64,000 bases of DNA from Acidobacteriota bacterium (lineage in GTDB: Bacteria; Acidobacteriota; Vicinamibacteria; Vicinamibacterales; UBA2999), in assembly GCA_020851325.1 (NCBI GenBank), contig JADZCY010000116.1, positions 1,780-65,779 of the forward strand. The letters run 5' to 3'. The notes under the pieces are model-generated. The model ran no database searches and was not told the origin of the DNA. It saw nothing but the letters and a program-made list of their open reading frames with translations. Each line of letters opens with the position of its first letter. Within the stretch, counting starts at the first letter, position 1. Positions 1-64,000 of the stretch are shown piece after piece. A program made the position numbers and the translations under genes.

Positions 1-431
1 CCGGCCAGTCGATCAGCCTCGCGGAGCGGCGTGAAGCCGGACGGATGCGCACGGATCTGCGCCGCCTGTGCGACGGGCTGCGAGAGACCGGATATCGCTT
101 CTGTCGTGTCGCCTATCGCCCGCTCATGCAGCGCTTTGCTGAAGCCGTCACCCGGCGTCGACTCGATCGCCCGGTGCGTCCCGAACGGATCGCCGGCGTG
201 ACGTGCGTCAGGCTCAACAGCGCCGGCGGCTTCGACGAACCGGTGCTGCGGATGCTCGACACCTGCGTGAAGCAGCGCGGCTTGCTGGTGGCGTATGGCC
301 ATCCGCATTCGCTGCACGCCGGCAACAGCCAGGACGAACGTCACCTCGTGCCCTTTCTCGCGCGCGTCGCCGCGTATCGAGATGCCGGTGCACTTCAGGT
401 GGTGCTGCCGGCGCAGTACTACGAGGCCTGA
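1..431 (+). CDS. hypothetical protein, C-terminal part (gene begins upstream of the window); first gene of the glycan locus
   Basis: The frame containing ATG 45 is open back to the window edge. It ends at TGA 429-431, directly abutting the TTG start of the next gene. I cannot assign a diagnostic motif (GHPHSLHAGN...). Confidence 0.4.
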   Translation, partial: GQSISLAERREAGRMRTDLRRLCDGLRETGYRFCRVAYRPLMQRFAEAVTRRRLDRPVRPERIAGVTCVRLNSAGGFDEPVLRMLDTCVKQRGLLVAYGHPHSLHAGNSQDERHLVPFLARVAAYRDAGALQVVLPAQYYEA

Positions 432-1604
432 TTGGGTCTGCGGCTGTGCGTCGTGTCGTTCAAGCCCTGCTGGCAGGACGACACCGGCGCCTGGCTTTCG
501 GACGGTGGGTTCCCTCTTCAGATGGCGGCCATCGCCTCACTCTTCGACGAGACCACGCTCGTGGTCGTGCGCGTCGATCCGCGCGACGGTGGCATCCCGC
601 TGCCGGCGGCGGCAACGGTGGTCGGCCTGCGGTCGCCGGCCGGAGCCGACACGGCGCGCAAGTTGTCGGTGTTGTCGCGGATGAACTACTACGTGCGCAC
701 GATCAGCGCGCACGTCCGCGATGCCGATGTCGTACACGCGCCGGTGCCGGGCGACATCTCGCTGATTGGCCTGCTGCTGGCGCTCGCATTCAGGAAGCGC
801 ACCATCGGCCGCTACGGCAGTTCCTGGGCGCTCACCTCGCAGACGACGATGGCGCAGCGCGTGACGCGGTGGTGCATGCGCGTGGCCGCCGGTGGACGGA
901 ACGTGATGCTGGCCACCGGCGTCGGCACGGCGCCGCCGGCGCCGCGGATGCGGTGGATCTTCTCGACCGCGCTCACGGAGACGGAACTCCAGGCGATCAG
1001 GACGGATCTCGATCGCCCGCTCGGTGCGCCGCCGCGGCTGGTGTACGTGGGTCGCCTGTCGACGGAGAAAGGCGTGCGCTATCTGCTGCGCGCACTGCGC
1101 CGGTTGCGTGACGCCGGCGAAACCATGCCGGTGTTGACGCTGCTCGGCGACGGGCCCGAGCGGTCGAGCCTTGAAGCACTGGTCGACGAGTTGAGCCTGA
1201 GAGACGTGGTGTCGTTTGCCGGTCACCTCAACCGCGCGCAGTTGTCGTCGTATCTGTCCAATGCGGACCTCTGCGTGCAGCCGTCGCTGACCGAAGGCTT
1301 CAGCAAGGCCTGGCTCGATGCGATGGCGCACGGCGTGCCGGTGCTGTCCTCCGCGGTGGGCGCGGCACCCGCGGTGATCGGCGAAAGCGGCGAACGCGGC
1401 TGGCTCGTCCCGCCGGGCGACGAAATGGCACTGGCGGATACGCTGAGCCGTGTGCTGCGCGAAGGTCCGCGCTGGCCGGCGCTGCGCCGCGTCTGTCGAT
1501 CCTTCGTCGAACAGCGGACGCTCGACGCCTGGTCGCGCGAGATCGCCGGCATCTGCGTCGAGCACTGGGGCGGCGGGCTTCGCGACGGAAAGCTCTACGT
1601 ATGA
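432..1604 (+). CDS. glycosyltransferase, GT-B fold (GT4/GT1 family)
   Basis: 390-aa ORF. C-terminal block RLSTEKGVRYLL ... QPSLTEGFSKAWLDAMAHGVPVLSS is the E-x7-E type signature of retaining GT4 enzymes. Confidence 0.85.
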   Translation: MGLRLCVVSFKPCWQDDTGAWLSDGGFPLQMAAIASLFDETTLVVVRVDPRDGGIPLPAAATVVGLRSPAGADTARKLSVLSRMNYYVRTISAHVRDADVVHAPVPGDISLIGLLLALAFRKRTIGRYGSSWALTSQTTMAQRVTRWCMRVAAGGRNVMLATGVGTAPPAPRMRWIFSTALTETELQAIRTDLDRPLGAPPRLVYVGRLSTEKGVRYLLRALRRLRDAGETMPVLTLLGDGPERSSLEALVDELSLRDVVSFAGHLNRAQLSSYLSNADLCVQPSLTEGFSKAWLDAMAHGVPVLSSAVGAAPAVIGESGERGWLVPPGDEMALADTLSRVLREGPRWPALRRVCRSFVEQRTLDAWSREIAGICVEHWGGGLRDGKLYV

Positions 1605-3118
1605 GAACCAGCGATCGCGTGAGTCGCGACCCGCGTCCGCCGCTGCGGCCCTCGGGCCGTCGCGCGCCGGTGCCGCGGGCCGAGCCACGGCTGATCGGCG
1701 GCAGTTCAGCGGCGATCGAGTGGGGCCGGCTGATGGTGCTGGTCCTCGTGGTGGCGTTTGCCGCCGCGCCGTTTGTCGGCTTCCTGACCTCGCTCTCCGC
1801 CGTCACGGTCGTCGCCTTCGCCGCCGCGCTGTTCGGCTTCGGCCGCCCCGCCGTCGGCGTCCTCGGCGTCACGCTGCTCTGCACGCTCGATCCGCTCATC
1901 CGCCATTTCCTGCTCACCACGGGCGGCCTGCTGCGGTGGAACACCTTCAACTACTGGCTGCTGATCGTCATGGTGCTGTCGATGTCGTTCGTCTGGCGCC
2001 TGGCCGATCCGCACTCGCGCCTGCTCAAGGTGTTCGTCGTGCTGCTCGTCAGCAACCTCGTGCTCAGCCCGTCGCTGACGATGGGCGTGCAGCACGTGCT
2101 CGGCATCGTGACGCTGTTCGGGCTGCTGGTGTACTTCGCGCAGGCCGACGAGAACCCGGACCTCTGGTACATGGTCGGTGTCGTCAATGGGGCGGCGGGC
2201 GCCGCCGGCGGTCTCGCCTACCTGTTGCTGAAGGACGCTCTGCCGGAGATCAACACCAACGCCTGGGCCCTCTTCCCCGAAGCGGCTGTCTTCGCCACGT
2301 GCCTCGGCTTTCGCGCCGCGGCATCGCGGCCGAACGGGCAGTGGATTCTGAGCCTGCTGGCCGGCACCAACGCGCTGTGGACGTTTCTCAGCGGCAGTCG
2401 CGGCGGCATCCTCATCGTCTCGATCGGCCTGATCTACATCCTGCTGACGATGAAGCGCACGTCGCACCGCGTCGTCTTCGTCGCGTCGTCGGTCGTGGTG
2501 GCGACGCTGGCGCTCAATACGTTCAGCGACATGCAGGCATCGTCGCTGCACCGCATCAACAAGATGCTGGACGAAGAGGAGTCGGCGGCCAGCCGGACCA
2601 ACGGCCGGTCGGATCTCGCCGCCGCCGGCGTGCTGATGTTCGCCAGGCATCCCTTCGGCGTCGGCACCGGCGGCTTCGCGCATGCGTGGGCGGAGCTCGG
2701 GTTCGTGCCGGGCTTCACGTCGTTCAAGCGCGGTGAGGAGTTCCAGGCGCATTCGGCGTGGATCAAGGTGCTGGCGGAAAACGGCGCACCGGGCGCGCTG
2801 CTGATGGTCCTCTACGTGTTCTCGTTCATGTGGTACGGCCGCAAGAGCGCGACACCGGGCGCCACGTCGCTCGGCGTGTTCGTCACCACGGCGCTGGCCG
2901 TGACCTTCGTGTCGGTGGAGTTCCAGGGCAAGAGCGTCTGGATGCTGGCCGCTGGTGCGACCGCCCAGTTCTATCCCGCCGAGATGCGCCGGTGCCTGGC
3001 GGCCGACCTGCAGCGGCAGATCGGCAAGCCGCGCCGCCTGGTGCGGCGCGCGGTCGGACGGATTGTGCATCCCGGCCAGGCGCCCGCGGCGCTGACGCCC
3101 TCCACGGAGCAGGCGTGA
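1601..3118 (+). CDS. O-antigen ligase/polymerase family (Wzy_C-like) integral membrane protein
   Basis: ATGA overlap with the upstream GT. About 10-12 hydrophobic helices plus a loop (RHPFGVGTGGFAHAW) typical of the WaaL/Wzy family. The start could instead be the internal Met near 1733. Confidence 0.7.
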   Translation: MRTSDRVSRDPRPPLRPSGRRAPVPRAEPRLIGGSSAAIEWGRLMVLVLVVAFAAAPFVGFLTSLSAVTVVAFAAALFGFGRPAVGVLGVTLLCTLDPLIRHFLLTTGGLLRWNTFNYWLLIVMVLSMSFVWRLADPHSRLLKVFVVLLVSNLVLSPSLTMGVQHVLGIVTLFGLLVYFAQADENPDLWYMVGVVNGAAGAAGGLAYLLLKDALPEINTNAWALFPEAAVFATCLGFRAAASRPNGQWILSLLAGTNALWTFLSGSRGGILIVSIGLIYILLTMKRTSHRVVFVASSVVVATLALNTFSDMQASSLHRINKMLDEEESAASRTNGRSDLAAAGVLMFARHPFGVGTGGFAHAWAELGFVPGFTSFKRGEEFQAHSAWIKVLAENGAPGALLMVLYVFSFMWYGRKSATPGATSLGVFVTTALAVTFVSVEFQGKSVWMLAAGATAQFYPAEMRRCLAADLQRQIGKPRRLVRRAVGRIVHPGQAPAALTPSTEQA

Positions 3119-4287
3119 TGTCGCCGATGTCGGCTGCTCCGCTCACGGTGGCGCTCGTCGCCGGCGGCCTCGGACAGGGCGGTGCCGAAAAGCAGTTGCT
3201 CTACATGGCGCGCGCACTGGTGCAGCAGGGCGTCCGCACGCGGTGTTACTGCCTGACCCGTGGTGATCACTACGAGTCGCACTTCCGCGACGCCGGTGTG
3301 GAGCCGATCTGGATCGGTCAGCAGGGCGCGCCGCCCATCCGCGTGGCGCGTCTGGCGCGTCACCTGCGTCGTGACCGCGCCGATATCGTGCAGGCGGGAC
3401 ACTTCTTCGCCAACCTCTACGCCGCACTCGGCGCGCGCGCGTGCGGCGCCGCGTCGATCGGCGCGGTGCGGAACGACGGCGCCTTGGAACTGCGCGAGAA
3501 CCGCGGCTGGGGCCCGTGGTTGACGCGACTGCCTACCATCCTGATGGCCAACTCCGAGGCTGGCGCGCGTCATGTGCGGACGTATCGGCAATCGGCCGAC
3601 GAGGTCGTCGTATTGCCGAACGTGATCGACCTCGCGCGCTTCGATGCGCTGGCGAGTGACGCCGATGGGCGTGAACCGATCGGCCCGGTGGCGATGGCCG
3701 TCGGGCGACTGGTGCCGGCCAAGCGCTTCGAGTTGTTCCTGGCGGCGCTGGCCATGGCGCGGCAGACCGAGCCGGCATTGACCGGCGTGATCGTCGGCGA
3801 TGGTCCTGAACGCGCCCGTCTGGAAGACACGGCGCGGCGGCTGAACCTTCTGCCGGACGCGGTCCGCTTCGCCGGCGCGCGGTCGGACGTGCCGGCGCTC
3901 TTGCGGCAGGCGCACTTCCTCGTCTCCTCGTCCGCGCACGAAGGTTTCCCCAACGTGCTGCTCGAAGCCATGGCGGCCGGACGACCCGTCATCACCACGC
4001 CGGCGGGCGACGCCGAACGCGTCATCGACGCCAACGTCACCGGGCTGTTGATCCCCGGCGACGACGCGGCGGCCATGGCCGCGGCAATGGTCGACCTCGC
4101 ACGGCACCCGGCAACGCGTCAGGCGATGGGCCGCGAGGGCCGGCGACGCGTCGAGCGGCTCTACAGCGATCACTCGCTGGCGGATCGCCTGCTCGCCATC
4201 TACGACATCGCCCGCGCCCGTCGTCGGCGGGTGGCGGTGGCGGCACCGGCGGAACGGCCGGTCGACATCGGAGCACCGGCGCCATGA
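3118..4287 (+). CDS. glycosyltransferase, GT4 family
   Basis: ATG 3118 overlaps the previous stop (TGATG) and is in frame with track ORF 2758..4287. N-terminal GGLGQGGAEKQLLYMARAL; C-terminal SSSAHEGFPNVLLEAMAAGRPVITT (E-x7-E). Confidence 0.85.
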   Translation: MSPMSAAPLTVALVAGGLGQGGAEKQLLYMARALVQQGVRTRCYCLTRGDHYESHFRDAGVEPIWIGQQGAPPIRVARLARHLRRDRADIVQAGHFFANLYAALGARACGAASIGAVRNDGALELRENRGWGPWLTRLPTILMANSEAGARHVRTYRQSADEVVVLPNVIDLARFDALASDADGREPIGPVAMAVGRLVPAKRFELFLAALAMARQTEPALTGVIVGDGPERARLEDTARRLNLLPDAVRFAGARSDVPALLRQAHFLVSSSAHEGFPNVLLEAMAAGRPVITTPAGDAERVIDANVTGLLIPGDDAAAMAAAMVDLARHPATRQAMGREGRRRVERLYSDHSLADRLLAIYDIARARRRRVAVAAPAERPVDIGAPAP

Positions 4288-5534
4288 GGCTGGCCGTGTT
4301 CACGAGTCAGTTCCCGGGACGGGTCAACACGTTCTTCGCGCGTGATCTGCGCGGGCTGATCGACGCCGGCGTCGACGTCGAGGTGTTCGCCACGCATCCG
4401 CTCGAGGCCGATCTGTGGAAGTTCGTGCCCGACGAGTTGTCCAGCGCGGTGTTGCCGCGTCACAAGGTGCACCACGCGTCGATCGCCCGCAGCGTGCGGA
4501 CAGGAATGACGTGGCCGGCGGCGTGGCGGCGGGCGACGGATGTCGCCGCCGTCAGCGCCGCGGCAGTGCCGCACGGGCCGACCGCCGTCGCCAAGAGCGC
4601 GTATGTGATGGCCAAGGCGCTGGCATGGGCGCGCGAACACGGATCGCGATTCGATCACGTGCTGGCCTACTGGGGCAACTACGCCGGCACGTGCGCCTAC
4701 GTGTTTCAGCAAGCGGCCGGAGGACGACTGCCGTTCTCGACGTTTCTGCACGCCGGCACGGACCTGTATCGCTCGCGTGTCTACCTGCGCCAGAAGCTGC
4801 AGCACGCCGACAACATCATCGTCGTCTGCGAGTTCAATCGCGAGTTCCTGCGCTCGGTTTACCCGTCCACGTTCTCGCGCCTGGCGCCGAAGATCTATCT
4901 GCACCACCTCGGTCTCGACCTGGCGGCCACGCGCTTTACACCCGGGCCGCGCCCGCCTCGCCACATCGTGGCGGCCGGCGGTCTGCACCCGATGAAGGGG
5001 TTCGACGATCTCGTGCGGGCCGTGGCGCAGCTGCCGAACGACAATGGCGCCGCCAACCTGACGTTCGTCGGCGGCGGTCCCGAGGAAGGCCGGCTGCGTG
5101 ATCTGGCCGCGTCGCTCGGCATCGCCGACCGCGTGCGCTTCGCCGGCTGGCAGTCTCCGGCCGCCGTGCTGCGGCACATCGCCGAAGGCACGGTGCTGGT
5201 ACACCCGTCGTCCGGACTCGGCGACGCCGTGCCGACGGTGATCAAGGAAGCGATGGCGGTAGGCACGCCGGTGATTGCCTCGGCGGTGGCCGGCATTCCC
5301 GAGTTGCTCGACGAGGGTCGCTGCGGCGCGCTGGTGCCGCCGCGGCAACCGGCACAACTGGCCGACGCCATCGCCCTTCTGCTGAACGACGAGCCGAGGC
5401 GACTGGCGTACGCCGCGGCCGCTCGCGCCCGCGCGGAAGCGCTGTTCTGCCAGGCCCGCAACGGCGCGGCACTGGCCGACTACCTCCGGCGCACGCCATC
5501 ACGACAGGTCGTCGCCACCGCGACGAGTCACTGA
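4284..5534 (+). CDS. glycosyltransferase, GT4 family (WcaL-like)
   Basis: ATGA overlap with the upstream gene. MRLAVFTSQFPGRVNTFFARDL N-terminus; HPSSGLGDAVPTVIKEAMAVGTPVIAS C-terminal GT-B motif. Confidence 0.8.
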   Translation: MRLAVFTSQFPGRVNTFFARDLRGLIDAGVDVEVFATHPLEADLWKFVPDELSSAVLPRHKVHHASIARSVRTGMTWPAAWRRATDVAAVSAAAVPHGPTAVAKSAYVMAKALAWAREHGSRFDHVLAYWGNYAGTCAYVFQQAAGGRLPFSTFLHAGTDLYRSRVYLRQKLQHADNIIVVCEFNREFLRSVYPSTFSRLAPKIYLHHLGLDLAATRFTPGPRPPRHIVAAGGLHPMKGFDDLVRAVAQLPNDNGAANLTFVGGGPEEGRLRDLAASLGIADRVRFAGWQSPAAVLRHIAEGTVLVHPSSGLGDAVPTVIKEAMAVGTPVIASAVAGIPELLDEGRCGALVPPRQPAQLADAIALLLNDEPRRLAYAAAARARAEALFCQARNGAALADYLRRTPSRQVVATATSH

Positions 5535-5560
5535 GTTCTTCACCAGGCAAGGACGGCAAC

Positions 5561-6967
5561 GTGTCTGACACTCTCCTGCGGATTTATCACCGGATGCCGA
5601 CCGCGGCGCAGATGGCGGCGGCCGGCGCCATGGGGCTGTATCTACGCAAGTGGCGCTTCGGCAAACAGACCGAGCGGCTGGTGGCCGACGCGCTGGCGCG
5701 CGACAAGTGGACGCCGGAACGCTGGCACGCCTATCAGCAGGAACGCCTGGCCCACATCCTCGAGCGAGCCGCCACGCGCGTGCCCTACTACCGCGACTAC
5801 TGGTCGCGCCGGCGCAGCCTCGGCGATCGCACGTCGTGGGATCAGCTCGAACACTGGCCGGTCCTCGAGAAGGACATCGTCCGCCGCATGCCGGAAGCCT
5901 TTGTCGCCGACGATATGGATACGCGGCGGATGTACTGCGAGCAGACCAGCGGCACCACGGGGACGCCGCTGCGTTTGTGGTGGAGCCGCGAGACGGTCCG
6001 CGAGTGGTACGCGTTGAACGAAGCGCGATCACGGCGGTGGTATGGCATCTCGCGACAGGATCGCTGGGCGATCGTCGGTGGCCGCGTCGTGGCACCGGTG
6101 ACGCAGCGGCAGCCGCCGTTCTGGATCTGGAACTTCGCGCTGAAACAGCTCTACATGTCGGCGTATCACCTGTCGCCGGAGCTGGCGCCAACCTACCTGG
6201 ACGCGCTGGTGCGTCACCGCATCACGTATCTCTTCGGCTACAGCTCCGGGCTGCACGCGCTGGCGGAGGCGGCGTTGCGACTGGGCCGCACCGATCTGCG
6301 ACTGGCCGTGGCCATCAGCAACGCCGAGCCGCTGCTGGACCATCAACGTCGCGCCATCGAGCGCGCGTTCCGCTGCCCGGTGCGCGAGACCTACGGCCTG
6401 GCCGAGATCGTCGGCGGCGGCAGTGAATGCGACCGCGGCCGGCTGCACCTGTGGCCCGAAGTCGGCATTGTCGAAGTGCTGGCGGGCACGCAGCCGGTGG
6501 CGCCCGGCGGCATCGGCGACCTGGTGTCCACCGGCCTCATCAACCCCGACATGCCGCTCATCCGCTACCGCACGGGCGACGCGATTCGCCTGTCGCCGGC
6601 GTCGTGCGCGTGCGGGCGTCAGATGCCGGTGGTGCAGGCGCTCGAAGGACGCTGCGACGACCTGGTGATCACCGCCGACGGCCGCCGCGTCGGCCGCCTC
6701 GACACGGTGTTCAAGGACAGCAATCTGGGCCTGCGCGAAGCGCAGATCGTGCAGGAGACGCACACCCGGTTCACCTTGCGATACGTGACGGCGGCGCCGG
6801 CGACCGCCGACCTCGAGGATCGACTCCGGCGGCGGATGCAGGAACACCTCGGCGCCGTCGACGTGACCTTCGAGCGCGTCGACCACATCCTGCGCTCCGC
6901 GCAAGGCAAGTTCCGCGCGGTGGTCAGCAAGGTGGCGCGCGACGAGCGGCAGGAAGCCGCGAGTTGA
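5561..6967 (+). CDS. CapK/PaaK-type adenylate-forming enzyme (phenylacetate-CoA ligase / F390 synthetase family)
   Basis: 468 aa. CEQTSGTTGTPLRLWW (AMP-binding P-loop-like SGTTG), ETYGLAEI and IRYRTGD blocks are characteristic of the PaaK/CapK family. Confidence 0.75.
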   Translation: MSDTLLRIYHRMPTAAQMAAAGAMGLYLRKWRFGKQTERLVADALARDKWTPERWHAYQQERLAHILERAATRVPYYRDYWSRRRSLGDRTSWDQLEHWPVLEKDIVRRMPEAFVADDMDTRRMYCEQTSGTTGTPLRLWWSRETVREWYALNEARSRRWYGISRQDRWAIVGGRVVAPVTQRQPPFWIWNFALKQLYMSAYHLSPELAPTYLDALVRHRITYLFGYSSGLHALAEAALRLGRTDLRLAVAISNAEPLLDHQRRAIERAFRCPVRETYGLAEIVGGGSECDRGRLHLWPEVGIVEVLAGTQPVAPGGIGDLVSTGLINPDMPLIRYRTGDAIRLSPASCACGRQMPVVQALEGRCDDLVITADGRRVGRLDTVFKDSNLGLREAQIVQETHTRFTLRYVTAAPATADLEDRLRRRMQEHLGAVDVTFERVDHILRSAQGKFRAVVSKVARDERQEAAS

Positions 6968-6978
6968 TCGAGGACACC

Positions 6979-7704
6979 ATGACGACCACGCCGGCGTTCG
7001 AGCGTGAGAGTGACCGCATCCGCGCCGCCTACGCGCGACGCGAGCTGACGGCCGACGAGCGCTACTCGTGGTTCAACGCCGCGCATCGTCTGGCGGTGCA
7101 GGAACGCGAGCGTGCCGTGCTGGACGTACTGCAACGACACGGCGTGCGCAGCTTGTCGCGTGTGCGCGTGGTCGAATTCGGCTGCGGCAGCGGCTTCTGG
7201 CTGCGCGAGTTCATCAAGTGGGGCTGCGCACCTTCACACGTCACCGGCGTCGACCTGCTGGCTGATCGCATTGCCGAAGCGCGGCGGTTGTGCCCGTCGG
7301 GCGTCGAGCTGATCTGCGCCAACGCACCGGATGCGCCACTCGTGCCCCACACCTACGACATCGTGCTGCAGTCGATGCTGCTGACTTCTGTGCTGGATCC
7401 GGCGCTGCGCGTCGCTGTGGCGCGGGCGATGCAGCGGGCGGTCGCACCGGGCGGATTGATCCTGTCCTACGACTACCACGTCAACAACCCGCGCAACGCC
7501 GACGTCAGGGCGCTGTCGAAGCGCGACCTGCGTGAGTTGTTCCCCGACTGTCGCGTCGACGTGCGCCGGCTGACGCTGGCGGCGCCGCTGGCGCGTCCGC
7601 TGGCGGCACATGCGCGGCCGCTGCATGCGCTGTGCGCGCGCATTCCGTGGTTGCGCAGCCACTACCTGGCGGCGATCACCGCACGGGAGGCCGACCGTGG
7701 CTGA
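6979..7704 (+). CDS. class I SAM-dependent methyltransferase
   Basis: Internal ATG 6979 of track ORF 6427..7704, 12 nt after the previous stop. Motif I VVEFGCGSGFWLREF. The upstream part of the track ORF is RG-rich junk overlapping the CapK gene. Confidence 0.8.
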   Translation: MTTTPAFERESDRIRAAYARRELTADERYSWFNAAHRLAVQERERAVLDVLQRHGVRSLSRVRVVEFGCGSGFWLREFIKWGCAPSHVTGVDLLADRIAEARRLCPSGVELICANAPDAPLVPHTYDIVLQSMLLTSVLDPALRVAVARAMQRAVAPGGLILSYDYHVNNPRNADVRALSKRDLRELFPDCRVDVRRLTLAAPLARPLAAHARPLHALCARIPWLRSHYLAAITAREADRG

Positions 7705-8773
7705 TCCGCGCCCCTTGCCCCGCGTCACCGTCGTGATGCCGATCCGCAACGAGGCGGGCTTCATCGCTCGCAGCCTCGGCGCCGTCCTCGCGCAGGATTA
7801 TCCGCGCCACCTGCTCGACGTCATCGTCGCCGACGGGTGCTCCGACGACGACACGCGGTCAATCGTCGAGACGATAGCGACACAGGATGGTCGCGTCACC
7901 ATCATCGACAACGAGGGCCGCATTGTCGCGTCGGGGCTGAACCGCGCGCTGGCCATGGCCACCGGTGAGGTCATCGTCCGCGTCGATGGCCACTGCGAGA
8001 TTGCCGCCGACTACGTGCGCTGCTGCGTCACGCACCTGCGCCGCGGTGGCGTGGCCGGCGTTGGCGGTCCGCTCGATACGGTGGGCACGACGCCGGTGGC
8101 TCGGGCCGTGGCCGCGGCCATGAGTTCCATGTTCGGCGTCGGCAACTCGGCCTTCCGGACGCTGAAGGGCACGACGCGGTTTGTCGACACCATCGCCTTT
8201 GGCGCCTACACCCGCGAGGCGCTCGCGTATGCCGGCCGCTTCGACACCGAACTGGTGCGCAATCAGGACGACGAATACAACTACCGCCTGCGGCGGCTCG
8301 GCTGCCGGCTGCTGCTGGCCTCCGATGTGCGGGCGCAGTACTTCAGTCGTGGATCACTGCAATCGCTGGCGCGTCAGTACTTCCAGTACGGCTACTGGAA
8401 AGTCCGGGTGTTGCAGAAGCATCCGCGGCAGATGAGCCTGCGACAGTTCGTGCCGCCGGCGTTCGTGATCGCCCTGCTGGCGCTGCCGTTCATACCGGGC
8501 GGGCTGCGCATCTGGGCGGCGCTGCTGGCGACCTACATCGCGGCCGTGATGGGCGCATCGATCGTCACGGCGCGCCGTCTGCGCGAACGCGAGGCGTGGA
8601 GCACGTTGCCCATTGCGTTCGTGATTCTGCACATCGCTTATGGCGCCGGCTTCCTCACCGGCCTGCTGAAGTTCGCATTGCGCTGGGGCCGGGATGCCGC
8701 GCCGACGCCGAATCCCGTGCCGGCATTCGAATCGACGCGCGGCATTGCCGCGGAGCGAGGCGGCCACTCGTGA
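7697..8773 (+). CDS. glycosyltransferase family 2 (membrane-associated)
   Basis: GTG 7697 overlaps the previous stop. VTVVMPIRNEAGFIARSLGAVLAQDY plus VIVADGCSDDDT (GT-A/DxD). Hydrophobic C-terminal helices. Confidence 0.85.
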   Translation: MADPRPLPRVTVVMPIRNEAGFIARSLGAVLAQDYPRHLLDVIVADGCSDDDTRSIVETIATQDGRVTIIDNEGRIVASGLNRALAMATGEVIVRVDGHCEIAADYVRCCVTHLRRGGVAGVGGPLDTVGTTPVARAVAAAMSSMFGVGNSAFRTLKGTTRFVDTIAFGAYTREALAYAGRFDTELVRNQDDEYNYRLRRLGCRLLLASDVRAQYFSRGSLQSLARQYFQYGYWKVRVLQKHPRQMSLRQFVPPAFVIALLALPFIPGGLRIWAALLATYIAAVMGASIVTARRLREREAWSTLPIAFVILHIAYGAGFLTGLLKFALRWGRDAAPTPNPVPAFESTRGIAAERGGHS

Positions 8774-9414
8774 TCAGCCTGCGCCGCGCCTGCGACATCG
8801 TCGTGGCCGCGGCGGCGCTCGCCGTCTCGAGCGTCCCCCTGGCGCTCGCCGCCGTCGCGATCAAGTGGGACGACGGCGGGCCGGTGCTGTATCGGCAGAC
8901 GCGCGTTGGCCGGGCCGGCCGGCCATTCCAGTTCATCAAGCTGCGCACGATGCGCGTGCACGGCGGTGACGGTCCGCAGGTGACGGCCAGCGGCGACGAC
9001 CGCATCACCCGCACCGGCCGCTTGCTGCGACGGTTGAAGCTCGACGAACTGCCGCAGTTCTGGCACGTGCTGACCGGCGACATGACGCTGATCGGTCCGC
9101 GGCCCGAGGTGCCGCGCTTCGTCGCCCATTACGACGAGCGGCAGAGCGCCATCCTCGACGTGCAACCCGGACTGGCCAGTGCCGCGCAACTGGTCTTCGC
9201 CAGGGAGGCCGACCTGCTGGCCGGCCGCGCCGACGCGGAGGACGTGTACGTGCATCACCTCATGCCGGCCAAGGTGCAGATCGATCTCGACTACGAACGG
9301 ACACGAACGGTGGCCTCCGACCTCGCGCTGATCGGCGAGATCGTCCTGCTGCTCTGCGGCAAGAGCCTGCGGACGCTGCCACCGCTGACGCTTCCCTCGG
9401 GCGGACCACGCTGA
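8770..9414 (+). CDS. small polyprenyl-phosphate sugar-phosphate transferase (PglC/WbaP-C-terminal type priming enzyme)
   Basis: GTGA overlap with the upstream GT2. 214 aa with one N-terminal helix. KLRTM ... RLLRRLKLDELPQFWHVLTGDMTLIGPRPE is the bacterial sugar transferase signature. Confidence 0.85.
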   Translation: MISLRRACDIVVAAAALAVSSVPLALAAVAIKWDDGGPVLYRQTRVGRAGRPFQFIKLRTMRVHGGDGPQVTASGDDRITRTGRLLRRLKLDELPQFWHVLTGDMTLIGPRPEVPRFVAHYDERQSAILDVQPGLASAAQLVFAREADLLAGRADAEDVYVHHLMPAKVQIDLDYERTRTVASDLALIGEIVLLLCGKSLRTLPPLTLPSGGPR

Positions 9415-9434
9415 CCGCCCAGCAAGGACATCCC

Positions 9435-10640
9435 GTGCGCACGAGTTTTCTCCCCTACCATCGCCCGTCGATCGGCCGTCACGAGATCGACGCCGTCGTT
9501 GAAACCCTGGAGTCCGGCTGGCTGACCACGGGGCCGCGGACGAAACAGTTCGAGGTGGACTTTGCCCAGGCGGTGGGCGCGCGGCACGCCATTGCGGTGA
9601 ACTCGTGTACCGCGGCGCTGCACCTGGCGCTGGACGCCGTCGGCGTGTCGTCCGGCGATGAGGTCATCGTGCCGACGATGACCTTTGCCGCCACGGCCGA
9701 AGTCGTCACCTACTTCGGTGCGACGCCGGTGCTGGTGGATTGCCAGCGCGATACCTGGAACATCGATCCAGCCGGCATCGAGCGCGCGATGACGCCGCGC
9801 ACGAAAGCCATCATCCCCGTGCACTACGCCGGTCAGCCGTGCGACATGGCCGAGATCATGGCGATCGGCCGGCGTGCCGGCGTCACCGTGATCGAGGACG
9901 CCGCACATGCCCTGCCGGCGTCGTATCGCGGCGAGCCGGTGGGACGCATCGGCGACATCACCTGCTTCTCGTTCTACGCCACCAAGACGCTGTCGACGGG
10001 CGAAGGCGGGATGATCACCACCGAAGACGACCGCGCCACCGAGCGGATGCGGATGATGGCGCTGCACGGCATCAGCAAGGACGCGTGGAAGCGCTACACG
10101 GCCGAAGGATCCTGGTACTACGAGATCCTGCACCCGGGGTTCAAGTACAACCTCACCGACGTCGCCGCGGCGCTCGGCGTGGAGCAACTCAAGCGGCAGG
10201 ACGAGTTCCTGGCCGCGCGCACGGCCATCGCGCGGCTCTACAGCGAGGGCCTGGCCGGCGTGCCCGGGCTCCGCTGCCCGGTGGCGAGGACCGATCGCGG
10301 CCACGCGTGGCACTTGTACGTCGTGGAGGTGGACGAGGCGGAGTTCGGCCTTGGGCGCAACGACTTCATCGAGACGTTGCGGGCCGCCAACATCGGGACG
10401 TCGGTGCACTTCATCCCGCTGCACCTGCATCCCTACTACCGCAATCGATTCGGCTACGCCGGCAGCGACTTCCCCGGCGCGTTCGACGCCTATCAGCGCA
10501 TTGTCTCGCTGCCCATCTACCCGGCGATGTCCGACGAGGACGTCGACGACGTGATCGACGCCGTGCAGGCGGTGTCGGCAAGCGCCCGCGCGCGATCGAC
10601 CGTGGCCGTGCCGGCGACGTCGATCGTCGCCGCCTCGTAG
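9435..10640 (+). CDS. DegT/DnrJ/EryC1/StrS family PLP-dependent sugar aminotransferase (PglE-like)
   Basis: 401 aa. NSCTAALHLAL, IEDAAHAL and FSFYATKTLSTGEGGMI (Lys of the PLP Schiff base) are typical family blocks. Confidence 0.9.
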   Translation: MRTSFLPYHRPSIGRHEIDAVVETLESGWLTTGPRTKQFEVDFAQAVGARHAIAVNSCTAALHLALDAVGVSSGDEVIVPTMTFAATAEVVTYFGATPVLVDCQRDTWNIDPAGIERAMTPRTKAIIPVHYAGQPCDMAEIMAIGRRAGVTVIEDAAHALPASYRGEPVGRIGDITCFSFYATKTLSTGEGGMITTEDDRATERMRMMALHGISKDAWKRYTAEGSWYYEILHPGFKYNLTDVAAALGVEQLKRQDEFLAARTAIARLYSEGLAGVPGLRCPVARTDRGHAWHLYVVEVDEAEFGLGRNDFIETLRAANIGTSVHFIPLHLHPYYRNRFGYAGSDFPGAFDAYQRIVSLPIYPAMSDEDVDDVIDAVQAVSASARARSTVAVPATSIVAAS

Positions 10641-10656
10641 TGTCGCGCCAACAGTC

Positions 10657-11547
10657 ATGATGACGACCCTCACCGCCAAGCGCACGCTGAAGCACACGGC
10701 GGGGCTTGCCAGCGTGCTGCTGCACATGGCCACGCCGGCTGCCGCCGTGCGGCGCGCCTGCGTGCTGCTGTATCACCGCGTGTCGGCAGCGCCGGTCGTC
10801 GAGTCTCGCATCGACGACTGGAACGTCACGCCGGACACGCTGGAACGGCACATTGCCTGGCTGGCCGCGCACGCCGAACTCGTGTTCGCGCGCGATCTTC
10901 CGCGGCGCCTCGCGACGTCGTCGTCATCGACGCGTCCCATCGCCTGTCTCACCTTCGACGATGGGTTCCGGAACTTCCACGACGAGGTCGTGCCGCTGCT
11001 GCGGCGCTACGACGCCAGGGCGACGGTGTTCGTGGTCACCGGCTATGTCGGTCGCCACGCGCCCATGCCGTTCGACCGCTGGGGGCTCAAGCACAAGGAC
11101 GATGCGCCGGCGGCGGCATGGCGGTCGATGGACTGGGCCGAAGTGGAACGTTGTGCGGCGTCGGGTCTGGTCGAGGTGGGTGGACATTCCCACCATCACT
11201 ACGACGCTGCACGCACGCCGCCCGCGGCCCTCGCGGATGAGGCGGCGACGTGTCGCGACTGGCTGGTGAAGAAGCTGGGAGCCGATCATGCCGCGTCCTA
11301 CGCGTTTCCTTATGGGAACACCCGTCTCGGACAGGCCACGCCGGCGTATGTGGCCGCGGTGAAAGCGGCCGGCTACAGCGTCGCCTTCACCACCGATGTC
11401 GGGCTCGCGACGGCGGAGAGCAATCCGTTCACGCTGCCGCGGGTGGAAGTGTTTCGCACGGATTCGCCGGCAGTCATCCGCGCCAAGGTGGGCGGCGCGC
11501 TGGCGCCGTACCACGTGACGGGCCGGCTGCGCGGCATCGGCCGCTGA
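10657..11547 (+). CDS. polysaccharide deacetylase (NodB/CE4 family)
   Basis: LTFDDGFRNFHDEVVPLLRRYDARATVFV (NodB motif 1) and GGHSHHH metal-binding block. The start may be a downstream Met. Confidence 0.8.
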   Translation: MMTTLTAKRTLKHTAGLASVLLHMATPAAAVRRACVLLYHRVSAAPVVESRIDDWNVTPDTLERHIAWLAAHAELVFARDLPRRLATSSSSTRPIACLTFDDGFRNFHDEVVPLLRRYDARATVFVVTGYVGRHAPMPFDRWGLKHKDDAPAAAWRSMDWAEVERCAASGLVEVGGHSHHHYDAARTPPAALADEAATCRDWLVKKLGADHAASYAFPYGNTRLGQATPAYVAAVKAAGYSVAFTTDVGLATAESNPFTLPRVEVFRTDSPAVIRAKVGGALAPYHVTGRLRGIGR

Positions 11548-11559
11548 TTGGGATCACAG

Positions 11560-11862
11560 ATGACGACATTCCGCTCGCAACTGCAGGACGCGGTGTTCGG
11601 CGCCCTCGACGAAGTGAATCAGCACCGCGGTGCGTCGCAGCGGCTGGCGAAAGCGCCGGAGACGGTGCTGTCCGGTGAAGCGCACGCACTCGACTCGCTG
11701 GGCCTCGTCAACTTCGTCGTCGCGCTGGAACAGCGGCTGGACGGCGTGCTCCCCGAGCCGCTCAGCCTGCTCGATGACGAACGCGTGGACCTGTCGTCCG
11801 AACACTTCCGCACGGTCGGCGCCGTGATCGCGTATCTGGAACAGCTGCACCAACATGCGTAG
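11560..11862 (+). CDS. acyl carrier protein-like
   Basis: About 100 aa and acidic. HALDSLGLVNFVVALEQ contains the DSL phosphopantetheine-attachment motif at the usual helix-2 position. Its stop overlaps the start of the next gene. Confidence 0.7.
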   Translation: MTTFRSQLQDAVFGALDEVNQHRGASQRLAKAPETVLSGEAHALDSLGLVNFVVALEQRLDGVLPEPLSLLDDERVDLSSEHFRTVGAVIAYLEQLHQHA

Positions 11863-13519
11863 CACGCCGCTCCGCGCCGTGGTGATCGCGGACTTCACGG
11901 CCGCGAACCTGGCCGCGTGCCTGACGCACGACGAGGCGACGCCGCTGGTCGATGCCGTGGCGATATCGTACGCGTCGCTCGGTGCCGAGCTGCCGTCTGG
12001 TGATGTCGCCGTGGTGTGGACCCGGCCGGAGACGGTGAGCGCGGCATTTGCGAGTCACCTGCGTAGTGGAGACGGCGACACCACCGCGATGTTGCGCGAC
12101 GTGGATGGCTTCATCGAGCTGCTGTCGCGCCTGCGTCCGCGCTTCGCCCATCTGCTGGTCGTGAGCTGGCTGCCGCCGCGGCTGAGCGAGCTGTGGCCGT
12201 CACTGGCAATGCAGCACGACATCGGCATCAGCACGCTGGTGATGCGCATGAACCTCCGTCTGGCGGAAGGCCTGATGGCCGTGCCCGGCGCCGTGCTGCT
12301 GGATGCAGCGCGCTGGCGATCGGTGGACAGGACGGCCGAAGAAGCAAAGCTCTGGTACGCGGCCAAGGTGCCGTTCCATTCGGATGTCTTCCGTCGTGCA
12401 GCGCAGCAGGTGAAGGGCAGCGTGCGCGCGGCGCGTGGTGACTCGCGCAAGGTGATCGTCCTCGACCTCGACGACACCTTGTGGGGCGGTCTCGTCGGCG
12501 AAACCGGCCCGGCGGCACTGCGGCTTGGTGGGCACGACGCCACGGGCGAAGCCTTCGCCGACTTCCAGCGCGCCCTGCTCGCCCTGAAGGAACGCGGCGT
12601 GCTGCTGGCGATTGCCAGCAAGAACGACGAACGGGTGGCGCTCGACGCCATCGAGACACATCCCGAGATGGTGCTGCGCCGCAGTGACTTCGCCGCCTGG
12701 CGCATCGACTGGACCGACAAGGCCGCGAACATCCTGGCGTTGGCGCGCGAACTGAACCTCGGCCTGCAATCGATGGTGTTCATCGACGACAGCGCCATCG
12801 AACGGGCGCGCGTGCGCGAGGCGCTGCCGGACGTGCTGGTCCCCGACTGGCCATCGAGTCCTCTGCTCTACGTCGACGCACTGGTGTCGCTGGGGTGTTT
12901 CGACGCGGTGACGCTGACCGGCGAAGACCGTGCGCGGGCCACGCAGTACGCCGACGAACGCGTGCGCACGGCCGAACGCGAGGCCATGGGCGTCGACGAC
13001 TGGCTGCGGCGGCTCGACCTCCAGATCGATGTCGAGGAACTGCACGATCGCAACGCCCCCCGCGCCGTGCAGCTGCTCAACAAGACGAACCAGATGAACC
13101 TGCGGACGCGCCGGCTCGACCACGCGCAGTTCAACGCCTGGCTGGCGGGCGGACGACGAAAGGCGTGGACATTTCGCGTGCGCGATCGCTTCGGCGACGC
13201 CGGTCTCACCGGCCTCGCCTCGATCGAGATCGACGACGCCACCGCCCGGCTCACCGATTTCGTGTTGAGCTGCCGCGTCTTCGGCCGTCGTATCGAACTC
13301 GCCATGCTCCACACGGTGAGTGAGTGGGCGCGGCGCCAGGGCGCCCGCGAGCTGGTCGCCGACTACGAACCGACCGCGAAGAACGCGCCGACGTTGACGT
13401 TCCTCGAGAGCAGCGGTCTTCGTCAGACCGCGCCGGGGCAGTTCACCTGGAATCTCGACGACGCGTTCGCGGCGCCGGCAGATCTTGTCATCAACGAAGA
13501 GGCCGGCCTCCGCGCATGA
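11855..13519 (+). CDS. FkbH-like HAD-superfamily (subfamily IIIC) phosphatase/acyl-loading enzyme
   Basis: 554 aa. HAD motif I VIVLDLDDTLWGG, LAIASKND, VFIDDS; C-terminal FVLSCRVFGRRIE block with a conserved Cys, as in FkbH-type proteins. Confidence 0.8.
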   Translation: MRSTPLRAVVIADFTAANLAACLTHDEATPLVDAVAISYASLGAELPSGDVAVVWTRPETVSAAFASHLRSGDGDTTAMLRDVDGFIELLSRLRPRFAHLLVVSWLPPRLSELWPSLAMQHDIGISTLVMRMNLRLAEGLMAVPGAVLLDAARWRSVDRTAEEAKLWYAAKVPFHSDVFRRAAQQVKGSVRAARGDSRKVIVLDLDDTLWGGLVGETGPAALRLGGHDATGEAFADFQRALLALKERGVLLAIASKNDERVALDAIETHPEMVLRRSDFAAWRIDWTDKAANILALARELNLGLQSMVFIDDSAIERARVREALPDVLVPDWPSSPLLYVDALVSLGCFDAVTLTGEDRARATQYADERVRTAEREAMGVDDWLRRLDLQIDVEELHDRNAPRAVQLLNKTNQMNLRTRRLDHAQFNAWLAGGRRKAWTFRVRDRFGDAGLTGLASIEIDDATARLTDFVLSCRVFGRRIELAMLHTVSEWARRQGARELVADYEPTAKNAPTLTFLESSGLRQTAPGQFTWNLDDAFAAPADLVINEEAGLRA

Positions 13520-14019
13520 CGAGCCTGCCGTTCTTCACCTCGGGCCTGCAGTTCGATCACATCGGCATGGCCGTGCGGTCCATTCGTGACGCTGCTGGTG
13601 CAGCGGTCGAGATCATCGAGGACCCCGTGCAACGCGTCAGCGTCGCGTTCGTCGACATGGGCGGCGTGCGTGTGGAACTGGTCGAGCCGCTCGGCGCGCA
13701 ATCGCCGGTTTGCCAGAGCCTCGACAAGGGACAGACGCTCCTTCACGTCTGCTTCCGCGTCGCCGATCTCGAGCAGGCCATTGCCGCCGGGCGCCGGCAC
13801 GGCCTGCACCGGCTGACCGCCCCGGTCGCGGCGCCTGCCTTTGCCGGGCGACGAATCGTGTGGCTGTTCAACAAGCAGTTCGGGTTGATCGAACTCGTGG
13901 AGGATGCCGGCGAGCCGCAGCCGCAATCCGATGGTTCCGGTTACGCCGCGGTGCCCGATGCCCCCACCGCGCCAAAGGCGCGGTCCCATGTCCCTGACCG
14001 CCCGCAGGGCGGTAACTGA
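13516..14019 (+). CDS. VOC (glyoxalase/methylmalonyl-CoA epimerase-like) family protein
   Basis: ATGA overlap with the FkbH-like gene. FDHIGMAVRS ... VELVEPLG ... LHVCFRVADL pattern of paired beta-alpha-beta-beta-beta VOC modules. Confidence 0.7.
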   Translation: MTSLPFFTSGLQFDHIGMAVRSIRDAAGAAVEIIEDPVQRVSVAFVDMGGVRVELVEPLGAQSPVCQSLDKGQTLLHVCFRVADLEQAIAAGRRHGLHRLTAPVAAPAFAGRRIVWLFNKQFGLIELVEDAGEPQPQSDGSGYAAVPDAPTAPKARSHVPDRPQGGN

Positions 14020-15119
14020 TGCCGCTCACCATCGTTCCGTATTCGACCGGGCACGAGCCGGCCGTGCGTGCCTTCAACGCGCGCCTGTCGGACGGCGGCG
14101 TGTCGTATCAGTTCCCCACGAGTGCCACCAACGACGGCGTCGGGCGAGCGGTGGTGCATCGCGGCTTCGTGGCGGTGGACGAGGATGCGTCGGTGCGCGG
14201 CGGGTATCTCGTGCAGGAACAGCAGTTCTGGTTGAACGGTGCGATGCGCGCGGTGGGCTACCTGCACCTGCCGCTGTCGGAGGGCCTCGTCGATCCACGC
14301 TACGGCGCACTCGGCGTGAAACTCCTCACGCACGCCGCTCGACGCCAGCCGCTGCTGTTCGGCCTCGGCATCGGCGGTCGCAGTGAGACGTTCGCCCGCC
14401 TGGTGACGGCATTGGGGTGGACGCTGCACGACGTGCCGTTCCTGTTCAGGATCCTTCGACCGGCGCGCGTCGCTCAGGGGTTGTCGGCACTCCGTCGAAC
14501 GAAGGCGCGGCGCGTGGCGCTGACGCTGGCGGCCGGCACCGGCCTCGCCAGCCTGGGCACGCGCGTGCTGCAGACGCGCTGGCCGCGACGAAGCGATGGC
14601 GGTCACCGCTTCGATGCGGTTCACACGTTCGATGGACGTGCAGACGGAGTGTGGGCGCGCGGACGCGGGCCGCATCAGTTCGTGGCGTGCCGCGACGACG
14701 CGGCGCTGACCGAGTTGTATGCCGATGACGCCCGCAACTACCTGCGCTGGACGCTGGAGGTTGACGGACGCGCGGTCGGCTGGGCGGTGGCGCTCGACAC
14801 GCAGATGACCGACCACGCCTACTTCGGCAATCTCCGCCTCGCGACCATCGTCGATCTGTTTGGCGAAGCGGCGCATGCGCAGACACTGGTGGATGAAACC
14901 GTTCGCGCCATCGAACGCCGCGGTCCCGATCTGATCGTCACCAATCAGTCGTCGGGCGTCTGGGTCGCGGCACTGCGTCGGGCCGGCTTTCTTGCCGGTC
15001 CGTCGAACTATCTCTTCGCGGCGTCACCGGCACTCCGGCAGGCCTTGTCGGTGCCGGATGGCGATCTGCGGTTGTTCCACCTGACACGCGGCGACGGCGA
15101 CGGTCCGATTCACCTGTAG
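14019..15119 (+). CDS. GNAT/Fem-like acyltransferase-fold protein (function uncertain)
   Basis: TGATG overlap with the VOC gene. 366 aa with no strong motif visible to me. Its size and position resemble the about 360-aa GNAT-family proteins seen in EPS loci. Confidence 0.45.
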   Translation: MPLTIVPYSTGHEPAVRAFNARLSDGGVSYQFPTSATNDGVGRAVVHRGFVAVDEDASVRGGYLVQEQQFWLNGAMRAVGYLHLPLSEGLVDPRYGALGVKLLTHAARRQPLLFGLGIGGRSETFARLVTALGWTLHDVPFLFRILRPARVAQGLSALRRTKARRVALTLAAGTGLASLGTRVLQTRWPRRSDGGHRFDAVHTFDGRADGVWARGRGPHQFVACRDDAALTELYADDARNYLRWTLEVDGRAVGWAVALDTQMTDHAYFGNLRLATIVDLFGEAAHAQTLVDETVRAIERRGPDLIVTNQSSGVWVAALRRAGFLAGPSNYLFAASPALRQALSVPDGDLRLFHLTRGDGDGPIHL

Positions 15120-15150
15120 TCCGTCACTCCCTCCGAGAGCCAACCCTCCC

Positions 15151-17121
15151 ATGGTTCCAGGACACCTGCTCGAAGACATGCGCGCCGGCCTGATTCGTCT
15201 GGCCGCCGTGGTGCGGACCTACGCCATGCCATGGCGTCGCATCATCGTCGTCTCGACGCACGTGGCAATTCCGATTGCCACCAGCTACGTCGCCTTCTGG
15301 TTGCGCTTCGACGGCGACATCCGCGACGTCGAGTGGGAGCTGTGGCTGCGGACGCTGCCGGCGCTGGTGACGATTCGGGTGATCAGTTTCATCCCGGCGC
15401 GGTTGTACGAAGGGCTGTGGCGCTACACCAGCATCTGGGATCTGCGGAACCTCGTCCTCGGTGTGGTCAGCGGCACGCTCGCCTTCTATGCCGTCATCAA
15501 TCTCTACTTCGGCCTCGTGCAGTACCCGCGGTCGGTGTACGTGCTCGACTCGCTGCTGCTGATTTTCGTGCTGGGCGGACTGCGCCTGCTGCCGCGCGTG
15601 TATCGCGAGATGGCCGGCCGCGGCCGCGGCAAGCGGCTCCTGATCTTCGGCGCCGGTGATGCCGGCGAAATGATCGTCCGCGACATGCTCAAGTACCCGA
15701 ACTACGCGCCGGTCGGGTTCCTCGACGACGACCCGCAGAAGGTCGGCCGGCGCATTCACGGCGTGCGCGTGCTCGGGACGCGGGCCGACCTGCCTCGCAC
15801 CATCGCGCGGTTCCAGCCGGATGAAGTGCTGGTCGCGGTGTCGCGTCGCGAGACGGCGCTGTTCCAGGACCTGGTGCGGGTGCTGCAGCCCTACAAGGTG
15901 CCGATCACCACGGTGCCGGCGCTGCGCCACCTGATCGACGGACAACTGGCGGTCAGCCAGATCCGCGAGGTGTCGATCGAGGACCTGTTGACCCGCGTGC
16001 CGGTCGGCCTCGACGAAACGCGCGTGCGCCGATTGTTCGAAGGCGAATGCGTGATGGTGACCGGCGCTGGCGGCTCGATTGGCTCCGAGTTGTGCCGGCA
16101 GATTGCCGTGTTCCAGCCGCGCTGCCTGATCCTGTTCGAGCGCTACGAGAACAGCCTCTACGCCATCGCCCACGAACTCGCCGATCGCTACCCCGACGTG
16201 ACGTGCGAGTTGATCGTCGGCGACGTCGGCGACGTGCGGCGCCTGGATCAGGTGCTCGGCAGCCTGCGCCCGTCGGTCATCCTGCACGCCGCCGCGCACA
16301 AGCACGTGCCGCTGATGGAGTTCAACTGCTGCGAGGCGGTGAAGAACAACGTCCTCGGCACGCTGCGGCTCGGCCAGGCGGCGCAGCGGCACGGCGTGGC
16401 GCAGTTCGTCATGGTGTCGAGCGACAAGGCGGTGAATCCGTCGAGCGTGATGGGCGCCACCAAGCGCGTCGCCGAACTGGCGCTGCAGTCGCTGGCGCCG
16501 CACGGCCGGACGCGCTTTGCCACCGTCAGGTTCGGCAACGTCCTCGGCAGCAACGGCAGCGTCGTGCCGCGCTTCCTGCAGCAGATCCGCGCCGGCGGCC
16601 CGGTCACCGTAACGCATCCCGACATCCGCCGCTACTTCATGCTCATTGCCGAGGCCGTGCACCTCGTGCTGCACGCGACGGCCATCGGGGACGAGAACGA
16701 CGTCTACGTCCTCGACATGGGCGAGCAGATCCGGCTGGTGGATCTGGCGCAGAACCTGATTCGTCTCGCCGGCTTCATCCCCGATCAGGAGATCCGCATC
16801 GAGATCGTCGGCCTGCGGCCCGGCGAGAAGCTGTACGAGGAGCTCACCTCCGCGGACGAGGAACTGGAACCCTCGTCGGTGGAAAAGGTGAACAAGGTGA
16901 GCCGGCGGGCACCGGTCCCGCGCGACTTCGACACACAGGTGCGCGAACTGATCCGGTTCGCGCGCCGGGCCGATGCCGCCGCCGTCATCGATCAACTCGG
17001 CGTCGTCGTGCCGTCGTTCGAACCGGATCCCGGACTGCGGCGGCGTGTGGCCGCCGAGCCCATCTTCCGGCGCGTTCCGGTACGACCGGCGCCGGCGGCG
17101 CGCCTGGCCACCGCGGGCTGA
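15151..17121 (+). CDS. polysaccharide biosynthesis protein CapD/PglF/WbpM type (membrane UDP-HexNAc 4,6-dehydratase)
   Basis: 656 aa. Four N-terminal TM helices; LIFGAGDAGE and VMVTGAGGSIGSEL Rossmann motifs; SSDKAVNPSSVMGATKRVAE catalytic block. Confidence 0.9.
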   Translation: MVPGHLLEDMRAGLIRLAAVVRTYAMPWRRIIVVSTHVAIPIATSYVAFWLRFDGDIRDVEWELWLRTLPALVTIRVISFIPARLYEGLWRYTSIWDLRNLVLGVVSGTLAFYAVINLYFGLVQYPRSVYVLDSLLLIFVLGGLRLLPRVYREMAGRGRGKRLLIFGAGDAGEMIVRDMLKYPNYAPVGFLDDDPQKVGRRIHGVRVLGTRADLPRTIARFQPDEVLVAVSRRETALFQDLVRVLQPYKVPITTVPALRHLIDGQLAVSQIREVSIEDLLTRVPVGLDETRVRRLFEGECVMVTGAGGSIGSELCRQIAVFQPRCLILFERYENSLYAIAHELADRYPDVTCELIVGDVGDVRRLDQVLGSLRPSVILHAAAHKHVPLMEFNCCEAVKNNVLGTLRLGQAAQRHGVAQFVMVSSDKAVNPSSVMGATKRVAELALQSLAPHGRTRFATVRFGNVLGSNGSVVPRFLQQIRAGGPVTVTHPDIRRYFMLIAEAVHLVLHATAIGDENDVYVLDMGEQIRLVDLAQNLIRLAGFIPDQEIRIEIVGLRPGEKLYEELTSADEELEPSSVEKVNKVSRRAPVPRDFDTQVRELIRFARRADAAAVIDQLGVVVPSFEPDPGLRRRVAAEPIFRRVPVRPAPAARLATAG

Positions 17122-17179
17122 CAGGCGCCGCCACCACTTTCCCCCATTCATTCACGCAGGGCACGCACGAGGACGTCCA

Positions 17180-18682
17180 ATGGCCGACACCGTCAACAGG
17201 CATGGAGAAGACCGATCGCGACAGCGCACGCGAGCGGGAGGACGCAAGGGCGGCGCGGCAGCCGCCTGGTTGATTGGCGCCGCCGTGCTGGCGGCGGCGG
17301 GATGGGTGGCGCTGCGGGGTGGCGGGTCCGCTACGGCCCCGGCGGCCGCCGCCGTCGAGGCGGTGCGATCGCCGACCGGCTGCACGACCGGGCGCACGGT
17401 CTACGCCTCGTCGAATGGAACCGCCGAAGCCGCCGGCACCGCGGCGCAGCCGCTCGATCTGGCGACGGCGCTGTCGAGTCACGGCCCGGCTCGTGGCTGC
17501 GACACCATCCTGCTGCGCGGCGGCACGTATCGCGGCGCCTTCACCAGCACGGTGCAGGGCAGCGACGGCGCCCCGGTGCTGATCCGCCAGGCCCCCGGCG
17601 AACGCGTCACGCTCGACGGCGACGGCTCGAACGAAGCGGTGCTCCAGGTGCGCGGCAACTGGGTGTGGGTGATGGACATCGAGGTCACCAACTCGCATCC
17701 GTCGCGCGAGAGCGCGCAATCCGGCGGCTGGCCGAGCGATCTGCGGCGCGGCACCGGCGTCTTCGCCGGCGGCTCGCACCTCAAGTTCATCAACCTCGTC
17801 GTCCACGACGTCACGCGCGGCTTCGAGATCGGCTCGTCGTCGATCGACACTGAAGTCTACGGGTCAATCGTCTACTACAACGGCTGGACGGGTCCCAACG
17901 GCGCGTCGAACGGGCACGGCATCGACACGCACAACCGCGCCGGCACGCGACGCATCGCCGACAACATCCTGTTCGCGCAGTACAGCCACGGCATCATCGC
18001 CTACTCGTCGGATCAGGACCCGACCAACAACCTGGTGCTCGAGGGCAACGTGCTGTTCAACAACGGCGCGCTCAGCGCCGACCGTTCGGGACGCGACATC
18101 CTGATCGGCGGCGGTTCGGTAGCCCAGCAGCCGGTCCTGCGCGACAACGTCACCTACGGTGCCGCGCCGGTGCTGCTCGGCTTCGGCGCCGGCTGCACGG
18201 GCGGCATCATCGAGGGCAACTACTTCGCCAACGCGTCGATCGACCTGGCGAAGTGCGAGGCCACGGTCACGCGCAACGTCATCGCGCGGCCGGCGCCGGC
18301 GCTGGCCACGGCGCAACCCGCCAACACCTTCCTCACCGAGGGGCCAACCGGCGTGGAAGTGCGCGTGCGTCCAAACCAGTACGAGCCGGGACGCGCCAAC
18401 ATCGTCGTCCTGAACTGGGACAAGCGCGAGGCGGTGGACGTCGATCTCACCAACATCGGCCTCACCACGAGCACGCCGTTCGAGATTCGTGACGCGCAGG
18501 ACTTCTTCGGCGCGCCGCTCGTCACCGGCCAGCGCGGCCCCGGCACCGTGTCGGTGCCCATGACGATGAAGATGACGAGCGTGCCGGTGGGTTACAAGGG
18601 CACGCTGGCGCACACGACGCCCGAATTCTCGACCCTGGTTGTGGTGCCGCTCGCGGCCGGCACCCCGTCATCGACACGGTAA
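17180..18682 (+). CDS. secreted/anchored right-handed parallel beta-helix protein, paralog A
   Basis: Internal ATG 17180 of track ORF 16973..18682. N-terminal anchor AAAWLIGAAVLAAAGWVAL. Blocks GTYRGAF, FINLVVHDV, YYNGW and RDILIGG are shared with 18691..20124 and 27730..31167. Confidence 0.7.
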   Translation: MADTVNRHGEDRSRQRTRAGGRKGGAAAAWLIGAAVLAAAGWVALRGGGSATAPAAAAVEAVRSPTGCTTGRTVYASSNGTAEAAGTAAQPLDLATALSSHGPARGCDTILLRGGTYRGAFTSTVQGSDGAPVLIRQAPGERVTLDGDGSNEAVLQVRGNWVWVMDIEVTNSHPSRESAQSGGWPSDLRRGTGVFAGGSHLKFINLVVHDVTRGFEIGSSSIDTEVYGSIVYYNGWTGPNGASNGHGIDTHNRAGTRRIADNILFAQYSHGIIAYSSDQDPTNNLVLEGNVLFNNGALSADRSGRDILIGGGSVAQQPVLRDNVTYGAAPVLLGFGAGCTGGIIEGNYFANASIDLAKCEATVTRNVIARPAPALATAQPANTFLTEGPTGVEVRVRPNQYEPGRANIVVLNWDKREAVDVDLTNIGLTTSTPFEIRDAQDFFGAPLVTGQRGPGTVSVPMTMKMTSVPVGYKGTLAHTTPEFSTLVVVPLAAGTPSSTR

Positions 18683-18690
18683 GCCATCCC

Positions 18691-20124
18691 GTGTCCGGAT
18701 TCGTCGTTCGCGTCGTCCTCGTGGCGCTCCTGTTGCTGTTCGCGCTCGTGCAGCCGTCCACCGTGAACCTGCCGGCCCGCTCCACACCGCGCGGGCCGTC
18801 GGACACGGACCTGTACGTGTCACCGGATGGTCACGCGGACGCACCAGGCACGCGCGACGCGCCGCTGACGCTCGCCGCGGCACTGGCGGGCGACGGACCG
18901 GCGCAGCCCGGCAACACGGTGTGGCTGCGCGAGGGCACCTATCGCGGCGCGTTCGTCAGCGCGGTGCGCGGGCTGCCCGACGCGCCGATCGTGTTCCGGC
19001 AGTATCCCGGCGAGCGCGCCATCATCGACAGCCGGCCGTTTCCGGATGCCGCCCTCACGGTCACCGGCGCCTGGACGACGTTCTGGGGGTTCGAGATCAC
19101 CAACTCCGATCCGGAGCGGCAGGCCAGGGAGTCCGGCCCCTGGCCGGCGGACCTGCGGCGCGGCAGCGGGATTTTCGCGCGCGGCCCGCACAACGCCTTC
19201 ATCAACCTCGTCGTGCACGACCTCGCCAACGGCTTCGGTGTGTGGGAGGAGTCGCAGGATTCGGTCGTCTACGGCAACCTCGTCTACTACAACGGCTGGG
19301 AAGGCCCGGAACGCGCGCACGGCCACGGCATCTACACGCAGAACCGTCTCGGCCAGCGCCTCGTCGCCGACAACATCGTCTTCCGTCAGTTCAGCCACGG
19401 CATTCATGCCTTCGGATCGTCGGCCGCCCATCTCGACAACATCACGCTGCGCGGCAACGCCGTGTTCGACAACGGCGGCATCGCGAAGAGCGGCTCCGAA
19501 CGCGACATTCTGCTCGGCGGCGATCGCATCGCCGCCAACCCTGTCCTCGAAGCCAACGCCACGTTCGGTCCGGCGCAGAGCGCAATGGGCTGGGATGCCG
19601 GCTGCACGAACGGCCGCGTCTTCGGCAACACGTTCGTCGGCACCACGCCGCTCATCCTGGTGCGCTGCGACCCGTCGATGACCGGCAACACCTTCGTCGG
19701 TTTCACCGGCGACGTCTCCGCACGTTACGCCGGTGGCGCCGGCGATCTGTCGCGGCTGCACCCGGACAACACGTTCTTTGCGACCGCGCCGGCCGACGGC
19801 GTGCACACGCAACTGCGTGTCAATGACTACGACCCGTCGCGCGCACACCTGATTGTCTACAACTGGGGCGCGCGTGCCTCCGTCGACGTCGACGTGCGCG
19901 AGTTCGCCCGCGCCGGCGATCGCATCGACGTCATCGATGCGCAGAACTACTTTGGCCGTCCCGTCGCCAGCGTGGTGCACCGCGACGGCCAGCCGCTGAC
20001 GGTGCCGATGACGTCAACGGTCGTGGCCACACCGATTGGCGCCGTGCCCACGCCACCGCGTCACACCGGACCGCGGTTCGGCGTGTTCGTCCTGCGCGCC
20101 ACGCCGCCGGCACCCCGTCCATGA
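18691..20124 (+). CDS. secreted right-handed parallel beta-helix protein, paralog B
   Basis: Signal-like VVRVVLVALLLLFALVQPS. TVWLREGTYRGAF, FINLVVHDLANGFGV, YGNLVYYNGWEG, HGHGIYTQN and ERDILLGG align with paralogs A and C. Confidence 0.7.
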   Translation: MSGFVVRVVLVALLLLFALVQPSTVNLPARSTPRGPSDTDLYVSPDGHADAPGTRDAPLTLAAALAGDGPAQPGNTVWLREGTYRGAFVSAVRGLPDAPIVFRQYPGERAIIDSRPFPDAALTVTGAWTTFWGFEITNSDPERQARESGPWPADLRRGSGIFARGPHNAFINLVVHDLANGFGVWEESQDSVVYGNLVYYNGWEGPERAHGHGIYTQNRLGQRLVADNIVFRQFSHGIHAFGSSAAHLDNITLRGNAVFDNGGIAKSGSERDILLGGDRIAANPVLEANATFGPAQSAMGWDAGCTNGRVFGNTFVGTTPLILVRCDPSMTGNTFVGFTGDVSARYAGGAGDLSRLHPDNTFFATAPADGVHTQLRVNDYDPSRAHLIVYNWGARASVDVDVREFARAGDRIDVIDAQNYFGRPVASVVHRDGQPLTVPMTSTVVATPIGAVPTPPRHTGPRFGVFVLRATPPAPRP

Positions 20125-20996
20125 GCACACCTGCGTTCCTGCCGTCCACGATGACGACCACCGCCGCCGCGCGTCCGCTGCCACACGTCCGTCTCGAGCC
20201 GTCGCGCGGCTGGGTCGGCCTGCGGCTGCGCGAGGTGTGGGAGTATCACGAGCTCGTCTACTTCCTGATGTGGCGTGACGTGAAGGTGCGCTACAAGCAG
20301 ACGGCCCTCGGGGCGGCGTGGGCGATCATCCAGCCGCTGTTCACGATGATCGTCTTCACGCTGTTCTTCGGACGGCTGGCGAAGATCCCGTCGGACGGGC
20401 TGCCGTATCCGATCTTCACGTATGCGGCGCTGGTGCCGTGGACCTTCTTCGCCAACGGCCTCGCGCAGTCGGCGGACAGCCTGGCGGGCAGCGCGAATCT
20501 GCTGCGCAAGGTCTACTTTCCGCGGCTGGCCATTCCGCTGGCGACGGTGCTGTCGGGCGTCGTCGACTTCTGCATCGCCTTTGTCGTGTTGATCGGGTTG
20601 ATGGCCGTCTACGGCGTCGTCCCGACGGCCAACATCGTCTGGCTGCCGGCCTTGCTGCTGCTGGCGCTGTGCACGGCCCTCGGCGTCGGCCTGTGGCTCT
20701 CGGCACTGAACGTTCAGTACCGCGACGTGAAATACGTCGTGCCGTTCCTGGTGCAGTTCTGGATGCTGGCGACGCCGATCGCGTATCCGAGCAGCATGAT
20801 TCCCGAGCCGTGGCGCACGGTGTACGGCATCAACCCGATGAGCGGTGTGATCGAGGGCTTCCGCTGGGCCCTGCTCGGGACCGACAGCCCGCCCGGCATG
20901 ATGCTCGCGGTGTCCGTCGCCGTGTCGGTGTCGCTGCTCGTCGGCGGCGCGTTCTACTTCAAACGTCTCGAACGAACCTTCGCCGACATCGTCTGA
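20121..20996 (+). CDS. wzm: ABC-2 type polysaccharide export permease
   Basis: ATGA overlap with the upstream gene. 291 aa, six predicted TM helices, YKQTALGAAWAIIQPL N-terminal block typical of Wzm/TagG. Confidence 0.85.
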   Translation: MSTPAFLPSTMTTTAAARPLPHVRLEPSRGWVGLRLREVWEYHELVYFLMWRDVKVRYKQTALGAAWAIIQPLFTMIVFTLFFGRLAKIPSDGLPYPIFTYAALVPWTFFANGLAQSADSLAGSANLLRKVYFPRLAIPLATVLSGVVDFCIAFVVLIGLMAVYGVVPTANIVWLPALLLLALCTALGVGLWLSALNVQYRDVKYVVPFLVQFWMLATPIAYPSSMIPEPWRTVYGINPMSGVIEGFRWALLGTDSPPGMMLAVSVAVSVSLLVGGAFYFKRLERTFADIV

Positions 20997-21004
20997 GCCT
21001 TCTC

Positions 21005-22333
21005 ATGTCCGAACTCGCCATCCACGCCGAGTGTCTCGGCAAGTCGTATCGCCTGGGCGCGCGTCAGGAGCGCTACCAGAGCCTGCGTGATGCCCTCGCC
21101 CGCGGCGCGCGGGCCACCGTCGCGCGGCTGCGGCCCGGCCGTCGGGCCGCGCGGCCTGCCGCCGAAACGATGTGGGCGCTCGAGGACGTGACGTTCTCGA
21201 TCCGTCAGGGCGAGGTGGTCGGCATCATCGGCCGGAACGGCGCCGGCAAGAGCACGCTCCTGAAACTGCTGTCGCGCATCACCGAACCGTCGCGGGGCAC
21301 GGTGGACATCTGGGGTCGAGTCGGATCGCTACTCGAGGTCGGCACCGGTTTCCATCCGGAACTGACCGGTCGCGAGAACATCTACCTGAGCGGCGCCATC
21401 CTCGGCATGAAGCGCGCGCGCATCATCGAGAAGTTCGACGAGATGGTGGCCTTCGCCGAAGTCGAGCGCTTCGTCGACACGCCGGTGAAGCACTACTCGT
21501 CCGGCATGTATCTGCGCCTGGCGTTTGCCGTTGCCGCGCATCTCGACCCGGAGATCCTGCTGGTCGACGAGGTGCTGGCCGTGGGCGACGCGCGCTTCCA
21601 GCGCAAGTGCCTCGACAAGATGCAGGAGGTCGGCGCGCAGGGCCGCACCGTGCTCTTCGTCTCGCACAGCATGCCGACGATCACACGGCTCTGCCCGCGA
21701 GCCATCCTGCTCGGCGAGGGTCGGGTGCTGCACGACGGTCCGGCGCCCTCGGTGGTCGCGCAGTACCTGCAGTCCGGACTCGGTACAGCCTCCGCGCGTG
21801 AGTGGACGGATCCGCAGCGCGCGCCGGCGAGCGACACGGTGCGCCTGCGCGCAGTACGGCTGCGCACGAGCCGCGGCATCGTGCCCGACACCGTCGACAT
21901 CCGCGAAACCGTTGGCGTCGAGATGGAGTACGACGTGCTGCGCCCCGGCGTGGTGCTCTTTCCGCACTTCAGCGCGCACACGGCCGAAGGCGCCTTTGCG
22001 TTCGTCGGGCTCGATCAGGATCCCGAGTGGCGTTCACGGCCGCGGCCGGTCGGGCGGTACATCAGCACCGGCTGGATCCCCGGCAACCTGCTCTCCGAGG
22101 GGATCATGCTGATTGGCGCGGCGATGCGTTCGCTCGCGCCCGATCAGCTGCACTTCTGGGAACGCGACGCCGTCTCGTTCCACGTCGTCGATGTGCCCAA
22201 CGCCGACACGGCGCGTGGCGACTATCCAGGCGGTATCCCCGGCGTCGTCCGCCCGCTGCTCCGCTGGACGACGGAGTTTCATCCGCCGGCGGCGCGGGTG
22301 ACCGATCCGGAAGCGGTGGTGGTGTCGTCATGA
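21005..22333 (+). CDS. wzt: polysaccharide ABC exporter ATP-binding protein with C-terminal glycan-binding-type extension
   Basis: Internal ATG 21005 of track ORF 20318..22333. Walker A GRNGAGKST, signature YSSGMYLRLAF, Walker B ILLVDE, plus an about 190-aa C-terminal beta-rich domain. Confidence 0.9.
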   Translation: MSELAIHAECLGKSYRLGARQERYQSLRDALARGARATVARLRPGRRAARPAAETMWALEDVTFSIRQGEVVGIIGRNGAGKSTLLKLLSRITEPSRGTVDIWGRVGSLLEVGTGFHPELTGRENIYLSGAILGMKRARIIEKFDEMVAFAEVERFVDTPVKHYSSGMYLRLAFAVAAHLDPEILLVDEVLAVGDARFQRKCLDKMQEVGAQGRTVLFVSHSMPTITRLCPRAILLGEGRVLHDGPAPSVVAQYLQSGLGTASAREWTDPQRAPASDTVRLRAVRLRTSRGIVPDTVDIRETVGVEMEYDVLRPGVVLFPHFSAHTAEGAFAFVGLDQDPEWRSRPRPVGRYISTGWIPGNLLSEGIMLIGAAMRSLAPDQLHFWERDAVSFHVVDVPNADTARGDYPGGIPGVVRPLLRWTTEFHPPAARVTDPEAVVVSS

Positions 22334-23115
22334 CGTCTCGTTCATCTGCGCATCTGCGGCTGCGGCATTCGTGGCCATCTGCGCATCTGCGGCATGTGTG
22401 GATGGCGGCGTGGATGAAAGGCGCCGGCCACGGCCCGCTGGGCCGGCTGTCGATGCGCCTGGCGGCGTGGGCGGCGCCGCCCCACCGCGGACGCAACCTG
22501 CTGGCACGACTCAGCCCCGCCGGCTTTGTCGCCGCGTCGGCGCTCGAGCATCACCCGGACCTGACGTACGGCCGTCACGGTTTCATCGGCGAGCGTGTCG
22601 TGTTGTATTCACGCGACGGCAGCGGTCGCATTGTCCTCGGCAACGGCGCACACGTCTATCAGGACAGCGTGCTCGAGACCGGACACGGCGGTGAGATCCA
22701 CATCGGCGCGCACACGAGCATTCATACGCGGTGTCAGTTGATGGCGTATGTCGGATCGATCCGCATCGGCAGCGGCGTCGCCGTGGCCGCCAACTGCGCG
22801 TTGTATCCCTACGACCACGGTACGGTTCTCGGCGAGCCCATCGCACGCCAGCCGCTCGTCAGCCGGGGCGACATCGTCATCGATGACGATGCGTGGCTGG
22901 GGACGGGCGTGATTGTGCTCGCCGGCGTGCGCGTCGGCACTGGTGCGGTGGTGGCCGCCGGTGCGGTTGTGACCCGCGATGTCCCACCGAACGCGATTGC
23001 CGCCGGCGTGCCGGCACGCGTGGTCGGCTGGCGTCAGCCGCCGCCGCGCGATCGGGCCGAGCCGGTCGAACACCTCGAAGCCATTGCCGCCGCGGGCGGT
23101 CGCGACCTGCCATGA
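22330..23115 (+). CDS. left-handed beta-helix (hexapeptide-repeat) acetyl/acyltransferase
   Basis: ATGA overlap with wzt. Hexapeptide runs [34 protein letters not shown] and [33 protein letters not shown]. The true start may lie further downstream. Confidence 0.8.
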
Positions 23116-24104
23116 CGTCACTCGTGTCCGCGTTCGATCAGCCGGCCGCGCACGTCCCGCGCGTCAGCATCGGCCTGCCCGTCTACAACGGCGAGCGCTA
23201 TCTGCCGGATGCCTTTGCCATGCTGGCGGCGCAGACGTGGCGCGACTACGAACTGATCGTGATCGACAACGGCTCGCGCGACGGTACCGCCGCGATCGGC
23301 CGCGAGTGGGCGGCGCGCGATGCGCGCATTCGCTACGTGCGGTTCGAGGACACCATCCCGCTCGTCGACAACTTCTGGCGCGCGTTCCTGCACGCCCGCG
23401 GCGCCTACTTCGTGTGGAACGCCGCCGACGACTTCCGTCCGCCCGATGCGCTGGCGCGCGGAGTCGCGGCCCTGGACGCCGATCCCGACGCCGTCCTGGT
23501 GCACGGCCCGGTGGCGCTGGATCTGGGCAACGGACGCAGCGCCCCGACGATCGACAACGACATCGAGGCGGATGGTCGCGATCCCGCCGAGCGCGTCGCG
23601 CGCTTCACCGCTCGTCTGCGGCACAACGCCGTGCTCTACGGCATGTATCGTCGCGAGGCGCTGGCCCGCGCCGTGTTCCGGCAGCACGTCGGTCAGGACT
23701 TTCTCGTCTGCCTGCAGGTGGCGATGATCGGCCGCGTCATCCACACGCCGCTGCCGCTCATCCGCTACTACCACGCCAATGGACCGCTGGACGAACCGAT
23801 GTATGCGCGCCCGCCGTTCACGCTGGCGCACGCGCTGGCCTGGCCGCGCAACCGCTTCAAGTGCGCCATCGTGCTGGTGCGCGGCAGCTGGTATCTGGCT
23901 CGCGAACGCGGCACGCCGCCGGTGACGCGTTGGCGCGCGATCGCGGCGTTCGCCACCACGTTTCTCAGGCGGTATCGCCGGCATCTGCTGGACGAACTGC
24001 TGCTCGCGCTCGCGGCGCCGGTCGCCTGGCTGCTGTGGCCGATCACCGAACGACTGCGCCGGGCCAGACGCCGACAGGCCGCGGCCACCGGCGCGGTCCG
24101 ATAA
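23112..24104 (+). CDS. glycosyltransferase family 2
   Basis: ATGA overlap with the upstream gene. [18 protein letters not shown] and [14 protein letters not shown] are GT-A N-terminal motifs. Confidence 0.85.
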
Positions 24105-24121
24105 CACGGGAGCCGACGGAC

Positions 24122-24895
24122 ATGAAGGTGGTGATCCTGGCGGGCGGCATGGGCACCCGCATCAGCGAAGAGAGTGCGATTCGGCCGAAGCCGATGATCG
24201 AGATCGGCCACCAGCCGATCCTGTGGCACATCATGAAGATGTTCACGGCGCACGGGCTGACCGACTTCATCATCTGCTGCGGCTATCGCGGCGAGATGAT
24301 CAAGGAGTACTTCGCCAACTACTACCTGCGCCGCAGCGACGTCACGTTCGACCTGCGCGCCAACGCGCTCCAGGTGCACCGTGCCTGCGCCGAACCGTGG
24401 CGCGTCACCGTCGTCGATACCGGACTGCAGTCGATGACCGGCGGCCGGCTCAAGCGCATCGCCGCGCACCTCGGCGACGAGCCGTTCTGCATGACCTACG
24501 GTGACGGCGTCTCGGACGTGCACATCGGCGACCTCGTCGACTTCCATCGCCGCCAGGGCCGGCTGGCGACGTTGACCGCCGTGCAGCCGCCCGGGCGCTT
24601 TGGCGCCTTCACGCTGTCGCGCGAGGAGAGCGCCATCCGCACGTTTCACGAAAAGCCGAGCGGCGACGGCGCGTGGGTGAATGGCGGCTTCTTCGTCCTC
24701 GAACCAGAGGTGCTCGACTACATCGACAGCGACGACACGGTGTGGGAACGTGAACCGCTCGAGCGGCTGGCTACCGATGGGCAACTGTCGGCCTACCGTC
24801 ATCCCGGTTTCTGGCAGCCGATGGACACGCTGCGTGACAAGATGCTGCTCGAAGAACGGTGGGCCGGTGGGGACGCGCCCTGGAAGTGCTGGTGA
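24122..24895 (+). CDS. rfbF: glucose-1-phosphate cytidylyltransferase
   Basis: [41 protein letters not shown] plus a C-terminal [11 protein letters not shown] block. 257 aa, the usual RfbF size. Confidence 0.9.
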
Positions 24896-24899
24896 TCCC

Positions 24900-25460
24900 G
24901 TGACGATCAACTCGACCATCCTGCCCGGCGCGTTCGTCATCGAGAGCGAGCCGCGGACCGACGATCGCGGGTCGTTCGCGCGGACGTTCTGCGCCCGCGA
25001 ACTCGCCGCCTGCGGCGTGACGCTGGCGCCGGTGCAGGCCAACGTCGCCACCACACGTCGCCGCGGCACCGTGCGCGGGCTGCACTATCAGGTTGCGCCG
25101 TCGCTCGAACCGAAATTGATCCGCTGCACGCGCGGCGCCATTCACGACGTCGTCGTCGATCTCCGCCAGGACTCATCCACGTACGGCCAGCACATCGGCG
25201 TGGAGTTGAGCGCCGCCAACATGCGGGCGCTGTTCGTGCCGGCTTTGTGTGCGCACGGCTATCAGACTCTCGACGACGACTGCCAGGTGGAATACCTCGT
25301 CGGTGGTTATTACGATCCGGCCTGCGAGCGTGGCGTTCGCTATGACGATCCGGCTCTCGGCATCGCGTGGCCGCTGCCGGCCGTCGCGTTGAGCGGCAAG
25401 GACGCCAACTGGCCGCTCCTGCCCGCTTTCGACCTGGCCGTCACGAAAGGACGTTCATGA
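24900..25460 (+). CDS. NDP-4-keto-6-deoxyhexose 3,5-epimerase family (RmlC-like cupin)
   Basis: GTG 24900 is in frame with track ORF 24681..25460. DDRGSFARTF, RGLHYQ, KLIRCTRGAIHDVVVDLR and AHGYQTL are RmlC-family blocks. Confidence 0.85.
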   Translation: MTINSTILPGAFVIESEPRTDDRGSFARTFCARELAACGVTLAPVQANVATTRRRGTVRGLHYQVAPSLEPKLIRCTRGAIHDVVVDLRQDSSTYGQHIGVELSAANMRALFVPALCAHGYQTLDDDCQVEYLVGGYYDPACERGVRYDDPALGIAWPLPAVALSGKDANWPLLPAFDLAVTKGRS

Positions 25461-26821
25461 TCCTCGTCGACACCGCCCTCCAGGAACGGGCGCGCAGCGG
25501 CCGGCCGATTCGGGTCGGGCTGGCCGGCGCCGGATTCATGGGCCGCGGCATCGTCAATCAGTTGGTGCACTACTCGCCCGGCATCAGCCTGGCCGCGGTG
25601 TTCAGCCGCGATATCGAGCATGCCCGCCGGGCCTGCGCCGAGGATGGCGTGGCCGACATCCGCGTCGCCCGCAGCACCGATGACATCAACGACTCAATTG
25701 CCGCCGGCGCCTGCGCCATCACCGACGATGCGGCGCTGCTGTGCCGGGCAAAGGGCATCGACATCGTCGTCGATGCGACCGGCGCGGTGGAATTCGGCGC
25801 GCAGTTGGCGATGGACGCCATCGACGCCGGCAAGGACGTCGTGCTGATGAATGCGGAACTCGACGGCACCGTCGGCCCGCAACTGAAGGCGTACGCCGAT
25901 CGCGCCGGCGTCATCCTCACCGGCTGCGACGGCGATCAGCCGGGCGTGCAGATGAACCTGGTGCGCTTCGTCAACAGCATCGGGCTCACGCCACTGGTCT
26001 GCGGCAACATCAAGGGCCTGCAGGATCGCTATCGGACGCCAACGACACAGGCGGGATTCGCGAAGCGGTGGGGACAGACGCCGCACATGGTGACCAGCTT
26101 TGCCGATGGCACCAAGATCTCCTTCGAGCAGGCGATTGTCGCCAACGCCACCGGTATGCGCGTCGCCTGCCGCGGCATGCGCGGCTACGACCACACCGGG
26201 CACGTCGATCAGTTGACGTCGATGTTCGACGTCGACGAACTGAAGGCGCTCGGCGGCGTCGTGGACTACGTCGTCGGCGCGGCGCCCAGCCCCGGCGTGT
26301 TCGTCTTCGCGGCGCGTCGTGACGAATCACAGAAGCTGTATCTGGACTACGCCAAGCTGGGTGAAGGTCCGCTCTACAGCTTCTATGTTCCGTATCATCT
26401 GACGGTGTTCGAGGTACCGCTCAGCGTGGCCCGCGTCGCGCTGTTTCGTGACGCCGTGATTGCACCGACGCATGGACCACGCGTCGACGTGGTGACAACG
26501 GCGAAGATGGACATGAAGGCCGGCGACGTGATCGACGGCCTCGGCGGCTACTGCACTTACGGCCTGTGCGAGAACGCCGACGTGACGTGGCGGGATCGAC
26601 TGCTGCCAATGGGTCTGGCCGAAGCGTGTCGCCTGAGGCGCGACGTCGCGAAAGACGAGGTGCTCACCTACGATGACGTCGAACTGCCCGGTGGCCGGCT
26701 CGTCGAACGGCTGCGCGCCGAGCAGGACGCCGCGTTCTTCGGTGCGGCGCTGTTCGAATCCACACACGTCGCCGTCGATCGATTGACGGCGATGGCGGAA
26801 GTTCCCGGTTTGCCGCGCTGA
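25457..26821 (+). CDS. NAD(P)-binding oxidoreductase, homoserine-dehydrogenase-like with SAF-type C-terminus
   Basis: ATGA overlap with the epimerase. N-terminal Rossmann RVGLAGAGFMGRGIVNQL. The overall pattern resembles the 'predicted homoserine dehydrogenase with SAF domain' group. Substrate unknown. Confidence 0.6.
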   Translation: MILVDTALQERARSGRPIRVGLAGAGFMGRGIVNQLVHYSPGISLAAVFSRDIEHARRACAEDGVADIRVARSTDDINDSIAAGACAITDDAALLCRAKGIDIVVDATGAVEFGAQLAMDAIDAGKDVVLMNAELDGTVGPQLKAYADRAGVILTGCDGDQPGVQMNLVRFVNSIGLTPLVCGNIKGLQDRYRTPTTQAGFAKRWGQTPHMVTSFADGTKISFEQAIVANATGMRVACRGMRGYDHTGHVDQLTSMFDVDELKALGGVVDYVVGAAPSPGVFVFAARRDESQKLYLDYAKLGEGPLYSFYVPYHLTVFEVPLSVARVALFRDAVIAPTHGPRVDVVTTAKMDMKAGDVIDGLGGYCTYGLCENADVTWRDRLLPMGLAEACRLRRDVAKDEVLTYDDVELPGGRLVERLRAEQDAAFFGAALFESTHVAVDRLTAMAEVPGLPR

Positions 26822-26827
26822 TCCGCG

Positions 26828-27733
26828 ATGCCGATGCCCGCTCCCCCCAACGCGCGCGTGATCATTACCGCGACTTCACCCGCGGCGCCATCCGCTCACC
26901 GGATGGTACGGGCGGCCTACGTGCGCTTCATTCGCCCCTATCTGTCCGGCGATCTGGCGCGGCAGCGCGTGAAGCTGGTGTGGCACGTTTGGGGTTATCT
27001 CGGCCTGCTGCGCTTGTACCGCCTGCCGCTGGCGGCGCGGCTCGGCGTCATCGCGCGGTTCCTGCGCATCGACTGGATGGTGCCGCACGCGCACCGTCCG
27101 CGCGAGATCGCCACGTTGTGTCTGGCGCTTGGCGCGACGCCGGCGCGGCCCGGTGAGGTTGTCGTCGAAGCCGGCTGCTGGCAGGGCGGCGGCTCGGCCA
27201 AGCTGAGCATCGCCTGCCGGCGCCTTGGCTACCGGCTGCACATCTACGATTCATTTGCCGGTGTCGAAGTGATGTCGGCCGCCGACCGCGCGCGCAGTTT
27301 CGACTTTTCCGGATCGTTCCGCGCTTCGGCCGATGTCCTTCAGCGCAATCTCGCGCGCTTCGGCGAACCCGACGTCTGCACGATCCATCCCGGATGGTTT
27401 GCCGACACGCTCGCGCACACGCCCGTGCCGGCGTCGGTCAAGCTGGCGTACATCGACTGCGATCTCGCCAAGGGCACCATTGAAGTGTTGCGCGGCGTGC
27501 TGCCGTCGCTGGCCGAGGACGGCGCCGTGTTCTCGCAGGACTGCCACATCCCGAACGTTTTCGACGTGCTGAACGACGCCGTGACGTGGACGGCCCTTGG
27601 ACGACCGCCGGCGCGCATCGAACGCCTCGGCCCGCAACTCGCTCGCATTCACGTGCGGGAGCACGACGGCACACGAAGTCGCGAAGATCACGAAGGACGA
27701 CACGACGCTCGTCCCTCCAGCCGTACGTTCTAG
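26828..27733 (+). CDS. TylF/MycF-like (macrocin-O-methyltransferase family) SAM-dependent O-methyltransferase
   Basis: VVEAGCWQGGGSAKLS, IYDSFAGV and LAYIDCDLAKGT blocks resemble TylF-family sugar O-methyltransferases. Confidence 0.7.
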   Translation: MPMPAPPNARVIITATSPAAPSAHRMVRAAYVRFIRPYLSGDLARQRVKLVWHVWGYLGLLRLYRLPLAARLGVIARFLRIDWMVPHAHRPREIATLCLALGATPARPGEVVVEAGCWQGGGSAKLSIACRRLGYRLHIYDSFAGVEVMSAADRARSFDFSGSFRASADVLQRNLARFGEPDVCTIHPGWFADTLAHTPVPASVKLAYIDCDLAKGTIEVLRGVLPSLAEDGAVFSQDCHIPNVFDVLNDAVTWTALGRPPARIERLGPQLARIHVREHDGTRSREDHEGRHDARPSSRTF

Positions 27734-30700
27734 TTCACGATGATCGTCCGTACGGGGCTCGCGGGTCCCTCGCCGCACGCGTTGGTCGTCACGACGCGCA
27801 ACTGATACTCGCCGGGCGGCAGCGTACCGCTGAGCGTGCGTTCGCCAGTGGCGATGCTGGCGGTGGCCGCGCCGTTCACGTGGAGGACGTAGCCCGTCGG
27901 CGCCGGTCCTAGATCCGGCGAGTCCCACGACACCGTCACCGAGCGTCCGGACACGTGTGCCTGAAAGGCCGCGGCCTCGTCCGGCCGCCCCGCACACGCG
28001 GACGGGAAGCTGAGGCTGACCGGCTCCGACGGCTCGCTTGCGCCGGCGTCGTTCACCGCCACCAGCCGCAGCGTGTAGGTGCCGGGCGGCACGTCAGCGA
28101 AGTCGAACCGATCGGCCAGCCCGATCGGAATCGACGTCGTCATCGCCCCGCTCACGTCCAGCCGCAGTGACGTTGGCGCGCCACCGGCGTAGGAGTTCTT
28201 CCACGCCAGCGCCAGCGTTGATCCATCAGCCAGCCCCAGCAGGTTCACCGGTGGTGACGGGACCTGGGGTACGCGACTGAACACCTGGATCTCATTCGAA
28301 GCGGCGCTGCGACGTGTGCCGGCCACCGCATGCAGGCGCACGTGAAACGCGCCCGACGGCGCGCGGAAGGTGAAGGCGCTGGAAGCGCCGTCCACCGGCA
28401 CGACGGCCAGCGTCGACCCGGGCACCACCCCGCCTTCGAGCACATAGCCTTCCGGCGCCACCGGTCCCGCCGGCGGCGTCCACCGCAGCGTCACCAGATC
28501 ATCGACGATGCGATCGGCGTGAAGTCCCGTCGGCGACGCCAGCGATGGATCGGGTTGATCGGCGATCACCGCCTCCTCGCTCGTGATCACAATGGCGTCG
28601 AGGCGGGTGACGGCACGGCCGGTCCGCACGCGCAGGTTGTGCGCGCCGGCGGCCAGCGTGAACTGCCGGGTCGCGGCACCAGCGTCGGGCGACACGCGAA
28701 CCGGCGCCCATTGCCACGTATAGGAGCGCTGCGCGGCCGGCACCGCGTGCACATCCTCCGCGCCGCCGTCGATGGAGACGAGCACGGAGTCGGCGCCGGG
28801 CGACATCTGCCGGAGCCAGATGCGATAACTGCCGGCACGAGGCAGGGTGAACGGCAGCGTCAGCGTGCCCTGATTGTCGGTGCTGTTGCCGGCGTAGCGT
28901 CCGCCGGAGGCCGTCGGCGTGTTGGCGATGGTCATCGGTCGCACCAGGGCGCCTGCTTCGGCTTCGAGGCGAATGGTCACCGCAGTCGTGCTGCGGTTCT
29001 TGACGAGGATGGTGCGTGCCGGCGTCGTGGTGCGCTGGCCGGACGAATCCACCGCGGTGGCGGTGATCTGGTGCGTGCCGTCGCCGGTGTCGAGCGTGTT
29101 CCACGACACGGAGTACGGCGCCGCCGTGGACGTCGCGACGGTCCGGCCGTCGACGAAGAACTCCACGCGCGCGATGCCGCGATCGTCGGTGGCGTTGACG
29201 CTGAGCGCCGCCGTGCCGCCGAGGCGCGCGCCTTCCGCCGGCGTCAGCCAACTGATCGCAGGCGGACTGTCGGCGGTCGTCTGTCGTGTGAACACGGCCG
29301 TCGTCACGGCGCTGTCCGGCAGACCTGACGCGAACGCGCGCGCGCGCACCGTGACGCTCGTCGACACGGTGACCGGACCGCTGTAGAGCGGTGACGCCGA
29401 GGTCGGTGTCGATCCATCCTGCGTCACGCGGATGACCGCGCCGGCGGTGGCCGAGGTGATCGCAACGCTGGTGGGTCCCGTGATCGTGCCGCCCGCCGGA
29501 CTGATCACCGGCGCCGCGATGGTGCCCTGCTGCACGACGTAGGTCTCGCTGGCGACCGCACTCGGATCGCGCCCCGAGGCGAACGCCTGTGCCCTGATGA
29601 CGGTGTTCGACGACACAGCGATGGGTGTGGCGTAGACGGCGGAGCCAGACGAGGGCGTGCTGCCGTCGGTGGTGTAGCGGATCGTCGCGCCGGGCGTGGT
29701 GCTGGTGATCGTCACCGACACCGGCGCGCTGAAGGTGCCGCCGCCGGGCGCCAGCACCGGCGTTGCCACCGGCGGATCGACCGGCGTGTCGGTGGACCGC
29801 ATGACGACGAAGACGCCGAAGTCCGGCGCCGTATGCGGCGGCAGCACCGGCACCTGACCAACCGGCGGCTGCGCCGCGAGTCCCTGCATCGGCAGCGAGA
29901 TCGTCGCGCCGGCAGCGTAGACGCCGCGGACCACTGGCGCGCCGTAGAAGTTCTGCGCGTCGCGCACTTCGAAGGCCTGACCGGGCTGCAGTCCGGCGCC
30001 CGACAGGTCCACCGTGACGGCGGCCTGCCGCTGCCAGTTGTAGACGATCACGTGGGCGCGGCCCGGCTCGAACTGATTGGGCCGGACGCGCACGACGTTG
30101 GTCGTCGGGCGGCGGGCGTGAAACGTGTTGGCGGGGAACGCGGTGTCGAGCCCGCCCCAGCCCCAGCGTTCCGCCTGCAGGCTGTAGAACACGTTGCCGG
30201 TCATCACCGGCACGCAGTTCACCAGCAGCACCGGCGAACTGCCCATCAGGTAATTGTCCGTGGCCCGTCCGTTCGTGCAGCCGGCGGCGTAACCGACGTT
30301 GGTCTGCGCGCCGCCGTAGGTGAAGTTCTGCCGCAGCACCGGATTCCGCGCGATGATGCCGCCGCCGAGCAGGATGTCGCGCTCGAAGCCGCTCGTCCCG
30401 AGAATGCCGTTGTTGAAGGCGACGTTCCCCTCGAGCACGATGTCGTTCAGATACGCCGACGACGAGCCGTAGGCGTGAAGACCGTGGCTGAACTGATTGA
30501 AGGCGATGTTCTCGCGCACCTGACGGACGCCGCTGGCGTTCTGCGTGTACAGACCGTGGCCGTGCGAGCCATCAGGCGCTTCCCAGCCGTTGTGGAACAG
30601 CAGCGTGCCATACACCTCGCTGCCTACCGACTCGCTCCACAGCCCGATGCCGTTCGACAGGTCGTGGATCACGAGGTTGATGAACTTCATGTTCGGGCCG

Positions 30701-31167
30701 CGCGCCGAGACGCCGGCACCGCGCGTCAGGTCGGTCGGCCATGGCCCGGGCTGCGTCACCAGGCGCCGGGTGTTGGAGTTGGTGATCTCGAAACCCCAGA
30801 ACACCGTCCACGCGCCGTCGGTGGTCAGCACATCGCGGGGAGAACCGGCGCCATCGAGCGTCGCGCGCTGCCCCGGATACTGCCGCACGGTGATCGGCGC
30901 GGCGGCGGTGCCGGTCAGCCGGCTGGTGAACGTGCCCGTGTAGGTGCCGCCGAGCAGCCAGATCGTGTCGCCGGGGCGGGCGGGACTGGTGGCGGAGAGG
31001 GCGGTGGTCAGGTCGAGCGGTTGGGTGCGCGTGCCGGGGTTCCCCGGCTGTCCGTGGGGGGCCACGAAGAATTCAGCGGCCTGCGCCCGAACGGCCGGGG
31101 CAAGCAGTGCAAGGAGGAGCAAGAGGAGCGTGGAACAAGTGGAACAGATGGGCTTACGGACGTACAT
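27730..31167 (-). CDS. large secreted multidomain protein: beta-helix (paralog C) + 2x chitobiase/hexosaminidase-C-like modules + Ig-like + CBM-like + 3x fibronectin type III
   Basis: Start taken at ATG 31167 (MYVRKPICSTCSTLLLLLLALLAPAVRAQA signal peptide), not the track start 31335. N-terminal 500 aa are paralogous to 17180 and 18691. Followed by twice GGTFxxPVSVTITS..IRYTxDGSTP, an Ig-like module, a RLEAEAG...GGRYAGN CBM-like module and three FN3-like units. Confidence 0.8.
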   Translation of the reverse strand: MYVRKPICSTCSTLLLLLLALLAPAVRAQAAEFFVAPHGQPGNPGTRTQPLDLTTALSATSPARPGDTIWLLGGTYTGTFTSRLTGTAAAPITVRQYPGQRATLDGAGSPRDVLTTDGAWTVFWGFEITNSNTRRLVTQPGPWPTDLTRGAGVSARGPNMKFINLVIHDLSNGIGLWSESVGSEVYGTLLFHNGWEAPDGSHGHGLYTQNASGVRQVRENIAFNQFSHGLHAYGSSSAYLNDIVLEGNVAFNNGILGTSGFERDILLGGGIIARNPVLRQNFTYGGAQTNVGYAAGCTNGRATDNYLMGSSPVLLVNCVPVMTGNVFYSLQAERWGWGGLDTAFPANTFHARRPTTNVVRVRPNQFEPGRAHVIVYNWQRQAAVTVDLSGAGLQPGQAFEVRDAQNFYGAPVVRGVYAAGATISLPMQGLAAQPPVGQVPVLPPHTAPDFGVFVVMRSTDTPVDPPVATPVLAPGGGTFSAPVSVTITSTTPGATIRYTTDGSTPSSGSAVYATPIAVSSNTVIRAQAFASGRDPSAVASETYVVQQGTIAAPVISPAGGTITGPTSVAITSATAGAVIRVTQDGSTPTSASPLYSGPVTVSTSVTVRARAFASGLPDSAVTTAVFTRQTTADSPPAISWLTPAEGARLGGTAALSVNATDDRGIARVEFFVDGRTVATSTAAPYSVSWNTLDTGDGTHQITATAVDSSGQRTTTPARTILVKNRSTTAVTIRLEAEAGALVRPMTIANTPTASGGRYAGNSTDNQGTLTLPFTLPRAGSYRIWLRQMSPGADSVLVSIDGGAEDVHAVPAAQRSYTWQWAPVRVSPDAGAATRQFTLAAGAHNLRVRTGRAVTRLDAIVITSEEAVIADQPDPSLASPTGLHADRIVDDLVTLRWTPPAGPVAPEGYVLEGGVVPGSTLAVVPVDGASSAFTFRAPSGAFHVRLHAVAGTRRSAASNEIQVFSRVPQVPSPPVNLLGLADGSTLALAWKNSYAGGAPTSLRLDVSGAMTTSIPIGLADRFDFADVPPGTYTLRLVAVNDAGASEPSEPVSLSFPSACAGRPDEAAAFQAHVSGRSVTVSWDSPDLGPAPTGYVLHVNGAATASIATGERTLSGTLPPGEYQLRVVTTNACGEGPASPVRTIIVN

Positions 31168-31354
31168 GTGCCCATCCGTAGGCAAGCTCGGCGCCAGAAT
31201 GACGGTTTTGCCGTTTTCGCCCCCGATTTCGCCGTTCCCGACCGACTGAAGTGGAGCGAGCTCTGCCGTAGGAGCCGGCTCAGCGTGCAAAATTGACGTG
31301 GCGACAGACAGTTTTGGCACGGCCGCGATGGACACGTAATCGGCACCCGCGCGC

Positions 31355-31450
31355 CTGGGGTCAGGTCACGATTCGTGAGTCTGGGGTCAGGTCACGATTC
31401 GTGAGTCTGGAGGTCGATCGACGACCACTCACGAATCGTGACCTGACCCC
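31355..31450. repeat. REP/MITE-like palindromic element: 26-bp perfect tandem duplication plus an inverted copy of the 23-mer GGGGTCAGGTCACGATTCGTGAG
   Basis: Direct 23-mer copies at 31357-31379 and 31383-31405, inverted copy at 31428-31450. The spacer contains the palindrome GTCGATCGAC. The same 23-mer pair recurs at 48803-48914. Confidence 0.85.
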
Positions 31451-31501
31451 ATTTCGATCACACGGCGCCCGTTCGCGGCGGGAGGTGCGGTAGGCTTTCG
31501 T

Positions 31502-32110
31502 ATGCGCCGGTCCCTACTCCTCGCATCTGTTCTACTCATACTGACGATGCACGTCCCCTTTGCCCGGGCGCAGGCCCCGGCGCCGGAGGAGGACGTCCAG
31601 GCCAAGATGCAGGCCTGGTCGAAGGCGCTCGGCGTCGAGTGCACGCACTGCCACATCGAGAACCAGTGGGATCTTGGGTATCTGCCGGTCTTCGACCTGG
31701 CGTTCCGCATGGAAAAGATGGTGAAGGAACTGAACGCCGGGCCGCTGAAGCAATACGGCGGCAACCTGACGTGCAACACCTGCCATCAGGGCAAGCTGAC
31801 GCCGCCCAAGGTGACGCGCGAGCAATGGGAGCGCGACGCCAAGCGTTATGAAGCCGCGTACAACGGCGACCAGTCACTGGCGCTGCAGATGGGCATCTTC
31901 ACCGCGTCGCTCGGCGTCGGCTGCTCGTATTGCCACGACCCGAACAACTGGGGCTGGGACGATCATCCCAACAAGGCCGTCGCCCGCCGCATGCGCGGGA
32001 TGGTGGGCAGCATCAACAAGCACTTCGCCGGCGTCACCAATCCCGAGATCAGCTGCATGACCTGCCACCAGGGCAAGCCGAAGATCAGCCGGTCCGACGA
32101 GCAACAGTAA
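31502..32110 (+). CDS. tetrahaem c-type cytochrome (reaction-centre cytochrome c subunit-like fold), secreted
   Basis: Signal peptide MRRSLLLASVLLILTMHVPFARAQA. Four CxxCH motifs (CTHCH, CNTCH, CSYCH, CMTCH) spaced about 40-50 aa apart. Confidence 0.85.
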   Translation: MRRSLLLASVLLILTMHVPFARAQAPAPEEDVQAKMQAWSKALGVECTHCHIENQWDLGYLPVFDLAFRMEKMVKELNAGPLKQYGGNLTCNTCHQGKLTPPKVTREQWERDAKRYEAAYNGDQSLALQMGIFTASLGVGCSYCHDPNNWGWDDHPNKAVARRMRGMVGSINKHFAGVTNPEISCMTCHQGKPKISRSDEQQ

Positions 32111-32116
32111 TACGCC

Positions 32117-33139
32117 TCAGTAAATCGAACGTGACGGCCGCCACTGGCGGCCGAGCACGAGGATGCGATCGAGCAGGTCGCCGTACTCCACGCCGGCGCA
32201 CCGCGCCGACTCGGCGAAGTCCTCGCCCTTGGCGAGCTGCGGATTCGGATTCGCTTCGATCACCACCAGCCGGCCCTCCGCCGCCAGCCGCAGGTCGATG
32301 CGCGCATAGCCGCTCAGGTCCAGCGCCTGATACGCGCGCTTGGCGACGTGCTGCACCTTGGCGGCAATCTCCGGCGGCAGATCCGCCTGCGCGGTGTCGA
32401 TGCCGTGCTTCTGCTGGTAGGTGACGTTCCACTTCACGCGCTCGGTGGCGATGCGCCAGTTCTGCTCCGGCATCTTCGAGAACACCATCTCCCACACCGG
32501 AAACACCGACAGCCGCGCGTTCCCCATCACGCCGACATACAACTCGCGCCCGTCGATATACTCCTCCACCGTCGCCGCCGTGCCGATCGACTGGTGGATG
32601 AACTGCACGCGCTTCGCCAGTTGCTCGTCATTCCCGACCACCGACGCCTGTGAAATGCCGGTCGACGACTCATACGTCGCCGACTTGACGATGAGCGGAT
32701 ACTTCAGTCGCCGCGGCAACCGCACCTTGTGGCCGATATCCACCGTCAGCGAGTCCGGCACCTGGATGCGGTGATAGGCCAGCAGCTTCTTCGCCAGCGT
32801 CTTGTCACGCGCCAGCGTCAGCCCGCGCGGATTACAACCGGTATAAGGTAACCGCAGTAATTCAAGGTAACTGACGACGTTCTGATCGAAGACGCCGATG
32901 TCGTCGAACGCCTCCATCAGGTTGAAGACGATGTCGGGCTTGAATTCCTCGACGTTCTGGCGAATCGGCGTGAGATCGTCGTGCACGCCGATGACGCGCA
33001 GGTGATGCCCGCGCTCGCGCAGCGTCGAGACGACGTCGTACTCCATGCGCCAGGGCGCGGCGAACGACTCTTCCGGCGTCGCCACGTCGGGCGGGACGAG
33101 ATCGCGGTGCACCAGCGTCAACACGCGCTGCGGTTTCAT
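32117..33139 (-). CDS. ATP-grasp enzyme, D-alanine--D-alanine ligase family
   Basis: 340 aa. ARDKTLAKKLL, YPLIVKSATYESSTGIS, EEYIDGRELYVGVMGN and GYARIDLRL...VVIEANPNP are ATP-grasp/Ddl blocks. Confidence 0.85.
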   Translation of the reverse strand: MKPQRVLTLVHRDLVPPDVATPEESFAAPWRMEYDVVSTLRERGHHLRVIGVHDDLTPIRQNVEEFKPDIVFNLMEAFDDIGVFDQNVVSYLELLRLPYTGCNPRGLTLARDKTLAKKLLAYHRIQVPDSLTVDIGHKVRLPRRLKYPLIVKSATYESSTGISQASVVGNDEQLAKRVQFIHQSIGTAATVEEYIDGRELYVGVMGNARLSVFPVWEMVFSKMPEQNWRIATERVKWNVTYQQKHGIDTAQADLPPEIAAKVQHVAKRAYQALDLSGYARIDLRLAAEGRLVVIEANPNPQLAKGEDFAESARCAGVEYGDLLDRILVLGRQWRPSRSIY

Positions 33140-33149
33140 CGCGCGCTCC

Positions 33150-34178
33150 TCACAGCGCCACCCGGTGACGGCCGCTGTGCAGGTAGTTCATCACCTGCAC
33201 GGTGAGCATCACGGTAAAGGCGCGCCGCGCTTCGTCTTCGGGCAGCGCCAGGCGCAGCTTCAACTCGCGGCTGCGCGTCATCATGTCTTCGATGACGCGG
33301 TCGATCGTGTATTGATAAATGCCGGTCCAGTCCGCCACCAGCCGCCGGACTGGCCGGCGCAGGCGGGCGATGAACTGCGCCGCCGTCGGCTGCCCGGCAA
33401 AGGCCGGCGCGTCCGAGAACAGCCGCCGCAGATCGCGATCGTAGAACGCCGGGTGATCCACGCCGTAATGCCGGCGCTTGCGGCGGTAATACTGGCGCAG
33501 CGTCCGGCGTTCCCGCCGCAGCGGATCTACTTCATCCGCCTGGACTACCGTCGGCGTCGTCCCGGCGAGTGAGCGCATCAGCGCGTCCATGTACTCCAGC
33601 TTCTTCAGTGCCGGCCACCCGGCATACCGCTGCGTCCAGTTGGCGCCGGGCGTCAGCCACACGGCGAACGTCTCGGCGAAGTCCTCGTCCGGGTGACTCT
33701 GCGCGTACCAGGGATCGAGGTGCAGCACGAAGCTCTTGCTGTACGGCCGCGGCGCGTAGAAATCGGGATACTCCTCGCGCGACGAGCCGAACAGCGCCCG
33801 CCGCTGCCGGCGCAGGCGAAGACGATACGCGTTGTCGATGACGTGCCCGGCCTCGTGCCGCAGGATGCGCATGCACCACTCGTGTTCGCCGCCTTCCACT
33901 TCGAGCATCTGAGCCAGTTCGAGCCGCTGGAGCCGCGGATGCGCCAGGTAGAACGGCACCGCCATCGAGATGAAGCCGTCCGGGGTGAACCAGGTGTCGG
34001 CCAGGTAGAAGTGGATCGGGCACTGCAGGCCCTTGGCCGCCAGTTCGGCGGTCAGCTGCGCCAGCGGCGCCTCCAGCGCCGACCCGGCGATGGTCACGGG
34101 CAGGTCGGCCAGGCGCACGTCGAGCAGTGCCTCGTCGTCCAGTTCGGCCCAGTTGTCGGGGATTCCGCTCGACGCCAT
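33150..34178 (-). CDS. putative zinc metallopeptidase (HExxH)
   Basis: Start ATG 34178 lies inside track ORF 33150..34946. ILRHEAGHVIDNAY (HExxH) plus DEDFAETFAVWL. It ends 10 nt upstream of the ATP-grasp start, so the two probably form an operon. Confidence 0.7.
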   Translation of the reverse strand: MASSGIPDNWAELDDEALLDVRLADLPVTIAGSALEAPLAQLTAELAAKGLQCPIHFYLADTWFTPDGFISMAVPFYLAHPRLQRLELAQMLEVEGGEHEWCMRILRHEAGHVIDNAYRLRLRRQRRALFGSSREEYPDFYAPRPYSKSFVLHLDPWYAQSHPDEDFAETFAVWLTPGANWTQRYAGWPALKKLEYMDALMRSLAGTTPTVVQADEVDPLRRERRTLRQYYRRKRRHYGVDHPAFYDRDLRRLFSDAPAFAGQPTAAQFIARLRRPVRRLVADWTGIYQYTIDRVIEDMMTRSRELKLRLALPEDEARRAFTVMLTVQVMNYLHSGRHRVAL

Positions 34179-34298
34179 CCGGCCCGATCTTATCCCGGCC
34201 GATCGCGGAACGGGGCGCCAGCCCAGCTTTTGCGGTTGGCGGCGGCCCCGAGTGTGGCTAGAGTTACGCGCATGCAGGTGGCAGGTAGCAGGAGTCAT

Positions 34299-36296
34299 AT
34301 GCGCAGAGACTGGATGAAGCTGGCGCCGCTGGCGCTGTTCGTGGCGGCCGCGGTGTTGCCGCTGGCTGGGCAGGCGCCCGTCGATCCGATCGTCGACGGC
34401 ACGAAGAACGGCGAGTGGCCGACCTACGGCGGCGATCTCGCCAGTCGGCGCTACTCGCCGCTCGCGCAGGTGGACGCGACGAATTTCGGCAAGCTGGAGA
34501 TCGCCTGGCGCTTCAAGACCGAGAACCTCGGCCCGCGACCGGAGTTCCAGTTCCAGTCGACGCCGCTGATGGTGAAGGGCCGGTTGTATTTCACCGCCGG
34601 TTCGCGGCGAGCGGCGGTGGCCGTTGACGCCGCCACCGGCGAACTGAAGTGGATGCACGCGCTCGAGGAGGGTCCGCGCGCCGCGGCCTCGCCGCGTCAG
34701 TTGTCCGGTCGTGGCCTCTCGTACTGGACCGACGGCACGGAGGAACGCATCCTCTACGTGACGGTTGGCTATCAACTCGTCGCCCTCGACGCGAAGACCG
34801 GCCACCGCATCCCTTCCTTCGGCACCGACGGCATCGTCGATCTGAAGAAGGAGATGGATCAGGACATCGATCCGGTGAAAGGCGACATCGGCCTGCACTC
34901 GGCGCCGGTCGTCGTGAAGAACACGATCATCGTCGGCGCCGCGCATACTGAAGGCGGCGCGCCACGCAGCCGCACCAACCAGAAGGGCTACGTCCGCGGC
35001 TACGACGTCCGCACCGGCAAGCGCATCTGGATCTTCAAGACGATTCCGTCGCCGGGCGAGTTCGGCAACGAGACCTGGGAGAAGGACTCGTGGTCCTATA
35101 GCGGTAACACCGGCGTGTGGGCGCAGATGAGCGTCGACGCGGAGCTGGGACTGGCTTACATGCCGGTCGAACTACCGACCGGCGATTACTACGGCGGCCA
35201 CCGGCCCGGTAACAGCCTGTTCAGCGAAAGCCTGGTCGCGGTGGACATCGCCACCGGACAGCGCAAGTGGCATTACCAGCTCACGCATCACGGCATCTGG
35301 GATCACGACATTCCGTGCGCGCCGATCCTGGCTGACTTGAACGTCAACGGCAAGATAGTGAAGGCTGTCGCGCAGGCGACCAAGCAGGGTTGGGTTTACG
35401 TCTTCGACCGCGTCACCGGTCAGCCCGTTTGGCCGATCGAGGAGCGGAAGGTCGAACAGGGCGAGGCTCCCGGTGAGCAGTACTCGCCGACGCAGCCGTT
35501 CGTGACCAAGCCACCGCCGTTCGAACGGCAGGGCGTCTCGGAGGACGACCTCATCGACTTCACGCCGGCGCTGCGGGCCGAGGCGCTGAAGCTGGTGTCG
35601 CGCTTCAAGATCGGGCCGCTGTTCACGCCGCCGGTCGTCAGCACATGGGACGGGCCGCTCGGCACGCTGATGCTGCCGAACGTCACCGGCGGCGCCAACT
35701 GGCAGGGCGGGTCGCTCGATCCCGAGACGAACATGTTCTACATCTTCTCCAACACCAACGTCTCGGCGCTGGGCCTCATCCCCGGCGATGGCGTGAAGTC
35801 GGACATGCTGTTCGTGCGCGGCTTTGCGTCGGACCCGGCCGACAAGAGCGGGCGCGCGAGCTTTCCGAGCACGACCATCCAGGGCCTGCCCCTCATCAAG
35901 CCGCCCTACGGCCGCATCACCGCGCTCGACCTGAACAAGGGCGATCTCGCCTGGCAGATCGCGCATGGCGACACGCCGGACAACATCAGGAATCATCCGG
36001 CGCTCAAGGGCCTGACCATCCCGCGGACGGGACGGCAGGGCCGCATCGGCGTGCTGACGACAAAGACGCTGGTGATTGCCGGCGAGGGCGGGATGGTGAC
36101 GACGGACAAAGGTCCCGGCGCGATGCTGCGCGCGTATAACAAGGCCACGGGCGAGGAAGTCGGCGCCGTCTACATGCCGGCGCCGCAGACGGGCTCGCCA
36201 ATGACTTACATGATGAACGGCCAGCAGTACATCACCGTGTCCGTCGCCGCACCCGGCGTCGCCGGGGAACTCATCGCGTACCGCCTGGCGAAGTAA
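34299..36296 (+). CDS. soluble PQQ-dependent dehydrogenase (8-bladed beta-propeller quinoprotein)
   Basis: ATG 34299 is preceded by AGGAG, with a signal peptide (KLAPLALFVAAAVLPLAGQAP). YGGDLASRRYSPL, repeated W-docking blocks and GGANWQGGSLDPETNMFY. Confidence 0.85.
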   Translation: MRRDWMKLAPLALFVAAAVLPLAGQAPVDPIVDGTKNGEWPTYGGDLASRRYSPLAQVDATNFGKLEIAWRFKTENLGPRPEFQFQSTPLMVKGRLYFTAGSRRAAVAVDAATGELKWMHALEEGPRAAASPRQLSGRGLSYWTDGTEERILYVTVGYQLVALDAKTGHRIPSFGTDGIVDLKKEMDQDIDPVKGDIGLHSAPVVVKNTIIVGAAHTEGGAPRSRTNQKGYVRGYDVRTGKRIWIFKTIPSPGEFGNETWEKDSWSYSGNTGVWAQMSVDAELGLAYMPVELPTGDYYGGHRPGNSLFSESLVAVDIATGQRKWHYQLTHHGIWDHDIPCAPILADLNVNGKIVKAVAQATKQGWVYVFDRVTGQPVWPIEERKVEQGEAPGEQYSPTQPFVTKPPPFERQGVSEDDLIDFTPALRAEALKLVSRFKIGPLFTPPVVSTWDGPLGTLMLPNVTGGANWQGGSLDPETNMFYIFSNTNVSALGLIPGDGVKSDMLFVRGFASDPADKSGRASFPSTTIQGLPLIKPPYGRITALDLNKGDLAWQIAHGDTPDNIRNHPALKGLTIPRTGRQGRIGVLTTKTLVIAGEGGMVTTDKGPGAMLRAYNKATGEEVGAVYMPAPQTGSPMTYMMNGQQYITVSVAAPGVAGELIAYRLAK

Positions 36297-36300
36297 GTCA

Positions 36301-36513
36301 GACGCGAAGAGACCGAAACACGAAGGGTACCAGGAAGGACACCACGATGGCGCGAAGCGCTCCTGGTTGATCACGAAGGACGCGAAGTGCGCGACAGGAC
36401 TTGCCTGCGGTTTGAAGAGTTATCCTCCTTTGAGTTCTTCGCGCTCTTCGTGGACGACTTGCGCTCTTCGTGCCGCTTGTCCTGAGCGGAGTCGAAGGGT
36501 CGTGTTCTTCGTG
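36301..36513. repeat. cluster of (C/G)CGAAG / CACGAAGG motifs: 5 forward copies then 4 inverted copies, forming a large imperfect dyad between convergent genes
   Basis: Forward copies: 36301-11, 36319-26, 36351-57, 36372-79, 36381-87. Inverted CTTCG(C/T)G: 36437-43, 36446-52, 36466-72, 36507-13. 36466-76 is the reverse complement of GCGGCACGAAG, the core of the 41071-41122 tandem units. Confidence 0.6.
36481..36502. repeat. dispersed short repeat CCTGAGCnnGTCGAAGGGTCG (copy 1)
   Basis: cctgagcggagtcgaagggtcg here versus cctgagcctgtcgaagggtcg at 40477-40497. Both are intergenic. Confidence 0.6.
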
Positions 36514-36530
36514 TTGCCGGGGGACGATCC

Positions 36531-36545
36531 CTGCAAGCCCTTCAA
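36531..36545. repeat. dispersed 15-mer CTGCAAGCCCTTCAA (reverse complement of TTGAAGGGCTTGCAG)
   Basis: Exact reverse-complement match to 44332-44346. A 12-nt core also occurs at 55726-55737. Confidence 0.7.
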
Positions 36546-36558
36546 GCCGTCCAAGCCG

Positions 36559-38067
36559 TCACTGAAGTGCCAGAATCTTCACGCTTGCCACGTCGCCAAC
36601 GTGACGCAGACCCGGCGGCAGTGAGCGGCCGGCCTGGATCTCGCCGAGATCGCGCAGCACGTAGGGCGCCGTCGCCGTGAGCACCAGGTGCGTCACGCCG
36701 TGCGCGCGGCTGTCTGCCAGGAACGCGTCGAACGATGAGGTGCGCAGCGGCGGGTGGACCTTGTCGTAGCCGTACATGTCGATGTTTGCCCATCCACCGG
36801 TGTTCCGTGGACGGTAGTCCCAACTGCGCCGCGACCGCTCCGACACGAAATAGAAATCGAAGCTGTCGGTGAATACCTGCGCCGCATGCACGACGCCGTC
36901 GGCACGGAGTGTGGCTTCCACCGCCGCCCACAGACCACGGACGTCCCGGTTCGCTTCGACGAACGCGCGATTCTGAGGAATCCACGACATCGCCGGCAAG
37001 GCGACCAACACGATCGTGAGCGCGATGGCGACGGGCCGGCGCCGTGTCCACGCCAGCGCCTCGATGGACTGCAGTGCGTGCAGGATCAGCGCGATCGACG
37101 CCGCGGCGAGCGGCAGTACGACCAGCGGGCCGCGCGGGCTGCCACCGGTGGCCTGCAGCGGCAGATAGACGAGCGCGGTGACGAACAGATAGGTGGCGAG
37201 CGTGCGCAAAGGTCCGCGTGCAACGGCAATCGCCATCGCACCCGGCAGCAGCAGCGACAGCGAGGGGATCAGTTGCGCCTTGTAGGCGGCCCAATACGCC
37301 GTCGGATTCAGCCGCACGACATCGACGGCGCTTTCGGGGTAGTTCCGTTCGAGGTGGAACCAGTCCACCGCGTTGAACATCTTGTAGACGTTGAAGGCCT
37401 GCGCCGTCTGGAACGGCGGCACGCCAGCCCACACATTGATGCCCACCTGCACGAAGCCGCATGCGCCGACGGCGATGGCGGCCGCCGACCACACGCGCCA
37501 ACGCCGTGGCCGGCAGCACAAGGCCGCCAGCACCGCGCCGGCGGCCAACAGAAATCCGTGGTGCCGCGTCAGGCCGGAGAGCCCGAGTAATACGCCCGCA
37601 AGAACGGCAAGCCCGAGACGGTCGCGATCGAGCGCCGCCCACAGCAGCAGCACACCACACACGCCGAGCAGCATCGCCGGCATGTCCGGCCCGGCCGTCA
37701 GCGCGTGCTGGAAGAACATCGGGTGCAGCGCCAGTAGCAGCGTCGCGACAAGGGCCGGCCATGGCGAATCCACGCGTGCTCGCAGCCACGCGAACAACAC
37801 CGTCAACATCACCGCGCCGGAAAGCACTGACACGACGAAAGTGGTGACCAGGATGTCCGGCGTCAGCAGCACCCGGACGAGCAGCGGGTAACCGATCGGA
37901 TAGAAGCCGTTGTGCAGCGTCCGCGGATCCGCGAGGGACAGATGCTCGCCGAGATAGAACAGCCCCCAGAAGTCGTTCAGCAGCGTGTAGAACGCCATCT
38001 CGCGCCCGGCCATCATGGCGACGACGACGAAGACCACGGCAACGAATACACCCGGCAACGTTCTCAC
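36559..38067 (-). CDS. polytopic membrane protein, GT-C fold glycosyltransferase-like (ArnT/PMT-type) with C-terminal periplasmic domain
   Basis: 502 aa. About 11 hydrophobic helices followed by an about 130-aa soluble tail. The call rests on architecture only, with no catalytic motif verified. Confidence 0.5.
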   Translation of the reverse strand: MRTLPGVFVAVVFVVVAMMAGREMAFYTLLNDFWGLFYLGEHLSLADPRTLHNGFYPIGYPLLVRVLLTPDILVTTFVVSVLSGAVMLTVLFAWLRARVDSPWPALVATLLLALHPMFFQHALTAGPDMPAMLLGVCGVLLLWAALDRDRLGLAVLAGVLLGLSGLTRHHGFLLAAGAVLAALCCRPRRWRVWSAAAIAVGACGFVQVGINVWAGVPPFQTAQAFNVYKMFNAVDWFHLERNYPESAVDVVRLNPTAYWAAYKAQLIPSLSLLLPGAMAIAVARGPLRTLATYLFVTALVYLPLQATGGSPRGPLVVLPLAAASIALILHALQSIEALAWTRRRPVAIALTIVLVALPAMSWIPQNRAFVEANRDVRGLWAAVEATLRADGVVHAAQVFTDSFDFYFVSERSRRSWDYRPRNTGGWANIDMYGYDKVHPPLRTSSFDAFLADSRAHGVTHLVLTATAPYVLRDLGEIQAGRSLPPGLRHVGDVASVKILALQ

Positions 38068-38268
38068 TCGCCCTTACCCATCAAGCCGCCTTCGCACGAT
38101 TTCGCGCCGCGCGCTTCGGCGTGATTGCACCTTTCACAACACTCGGGCTCGACGGGCACTGAGGGCGAGCACTCCCGAGCGATCGACTGTCCCCAAAAGG
38201 AAGGCTGTCCCGATCACGCTCCGGTCCCGGCCCGTCTTTCGCCTGCCGCCTCCCGCCTCCCGACACGA

Positions 38269-40422
38269 TCACTTCTGCGGCAGCTCGAACACGTAAAGCG
38301 TGTGTCCGCTGGCCGGCGGCTGGATCTCCGGCGCGATGGTCTGCGGCACAACACGCGGGCTGCCGCCGCCGACGCCCGTGGTGACGGCGACGTACTGCTT
38401 GCCATTGGCGGTGAACGACACGGGATAGCCCTGCACGGCGGTGTTGAGGCGTGTCTGCCACAGCACCTCGCCGGTGCGCACATCCAGAGCGCGGAAGTAG
38501 CGCGACAGATCGCCGATGAACACGAGCCCGCCGCCCGTGGTGAGCGCCGCGGTCAGGTACGGCGCGCGCTGATCGCGCGTCCACACCTGCCGCATCGTGT
38601 TGACGTCATACGCCGCCAGCTTGCCGATGTTGCCGTCACTCCCCGGCATCTCGAAGAATCGTCGTCCGGCCGCCGTGCCGCCGGAGCCCGGCGTCAGCTC
38701 CACCTTGCGCGCCGCAATCTCCATGCACGACTGCGACAGCGGGATGATCAACAGGCCGGCGCCGGGGTGATAGCTCATCGCCTGCCAGTTGTGTCCGCCC
38801 TCGGTGCTCGGGCACGCCGTGATCCACTCGTCCACCTTCTGGTTCTTGATGTCGTCGCGATACTCGGGAACGCCGGTCTCCGGATCGATGCGCGTGAAGA
38901 CGTTCTGGAAGATCGTTTCGCGATGGCCCATGAAGCGGCCGGTGCGGCGATCGAGTTTCCACAGCACGCCGGCCTTGCCGATGCTGAAGACCACCTTGTC
39001 TGGACCGAGATCGACGAGCACGCGCTCGAACACTTCGTCATGATCGAGCGTCTCGGCCGGGATGTGCTGGTGGTGCCACGCCAGCGTGCCGTCAGCGCCG
39101 CGCAGCGCCACCGTTGACGCGCCGTAGAGCGACGCGTCCTTGATGCTGTTGCCGCGGCTGGCCGGCATCCACGGTTTTGCCTGCGCGATGCCCCAATATG
39201 TGAGATCGAGATCCGGATCGTAACTGCCGACAAGCCACGTCTCGCCACCGGCACGCATCATGTCCGGCAGCGTGCCCCACGTGTCGCCGCCAGGCTCGCC
39301 GGTTCGCGCGATGGTGTGGAACTTCCACACGATGTTCCCGGTCTTCGCGTCGTAGGCGGAGATCATGCACCGCTCGTCGCGATAGCGATCGCAGCCCTGC
39401 AGCCCCTGCACCACCAGGCCCTTGATGACGATGGGGCCGGAGGTGTTGGAGAAGCCCTTTGTGCGATCGGCAATCGGCGTGATCCACACCACCTTGCCGG
39501 TGCGGGCGTCGAGCGCCACCAGGTGCGCGTCGGTGGTGGCGAGAAAGATCTTGTCGTCGTAAATCGCCAGGTTGCGCATGGCGCCGAAGCCGATCGCCTG
39601 GTTTGGCCCGACCTGATTCTCCCAGATCAAGTCGCCGGTCGCGGCATCGAGCGCCTGCACCATGTTCATGGTGTTGGTCAGGTACATGATGCCGTTGTGC
39701 ACGAGCGGCATCGGCTGGTTCGAGCCGCCCTCGTTCATCGACCACGACCACGCCAGCTTCAGGTCCTTGACGTTGGCGCGCGTGATTTCGGTGAGCGGGC
39801 TGTGGCTCCACGCCTGATAGTTGCGGCGCGCCATCAGCCAGTCGCCGGGCGGCGGATTGCGCAGCATCGCGTCGGTGACCGGCACGTAGTTTTTCACTTC
39901 GCCGGTCACGGACAGTCCACGCGCGGGCGGTGGACCTTGCGGACGCGGCGCCTGCGCGGCCGGAGTCGTGGGCGCCGGATTGACGAAGGTGGGCGGTGCG
40001 ACGCCGGTGGCGACCGCGCCAATCGGCGTCGCCGTGGTCAGCGTCATTGGCTGCTCGCCGGAACGCGCGCCGTTGGCGGCAAGGATGTATGCCGTCACGT
40101 TCACGTAGTCGTCTGGCGACAGCGTCCCCATTGCACCCGGCGGCATCGTCTGCTGGATGTACGTGGCCAGATCACCCGCCGTGCGCGCGCGCCACGTGTT
40201 CATGAAGTTGGCGCCGGCGAGTGGCGAGGCTTCGTTGCGGCCCTGGAGGTCGGCGAGATGGCACCCGGCACAGCGGGCTCCGTACACCGCGCGACCGGCG
40301 ATCGCCTGCGCCGCGGTGAATGCCGGCGGTCCTGATGGCGCTGCGGGCGCCGGCGCCTGCCGCGCGCTCAACGAGAGCCCAAGGGCGAGCATCGCCACGC
40401 CCAGAAGAGGCAACCTGGTCAT
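38269..40422 (-). CDS. quinohaemoprotein-type PQQ dehydrogenase with N-terminal monohaem cytochrome c domain
   Basis: Start ATG 40422 ([20 protein letters not shown] signal) lies inside track ORF 38269..40557. CAGCH haem motif near the N-terminus, then PQQ propeller blocks ([22 protein letters not shown]). Confidence 0.85.
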
Positions 40423-40476
40423 CCGATCTCTCGCCTGCCCTGAGCGAAGTCGTTCCTCGACGCTGCTCGGAACGCC

Positions 40477-40497
40477 CCTGAGCCTGTCGAAGGGTCG
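40477..40497. repeat. dispersed short repeat CCTGAGCnnGTCGAAGGGTCG (copy 2)
   Basis: See 36481-36502. A partial third copy, ccctgagcgaagtcg, lies at 40438-40452. Confidence 0.6.
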
Positions 40498-40517
40498 AAC
40501 GGCCTCCCGACCACGCC

Positions 40518-40973
40518 TCACCTCCCGCCTCCCGATCTGGTCTCCTGCAACAGCCATCCCCAGAGGTTGCCGTCCGGCGCCTGTTCACTGTGGAGTTGCA
40601 CGTAGAGCCGGCCTTTGTCGAGGTCATCCACCTGCGCGGCGGTGAGTTCAACGGAGCCGGTGAGATCCCCGCTGGTCGCGGCGGTCGCGGTGAGATCCGC
40701 GATGGGCGCGCCACGCAGTCCTCGATTCGGCCCGCGGTGCAGACGCGCCACGGTCGCGGCGCTGCGCAGGCCGGTGAACGTGCCGGTGATGACCAGCGTC
40801 CGTCCGTTCAGCGTTGCCCTGGCCGTCCCACTCCCCGCCACCGTCGCCGCCATCGTCAAGTCGATAGGGACGGTGGAGAGACGGGCGCGATAGACGCGGC
40901 CGGCGGCGCCCTGCGCGCGGAGGACTGTGGGGAGCAACAGCGACGCGCCGGCCAGGAAAGCTCGTCGGTGCAT
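40518..40973 (-). CDS. secreted CHRD-domain-like protein
   Basis: 151 aa with signal [37 protein letters not shown] and [19 protein letters not shown] resemble the CHRD pattern. About 95 nt upstream of the PQQ-cytochrome gene on the same strand. Confidence 0.5.
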
Positions 40974-40985
40974 GGAGGGATTTTA

Positions 40986-41122
40986 CACGGGGGTGCTCCA
41001 CGAGGGTGCTCCACGAGGGTGCTCCACGGAGGTGCTCCACGGGGGTGCTCCACGGGGGTGCTCCACGAAGGTGCGGCACGAAGGTACGGCACGAAGGTGC
41101 GGCACGAAGGTGCGGCACGAAG
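40986..41122. repeat. 13-bp tandem repeat x10 (plus a 7-nt partial unit): 6x GTGCTCCACGnnG then 4x GTrCGGCACGAAG
   Basis: Units start at 40993, 41006, 41019, 41032, 41045, 41058, 41071, 41084, 41097 and 41110. The array ends 20 nt upstream of the CHRD start codon (40973, minus strand) and begins 39 nt after the stop of ORF 41161..41391. Confidence 0.95.
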
Positions 41123-41160
41123 GTGCCCAGTCCCGGCCCCGCTGCGACGAAGTCCCGGCG

Positions 41161-41391
41161 CTACCGGCCGCGCCGTTCGAGTTCAAACGCGGTCAGGTAG
41201 CAGGCGTGCCCGGACCACAGGTTGAACCTCACCTCGTCATTGGTGCCGTCCTTGATCGCCATGCCCGGATGCGTCGCCGGGTCGAGCGTCAGTTCGTAGT
41301 CGCCGACGGGAAGTTCGTCGAAGGAGAATTCGACAGACGTCGTCGTTCTCACCTGGGATCGAACGGTCCGGACCGCACGTGGGCGCATCAC
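41161..41391 (-). CDS. small hypothetical protein (possible remnant of a carboxypeptidase-regulatory-like beta-sandwich)
   Basis: 76-aa ORF, 25 nt downstream of the DoxX gene on the same strand. The VEFSFDELPVGDYELTLD pattern is the only hint; coding status is uncertain. Confidence 0.3.
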   Translation of the reverse strand: MMRPRAVRTVRSQVRTTTSVEFSFDELPVGDYELTLDPATHPGMAIKDGTNDEVRFNLWSGHACYLTAFELERRGR

Positions 41392-41416
41392 TCGTTCTCC
41401 GGGTCGTGGGCGGCGA

Positions 41417-41848
41417 TTACTTGCGCAGGCTGAGCGGCAGCGCCACGGCGCCGACGGCGAGGGCCAGCAGGCCGCCGAACACGGGCAGCCCGAAGGCGTT
41501 GGTCATGAAGCTGTACTTGAACAACGCGCCGCTGGCGACGTGGAAGTTCAGCACCATCAGCAGCGCCACGGCCGCCGCCGGCCGGGCGAAGACACCGAGG
41601 ATCAGTGCCAGCCCCGTCGCCAGTTCACCGAGCGGCACTAGCCGGGCGAACACCTCGACGCCCGGCAGACACACGGTTTCGATGTAGACGCGCGACACCG
41701 GGTGCGCGTCCTTCAGCCAGGTGTTGAGGCTGGAGATCAGGACGCCGCTGCTGGCAAACCATCCGAGCTTGCCGAGCCCCTCGAAGAGAAAGAAGACGCC
41801 GAGCGCGATGCGAAGAAGCGCCAGGCCCAGCGCCTGCGGCCTGCCCAC
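41417..41848 (-). CDS. DoxX family membrane protein
   Basis: 143 aa, four TM helices, LLRIALGVFFLFEGLGKL N-terminal DoxX block. Confidence 0.8.
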   Translation of the reverse strand: MGRPQALGLALLRIALGVFFLFEGLGKLGWFASSGVLISSLNTWLKDAHPVSRVYIETVCLPGVEVFARLVPLGELATGLALILGVFARPAAAVALLMVLNFHVASGALFKYSFMTNAFGLPVFGGLLALAVGAVALPLSLRK

Positions 41849-41849
41849 G

Positions 41850-43115
41850 CTACTTCTGCCCCGCCTGAATCTCGCGGGCGACCTTCTGCACTTCGTCCAT
41901 CACGCGGAGGAGGTTGCCGCTCCAGATCTTGCCGATCTGCTCTTCGGTGTAGCCGCGGCGGACCAGTTCGAGCGTGACGTTGAACGTCTCCTCGGCGCCG
42001 TTCCAGCCCTCGACACCGCCGCCGCCGTCGAAGTCCGACGAGATGCCGACGTGATCGATGCCGACCTTCTTCACCAGGTAATCGATGTGATCGACGAACT
42101 CGCTCACCGTCGCCATCGGCGCCGGCGGGAACTGCTCGTCGAGTGCGGCCATGCGCTTGCGGAACTCGTTGCGCGTGGCGTCGGCCTGGGTCTGCGGTCC
42201 GCCCTGCAGGCCCATGTCGAGCCGCAGCTTGGCAATCGCCGCCGCGCGCTCGGGTGAGTCTGGCGGCTTGATCTTCACGTAGCCGTCGAAGGCCACCGTC
42301 TGGATGACGCCGCCGTTGGCCTTGAGCGCCTCCAACTGCTCATCGTCCATGTTGCGGCTGTGGTCGGCAATGGCCCGGGCCGAGGAGTGCGAGGCAATCA
42401 CCGGCGCCTTCGACATCTTGATCGCCTGGAGGTTGGACTGCTTCGACGGGTGCGAGACGTCGACCATCATGCCGAGCCGGTTCATCTCGACGATGACCTG
42501 GCGGCCCAGCTCGTTGAGGCCGTTGTGCATCCACTGGCTGTCGCGCTCGCCGGTGTTGGAGTCGGCGAACTGGCTGTGGCCGTTGTGCGCCAGCGACATG
42601 TAGCGGCCGCCGCGGTCGTAGAACTCCTTCACCCGCGACAGGTCGGTGCCGAGCGGATAAGCGTTCTCGACGCCGATGAGCGCGACCTTCTTGCCGGCGG
42701 CGTTGATGCGCCGGACGTCGGCGGCGGTGAGCGCGAGTTCGATCTGCTCCGGCGCAATCTGCTCCGTCAGCCGGTGGATGGCCTCGAACTTCTCGATCGC
42801 CTGCGTGTAGGCGCGGTCGTAGCCCTCGGGTGTCAGCGACCCCTGCCCCACATAGACGATGAGGAACGCGGCGTCGAGGCCGCCCTCCTTCATCTTCGGC
42901 AGGTTGACCTGCGACTCGAGGCGCTGCGTGTAGTTGCGCTCGGCGGTGAAGTCGCGCGGGTTGATGTCGACGTGCGTGTCGAGCGTGATGACGCGGTCGT
43001 GAATGGCCCGGGCCCGGTCCTCCAGTGAAGGTTCCGGCGGCGCCTGGGCGCAGAAGGCGGTAAGGGTGGCCAGCGCAGTCAGTGGCAGCAGGAGCAGTCG
43101 TCGCATGCGCCTCAT
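41850..43115 (-). CDS. membrane dipeptidase (peptidase family M19), secreted
   Basis: Start ATG 43115 (GGAG 5 nt upstream; MRRMRRLLLLPLTALATL signal) lies inside track ORF 41850..44198. ITLDTHVDI, LAHNGHSQFADS, MVDVSHPS and ASHSSARA blocks. Confidence 0.9.
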   Translation of the reverse strand: MRRMRRLLLLPLTALATLTAFCAQAPPEPSLEDRARAIHDRVITLDTHVDINPRDFTAERNYTQRLESQVNLPKMKEGGLDAAFLIVYVGQGSLTPEGYDRAYTQAIEKFEAIHRLTEQIAPEQIELALTAADVRRINAAGKKVALIGVENAYPLGTDLSRVKEFYDRGGRYMSLAHNGHSQFADSNTGERDSQWMHNGLNELGRQVIVEMNRLGMMVDVSHPSKQSNLQAIKMSKAPVIASHSSARAIADHSRNMDDEQLEALKANGGVIQTVAFDGYVKIKPPDSPERAAAIAKLRLDMGLQGGPQTQADATRNEFRKRMAALDEQFPPAPMATVSEFVDHIDYLVKKVGIDHVGISSDFDGGGGVEGWNGAEETFNVTLELVRRGYTEEQIGKIWSGNLLRVMDEVQKVAREIQAGQK

Positions 43116-43162
43116 CCTACTCCGACGCCCGGCTCGTCGGTTGGCGCGTCGCGCCCGCCGTA

Positions 43163-43191
43163 CAAAAAAAGGGCCGCGACGTTCGCGGCCC
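43163..43191 (-). terminator. intrinsic terminator downstream of lpxC
   Basis: On the minus strand: GGGCCGCGA-ACG-TCGCGGCCC (9-bp GC stem, 43171-43191) followed by TTTTTTT (43164-43170), 44 nt after the lpxC stop. Confidence 0.8.
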
Positions 43192-43234
43192 GAGCGTTGG
43201 AGGTACGACGAGGGGAGATGGTGAGCCCGAGGGT

Positions 43235-44122
43235 TCAGTGCGCGGTCGCCGGCACGCCCACCACCGCCGCATCGGGCGTGGCGTCGGGCGCGTGGACCAG
43301 GCACCAGGCCTCGCGATCCTGGAGGATCGCCCGGCCCAGTTCCGTGTGCAGGCCGTGGCCGGCGCGGTGCGCCACCACGTGGCCGATCACGGGATAGCCG
43401 ACGAGCGCCAGGTCGCCGACCACATCGAGAATCTTGTGGCGGACGAACTCGTCCTCGAACCGCAGCGCGTTCAGCGCCCCGGTGTCGCCGATGACGATGG
43501 CGTTCTCGAGCGAGCCGCCCAGGGCCAGGCCCTGCTGGCGCATCCACTCCACTTCCTTGAGGAAGCCGAAGGTGCGCGCCGAGGCGATGTGCTCGCTGAA
43601 GCTCTGCTCGGTAATCCGCTCGGTGCGCGTCTGGTGCCGCAGCAGCGGATGATCGAAGCTGATGGTGTAGCTGACCTTGAAGTGGTCCGACGGATAGACG
43701 GCGATGCGCTTGTCGCCCGAGGCGATCTGCAGCGGCTTCAGCACCTTCAGATACTGGCGCGGCGCGCTCAGGCGCTTGATCCCGGCCTCCTGGAGGAGGA
43801 ACAGGAACGGCGCGCTGCTGCCGTCCATGATCGGCACTTCGCGCTGGCTCAGTTCGATCACCACGTTGTCGATGCCAGTGGCGACCAGCGCCGCCAGCAG
43901 GTGCTCGACCGTTTCGACGGTCGCGCCATCGCGGCCGAGGACGGTGGCATACTGCACGGCCGAGACCTGATCGACGGTGGCGGGAATCTCGACGCCCAGG
44001 TCGGTCCGGCGGAAACGGATGCCGGTGCCGGCCGCGGCGGGCTTCAGGGTGAGCGTCACCTTCTGGCCGGAGTGGAGTCCGATGCCGGCGCAGGAGATTT
44101 GACGCTTGATGGTGTGCTGCAC
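43235..44122 (-). CDS. lpxC: UDP-3-O-acyl-N-acetylglucosamine deacetylase
   Basis: MQHTIKRQISCAGIGLHSGQKVTLTLKPA..., TVEHLLAAL, FVRHKILDVVGDLAL and HRAGH blocks. 295 aa. Confidence 0.95.
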   Translation of the reverse strand: MQHTIKRQISCAGIGLHSGQKVTLTLKPAAAGTGIRFRRTDLGVEIPATVDQVSAVQYATVLGRDGATVETVEHLLAALVATGIDNVVIELSQREVPIMDGSSAPFLFLLQEAGIKRLSAPRQYLKVLKPLQIASGDKRIAVYPSDHFKVSYTISFDHPLLRHQTRTERITEQSFSEHIASARTFGFLKEVEWMRQQGLALGGSLENAIVIGDTGALNALRFEDEFVRHKILDVVGDLALVGYPVIGHVVAHRAGHGLHTELGRAILQDREAWCLVHAPDATPDAAVVGVPATAH

Positions 44123-44331
44123 GTGGATGCGCCTCTACAGTTGCTTCGCTGTCGGTCCGAAGAGAAGCAAACGTGATGCCCGCGCACGACGCCACCAAAA
44201 CTTTCCGATAACCCTTTTCATATCAGCCACTTGAACCCTGTCGAGCATGGCTGGGAGGCGAGCAACTGTGTAAAGCCAGACACAGGAAAACAGGGGTGGG
44301 GTGTGTCAGGGCTGACACAGTCGCGGACGGA

Positions 44332-44346
44332 TTGAAGGGCTTGCAG
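44332..44346. repeat. dispersed 15-mer TTGAAGGGCTTGCAG
   Basis: Exact inverted match at 36531-36545 and a 12-nt match at 55726-55737. All copies lie just outside gene ends. Confidence 0.7.
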
Positions 44347-44368
44347 GGCTTGGGGCTTGTCCTAAGAC

Positions 44369-47254
44369 CTAGGACTTAGGACCTAAGACCTCGGTTAAAA
44401 ACGCTCCCGTCGCCGAGCCTTCCGTCTTCGCCACCTGCGCCGGCGTGCCCTGGGCGATCACACGGCCGCCGGCCTGGCCGCCTTCCGGGCCGAGGTCGAT
44501 GATCCAGTCCGCCGACTTTATGACGTCGAGGTTGTGTTCGATGACGACCACCGTGTTGCCCTGATCGACCAGGCGCATCAGCACGTCGAGCAGCTTGCGC
44601 ACGTCTTCGAAGTGCAGGCCCGTCGTCGGTTCGTCGAGGATGTAGAGCGTGCGGCCGGTGCCGCGCTTCGACAGCTCGCGCGACAGCTTGACGCGCTGCG
44701 CCTCACCACCCGACAACGTCGTCGCTGATTGACCGAGCTCGATGTAGCCGAGACCGACGCTCTGCAGCGTGCGCAGCCGCGTCGCGAGCGGCGGGAAGTT
44801 CTCGAGCAGTGGCAGCGCCTGATCGACGGTGAGGTCCAGCACTTCGGCGATCGACTTGCCGCGATACTTCACGTCGAGCGTCTCGCGGTTGTAGCGGCGG
44901 CCCTTGCACTGCTCGCACGTCACGTAGACGTTCGGCAGGAAGTGCATCTCGATGGCGATGACGCCGTCGCCCTGGCACGCCTCGCAGCGCCCGCCCTTGA
45001 CGTTGAACGAGAAGCGCCCCGGCTTGAAGCCGCGCGCGCGCGCTTCCGGCACCATCGCGAACAGTTCGCGGATGAACGTGAAGAGACCCGTGTAGGTGGC
45101 CGGGTTCGATCGCGGCGTGCGGCCGATCGGCGACTGATCGATCTCGATCACCTTGTCGATGTGGTTGGTCCCCTCGATGCGCGTGTGCAACCCGGGCTCG
45201 TCGGCGGCCTTGTGGATCTGCCGCGCCAGCGACTTGTAGAGGATGTCGTTGACGAGCGTGCTCTTCCCCGAACCGCTGACGCCGGTGACGGCGACGAGAC
45301 GTCCGAGCGGAATGCGCACGTCGATGTCCTTCAGGTTGTTCTCGCGCGCGCCGCGGATGACGAGTTCGCCCTGCTTGCCGCCGCGCCGCCGCGGCGGAAT
45401 CTCGATGCGCTTCACGCCACTGAGATACGCGCCGGTCACCGACTCGTGGCCATCGCGCGCCAGTTCCGCCGGCGTGCCCTGGAAGATCACTTCACCGCCA
45501 AGGTCGCCGGCGCCGGGACCGAGGTCGACCAGGTAATCCGCCAGCCGGATCGTGTCCTCGTCGTGTTCGACGACGATGACGGTGTTGCCCATGTCGCGCA
45601 GGCGCTGCAGCGTCGTCAACAGGCGGCGGTTGTCGCGCTGGTGCAGGCCGATGGACGGCTCGTCGAGCACGTAGAGCACGCCGGTGAGGTTCGAGCCGAT
45701 CTGCGTCGCCAGACGGATGCGCTGACCTTCGCCGCCGGACAGCGTCGCCGCCGAGCGGCCGAGCGTGAGGTAACCGACGCCGACGTCGTTCAGGAAGCGC
45801 AGGCGATCCTGGATCTCCTTGAGCACGCGCGTCGCGATGATCGCTTCGCGATCGCGGAGTTCGAAGGCGTCGAACACCTCGAGCGCTTCGGAGATCGGCA
45901 GCGACACGTACTCCGCAATCGTGCGGCCCTTGATCGTCACGCCGAGGCTCTCCGGCCTCAGCCGCCGCCCCTGGCACGTCGCGCATTCGGTGAGCGCGCG
46001 ATAGACGTCGAGCTCTTCCTGCACCACCCACGAGCCTTCGTCGAAACGCCGGCGCAGGTTGGGAATCACGCCTTCGAAATCGCGACCGAACGGGTCCGGT
46101 GCGGCCGCTTTCTTCTTCGTTGCCGAACCGGCGGCCTTTGCCTTCTTCTTTGGCGCAACGGCTTCGGCCTCAGCGCCCTCGGCGCCCTTCGCACCAGCCG
46201 ATGGACCGAACAGCAGCAGGTCGCGCTGCTTCTTCGACAGCTTCGCGAACGGCGTCGCGGGATTGATGCCCCAGTACTTCGCGATGGACTGCAGCGCTTC
46301 GGCCACCAGGGCGGCGTCACCGCGCGCCCACGGCGCGATGGCGCCCTCGCTGAGCGACTTGCTCTCGTCGGGAACGATACGCCTGGGATCGAAGTCCCAG
46401 GTCGCGCCCAGGCCCTGGCAGTCGGGACACGCACCGTGCGGCGAGTTGAACGAGAACGCGCGCGGCGACATCTCGGGCACGCTGATGCCGCACACCACGC
46501 ACGCCAGCTTGCGCGAATACAGACGGTCGCCGTGTTCCAGCGACTGGATCATCACCACGTCGTCGGCGAGTTGCAGCGCGACGTCGACCGACGCCGCCAG
46601 ACGTCGTTCGATGCCGCTCCTGACGATCAGGCGGTCGATGATGATGTCGATGTTGTGGTTGCGACGGCGATCGAGCCCGATGTCCTCTTCGAGCGATCGC
46701 AGTTGACCGTCGATGCGCGCCTTGGTGAAGCCGCGCGCCGCCAGCGCCTGCAGTTCCTTCTTGAACTCGCCCTTGCGGCCGCGGACGATCGGCGCCATCA
46801 CGGTGATGCGCGTGTCCTGCGGATACGTCATCACCAGATCGACGATGCGCTCGACGGACTGCGACGTGATCTCGCGGCCGCAGTTCGGGCAGTGCGGGAT
46901 GCCGATGTTGGCGAAGAGCAGCCGAAGGTAATCGTAGATCTCGGTGACGGTGCCGACGGTCGACCGCGGGTTGGATCCCGTCGTCTTCTGCTCGATCGAA
47001 ATCGCCGGCGACAACCCCTCGATGAGATCGACGTCCGGCTTCTCCATCTGCTCGAGGAACTGCCGCGCGTAGGCGGAGAGTGACTCCACATAGCGCCGCT
47101 GCCCTTCCGCGTAGAGCGTGTCGAATGCCAGCGACGACTTCCCCGAGCCCGACAGGCCGGTGATGACCGTCAGCTTGTCGCGGGGGATATCGACATCGAT
47201 GTCCTTGAGGTTGTGGACACGCGCGCCGCGGACGGAGATCCAGTCGTGGGGCAT
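44369..47254 (-). CDS. uvrA: excinuclease ABC subunit A
   Basis: 961 aa. Two ABC modules ([28 protein letters not shown]), [24 protein letters not shown] signatures and zinc-finger CxxC pairs. Confidence 0.98.
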
Positions 47255-47292
47255 ACAGGGACGGCGCCCGGCCGGGCAGCCAATCCCCTATC

Positions 47293-48771
47293 TTACGCCC
47301 GTAAACGGCTGTTGCGATAGCCGTAGCCGAAATAGATCAGCAGGCCGATGGCAATCCACAGCCCGAAGCGTTCCCACGCCACCCACGGCAGCCCGGCCAT
47401 GACGAACACGCAGGCGAGGATGCCCAGCGGTGCGGTCACCCACACCATCGGCACCTTGAACGGCCGCGGCCGGTTGGGCTCGACCACGCGCAGCACCAAC
47501 ACGCCGGCGCAGACGAGCGCGAAGGCGAAGAGCGTTCCGATGTTGGTGAGGTCGTAGGTTTCGGCCGCATCGCCCACGGCCGATGCCATCGCCACCAGCA
47601 CACCGGTCAACATCGTCGTCACGGCGGGCACGCGGGTCTTCGGATCGATCCTGGCCGCCCACTGCGGCAGCAGGCCGTCGCGCGCCATCGCGAAGAAGAT
47701 GCGCGGCTGGCCGTACTGGAACACCAGCAGCACCGTCGCCATCGACACCGACGCGCCAAGCGCGACCACCCAGCCAACGCGCGTGAAGCCGGCAATCTCG
47801 AGCGCGCGCGCCAGCGGATCCGCCACCGCCAGTTCCTGATACGGCACCAGGCCGGTGAGCACCGCGCCGACGACGACGTAGATGAACGTGCAGACAGCGA
47901 GGCCGCCGAGAATGCCGATGGGCAGGTTGCGCTGCGGGTTCCTCGTCTCCTCCGCCGCTGTCGAGATGGCGTCGAAGCCGATGTAGGCGAAGAACACGAT
48001 CGCCGCGCCTTGATGGATGCCGGTGAATCCGTTCGGCGCGAACGGCGTGTAGTTGTCGGGGTTGATGTTCATGATGCCGACGCCCATGAACAAGGCGATC
48101 ACCGCCAGCTTGATGATCACCATCACCGTATTGACTGTCGAACTCTCGCGCGCGCCGCGCAGCAGCAGCCATGTGATCAGCATGACGATGGCGAAGGCCG
48201 GCAGGTTGATCAGGATGGGAATGCCGAGCACGTGTGGGGCCGAGGCGATCAGACCGTTCACCTCGGGATTGCTGCTGAGCAGCGCCGTACGATAGCCGGT
48301 GGTGAGAAACACCGGCAGTTGCAGGCCGACGCCGCGCAGCAACGTCGTGAAGTAATCGGCCCACGAGATCGCGACGGCGACGTTGCCCACCGCGTACTCG
48401 AGGATGAGATCCCAGCCGATGATCCACGCCACGAGTTCGCCGAGCGTGGCGTACGAGTATGCGTAGGCACTGCCGGCCTGCGGAATCATCGACGCCAGCT
48501 CCGCGTAGCAGAGCGCCGCCAGCGCGCAGGCGCCGCCGAGCAGGATGAACGAGAAGACCAGCGCGGGACCGGCGCCGTAGCGGATGACGACGCCGTCCGG
48601 GCCCACCTGACCGGCGGCGGCAGTACCGATGGCGCCGAAGATCCCGGCGCCGATGACGGCGCCAATGGCCAGCATCACCAGATCGCCGGCGCCGAGCACG
48701 CGTTTCAGCGAACGCGTTTCGTCAGTGACAACGAGATCGGCGATCGGCTTCCTGGCAAACAACTGCGACAT
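47293..48771 (-). CDS. APC-superfamily amino acid permease (cationic amino acid transporter-like)
   Basis: About 12 TM helices. N-terminal [24 protein letters not shown] block. Start taken at ATG 48771 (MSQLFARKP...); the track's TTG 48798 is also possible. Confidence 0.9.
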
Positions 48772-48802
48772 GCGGCCCGAGTGTAACTGAAAGCTCAACT
48801 TC

Positions 48803-48914
48803 GGGGTCAGGTCACGATTCGTGAGTTTCCGACGCGTCCACCGCTAGCTGTAGGGGTGTCTGCCCGCTCGCGCTCGAGATATGCCCTGCGGCTCACGAAT
48901 CGTGACCTGACCCC
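48803..48914. repeat. REP/MITE-like element: 23-bp perfect terminal inverted repeats GGGGTCAGGTCACGATTCGTGAG flanking a 66-nt spacer
   Basis: Forward 23-mer at 48803-48825, inverted copy at 48892-48914, identical to the 31357-31450 copies. It fills the whole gap between the permease start and the NHL gene stop. Confidence 0.85.
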
Positions 48915-48920
48915 ACGCCT

Positions 48921-49907
48921 TCAGTCGCGGCCGAAGACGAACAGCGACTGATTGGAAGCGACGGCAAGCTGATTGTCGGGACCGAGCGCCAGGCCGACCA
49001 GGCCGGGACCACCCGCCACCAGTTCGCGCGGACGCCCGGGACGCAGCGCGTAGACGCCGCTCTGTCCAGCCAGCGCCTCGATGACGTGCAGCACGCCGTG
49101 CGCGTCGAACGCAAGGCCCTGCGGGCGGCCGAACCGCCAGTCGAGCACTTCCACCGCACCGCTGGCGCTGACGCGGCGCAGCGTGTCGTAGGTGGAAAGT
49201 GTCGGCGCGGCAACATACAACCACTCGTCGGGTCCCATCGCCAGGTGGAACGCGGCCATGCTGCCGGGAATGGTGGCAACCGTTTCGGTGCGCCCACGCG
49301 CGTCGATGCGGAAGATCGTGCCCGAGCGATCGCCGACATAGAGGCTCCCATCCGGCGCGAACGCCAGGCCGGTGGCGATGCCGAGGTCCGACCCGACCAC
49401 TTCGTAGCTGCCGTCCTCGTGCACGCGATAGACGCGTCCTTCGAAGCGGCTCGACACATACAGCTTGCCGTCGGGACCCAGCGCCAGCGACGTGGCGTTG
49501 ACCAGGCCGTGCACGAACGGTTCGCGCACGCCCTCGGGCGTGACGCGAAACACCGAGATCGCGGCCTGCTGACCGCGTGAGCCCGAGTAGGTGACGTAGA
49601 ACGATCCGTCGGGCGCGAGCACCGGGTTGTCCACCTGGTGCAGGCCCGTGGCGGCGACACGCGGGATCTGCGCGAAGAGCGTCGCGCCTGGTGCCCACGA
49701 CACCTTGACGGGTTGATCGCCGGGCTCGACCTCCATGGGGACGGTGACCGCCAGGCGATCGCGCGCGGCAAACGCAATGCGTGCCGGCACGCCACCGACG
49801 GTCACATCGTCCGCAGAGGCTGATGGCGTTGGAAAGCCCTCGCCGTGAACCCGGAGCCGGCCGCCATGCACGACGCGGAAGGGCTCGAGGTTGGTCAGCG
49901 CGGGCAC
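48921..49907 (-). CDS. IPT/TIG + NHL/SMP-30-like six-bladed beta-propeller protein
   Basis: Repeated LAxGPDGxLYV blades (LALGPDGKLYVS, LAFAPDGSLYVG, LAFDAHGVLHV). Start uncertain: GTG 49907 is chosen because it lies 5 nt after the upstream HNH stop. The track's TTG 49982 would overlap the HNH gene by 71 nt. Confidence 0.7.
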   Translation of the reverse strand: MPALTNLEPFRVVHGGRLRVHGEGFPTPSASADDVTVGGVPARIAFAARDRLAVTVPMEVEPGDQPVKVSWAPGATLFAQIPRVAATGLHQVDNPVLAPDGSFYVTYSGSRGQQAAISVFRVTPEGVREPFVHGLVNATSLALGPDGKLYVSSRFEGRVYRVHEDGSYEVVGSDLGIATGLAFAPDGSLYVGDRSGTIFRIDARGRTETVATIPGSMAAFHLAMGPDEWLYVAAPTLSTYDTLRRVSASGAVEVLDWRFGRPQGLAFDAHGVLHVIEALAGQSGVYALRPGRPRELVAGGPGLVGLALGPDNQLAVASNQSLFVFGRD

Positions 49908-49911
49908 GGCA

Positions 49912-50445
49912 TCAGCTTTCGTCGAGTTCGAGGTTCCAGTATAGATAGTCGCGCCAGCTTTCCGGCGCCTGCCGCAGTCCAATGGTGATGCGCACCGCCG
50001 GCGCGGCGTTGGGCCGGCGCGGCGGACGGGTCAGACGCATGCCGGCTTCCTCGGGCGTGCGTCCGCCCTTGCGGCGATTGCACGACACACAGCAGGTGAC
50101 GATGTTTTCCCAGTCCTTGCGGCCGCCCTGCGACACCGGCACCACGTGATCGAAGGTGAGGTCCGGCGTCTGATAGACGCGGGCGCAGTACTGACACGAG
50201 TACGCATCGCGGGCGTAGATGTTGGCCCGTGAGAAGGGTACGTAATCGAAACGCTGTTTGATGCGGACGTACCGCAGCAGGCGGATGACGGATGGCAGCT
50301 TGAACGAGAAGCTGACCGCGCGCACCTCGCGGTCGTGGTGCGCGATGATTTCCACCTTGCCCTGGCACCAGAGCGTGACCGCCTTCTGCCAGTGGACGAC
50401 CTTCAACGGCTCGAACGTCGCGTTCAGGAGGAGCGTCTGCTCCAT
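49912..50445 (-). CDS. HNH endonuclease (stand-alone, about 177 aa)
   Basis: Start ATG 50445 lies inside track ORF 49912..50970. CQYCARVY...LTFDHVVPVSQGGRKDWENIVTCCVSCNRRK is the HNH/Cys4 motif. Confidence 0.85.
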   Translation of the reverse strand: MEQTLLLNATFEPLKVVHWQKAVTLWCQGKVEIIAHHDREVRAVSFSFKLPSVIRLLRYVRIKQRFDYVPFSRANIYARDAYSCQYCARVYQTPDLTFDHVVPVSQGGRKDWENIVTCCVSCNRRKGGRTPEEAGMRLTRPPRRPNAAPAVRITIGLRQAPESWRDYLYWNLELDES

Positions 50446-50552
50446 GGCGTAATCTTGAGAGACTGACTCGACTGATTCTGCCCGGAATGGCACCGCTCTG
50501 TCAAGCAACCAAACCGCGTAAAGTAGTGTGAGATAGGCAGTTACAGGCCCAC

Positions 50553-51122
50553 ATGCGAGCCCTTTCACGAAGCCTGCGCCTCGCCGGCGCCGTCGTCGCC
50601 GCCGCCACCATGGCGGCGTGTGCCTCGGGCGGCGCGGTCCCGCGTCCGTTCCCGACGCCTGGCGGCAGCAGTGGAGCGCCCGCTCCCGCACGGCCGGAGG
50701 CGCCGCGGCCCGACGACGAGATCCCGGTCGCGAGTGGCGCCGAGAAGTGGAATCCGATTGCTCTGACAGGAACGGCGCTTGCCTTGCGCGGCGCACCATA
50801 CCGGAACGGCGGCGTCTCCCCCGCGGGCTTTGATTGCAGTGGCTTCGTCCAGTACGTCTTCGGCCGTCATGGACTGTCGATGCCGCGGGAAACCCGAGAA
50901 CAATTTCGCGTCGGTCGCAGTGTAAAAAAGGATGACCTGAGGCCCGGCGACCTGGTGTTCTTCTCGACAATTGCGCCTGGCGCCTCTCACGTTGGCATCG
51001 TGACCGACACGGACCAGTTCGTGCATGCGCCGAGCGAGCGAGGCGTCGTGCGGACCGAGCGGTTGTCCGCGGATTACTGGCGGCGCCGGTTCATCGGCGC
51101 GCGGCGGGCGGGGCCAGAATGA
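50553..51122 (+). CDS. NlpC/P60 (C40) family peptidoglycan endopeptidase
   Basis: Signal/lipoprotein-like N-terminus (AATMAACASG). GFDCSGFVQYVF (catalytic Cys), SHVGIV (His), FVHAP. Confidence 0.9.
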   Translation: MRALSRSLRLAGAVVAAATMAACASGGAVPRPFPTPGGSSGAPAPARPEAPRPDDEIPVASGAEKWNPIALTGTALALRGAPYRNGGVSPAGFDCSGFVQYVFGRHGLSMPRETREQFRVGRSVKKDDLRPGDLVFFSTIAPGASHVGIVTDTDQFVHAPSERGVVRTERLSADYWRRRFIGARRAGPE

Positions 51123-53428
51123 CCATGATCAGGCAACTCTTCGGCTCGCGACCGTTTCTGTGGACCGTGGCCGTCATCGGCGCGCTGGCGCAGACCACGG
51201 CGGTGGTCCTGCCGCAGTGGACGCTCTACACGCTGCTGAGCGGGCTGCCCGGCAAAGGTGAACTGCAGGGCATCGGCGAGATGGCGCAGGCCACCGTCCT
51301 CTACGACGCTGCCGATCAGCCGGTCTTCTCCATCTTCCAGGAACAGCGCCGCGAAGTGCCGCTGGCTGATGTTTCTCCGCACCTGCTCGACGCGCTCATC
51401 TCCATCGAAGACCAGCGTTTCTACGAACACGGCGGCGTCGACGTGGTGCGCATTGCCGGCGCGGGGTTGGTGAATCTCCGCGAGGGCCGCTTTGCCCAAG
51501 GCGGCAGCACGCTCACGCAACAACTGGCGCGTCAGGGGTTCCTCACGCTCGACAAGACGGTGCTGCGCAAGCTGCAGGAAGCGCTGCTTGCAGTGCGTCT
51601 CGAGCGCGAGTTCACCAAGGCACAGATCCTCGAGCTGTACCTGAACAAGATGTATTTCGGCGCCGGCCTCTACGGCGCCGAAGCGGCGGCGCTCGGCTAC
51701 TTCGGCAAACGCGCGGCCGACCTCACGCTCGAGGAAGCGGCGCTCATCGCCGGCCTCGTGAAATCGCCGTCCACGCTGGCGCCCACGGTGAACCTCGAAC
51801 GCGCCGTCGCGCGGCGCAACCTGGTGCTGCAGGCGATGCGCGAACGCGGTGTCATCGACGACGCCGAACTCGACCGCGCGCGCAAGGCGAAGGTGGTGCT
51901 GAAGGACGCGCTGCGCGCCGAGGAGCCGTTCGGTCAGTACTTCAAGGAGCAGGTCCGAGTCGAGCTGATCGAACGCTTCGGGCGCGAACGCGTCTACGAA
52001 GGCGGGCTGAAGGTGTACACCACCATCGACGCCGCCATGCAGCGGGCCGCCGATGCCGCCGTCACCGCGGCGTTGAAGAGCCTCGAGAGCCGGCGCGAAG
52101 CGGCGCTGAAAGCCCGCCGCCGCAGTGACGCGCCGAACGCCGAGCGTCTGCAGGCCGCGCTCGTCGCGCTCGATCCCGCCACCGGCGAAGTGCGCGCGCT
52201 GGTCGGCGGACGCAGCTTCGCCGAAACGCACTTCAATCGCGCCGTGCAGGCGCGCCGCCAGCCGGGTTCGTCGTTCAAGCCGTTCGTCTACGCCGCCGCC
52301 CTGGAATCCGGCTACACGCCGGCGTCGCTCATCACCGATCTCGACGCACCGATCGATCTGCCCGATGGCGCCTGGACGCCGGACGACGAACATGCAGCCG
52401 ACGGCGAGATGACGATGCGCGCCGCCCTGGCGACGTCGAGCAATCGCGCCGCGGTGCGGATGATCGAAACCGTCGGCGTTCCTCAGACCGTCGCATTCGC
52501 CAAGACGATCGGTCTGGGTACCGTGCCGGCCGTGCCGTCCATCGCCCTCGGCTCGGGCGAAGTGTCACTGCTGGATCTCACCGCCTCCTACGGCGCCTTT
52601 GCCGCCAATGGCATCGTCCGGACGCCCTCGCTGCTGCGCAAGGTGGTGACCGCCGACGGCGAGGTGCTGTACGAAGCGACGTCCACCGCCACGCAGGCCG
52701 TGTCGCCGCAGACGGCGTTCCTGATGGCGTCGATGCTGTCGGATGTGATCAACAGCGGCACGGCGTGGAAGGCGCGTCAACTGGGATTCACGCTGCCGGC
52801 CGGCGGCAAGACGGGCACCACCAACGATTATCTTGATGCGTGGTTCGTCGGCTTCACGCCGTCGCTCGTGAGCGGCGTGTGGGTGGGCTACGACACGCCG
52901 AAGCCAATCCTCCCCGGCAGCGCCTACGCCGCCGACGTCGCGGTGCCGCTGTGGGCCGGCTTCATGAAGGCCGCCACCGCCGGCGACAAGCCCGAATGGT
53001 TCTCGCCGCCGCCGGATGTGACGACGATGACGATCTGCCGGTTGTCGGGCAAGCGGCCGGCCGCCGGTTGCGAACACGCGCAGGTGACGCTCAGCGACGG
53101 CAGCACGACCGAGAAGTCGATGCTGCGCACGGAGTATTTCGTGCGCGGTACCGAACCGCAGGAAACGTGTCCACTGCATGTCGGCCGCTCGATCTTCGCG
53201 CGCATGGCCGACTGGCTGGGTAACGCGCCAAGCGCCGAGCGTCACTTCCCCGGCGAAATTGCGCCCGCCGCGGCGGAGCCGGCCGCCGTGGAGAAACCCG
53301 CGGCGGATGCGGCCGTCGCCTCGGCGCCGGCGCCGGAGCCCGAGAAGAAGCGCGGCTTCTGGTCGCGCATCTTCGGCAAACGCGACAAGAACGCCAAGCC
53401 CGAACCGGCGAAGAAGCCCAAGAAGTGA
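51119..53428 (+). CDS. mrcA: penicillin-binding protein 1A (bifunctional GT51 transglycosylase / transpeptidase)
   Basis: EDQRFYEHGGVD, GGSTLTQQLARQ and RKLQEALLAVRLE (GT51). SSFKP, SSN and KTGTT transpeptidase motifs. Low-complexity Ala/Pro/Lys tail. Confidence 0.95.
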   Translation: MTMIRQLFGSRPFLWTVAVIGALAQTTAVVLPQWTLYTLLSGLPGKGELQGIGEMAQATVLYDAADQPVFSIFQEQRREVPLADVSPHLLDALISIEDQRFYEHGGVDVVRIAGAGLVNLREGRFAQGGSTLTQQLARQGFLTLDKTVLRKLQEALLAVRLEREFTKAQILELYLNKMYFGAGLYGAEAAALGYFGKRAADLTLEEAALIAGLVKSPSTLAPTVNLERAVARRNLVLQAMRERGVIDDAELDRARKAKVVLKDALRAEEPFGQYFKEQVRVELIERFGRERVYEGGLKVYTTIDAAMQRAADAAVTAALKSLESRREAALKARRRSDAPNAERLQAALVALDPATGEVRALVGGRSFAETHFNRAVQARRQPGSSFKPFVYAAALESGYTPASLITDLDAPIDLPDGAWTPDDEHAADGEMTMRAALATSSNRAAVRMIETVGVPQTVAFAKTIGLGTVPAVPSIALGSGEVSLLDLTASYGAFAANGIVRTPSLLRKVVTADGEVLYEATSTATQAVSPQTAFLMASMLSDVINSGTAWKARQLGFTLPAGGKTGTTNDYLDAWFVGFTPSLVSGVWVGYDTPKPILPGSAYAADVAVPLWAGFMKAATAGDKPEWFSPPPDVTTMTICRLSGKRPAAGCEHAQVTLSDGSTTEKSMLRTEYFVRGTEPQETCPLHVGRSIFARMADWLGNAPSAERHFPGEIAPAAAEPAAVEKPAADAAVASAPAPEPEKKRGFWSRIFGKRDKNAKPEPAKKPKK

Positions 53429-53431
53429 GGG

Positions 53432-54112
53432 TCAGGCGCCCATGCGGCGCAGCACAATCTGCTGACGCCGCAGCAGGCGCGTCGTCGGTCGTCCTGGATT
53501 GTGCGTGCGCGGGTTGATGATCGCCCCCGCCAGCAGCGCCGCTTCTTCACGCGTCAAGTCCGACGCCCGCTTGCCGAAGTAGGCACGCGACGCCGCCTCG
53601 CAGCCGAAGATGCCGTCGCCCCACTCGATCATGTTCAGGTAGATCTCGAGGATGCGCCGCTTGCTCAGGCTCGCTTCGAGTCGGCGCGTGATCAGCAGCT
53701 CGCGGAACTTGCGCATCGGATTGCGCGTCGGCGACAGATAAAGGTTCTTCGCCAGTTGCTGCGTGATGGTGCTGGCGCCGCGCGTGAAGCGGCCGTCTTC
53801 CCAGTTGCGTTCGAACGACGCCTTCACTTCGTCCAGGTCGATGCCGTCGTGATCGAAGAAGGCCGCGTCCTCGGTGACGACGACGGCGCGCTTCAGGTGC
53901 GGCGAGATGCGCGCGTAGGGCACCCACTGCTGGCGAATGGCAAACTTGCGGCCGGCGTCACGCGCTTCCTGCTGACGCAGGGTCATGAAGGCGGTGGCCG
54001 TGGGATTGGTGCGCACCAGCGGACGCACGTCCGGCAGCGTCAGGTAGACGTAGCAGACGTAACCGAAAGCAAGAGCGGCAAGCGCGATCAGGCCGCGGCG
54101 AAGGCGACGCAC
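53432..54112 (-). CDS. mtgA: monofunctional biosynthetic peptidoglycan transglycosylase
   Basis: 226 aa with one N-terminal TM helix. EDAAFFDHDGID, GASTITQQLAKNLYLS and RKFRELLITRRLE are GT51 motifs. Confidence 0.9.
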   Translation of the reverse strand: MRRLRRGLIALAALAFGYVCYVYLTLPDVRPLVRTNPTATAFMTLRQQEARDAGRKFAIRQQWVPYARISPHLKRAVVVTEDAAFFDHDGIDLDEVKASFERNWEDGRFTRGASTITQQLAKNLYLSPTRNPMRKFRELLITRRLEASLSKRRILEIYLNMIEWGDGIFGCEAASRAYFGKRASDLTREEAALLAGAIINPRTHNPGRPTTRLLRRQQIVLRRMGA

Positions 54113-54168
54113 CCGGCCATTATGAACGAACGCCTCTGTGGTCGGATGGCGCTCGCGCGGGCGCCGCG

Positions 54169-55599
54169 TCAGCCAGCGACGACGATCTTGATGCGGGCGC
54201 CGGCCTGCGGCTGGTCGCTCACCTCGAAGCCGTTCATGATCGCCAGCGTCGAAGCCGACGTGATGCCGCCACCGACGCGCTGCGCAATGGACTGCCAGGA
54301 ATCACCGGCGCGCACGGTGTAGAAGCTCAGACGATTCGGTCGCACGCGCGAGGCTTCCTGGGCGCTGATCTCGCGGAACGATCGAATGGCCGGCTCGAGT
54401 TGCGCCGACACGCCCTCGAAGTCCTTCTCCGGCGCGAAGCCCGCAATCACGTACACCTGACGGCCAATCGCCACGTGCGCGGCTCTCATCGTCACGCGGC
54501 CGACGCTCTGCACCGAGCCGCGGTAGAGGCCGACGAAGGCACTCAGTCCACTCACCTGTTCGATGGCGCCGTCGAGCATCGAATAGCCGGCACGGCGCAT
54601 CGCATCGCGGGCGACCTCCTCGATCTGCCGCCCGCGCGGCTGCTCCACCTGCGACAGCAGCATGTAATGTTCGGTGCCCGGCTCGCGCGCCATCACCTGC
54701 TCGGCGGTGTTGATCACTTCCCAGCCTTCGGGGAACTCCAGCGCAATGCGCATCGCCGGGTGGATGAAGGCGTTGCCGCGGACGATGCCCTGTTCGATGC
54801 TGTCGCCAACGACGACGCCGTCGATGGCGCGATGGAAGTCGTCGGTGTTGCGGGCGTTGGCGGTGTCGGAGGCGAACTTCGCGGCGATGGGTTCGGCGAC
54901 GCCGACGCGCGAGGCCGGCTCGGGATGCGTCGAGAGCCAGTTCGGCACGCCGCGTTCGCTGAGCGTGCTCACGCGCGCCAGCGTGTCGAGGAAGCGCGGC
55001 ACGCCACTCGGATCGAAACCGGCGCCGGCCGCATATTCCACGCCCAGTCGATCCGACTCCAGCTCATCGTCGCGGCCGTACTTGAGGAAGAGCACGCTCA
55101 GGCCAAGCGACGAGAGATCGGCAAAGGGCGCCGTCTGCGGCACGAAGATGCTGAGGATGGCAAGACCAAGCCCGCCGCCGGCCTGCCGTGAGTATTGCTG
55201 CGACGCGTGGCGCGCGGTGACGTGGCCAATCTCGTGGCCGAGCACGCCGGCGAGTTCGGCTTCGTCGCCGAGGTACGGCAGGATGCCGCGCGTGATGTAG
55301 ACGTAGCCGCCCGGTACGGCAAAGGCGTTGATGGCCGGGCTGTCGACGACCGTGAAGGTCCACGGCAGGTTGGGCCGGTGCGACTCGGCGGCCAGGCGCA
55401 TGCCGATGTCCGAGACGTAGCGCTGCACCTCCTGATCGGGATAGACGCCCATCTCGCGGCGGATCTCGGCGTCGGCTTGCTGGCCGATGGCCAGCTCCTC
55501 CGCCTCGCTCATCAGGCTGAATTCCTTCTTGCCGGTGACCGGGTTGGTTGCACACGCCACCGACAGGAGGAGGAGGGTGGTGACAAGGGTCAGGCGCAT
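54169..55599 (-). CDS. M48 family zinc metalloprotease lipoprotein with C-terminal LysM domain
   Basis: Start ATG 55599 (MRLTLVTTLLLLSVAC lipobox) lies inside track ORF 54169..55779. GVLGHEIGHVTARH (HExxH). C-terminal YTVRAGDSWQSIAQRV...ARIKI LysM-like block. Confidence 0.85.
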   Translation of the reverse strand: MRLTLVTTLLLLSVACATNPVTGKKEFSLMSEAEELAIGQQADAEIRREMGVYPDQEVQRYVSDIGMRLAAESHRPNLPWTFTVVDSPAINAFAVPGGYVYITRGILPYLGDEAELAGVLGHEIGHVTARHASQQYSRQAGGGLGLAILSIFVPQTAPFADLSSLGLSVLFLKYGRDDELESDRLGVEYAAGAGFDPSGVPRFLDTLARVSTLSERGVPNWLSTHPEPASRVGVAEPIAAKFASDTANARNTDDFHRAIDGVVVGDSIEQGIVRGNAFIHPAMRIALEFPEGWEVINTAEQVMAREPGTEHYMLLSQVEQPRGRQIEEVARDAMRRAGYSMLDGAIEQVSGLSAFVGLYRGSVQSVGRVTMRAAHVAIGRQVYVIAGFAPEKDFEGVSAQLEPAIRSFREISAQEASRVRPNRLSFYTVRAGDSWQSIAQRVGGGITSASTLAIMNGFEVSDQPQAGARIKIVVAG

Positions 55600-55725
55600 G
55601 AACGCGCGCGGTGCAACGCCTGTGCCACGCAGGCGGCCACAGAAACACGTGGAAGCGCGGTCGTCGCGCGCCGGTCCCAGAGTGCGGCGCTGCCCCTCCG
55701 CGGGGACAGACGCGGATGGAAGGGA

Positions 55726-55737
55726 TTGAAGGGCTTG
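55726..55737. repeat. 12-nt copy TTGAAGGGCTTG of the dispersed 15-mer family
   Basis: Matches 44332-44343 and the reverse complement of 36534-36545. Confidence 0.6.
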
Positions 55738-55740
55738 GGC

Positions 55741-55776
55741 CACAGATGGCACAGATGCCACAGATGGCGCAGATAT
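55741..55776. repeat. 9-bp tandem repeat x4 (CACAGATGG / CACAGATGC / CACAGATGG / CGCAGATAT)
   Basis: Read directly from the sequence. It lies in the 231-nt gap between the DHDPS-family stop (55831) and the M48 start (55599). CCAGCCCT x2 follows at 55802-55817. Confidence 0.8.
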
Positions 55777-55830
55777 CAAGGCAAAGGCTTGGGGCCAGTC
55801 CCCCAGCCCTCCAGCCCTCGATTGGCGCCG

Positions 55831-56742
55831 TCAAATCCCGGCGGGCGATTCTTCCAGCAGGCCGAGTGCCGTGAGCTGCGTCCGCAGCGCATTCACCACC
55901 GCGGGCGGGGCCGGGCCGAGTGGCGGTCGCGGGTTGCCGGTATCGAAGCCGAGCAGCGTGAGCGCCGCCTTCAACGCCGGGACTCCGTGTTGCGCGCCAA
56001 TCGTCCGCGCCAGCGGCAGCAGCGACGCCTGCAGCGATCGCGCTTCGTCGTAGCGTCCGTCGATCATCAACTGCCGCAGGCGCGCGCAGGCGTCGGGCAG
56101 CAGACCCGCCAGTGCCAGCACGCCGCCGTGCACGCCGAGCGCCAGCGCCGAGAAGAACGACGTCGCCGATCCGCACAGCACGATGAAGTCCTCGCCCGCC
56201 GACGCCGACAGGTAGTCGCCGAGCAACTGCATGTCGTTGCCGCTCTCCTTGATCCCGACGATGTTGGGATGGCGCGCGAGCAGGCCGATGGCGTCGGGCT
56301 GCAGCGTGACGCCGGTGTAGAACGTGACGTTGTAGAGCAGCACCGGCACCGGCGACGCATCGGCCACCGCCGTGTAGTGCCGCACGAACGCCTCGGTGGT
56401 CATCATGTTCTTGTAGAACGCCGGCGTCCGCACCATCACCGCGGTGACGCCGAGTTCGGCGGCGCGGCGGCACGCGGCGATCGTCGCGCGCGTCGACTCG
56501 CGGGCCGCGCCCGCCAACAGCGGCCGCGCTGACGGCACCACGTCACGCACTGCCGCGATGATGCGGTCCGACTCGTCGTCTTCGAGCTGCGGCGACTCGC
56601 CGTTCGAGCCGAGCACCACGAGCCCGGTGAGCGGCGTGTCGAGATAGCGACGCGCGTTGCGCGCGATGGCGGCGGGATCGACGTCACCGGCGGAGTCGAA
56701 CGGCGTGACGAGCGGATGATACAGACCAGCGAGCGCGTGCAT
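55831..56742 (-). CDS. dihydrodipicolinate synthase / N-acetylneuraminate lyase family class I aldolase
   Basis: Start ATG 56742 lies inside track ORF 55831..57468. VVLGSNGESPQL, LLYNVTFYTG and IVGIKESG (Schiff-base Lys) blocks. 303 aa. Confidence 0.85.
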   Translation of the reverse strand: MHALAGLYHPLVTPFDSAGDVDPAAIARNARRYLDTPLTGLVVLGSNGESPQLEDDESDRIIAAVRDVVPSARPLLAGAARESTRATIAACRRAAELGVTAVMVRTPAFYKNMMTTEAFVRHYTAVADASPVPVLLYNVTFYTGVTLQPDAIGLLARHPNIVGIKESGNDMQLLGDYLSASAGEDFIVLCGSATSFFSALALGVHGGVLALAGLLPDACARLRQLMIDGRYDEARSLQASLLPLARTIGAQHGVPALKAALTLLGFDTGNPRPPLGPAPPAVVNALRTQLTALGLLEESPAGI

Positions 56743-56753
56743 GAAGAGCCTTT

Positions 56754-57695
56754 TCAGGTGAAGGGTGTCGGCTGGCGCGCATCGCGCGACTGCAGCATCA
56801 GGTTGGTGACCAGCGTGACGAGAAAGATAGCGCCCGCCGGCGCCAGTGTCCACGGGAAGCGCGACAGCTCGTTGATATCCACCTCGTGCAGCATCGTCCC
56901 CCACGTTGGATAGCCGGAGGGGAAGCCGAGCCCGACGTACGAGAGTGCCGCTTCGGCCAGGATGAACGCCGGCAGCAGCAGGCTGGCCTGCACGGCGACA
57001 TGACCGGCCACGGCCGGTGCGAGATGGCGGAGCAGGATGTGGCGGGTGCTGCCGCCGAGTGATTGCGCCGCCGTGACGTACTCGCGCGAGCGCTCGCGTT
57101 CGACGATCGCACGCACGCCGCGCGCGACGATCGGCCAACTGAGCAGCGTGAAGATGGCGGCCAGTAGCACGAACACGAGCGACGGCGCGAGCACCAGCGG
57201 CAGCGACGCGCGCAGCACGATCGCGAGATACATCACCGGCAGCACGAGGATCGCCTCGCCGGCGCGCGAGACGATCTGATCCGTCCAGCCGCCGGCATAA
57301 GCCGATAGCGCACCCAGCGTGGTGCCGAGCAGCGTGGCGCCCAGCACCGAGACGAGCGCGAGCCCGAGTGACACACGCGCGGCCACGAGCAGGCGCGACA
57401 GCACGTCGCGACTCGAAGCGTCGGTGCCGAGCAGGAAGACCGGATCGCTCGTGCCCGCACGCCGCCACGGCAACGCCACCGTGCGCGATCGATCCTCGGC
57501 GAAACGCTCGAACAGACGATCCTCGAGGCGAATCGGATACACGGCGAACCCTTCGGTGACGCGCGGCGGCATCGGCGGCGCGTGACGGAAGTCGCGGAAC
57601 GTTGCCGCTGGATCGTAGGGCGCCACGTGTGGCGCGATCAGCGTGATCGACGCGAGGCTGGCGGCCAGCACCAGTGCCCGGCCGGTCAACGTCAT
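56754..57695 (-). CDS. ABC transporter permease, peptide/nickel (DppC/OppC) type
   Basis: ATGA overlap with the upstream permease. LLGTDASSRDVLSRLL and SLGGSTRHILLRHLAP (EAA-loop region). Confidence 0.85.
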   Translation of the reverse strand: MTLTGRALVLAASLASITLIAPHVAPYDPAATFRDFRHAPPMPPRVTEGFAVYPIRLEDRLFERFAEDRSRTVALPWRRAGTSDPVFLLGTDASSRDVLSRLLVAARVSLGLALVSVLGATLLGTTLGALSAYAGGWTDQIVSRAGEAILVLPVMYLAIVLRASLPLVLAPSLVFVLLAAIFTLLSWPIVARGVRAIVERERSREYVTAAQSLGGSTRHILLRHLAPAVAGHVAVQASLLLPAFILAEAALSYVGLGFPSGYPTWGTMLHEVDINELSRFPWTLAPAGAIFLVTLVTNLMLQSRDARQPTPFT

Positions 57696-58645
57696 CGCGC
57701 CTGCCTCACGCGCGGATCGACGATCCCGTGCGCGACGTCGGTGACGAACGTCCCGAGCGCGAGTCCGGCCGCGCCGGCGGCGGCACCGCCGGCGACGAGA
57801 TACAGATCGCGCGCCTGCAGCGCGTCCACCATCAGCCGCCCGAGGCCCGGCCACGCCGTCACCGCCTCGACGACGAAGGAGCCGCTGAGGAGCGCGCCGA
57901 TCATCAGGCCGTACATCCCGAGCAGTGGACCGAGTGCGTTGATCCACGCATGCCGCAGCCACGACTGCAATGCTGAAGCGCCACGCGCGCGCGCCGCGGC
58001 AACGAACGGCCGCGCCAGCGCATCGGTCATGGCCTGCGACTGCAGGCGTTCGAGCGTCGCTGCCAGCGGCAACGCGAGAGCCAGCGCCGGGACGGGCAGA
58101 TGGCGCGCCACGTCGAGCCACCACGCGAATCCGGATTCACCGTTCGCGGAAGTCATCCCGCCGGGCGGCGCCCAGCCGGTGCGCGTGGCGAGTACGACCA
58201 GCGCCAGCGACGCCACCAGCGGCGGCGTCGACAGCAGCACCAGCGACACGCCGCGCGCCAGCAGCGACCCGGCGCCCGACGGGCGCAGCGCGGTGTAGAT
58301 GCCGAGCGGCACACCAAGCAGCGTCGCCAGCATCAGCGCGGCGACAGCGAGGATGGCGGTGTTGACCGCCCGCTCGGCGATCAGACTGCCGACCGGGCGC
58401 GCGTAACTGAACGAGGTGCCGAAGTCGAAGCGGAGAACACCGCGGAGCCACGCCGCGTACTGCACCGGCAGTGGTCGATCGAGTCCCAGCCGCGCGCGTT
58501 CACGAGCGGCCTCGTCAGGACTCAGCTCGAGCCCGGCGCCGGTGACGAAGTCGCCCGGCGCCAGCCGCGTCAGCACGAACGCACCCGACGCGACGGCCCA
58601 GACGAGCAGCAGCGCCAGCAGCCCGCGGCGCAGGCAATAGGTGAA
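57692..58645 (-). CDS. ABC transporter permease, peptide/nickel (DppB/OppB) type
   Basis: GTG 58645 (VFTYCLRRGLLALLLVW...) lies 12 nt after the SBP stop codon. ARARGASALQSWLRHAWINAL is the EAA-loop block. Confidence 0.85.
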   Translation of the reverse strand, partial: FTYCLRRGLLALLLVWAVASGAFVLTRLAPGDFVTGAGLELSPDEAARERARLGLDRPLPVQYAAWLRGVLRFDFGTSFSYARPVGSLIAERAVNTAILAVAALMLATLLGVPLGIYTALRPSGAGSLLARGVSLVLLSTPPLVASLALVVLATRTGWAPPGGMTSANGESGFAWWLDVARHLPVPALALALPLAATLERLQSQAMTDALARPFVAAARARGASALQSWLRHAWINALGPLLGMYGLMIGALLSGSFVVEAVTAWPGLGRLMVDALQARDLYLVAGGAAAGAAGLALGTFVTDVAHGIVDPRVRQAR

Positions 58646-58659
58646 CACCGAAGAGCATT

Positions 58660-60405
58660 CTACGGCGTCACGGCCAGCGTGTCGGCCGCCCACAGCAACT
58701 GCGGGCGCAACACCGACGGCGTCGTGTTGATGGTGCGCCCGCTCACGCCCATGTAGAGCCGCGGCGCGACGAAGTAGAGCGCCGGCACCTGTTCACCGAA
58801 GATGCGCTGCACGTCGGCGAAGAGCCGACGGCGTTCCGCCGGATCGGTGGCGGCGGACTGCTGGCGCATCAGCGTATCGATCTCGGCTTCCCACGGCGTG
58901 GCCGGCTTGGCCTGCGACATGTTCCAGATGTGCGCGGCGCCGGAACTGAGCCAGAAGTCCTTCGACAGCGCCGGGTCCAGATCGGACGAGGCGTAGTTGA
59001 ACAGGATTGATTCGAAGTCGCCGCGCAGCATGCGATCGATCAGCGCGTTCGGCTCGATGGGCACGACGTCGATGGCGATGCCGACGGCGCGGGCGGCATC
59101 GCGCAGGACGCCGGCCTGCCGCTCCATGATCTGGCTGGTGCGGAAGGTCAGCAGGGTGAACCGCGCCTCGTTGCCGGCGGCGTCCTCGAGCCACTCGTCG
59201 GCGTCGCGGTTTTCGAGGCCGATGCCGGCCAGCAGCGTCCGCGCCCGTTCCACGTCGTGCGGATAGCGCGGCACATTGGGCGAGAACCACTCGCGGTTGC
59301 CGGGCGTCACCGGTCCCCAGATGGGTACCGCGGCGCCCAGGAACAGCGACTCGGCCATCGCTTCGCGATCGACGGCGTGCGACAGCGCCTGCCGCAGTTC
59401 GGTGCGGCGGATCCAGTCGCGGCGTCCGTCCTTCGCCCAGTAGCGCTCGCGCAGGTTGAAGAAGAAGACGTCGGGATCGGGCGTGACGCCGAGTTCGATC
59501 AGCGACACCTTGCCCTGATCGGCGAGCGGCTGCAGCGTCGCGATGTCCTCGGGCCGCAGCGCCTGCTGCGGCATGTCGCTGGTGCCGGCCTGGAGCCGCA
59601 GCAGTTCGGCGCTCTGATCGGGCACGATCTCGAGGATCACTTCATCCAGGTACGGCAGCGGCGTGCCGTCCTCTGCCTTCCGCCAGTAGCGCGGGTTGCG
59701 GCCCAGGACCAGCCGCTGGCCGGGTTCGTACCGCGTCACCTGGAAGGGGCCCATGCCGACGAGGTCTGCCGGGGGCGTCGCCGGCGTCCAGGCCTGGGCG
59801 AACGTGCCGGCGTCGAGCGCCGCCTCGAGCTTGTGGCGCGGCAGGATCGGCAGCAGGTCCAGCAGGCGAAGGCCCGGGCCGAAAGGCGCGGGGAATTCCA
59901 CCACCACGGTCCGCGCGTCCGGGGCCGAGAAGACGAGCGGCTGGCCGTCGACGCGCAGCGAGGCGGCAATGACGCTGCCGGCCTGTTCGTCGAACGCCGC
60001 CCGCGCCGAAAACATCACATCGTCAGCCGAGAAGGGCGCGCCATCCGACCAGGTCAGTCCCTCCCGCAGGCGCAGCGTGAATCGCCGGCCGTCGGCGGCG
60101 GTCTCCCAGGACTCGGCGAGCCAGGGTTCCAGCGCCTGCGTGGCGCGGTTGATCCGGACCAGCCGGCCGTGCGCGAGGTGGGTATAGACGTCGGTGAGTG
60201 CCGCCCCCGAGACGATGCGGTTGAATGACCGAGGCTCGGCGCGCATGGTCACGGTCAATCGCCCGCCGCGGGTGGGGGCCGCGTCGGCCACGCGGGTGGC
60301 GGCGCCTTCCGGCGGGGCTTTCAGGTCGCGCCAGAGCAGGTATGCCGTGCCGCCGATGGCGGCGATCAGCAGAAGCGTCAGGAGTGTGCGTGGTTGTCGG
60401 TTCAC
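58660..60405 (-). CDS. ABC transporter substrate-binding protein, family 5 (peptide/nickel type)
   Basis: 581 aa with signal/anchor LLTLLLIAAIGGTAYLLW. LTWSDGAPFSADDVMFS and GPFQVTRYEPGQRLVLGRNPRYW are typical family-5 blocks. Confidence 0.9.
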   Translation of the reverse strand: MNRQPRTLLTLLLIAAIGGTAYLLWRDLKAPPEGAATRVADAAPTRGGRLTVTMRAEPRSFNRIVSGAALTDVYTHLAHGRLVRINRATQALEPWLAESWETAADGRRFTLRLREGLTWSDGAPFSADDVMFSARAAFDEQAGSVIAASLRVDGQPLVFSAPDARTVVVEFPAPFGPGLRLLDLLPILPRHKLEAALDAGTFAQAWTPATPPADLVGMGPFQVTRYEPGQRLVLGRNPRYWRKAEDGTPLPYLDEVILEIVPDQSAELLRLQAGTSDMPQQALRPEDIATLQPLADQGKVSLIELGVTPDPDVFFFNLRERYWAKDGRRDWIRRTELRQALSHAVDREAMAESLFLGAAVPIWGPVTPGNREWFSPNVPRYPHDVERARTLLAGIGLENRDADEWLEDAAGNEARFTLLTFRTSQIMERQAGVLRDAARAVGIAIDVVPIEPNALIDRMLRGDFESILFNYASSDLDPALSKDFWLSSGAAHIWNMSQAKPATPWEAEIDTLMRQQSAATDPAERRRLFADVQRIFGEQVPALYFVAPRLYMGVSGRTINTTPSVLRPQLLWAADTLAVTP

Positions 60406-60457
60406 TTCTTGACCATGTGGCTAACTAATTGGCCGTTCTCGCCGTTGCACGCCATCG

Positions 60458-60477
60458 CAGTTTTCGCGTGAAAACTG
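60458..60477. promoter_or_regulatory. perfect palindrome CAGTTTTC-GCGT-GAAAACTG in a divergent promoter region (candidate operator)
   Basis: 8-bp arms with a 4-nt centre, in the 271-nt AT-richer gap between the SBP gene (minus strand) and the HTH gene (plus strand). Confidence 0.3.
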
Positions 60478-60611
60478 TGCAAATTCTGCGACGTGTGTCT
60501 GGATTGACACAGCGCGGTCAACGCGTTGGCTACCCACCTCGTCCTGACAGCGGCCGCGTGCGGCCCGATCGTAGCCCACCAACCTCCTCAGCAGCAACGA
60601 CTTAGGGGCAT

Positions 60612-60632
60612 GGATCGCAGAAATTGCGATCC
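60612..60632. promoter_or_regulatory. perfect palindrome GGATCGCA-GAAAT-TGCGATCC (candidate operator or leader hairpin)
   Basis: 8-bp arms, about 45 nt upstream of the HTH gene ATG 60677. Confidence 0.3.
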
Positions 60633-60676
60633 CTGGCATCCGCTTCGCCATAGGAAGAGCCGGAGGCTTGAAATTC

Positions 60677-60898
60677 ATGCAGACGGCATCGTCCACCAGC
60701 AACTATCTGACGACCCCCGGGTTCCAGCCGCAGTTGGGTCGCAGCGTGACCATCGAACGCGCGGCCGGGTTGCTCGGCGTGTCACGACGGACCGTCTATT
60801 ACCGGATCCGCGAGGGTCGCCTCCTCACCGTCCGCACCATCGGCGGATCGCAGCGCGTCCTGATGTCCTCCCTCTCGCCGCTGCGCGCCATCTATTAG
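60677..60898 (+). CDS. small helix-turn-helix DNA-binding protein (excisionase/MerR-like HTH_17 type)
   Basis: GGAGG lies 10 nt upstream of ATG 60677. TIERAAGLLGVSRRTVYYRIREGRLLTVRTIGGSQRV is the typical excisionase-family HTH. Confidence 0.7.
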   Translation: MQTASSTSNYLTTPGFQPQLGRSVTIERAAGLLGVSRRTVYYRIREGRLLTVRTIGGSQRVLMSSLSPLRAIY

Positions 60899-60944
60899 TC
60901 CCGTGTTTCGTTCACTGACTCGCTTCGCACAAGGACACACCATC

Positions 60945-62612
60945 ATGACTTCCCGGCCGACTGACGCGAACCACACCGCCCCCTCGGACGTGTTTCGGTC
61001 GACGTGGCAGTACACACTGTCATTCCTCGTTCTGGTTGCCTGTGTCGCGGCGGCGTCCGTGGTCGACGCGGCGCCCCGGCGCGCCCGGGTCTCGTCGGAT
61101 CTGCGGGCCCGTCTGGCGGCGGCGCAGGCCGGCACCGTGGATGTCATCGTCAGTGGCACGCCGGAGCGGATCGAGCGCCTGGCGCGGCGGCACGGTCTGG
61201 CGGTGAAGAAGGCCCTCGCCACCGGCGCGGTGCTGACCGCCTCGGCCACCTCGCTCGACAGCCTGACGGCGGATGAAGAAGTCGACGCGGTGTCGTCGGA
61301 CGGCACGGTGCTGTCGCAGATGGCGTTGACCACGCAGACCACCGGCGCCGAAGCGGCGTGGTCGGGCATCGTGCGGACGCTCGGGCGCACCAGCGGCCGC
61401 GGCGTCGGCGTGGCCATTCTCGACTCCGGCATCGCCGCCCACCCGGCCCTGGCCGGCCGCGTCGTCGTCAATCTGGACTTCACCGACGAGCGGACGCGCG
61501 GCGGCGACCGCTACGGTCACGGCACGCACATCGCCGGCATCGTCGCGGCGCGCGGCTTCCGGGCCGAGCAGGAAGGCGCCGACAGCGGCATGGCGCCGGG
61601 GGCACACCTGCTCAACCTGAAGGTGCTGAAGGGCGACGGCTCGGGCAAGGCCAGTGACGTCATCGACGCCATTGACTGGGCAATCGCCAACCGGCACCGG
61701 TATGCGATTCGCGTGTTGAACCTGTCGCTCGGCATGGCGCCGACGCAGAGCTATCGGGACGACCCGCTGTGCCAGGCCGTGGAACGCGCCGCGCGCGCCG
61801 GCATCGTCGTCGTGGCCTCGGCGGGTAATTACGGGCAGACCGAAGACGGCCGGACGGTGCTGGGCAGCGTCACGTCGCCGGGCATCTCGCCCTTCGCCAT
61901 CACGGTGGGCGCGCTGCGGACGCAGGGCACGCTCGACCCCTCGGACGACGAGGTGGCGCCGTGGAGCTCGCGCGGACCGACGATGGTGGACGGGATCGTC
62001 AAGCCGGACCTGGTGGCGCCGGGCAGCCGCATCGTCTCGACGGCGGCGGCGAATGGTGCGCTGATGCAGCAGTTCCCGGACCGCCTGATCGACGGCCCCG
62101 GCGCGCGGGATTACTTCGCGATGAGCGGGACGAGCATGTCGGCGGGTGTGGTGAGCGGCGCGGTGGCGCTGCTGCTGGAAAGCCGCCCGTCGATGTCGCC
62201 GCTGATGGTGAAGCTGGCGCTGCAGGGGTCTGCACAGTTCCTCCCCAATGAAGGGCTTATCGCGGGCGGTGCCGGTCGCCTGAGCCTGACAGGCGTCCTT
62301 CGCGGCCGGGTCGCACCTCGCAGCTACAGCCACGCGGAGTTCTGGGGACCACAGTTCGCTTCTCTCGCCCCACAAACGATCATCTGGGCAGAGAACCGCG
62401 TCATTCCGGACACCATCATCTGGGCCGACACCATCATCTGGGCCGACACGATCATCTGGGCCGACACCATCATCTGGGCGGACACGATCATCTGGGCGGA
62501 CACCATCATCTGGGCCGACACGATCATCTGGGCGGACACCATCATCTGGGCCGACACGATCATCTGGGCGGACACCATCATCTGGGCCGACACCATCATC
62601 TGGGCCGACTAG
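60945..62612 (+). CDS. S8 (subtilisin-like) serine peptidase with C-terminal (DTIIWA)x11 repeat tail
   Basis: Catalytic triad blocks VAILDSGI (Asp), HGTHIAGIVAA (His), GTSMSAGVVSGAVALL (Ser). N-terminal anchor/signal YTLSFLVLVACVAAASVV. The alternative start is GTG 60903 (track). Confidence 0.9.
   Translation: MTSRPTDANHTAPSDVFRSTWQYTLSFLVLVACVAAASVVDAAPRRARVSSDLRARLAAAQAGTVDVIVSGTPERIERLARRHGLAVKKALATGAVLTASATSLDSLTADEEVDAVSSDGTVLSQMALTTQTTGAEAAWSGIVRTLGRTSGRGVGVAILDSGIAAHPALAGRVVVNLDFTDERTRGGDRYGHGTHIAGIVAARGFRAEQEGADSGMAPGAHLLNLKVLKGDGSGKASDVIDAIDWAIANRHRYAIRVLNLSLGMAPTQSYRDDPLCQAVERAARAGIVVVASAGNYGQTEDGRTVLGSVTSPGISPFAITVGALRTQGTLDPSDDEVAPWSSRGPTMVDGIVKPDLVAPGSRIVSTAAANGALMQQFPDRLIDGPGARDYFAMSGTSMSAGVVSGAVALLLESRPSMSPLMVKLALQGSAQFLPNEGLIAGGAGRLSLTGVLRGRVAPRSYSHAEFWGPQFASLAPQTIIWAENRVIPDTIIWADTIIWADTIIWADTIIWADTIIWADTIIWADTIIWADTIIWADTIIWADTIIWADTIIWAD
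62409..62606 (+). repeat. 18-bp in-frame tandem repeat x11 encoding DTIIWA
   Basis: Units are GACAC(C/G)ATCATCTGGGC(C/G). All inter-unit differences are synonymous third-position changes (Thr ACC/ACG, Ala GCC/GCG). Confidence 0.95.
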
Positions 62613-62665
62613 GTTCAGGTTCCGGTGATTTGACCTATCCGTTGACCGTAAAAGGAGTTACTATC

Positions 62666-62695
62666 ATGAGCCGTCTGATCATCTGGGGCGAATAG
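62666..62695 (+). CDS. 9-codon mini-ORF MSRLIIWGE (speculative small peptide or leader)
   Basis: AGGAG at 62653-57 lies 8 nt upstream of ATG 62666. The peptide contains LIIWGE, which resembles the TIIWAD repeat of the upstream peptidase. A 9-bp-stem hairpin follows. Confidence 0.3.
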   Translation: MSRLIIWGE

Positions 62696-62720
62696 CTCCG
62701 ACAAAGAGCGGAATCGATCG

Positions 62721-62743
62721 CCCCCTGGGGTTTGCCCAGGGGG
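62721..62743 (+). terminator. GC-rich hairpin CCCCCTGGG-GTTTG-CCCAGGGGG (possible terminator/attenuator, no U-tract)
   Basis: Perfect 9-bp stem, 25 nt after the mini-ORF stop and 13 nt before the HD-GYP ATG. Confidence 0.3.
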
Positions 62744-62755
62744 TCCGGTGCGCGA

Positions 62756-64000
62756 ATGAACCTACCTGTTCGGGGTCAGATATACGTCGCTGTCGTCGCG
62801 GCTTTGGGCCTCATTACGATCGGCATCTGCATAGCGACGCTGTACGATGCTCCGGTCAGCTCCGAGTGGCTTTTCCTTGCGGTCCTGACCCTCCTCACCG
62901 GCTCGTTTACCGTTGCAGTACCTGGTCTCCCCGCGCGCATCTCCGTTTCTGAGACGTTCGTCTTTACTTCCGTTCTGCTGTTCGGAACCTCCGCAGGAAC
63001 GCTTACTGTCGCACTGGACACTTTGGTCGCGACTCTGGCGGCGCGTCGCAAAGCCCCCCAAGCTCCGCAAAAAATCCTTTTCAATCTTGCGTCAGCAGCC
63101 CTCTCTATCTGGCTCGCGGGTTCATTCTTCTACGCTGCTTCAGGCCTAGAGCCGCTTTCCGAATCGTCCGCGCCATTGCCGGCGATACTCGGCCCCCTGG
63201 TGGGGATGACGGCGATCTACTTCGTCATGAATAGCGCCTTGGTCGCGATTGCCTTGTCGTTCGAAAAAGGGCATCCGCCATTCCAGATCTGGCGCCGCAA
63301 CTTCTTGTGGCTTTCGGTGAACTACTTTGGCGGTGCCTCAGTTGCAGCACTGCTCGTGGCCTATACGAAGACGGTCGACCTGACAGCCTTCAGCATCATC
63401 GTCCCGCTCGTGGTCATCTCGTATCTGACTTATAAGACGTCACTAGGGAGAGTCGAAGACGCGAATCGACATGTGGATGAGATGAAGCGTCTTCACCTGT
63501 CAACCATCGAGACGCTCGCGACGGCAATCGATGCGAAGGATCAGGTGACACATGGGCACATTCGACGAGTCCAGCAACATACGCTGGGGCTTGCAAGAGC
63601 TATCGGCGTTAGTGATCCCAATCAACTTAGCGCGATCGAAGCGGCCGCTCTGCTGCACGACCTTGGGAAGTTGGTGGTGCCCGAGCATATTTTGAACAAA
63701 CCGGGAAAGCTGACTATCGGAGAGTTCGAGCGAATGAAACTCCACGCGGGAGTTGGGGCTGATATTCTCTCGTCCATCAAGTTTCCTTATCCCGTTGTTC
63801 CAATCGTCAGGCACCACCATGAGAACTGGGACGGCACGGGCTATCCGGACGGACTCAAGGGAACGAGAATTCCTTTGGGGGCCAGGATTCTGTCGGTGGT
63901 GGATTGCTTTGATGCACTGACCTCAGACAGACCATACCGACCGCGGCTGTCCGACGACGAAGCCATCGCCATACTAATGGCTCGACGCGGCATCATGTAC
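62756..64000 (+). CDS. membrane-anchored HD-GYP domain protein (c-di-GMP phosphodiesterase type), 3' end outside the window
   Basis: Open frame from ATG 62756 to the window edge, absent from the track because it has no stop. About 6 N-terminal TM helices, then HGHIRRVQ...AALLHDLGK...HHHENWDGTGYPDGL (HD and GYP motifs). Confidence 0.9.
   Translation, partial: MNLPVRGQIYVAVVAALGLITIGICIATLYDAPVSSEWLFLAVLTLLTGSFTVAVPGLPARISVSETFVFTSVLLFGTSAGTLTVALDTLVATLAARRKAPQAPQKILFNLASAALSIWLAGSFFYAASGLEPLSESSAPLPAILGPLVGMTAIYFVMNSALVAIALSFEKGHPPFQIWRRNFLWLSVNYFGGASVAALLVAYTKTVDLTAFSIIVPLVVISYLTYKTSLGRVEDANRHVDEMKRLHLSTIETLATAIDAKDQVTHGHIRRVQQHTLGLARAIGVSDPNQLSAIEAAALLHDLGKLVVPEHILNKPGKLTIGEFERMKLHAGVGADILSSIKFPYPVVPIVRHHHENWDGTGYPDGLKGTRIPLGARILSVVDCFDALTSDRPYRPRLSDDEAIAILMARRGIMY

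Follow-up and report, generated by a model that had tools for sequence, protein, structure and literature searches.

A candidate five-gene cassette for exchanging an amino-sugar N-acetyl group for a glycerate-derived acyl group in a polysaccharide operon of an uncultured bacterium

In the NodB/NodF/NodA system, in which NodB is a CE4 enzyme, and in the LpxC/ACP/LpxD system, a cytoplasmic de-N-acetylation is followed by N-acylation from an acyl-ACP. N-glyceroyl sugars are also known, such as Pse5Am7Gra of Tannerella. The Neisseria sugar GATDH (glyceramido-acetamido-trideoxyhexose) is an N-glyceroyl bacillosamine-type sugar that is made through a PglF/PglE-like route with a PglC-type start (PMC11130364). 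C. jejuni produces 2,3-di-O-methylglyceroyl-Pse and carries the FkbH-domain gene cj1302 in the same glycan locus (PMC7099621, PMC3068675); the accessible literature assigns no function to cj1302. The formation of glyceryl-ACP by enzymes of the FkbH/OzmB type has been described (PMC7489565), and in V. cholerae O1 the tetronate acylation of perosamine and the role of wbeL have been confirmed (PMC3441752).

Here we analysed a 64-kb stretch of DNA, termed the window. We consider it somewhat probable that positions 10657-15119 constitute a five-gene cassette, located in an ABC-transporter-type polysaccharide operon, which swaps the N-acetyl group of an amino sugar for a glycerate-derived acyl group.

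Gene organization of the locus

The window derives from an uncultured bacterium sampled in a metagenome. The initial annotation had described four coupled genes between 11560 and 15119, and all four open reading frames were found there (Table 1). The three junctions between them overlap in the sequence, in agreement with the coupling: the ATG of the FkbH gene at 11855 lies inside the end of the ACP gene, the TAG of which occupies 11860-11862; the ATGA at 13516-13519 is common to the end of the FkbH gene and the start of the VOC gene; and base 14019 is common to the TGA of the VOC gene and the ATG of the fourth gene, designated Y. On the 5' side, the deacetylase gene terminates with a TGA at 11545-11547, and the ACP start codon at 11560 follows 13 bases further on. 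On the 3' side, the stop codon of Y at 15117-15119 is followed by the ATG of the PglF-like gene at 15151. Profile matches confirmed the flanking genes as annotated, namely the small phosphoglycosyl transferase (PGT), the DegT aminotransferase, the CE4 deacetylase, the PglF-like dehydratase and a CapK-like enzyme.

Table 1. Features of the locus, with positions in the window and the match or model behind each assignment.
Feature	Positions	Strand	Evidence
Small PglC-like phosphoglycosyl transferase, 214 aa (context)	8770..9414	+	Bac_transf 165.5 bits
DegT/PglE-type sugar aminotransferase (context)	9435..10640	+	DegT_DnrJ_EryC1 458.7 bits; top NCBIfam ArnB, PseC
CE4 (NodB-homology) polysaccharide deacetylase	10657..11547	+	Polysacc_deac_1 76 bits, cutoff 23
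Divergent acyl carrier protein, 100 aa	11560..11862	+	Ser46 in DSL motif; HMM matches weak
FkbH-family glyceryl transferase/phosphatase, 554 aa	11855..13519	+	TIGR01686 289.9 bits, cutoff 146.65
VOC metalloenzyme, 167 aa, low-complexity tail	13516..14019	+	Glyoxalase_4 53.5 bits, cutoff 27
Y, predicted NMT-like tandem-GNAT acyltransferase, 366 aa	14019..15119	+	AF2 model and Foldseek
PglF/CapD-type membrane-anchored UDP-HexNAc 4,6-dehydratase (context)	15151..17121	+	Polysacc_synt_2 364.5 bits; CoA_binding_3 domain
LbH acetyltransferase (context)	22330..23115	+	WcaF, WbbJ, Vat ~56-59 bits

The FkbH-type loader and its carrier protein

The FkbH protein consists of an N-terminal domain, a HAD-IIIC domain (69 bits in the profile search) and a Cys-bearing C-terminal domain, and matches the PDB entry 3slr with an E value of 2e-38 across the HAD region. 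Alignment with two FkbHs from tetronate operons and one FkbH domain embedded in a PKS revealed that D204, D206, T208, S255, K289, D311, D312 and C473 are invariant, the motifs DLDDT (D204/D206/T208) and LSC473R being kept. The family assignment of the initial annotation is thus borne out, with TIGR01686 above its cutoff and both the catalytic Asp and Cys conserved. Similar to FkbH/OzmB, the protein combines the HAD-IIIC and Cys domains, shows the invariant DxDxT, S, K, DD and LSCR residues, has an N-terminal extension as in tetronate-type enzymes and is encoded next to a dedicated small ACP. In contrast to the methoxymalonyl-ACP and tetronate pathways, the module comes with neither a FabH-like condensing enzyme nor a PKS, and FkbG/I/K-type genes for oxidation or methylation are likewise missing. 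Moreover, a VOC gene lies between the genes for FkbH and the transferase, and the ACP is proposed to be the donor for an NMT-like transferase in a polysaccharide operon.

The carrier protein fell under the Pfam and NCBIfam thresholds (PP-binding, E = 0.03; NCBIfam ACP models, E ~1e-3). Ser46 of its DSL motif is invariant when the protein is aligned with ACPs annotated in tetronate operons. The FkbH enzyme would use 1,3-bisphosphoglycerate, the presumed substrate, with its HAD domain removing the 3-phosphate. Cys473 would carry the glyceryl group and then hand it over to the phosphopantetheine on Ser46 of the adjoining carrier protein.

The Y family and its neighbourhoods

Y matched no entry of Pfam, NCBIfam or the PDB sequences. 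Its AF2 model (pLDDT 93.3, pTM 0.91) revealed a tandem GNAT, with two GNAT-like halves in one chain, and the top Foldseek matches were N-myristoyltransferases (NMTs), which aligned along its entire length (E = 5e-12, TM 0.5-0.58) at an identity of ~10%. The structure thus upholds the previous description as GNAT/Fem-like, with the amendment that Y belongs to an NMT-like tandem-GNAT family and not to the ordinary GNATs; the check by GNAT HMM gave no sequence-family match, and the assignment comes from structure instead.

The C-terminal carboxylate of NMT acts as the catalytic base. Eukaryotic glycylpeptide NMT, the best full-length structural match, shares with Y the two GNAT-like halves. The extreme C-terminus of Y, ...RGDGDGPIHL, is invariant, and the last six residues of the model have a mean pLDDT of only 63. 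By analogy, the strictly conserved free C-terminus of Y may serve as the catalytic base. Unlike NMT, Y is bacterial, it gave no sequence-model match, and it probably takes its acyl group from an ACP rather than acyl-CoA and transfers it to a sugar amine rather than to a Gly N-terminus.

The family comprises 717 clusters at E<=1e-30 and occurs in 226 species-representative genomes from many phyla; Y thus defines a widespread, unannotated NMT-like tandem-GNAT family. Natural fusions combine AMP-binding (A), FkbM methyltransferase (MT) and PP-binding (PCP) domains, in this order, with Y in the last position, so that the carrier domain is directly upstream of Y, and in one fusion protein the partner of Y is a FemAB-like domain. 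We propose that Y is a carrier-protein-dependent N-acyltransferase.

The neighbourhoods were compared in 83 non-redundant Y loci from many phyla. Inside a distance of 4 kb from Y, 64 of them have an ACP and 57 a loader, which is an FkbH in 36 loci and an adenylating ligase in 26. The clades of the Y tree track the loader type. The unit of ACP, loader and Y thus recurs within glycan loci, which carry PGTs, DegT, CE4 enzymes, glycosyltransferases and Wzm/Wzt. Sixteen of the 83 loci, including those of three cultured Geothrix species, have no ACP within 10 kb; hence, for some Y proteins, the acyl donor may be encoded at another site or be acyl-CoA.

Planctomycete loci show the order DegT, X309, Y, ACP, ligase, LuxE, LuxC and GDP-mannose dehydratase, where X309 is a protein family discussed below. 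In V. cholerae O1, rfbK is presumably the ACP gene, wbeL/rfbL the ligase gene and rfbN a LuxC/LuxE-like gene. The carrier, adenylating ligase, LuxE/LuxC, perosamine-type aminotransferase and GDP-mannose dehydratase of that system make up the same set that surrounds X309-Y in planctomycetes, whereas the loader in the window is an FkbH and not a ligase.

As the nearest folds are protein N-acyltransferases and one fusion partner is FemAB-like, Y could in principle acylate the N-terminus of a protein or peptide in the manner of NMT or FemX, or the module could serve a PKS or lipid pathway beyond the 64 kb that are visible of this genome. We regard both as very improbable, since Y sits in glycan loci of many phyla, and neither the long ORFs of the window that were tested nor the genes called in the syntenic loci included a PKS or NRPS.

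Acceptor amine, acyl group and proposed function

The deacetylase of the window retains invariant TFDDG and HSxxH motifs in the alignment, and in the window, as in loci L004 and L006, such an enzyme is encoded directly 5' of the ACP. X309 is encoded immediately 5' of Y in 35 of the 83 loci (<=2 kb; 40 with a <=4 kb limit). Luteimonas and Novilysobacter isolates are examples of organisms carrying an ACP-FkbH-X309-Y unit. Its model adopts the CE4/NodB fold, closest to 3rxz, a putative polysaccharide deacetylase, and to ArnD, while its sequence connects it only weakly with CE4 (hhalign E = 0.22; best Pfam E = 0.004). Mainly from its motifs and predicted fold, X309 is probably a CE4-fold enzyme. 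Counting X309 and canonical CE4 together, 50/83 Y loci possess a CE4-fold partner, with 27/36 among the FkbH loci and 16/22 among those with a ligase only. The cassette should therefore include the deacetylase at 10657, which we propose exposes the acceptor amine.

The initial annotation had favoured another reading, in which Y takes the place of PglD and acylates the 4-amino group of UDP-4-amino-4,6-dideoxy-HexNAc to give a GATDH-like 4-N-glyceroyl sugar, the CE4 enzyme having an unrelated job such as leaving an amine free at some other site of the polymer. Y indeed has DegT on its 5' side and PglF on its 3' side, a PglC-like PGT is encoded further upstream, DegT lies two genes 5' of Y in planctomycetes, and GATDH of Neisseria is an existing example of such a sugar. 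In addition, no convincing PglD was found in the 64-kb window. The LbH protein at 22330, for which a PglD role had been considered, reached 46 bits with the NeuD/PglB/VioB profile against a cutoff of 160.8; judged by its sequence it looks like an O-acetyltransferase of the WcaF/WbbJ/Vat type, which weakens that earlier caveat. However, no more than 22/83 loci have DegT at a distance of up to 10 kb from Y; 19 of these 22 also have a CE4-fold gene, and 31 loci have a CE4-fold gene without DegT, making the CE4 partner the more general companion of Y. Together with the 13-base spacing between deacetylase and ACP genes, this leaves PglD replacement a doubtful reading, and the presence of a CE4 partner in 50 loci renders an acetyl-to-acyl swap more likely than a simple replacement of PglD.

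For the identity of the acyl group, the VOC enzyme has to be considered. The earlier VOC assignment was upheld by a profile match above cutoff and by intact H/E/H/E metal ligands, and among PDB entries it is closest to glyoxalase I of C. acetobutylicum (73 bits) and the methylmalonyl-CoA epimerase of humans (40 bits). On chemical reasoning, we propose glyceryl-S-ACP as its substrate and epimerisation at C2 as the simplest reaction: a metal-stabilised enediolate would form on the alpha-hydroxy thioester, and C2 inversion would convert D- into L-glyceryl-ACP. A VOC gene occurs in 8/83 Y loci, all eight with FkbH. Alternatively, the VOC or other enzymes of the operon might first convert glyceryl-ACP into something else, either by beta-elimination to pyruvoyl-ACP, because an enediolate beside the 3-hydroxyl could lose water, or by O-methylation to a methylglyceroyl group through the methyltransferases at 6994 or 26828, comparable to the sugar of C. 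jejuni, where it is accompanied by cj1302 in one locus. TylF-type O-methyltransferases do adjoin Y in loci L005 and L038, and another lies at 26828. Nevertheless, a final group other than glyceroyl seems unlikely, as no dehydrogenase or reductase is among the genes coupled to the four, and 28/36 FkbH-type Y loci are without VOC, so that plain glyceryl-ACP has to suffice as a donor within the Y family.

In the proposed acetyl-to-acyl swap, PglF-like and DegT enzymes would provide a sugar of the 2,4-diamino-2,4,6-trideoxyhexose type, linked to UDP or undecaprenyl-PP, and the CE4 deacetylase would free an amine on it. Alternatively, the DegT product would supply the amine directly, DegT at 9435 being a possible provider of the 4-amino acceptor. 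With DegT and CE4 as two competing amine sources, the acceptor atom may be N-2 or N-4. Y, acting in the cytoplasm, would then move the carrier-bound acyl group to the sugar amine. The earlier suggestion of ACP-derived acylation instead of plain acetylation gained support from the computed FkbH and Ser46 assignments, the lack of PKS and NRPS genes among the ORFs tested and the neighbourhoods.

The suggested logic of de-N-acylation and re-acylation resembles that of NodB/NodA and LpxC/LpxD. However, Y is homologous to neither NodA nor LpxD, the latter being an LbH enzyme; the acyl group would be a C3 hydroxy acid supplied via FkbH instead of a fatty acid from FAS, and the target would be a sugar of the repeat unit. 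The Neisseria PglB2/GATDH system yields the same predicted class of product, but there an ATP-grasp domain, fused to the PGT, is considered responsible for the glyceroyl change, and ACP, FkbH, VOC, CE4 and Y are absent. In C. jejuni, likewise, an FkbH-domain gene is part of a glycan locus, and the sugar of the strain in question bears a glycerate-derived N-acyl group. A new acyl substituent, as first envisaged, is therefore unlikely, since N-glyceroyl amino sugars are chemically known from Neisseria, Tannerella and C. jejuni. The novelty lies in the enzymology, and the route is likely an uncharacterised one.

Predicted fold and C-terminus of the acyltransferase candidate

The last of the four overlapping genes encodes a 366-residue protein, here called Y, which the initial annotation had described as GNAT- or Fem-like. 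This description was borne out by the predicted fold and not by the sequence. No GNAT, NMT (N-myristoyltransferase) or FemAB model recognised Y; with the cutoff relaxed to E ≤ 10, Pfam and NCBIfam still gave no family, and a search of the PDB sequences found no match. As the sequence models were uninformative, the fold of Y was predicted from a structure model. The AlphaFold (AF2) model, calculated with 46 homologues as input, has a pLDDT of 93.3 and a pTM of 0.91 and contains two GNAT-like alpha/beta halves. The best 50 Foldseek matches to this model in the PDB are all N-myristoyltransferases, with E values of 5e-12 to 6e-10 and TM scores of 0.48-0.58 over about 360-390 columns.

The invariant residues of the Y homologues cluster in a C-terminal motif, H-x-(T/N)-R-G-D-G-D-G-P-I-H-L, and the segment RGDGDGP(I/V)(H/N)L forms the exact end of the protein in 41 of the 46 homologues. 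The C-terminal carboxylate of NMT acts as the catalytic base, and by analogy the conserved terminus of Y may have a similar role. The model is less confident here, with a mean pLDDT of only 63 over its final six residues.

Y also occurs as the C-terminal domain of all three multidomain fusions from the representative search. The protein P0370 (1311 aa) consists of an AMP-binding domain, an FkbM methyltransferase inserted in this adenylation domain, a PP-binding domain and Y; P0331 (980 aa) has the same domain order, and P0261 (739 aa) carries a FemAB/Acetyltransf_6-like domain followed by Y. The fusion of a carrier domain directly before Y provides strong evidence that Y would take its acyl donor from a phosphopantetheinyl carrier. 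The family is widespread and without annotation: the 90% database yielded 224 matches, all labelled 'hypothetical', the full HMM scan yielded 717 representatives (clusters) at E ≤ 1e-30, and a scan with one genome per species detected Y in 226 species-representative genomes.

Loader, carrier protein and VOC protein in the glycan operon

The four genes lie in a long plus-strand run of surface-glycan genes, from about 3100 to 27733, within a metagenome-derived window of about 69% G+C (see the table). G+C decreases to 0.594 in 62001-64000, compared with 0.66-0.71 in the rest of the window. The overlaps described in the initial annotation were reproduced, with 8 nt between ACP and FkbH, a shared ATGA between FkbH and VOC, and one common base between VOC and Y. 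In addition, a gap of 13 nt separates the stop of the CE4 deacetylase gene from the ACP start.

Features of the glycan run and its flank in the window, with X309 genes at other loci
Feature	Position	Strand	Remarks
Two GT4 glycosyltransferases	in glycan run	+	
CapK-like adenylating enzyme	5561	+	
Methyltransferase	adjoins CapK-like gene, both within 5561-7704	+	
GT2	in glycan run, between methyltransferase and PglC-like gene	+	
PglC-like phosphoglycosyl transferase, 214 aa	8770	+	Bac_transf 165.5 bits
DegT aminotransferase (PglE-type)	9435	+	DegT 458.7 bits
CE4 deacetylase	10657	+	canonical CE4, immediately upstream of ACP
ACP, FkbH, VOC and Y	11560-15119	+	FkbH 11855-13519; Y 14019-15119
PglF-like dehydratase	15151	+	Polysacc_synt_2 364.5 bits
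Two adjacent paralogous beta-helix-like proteins, about 480-500 aa	17180-18682, 18691-20124	+	between PglF and Wzm
Wzm and Wzt	20121, 21011	+	
LbH acetyltransferase	22330	+	
Further GT2	in glycan run, after LbH gene	+	
CDP-hexose branch at cluster 3' end	24122-27733	+	glucose-1-phosphate cytidylyltransferase (441 bits vs cutoff 300), DRL-like oxidoreductase, TylF-like O-methyltransferase
1201-aa protein	27730-31335	-	CHB_HEX_C, Fn3_assoc, Big_7, fn3; convergent to glycan cluster end
X309 genes at other Y loci	L001:9054-9995, L003:9064-9990, L024:9072-9998		plus 37 other loci

The assignment of the loader to the FkbH family was confirmed by TIGR01686, which scored 289.9 bits against a curated cutoff of 146.65 and covered model positions 3-320 of 323. 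Both catalytic features named in the initial annotation are retained: HAD motifs I-IV are kept, including the nucleophilic Asp of DxDxT, with D204, D206, T208, S255, K289, D311 and D312 invariant, and C473 in the LSCR block of the C-terminal domain is invariant in all seven aligned sequences. From the OzmB work, we take this cysteine to be the acyl-enzyme site. The reference sequences were obtained by tblastn against plasmids and comprise the FkbHs of two Streptomyces plasmid operons of the canonical tetronate type (FabH-like, FkbH, ACP, E2-like acyltransferase, alpha/beta hydrolase) and the FkbH domain embedded in a type I PKS on a Rhodococcus plasmid. A Methylosinus plasmid match belongs to an ordinary tetronate/PKS cluster, and a match on an S. 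meliloti plasmid is without annotation. In polyketide pathways, conversion of 1,3-bisphosphoglycerate to glyceryl-S-ACP by the FkbH family is established (PMC7489565).

The 100-residue carrier protein, whose gene overlaps the start of its loader, is supported by its modification site but falls short of the family models. It scored 14.9 bits against Pfam PP-binding (PF00550; cutoff 20.8, E = 0.031) and 17-19 bits against the NCBIfam ACP models, which have cutoffs of 70-80. However, its phosphopantetheine serine, Ser46, is invariant across nine aligned sequences including annotated ACPs and lies in a DSL motif, in agreement with the (D/E)S(L/M) pattern expected where helix II begins. Use of this ACP by a PKS or NRPS, the competing fate considered in the initial annotation, was rejected because no such gene was found among the long ORFs tested in the window or among the called genes of the syntenic loci.

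The VOC protein was also correctly recognised, with a Glyoxalase_4 score of 53.5 bits against a cutoff of 27. Its H/E/H/E metal ligands align with those of C. acetobutylicum GlxI and are conserved in all eight orthologues. The nearest relatives are C. acetobutylicum glyoxalase I and then human methylmalonyl-CoA epimerase (MMCE). Orthology to MMCE was ruled out, as the TIGR03081 equivalog model gave 48.1 bits against a cutoff of 114.95; the VOC protein would borrow the MMCE-type chemistry only. The VOC gene is found in eight Y loci, each of which also carries FkbH (8/8).

Several other genes of the run deserve mention. The two beta-helix-like proteins have no Pfam match at 1e-5, and their positional counterparts in L006, an acidobacterial Y locus, match a Pel9A-like beta-helix; the pair may represent glycan-modifying or lyase-like proteins inside a biosynthetic operon. 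The CapK-like gene and the adjoining methyltransferase gene gave weak NCBIfam matches to 'DVU_1553 family AMP-dependent CoA ligase' and 'DVU_1556 family methyltransferase', which hints at a conserved pair. For the TylF-like methyltransferase of the CDP-hexose branch, the glyceroyl group could be an alternative methylation target.

Gene neighbourhoods of Y and the predicted CE4-fold family X309

Eighty loci were kept from the species scan, and 83 non-redundant loci were used for the neighbourhood counts, for which all ORFs were translated and searched with the window proteins and with neighbours found at other loci. The kept loci are distributed over Acidobacteriota, Planctomycetota, Zixibacteria, Ignavibacteria, Gemmatimonadota, Myxococcota, Verrucomicrobiota, Chloroflexota and Nitrospirota, and include the cultured genera Luteimonas, Novilysobacter and Geothrix. 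Luteimonas sp. MJ246/MJ250 and Novilysobacter antarcticus (L032, L055 and L067) carry the arrangement ACP-FkbH-X309-Y. At 64 of the 83 loci an ACP was found within 4 kb of Y, and at 57 a loader was found within this distance (FkbH at 36, an adenylating ligase at 26, both at 5). No ACP was found within 10 kb of Y at 16 of the 83 loci. At the three loci of the cultured Geothrix fuzhouensis, G. alkalitolerans and G. paludis (L075, L086 and L089), neither a carrier protein nor a loader, a CE4-fold gene or DegT was detected within 10 kb of Y, which makes these species exceptions to the cassette rule and useful for contrast. The clades of the Y tree track the locus architecture. The window groups with the acidobacterial loci L004 and L006, which are syntenic with it from CapK through PglF.

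A protein of 309-321 residues, named X309, is encoded directly upstream of Y at 35 of the 83 loci and within 4 kb at 40. At E ≤ 1e-10 this family comprises 4,469 homologues, which are labelled 'hypothetical' throughout and are without Pfam assignment. Its invariant motifs F-D-D-T-D, H-x4-H, M-P-Y and Y-T-H resemble CE4 motifs 1, 2, 3 and 5, respectively. Weak matches were obtained to DUF2334 (7 of 18 members, best E 0.004) and to Polysacc_deac_1 (0.13), and the profile search of the PDB gave a chitin deacetylase as its single match (E = 0.25). The comparison with the profile of the CE4 family of the window by hhalign was not significant (E = 0.22), although the FDD and His motifs were paired. 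The structures closest to its AlphaFold model (pLDDT 87.7) are those of a putative polysaccharide deacetylase (3rxz, 3e-7) and of Salmonella ArnD (8t0j, 5e-6), with further matches to PdaC, PgdA, chitin deacetylases and Bordetella WbmS. Based on the motifs, the weak matches to DUF2334 and Polysacc_deac_1 and the modelled fold, X309 is predicted to adopt the CE4/NodB fold.

X309 is absent from the window, where the canonical CE4 gene lies next to the ACP gene. Either X309 or a canonical CE4 is found near Y at 50 of the 83 loci, including 27 of the 36 FkbH loci and 16 of the 22 ligase-only loci. DegT is present within 10 kb of Y at 22 of the 83 loci, and 19 of these also contain a CE4-fold gene. 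Therefore, based on these co-occurrence counts, we conclude that the recurring unit combines a de-N-acylase with a carrier protein, a loader and Y.

Two planctomycete arrangements extend this picture. In L024 (6353-17070, Planctomycetota MAG), the genes encode GNAT, DegT, X309, Y, ACP, AMP-ligase, LuxE, LuxC and GDP-mannose 4,6-dehydratase, and a similar order occurs in L025, L030 and L040. At such loci, the N-substituent of a perosamine-type sugar may be a reduced or a hydroxy-acyl group. In L068 (Planctomycetota MAG, about 1000-8000), a single Y lies between two carrier proteins and both loader types are present, with DegT, X309, VOC, FkbH and ACP upstream and ACP and AMP-ligase downstream.

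Acceptor sugar, proposed acyl exchange and known systems

The bacillosamine (Pgl) trio named in the initial annotation is complete in the window, comprising a PglF-type dehydratase, a PglE-type aminotransferase and a PglC-type small phosphoglycosyl transferase. The same annotation cautioned that the LbH protein at 22330 could play the PglD role. This candidate, the only LbH protein, was not supported in that role: it scored 46 bits against the NeuD/PglB/VioB model (cutoff 160.8), whereas WcaF, WbbJ and Vat match better, so that it resembles the O-acetyltransferases of this type. As the PglF-like, DegT and PglC-like genes are present and no convincing PglD was found, the acceptor is probably a sugar of the 2,4-diamino-2,4,6-trideoxyhexose type, and the acylated nitrogen may be either N-2 or N-4. 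A transient acetyl group may first be placed on the DegT product; ArnA and ArnD carry out an equivalent step with formyl in the Ara4N pathway. The gene order of the planctomycete locus L024 resembles the V. cholerae O1 gene set for tetronate-N-acylated perosamine, which supports an amino sugar as the acceptor. In V. cholerae O1, both the acylated sugar (perosamine with tetronate) and the role of wbeL are confirmed (PMC3441752).

What lies beyond the assignment of genes, families and folds we infer from the neighbourhoods. The best-supported reading, towards which we lean slightly, is a cytoplasmic exchange of acetyl for another acyl group. FkbH would first convert 1,3-bisphosphoglycerate to glyceryl-S-ACP. 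The VOC protein would then alter the alpha-hydroxy thioester via an enediolate; C2 epimerisation is favoured by analogy with MMCE and glyoxalase I, two enzymes that act on thioesters with an alpha substituent. The CE4 enzyme would expose an amine, to which Y would transfer the acyl group.

Similar to this cassette, in which the putative de-N-acetylase and the ACP are encoded together with the transferase, the NodB/NodF/NodA and LpxC/ACP/LpxD systems de-N-acetylate and then re-acylate from an ACP. However, Y shows no homology to NodA or LpxD, has no NCBIfam or Pfam match and is predicted to have an NMT-like fold; it is not a member of either family and has only the logic in common. The substituent itself, which the initial annotation considered potentially new, is probably not so, because N-glyceroyl amino sugars are already known in Neisseria, Tannerella and C. 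jejuni. In Neisseria, the N-glyceroyl amino sugar GATDH is attributed to the ATP-grasp domain of PglB2 (PMC11130364). For Pse5Am7Gra of Tannerella forsythia, the genes were unknown in 2017, and the genetic basis of the N-glyceroyl group was termed 'a major challenge' (PMC5378307). C. jejuni carries 2,3-di-O-methylglyceroyl-Pse (PMC3068675), and its glycosylation locus contains an uncharacterised FkbH-domain gene, cj1302 (PMC7099621). Literature searches naming both FkbH and polysaccharide found no study of such a route, and those for FkbH with capsule, flagellin or O-antigen and for 3-hydroxybutanoyl with ACP returned nothing relevant. The route joins a known loader and the known logic of deacetylation and re-acylation to two families without annotation, the transferase family Y and the CE4-like family X309.

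Non-acetyl N-acyl groups on bacterial sugars, such as glyceroyl, 3-hydroxybutanoyl and tetronoyl, shape serotype, phage receptors and immune recognition, yet few of the genes responsible for attaching them are known. The present locus offers a concrete gene set and leads to the prediction that the adjacent loader gene reveals which acyl group is attached. If this is confirmed, N-acyl chemistry could be annotated in glycan gene clusters, and the cassette could find use in re-decorating glycoconjugates. Tentatively, and with somewhat less than even confidence, we propose that Y and its CE4-fold partner, either a canonical CE4 or X309, act together as a general bacterial machine for swapping acyl groups, in which the CE4 enzyme would strip the acetyl group from an amino sugar and the NMT-like Y, with its free C-terminal carboxylate as base, would install the acyl group set on the carrier by the adjacent loader. 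If this is true, FkbH would specify glyceroyl, a ligase with FabG 3-hydroxyacyl, and a ligase with LuxE/LuxC a tetronate-like group. Y would then be a bacterial counterpart to the eukaryotic NMT fold, and the machine would account for many non-acetyl N-acyl decorations of bacterial glycans whose genetic basis has been missing.
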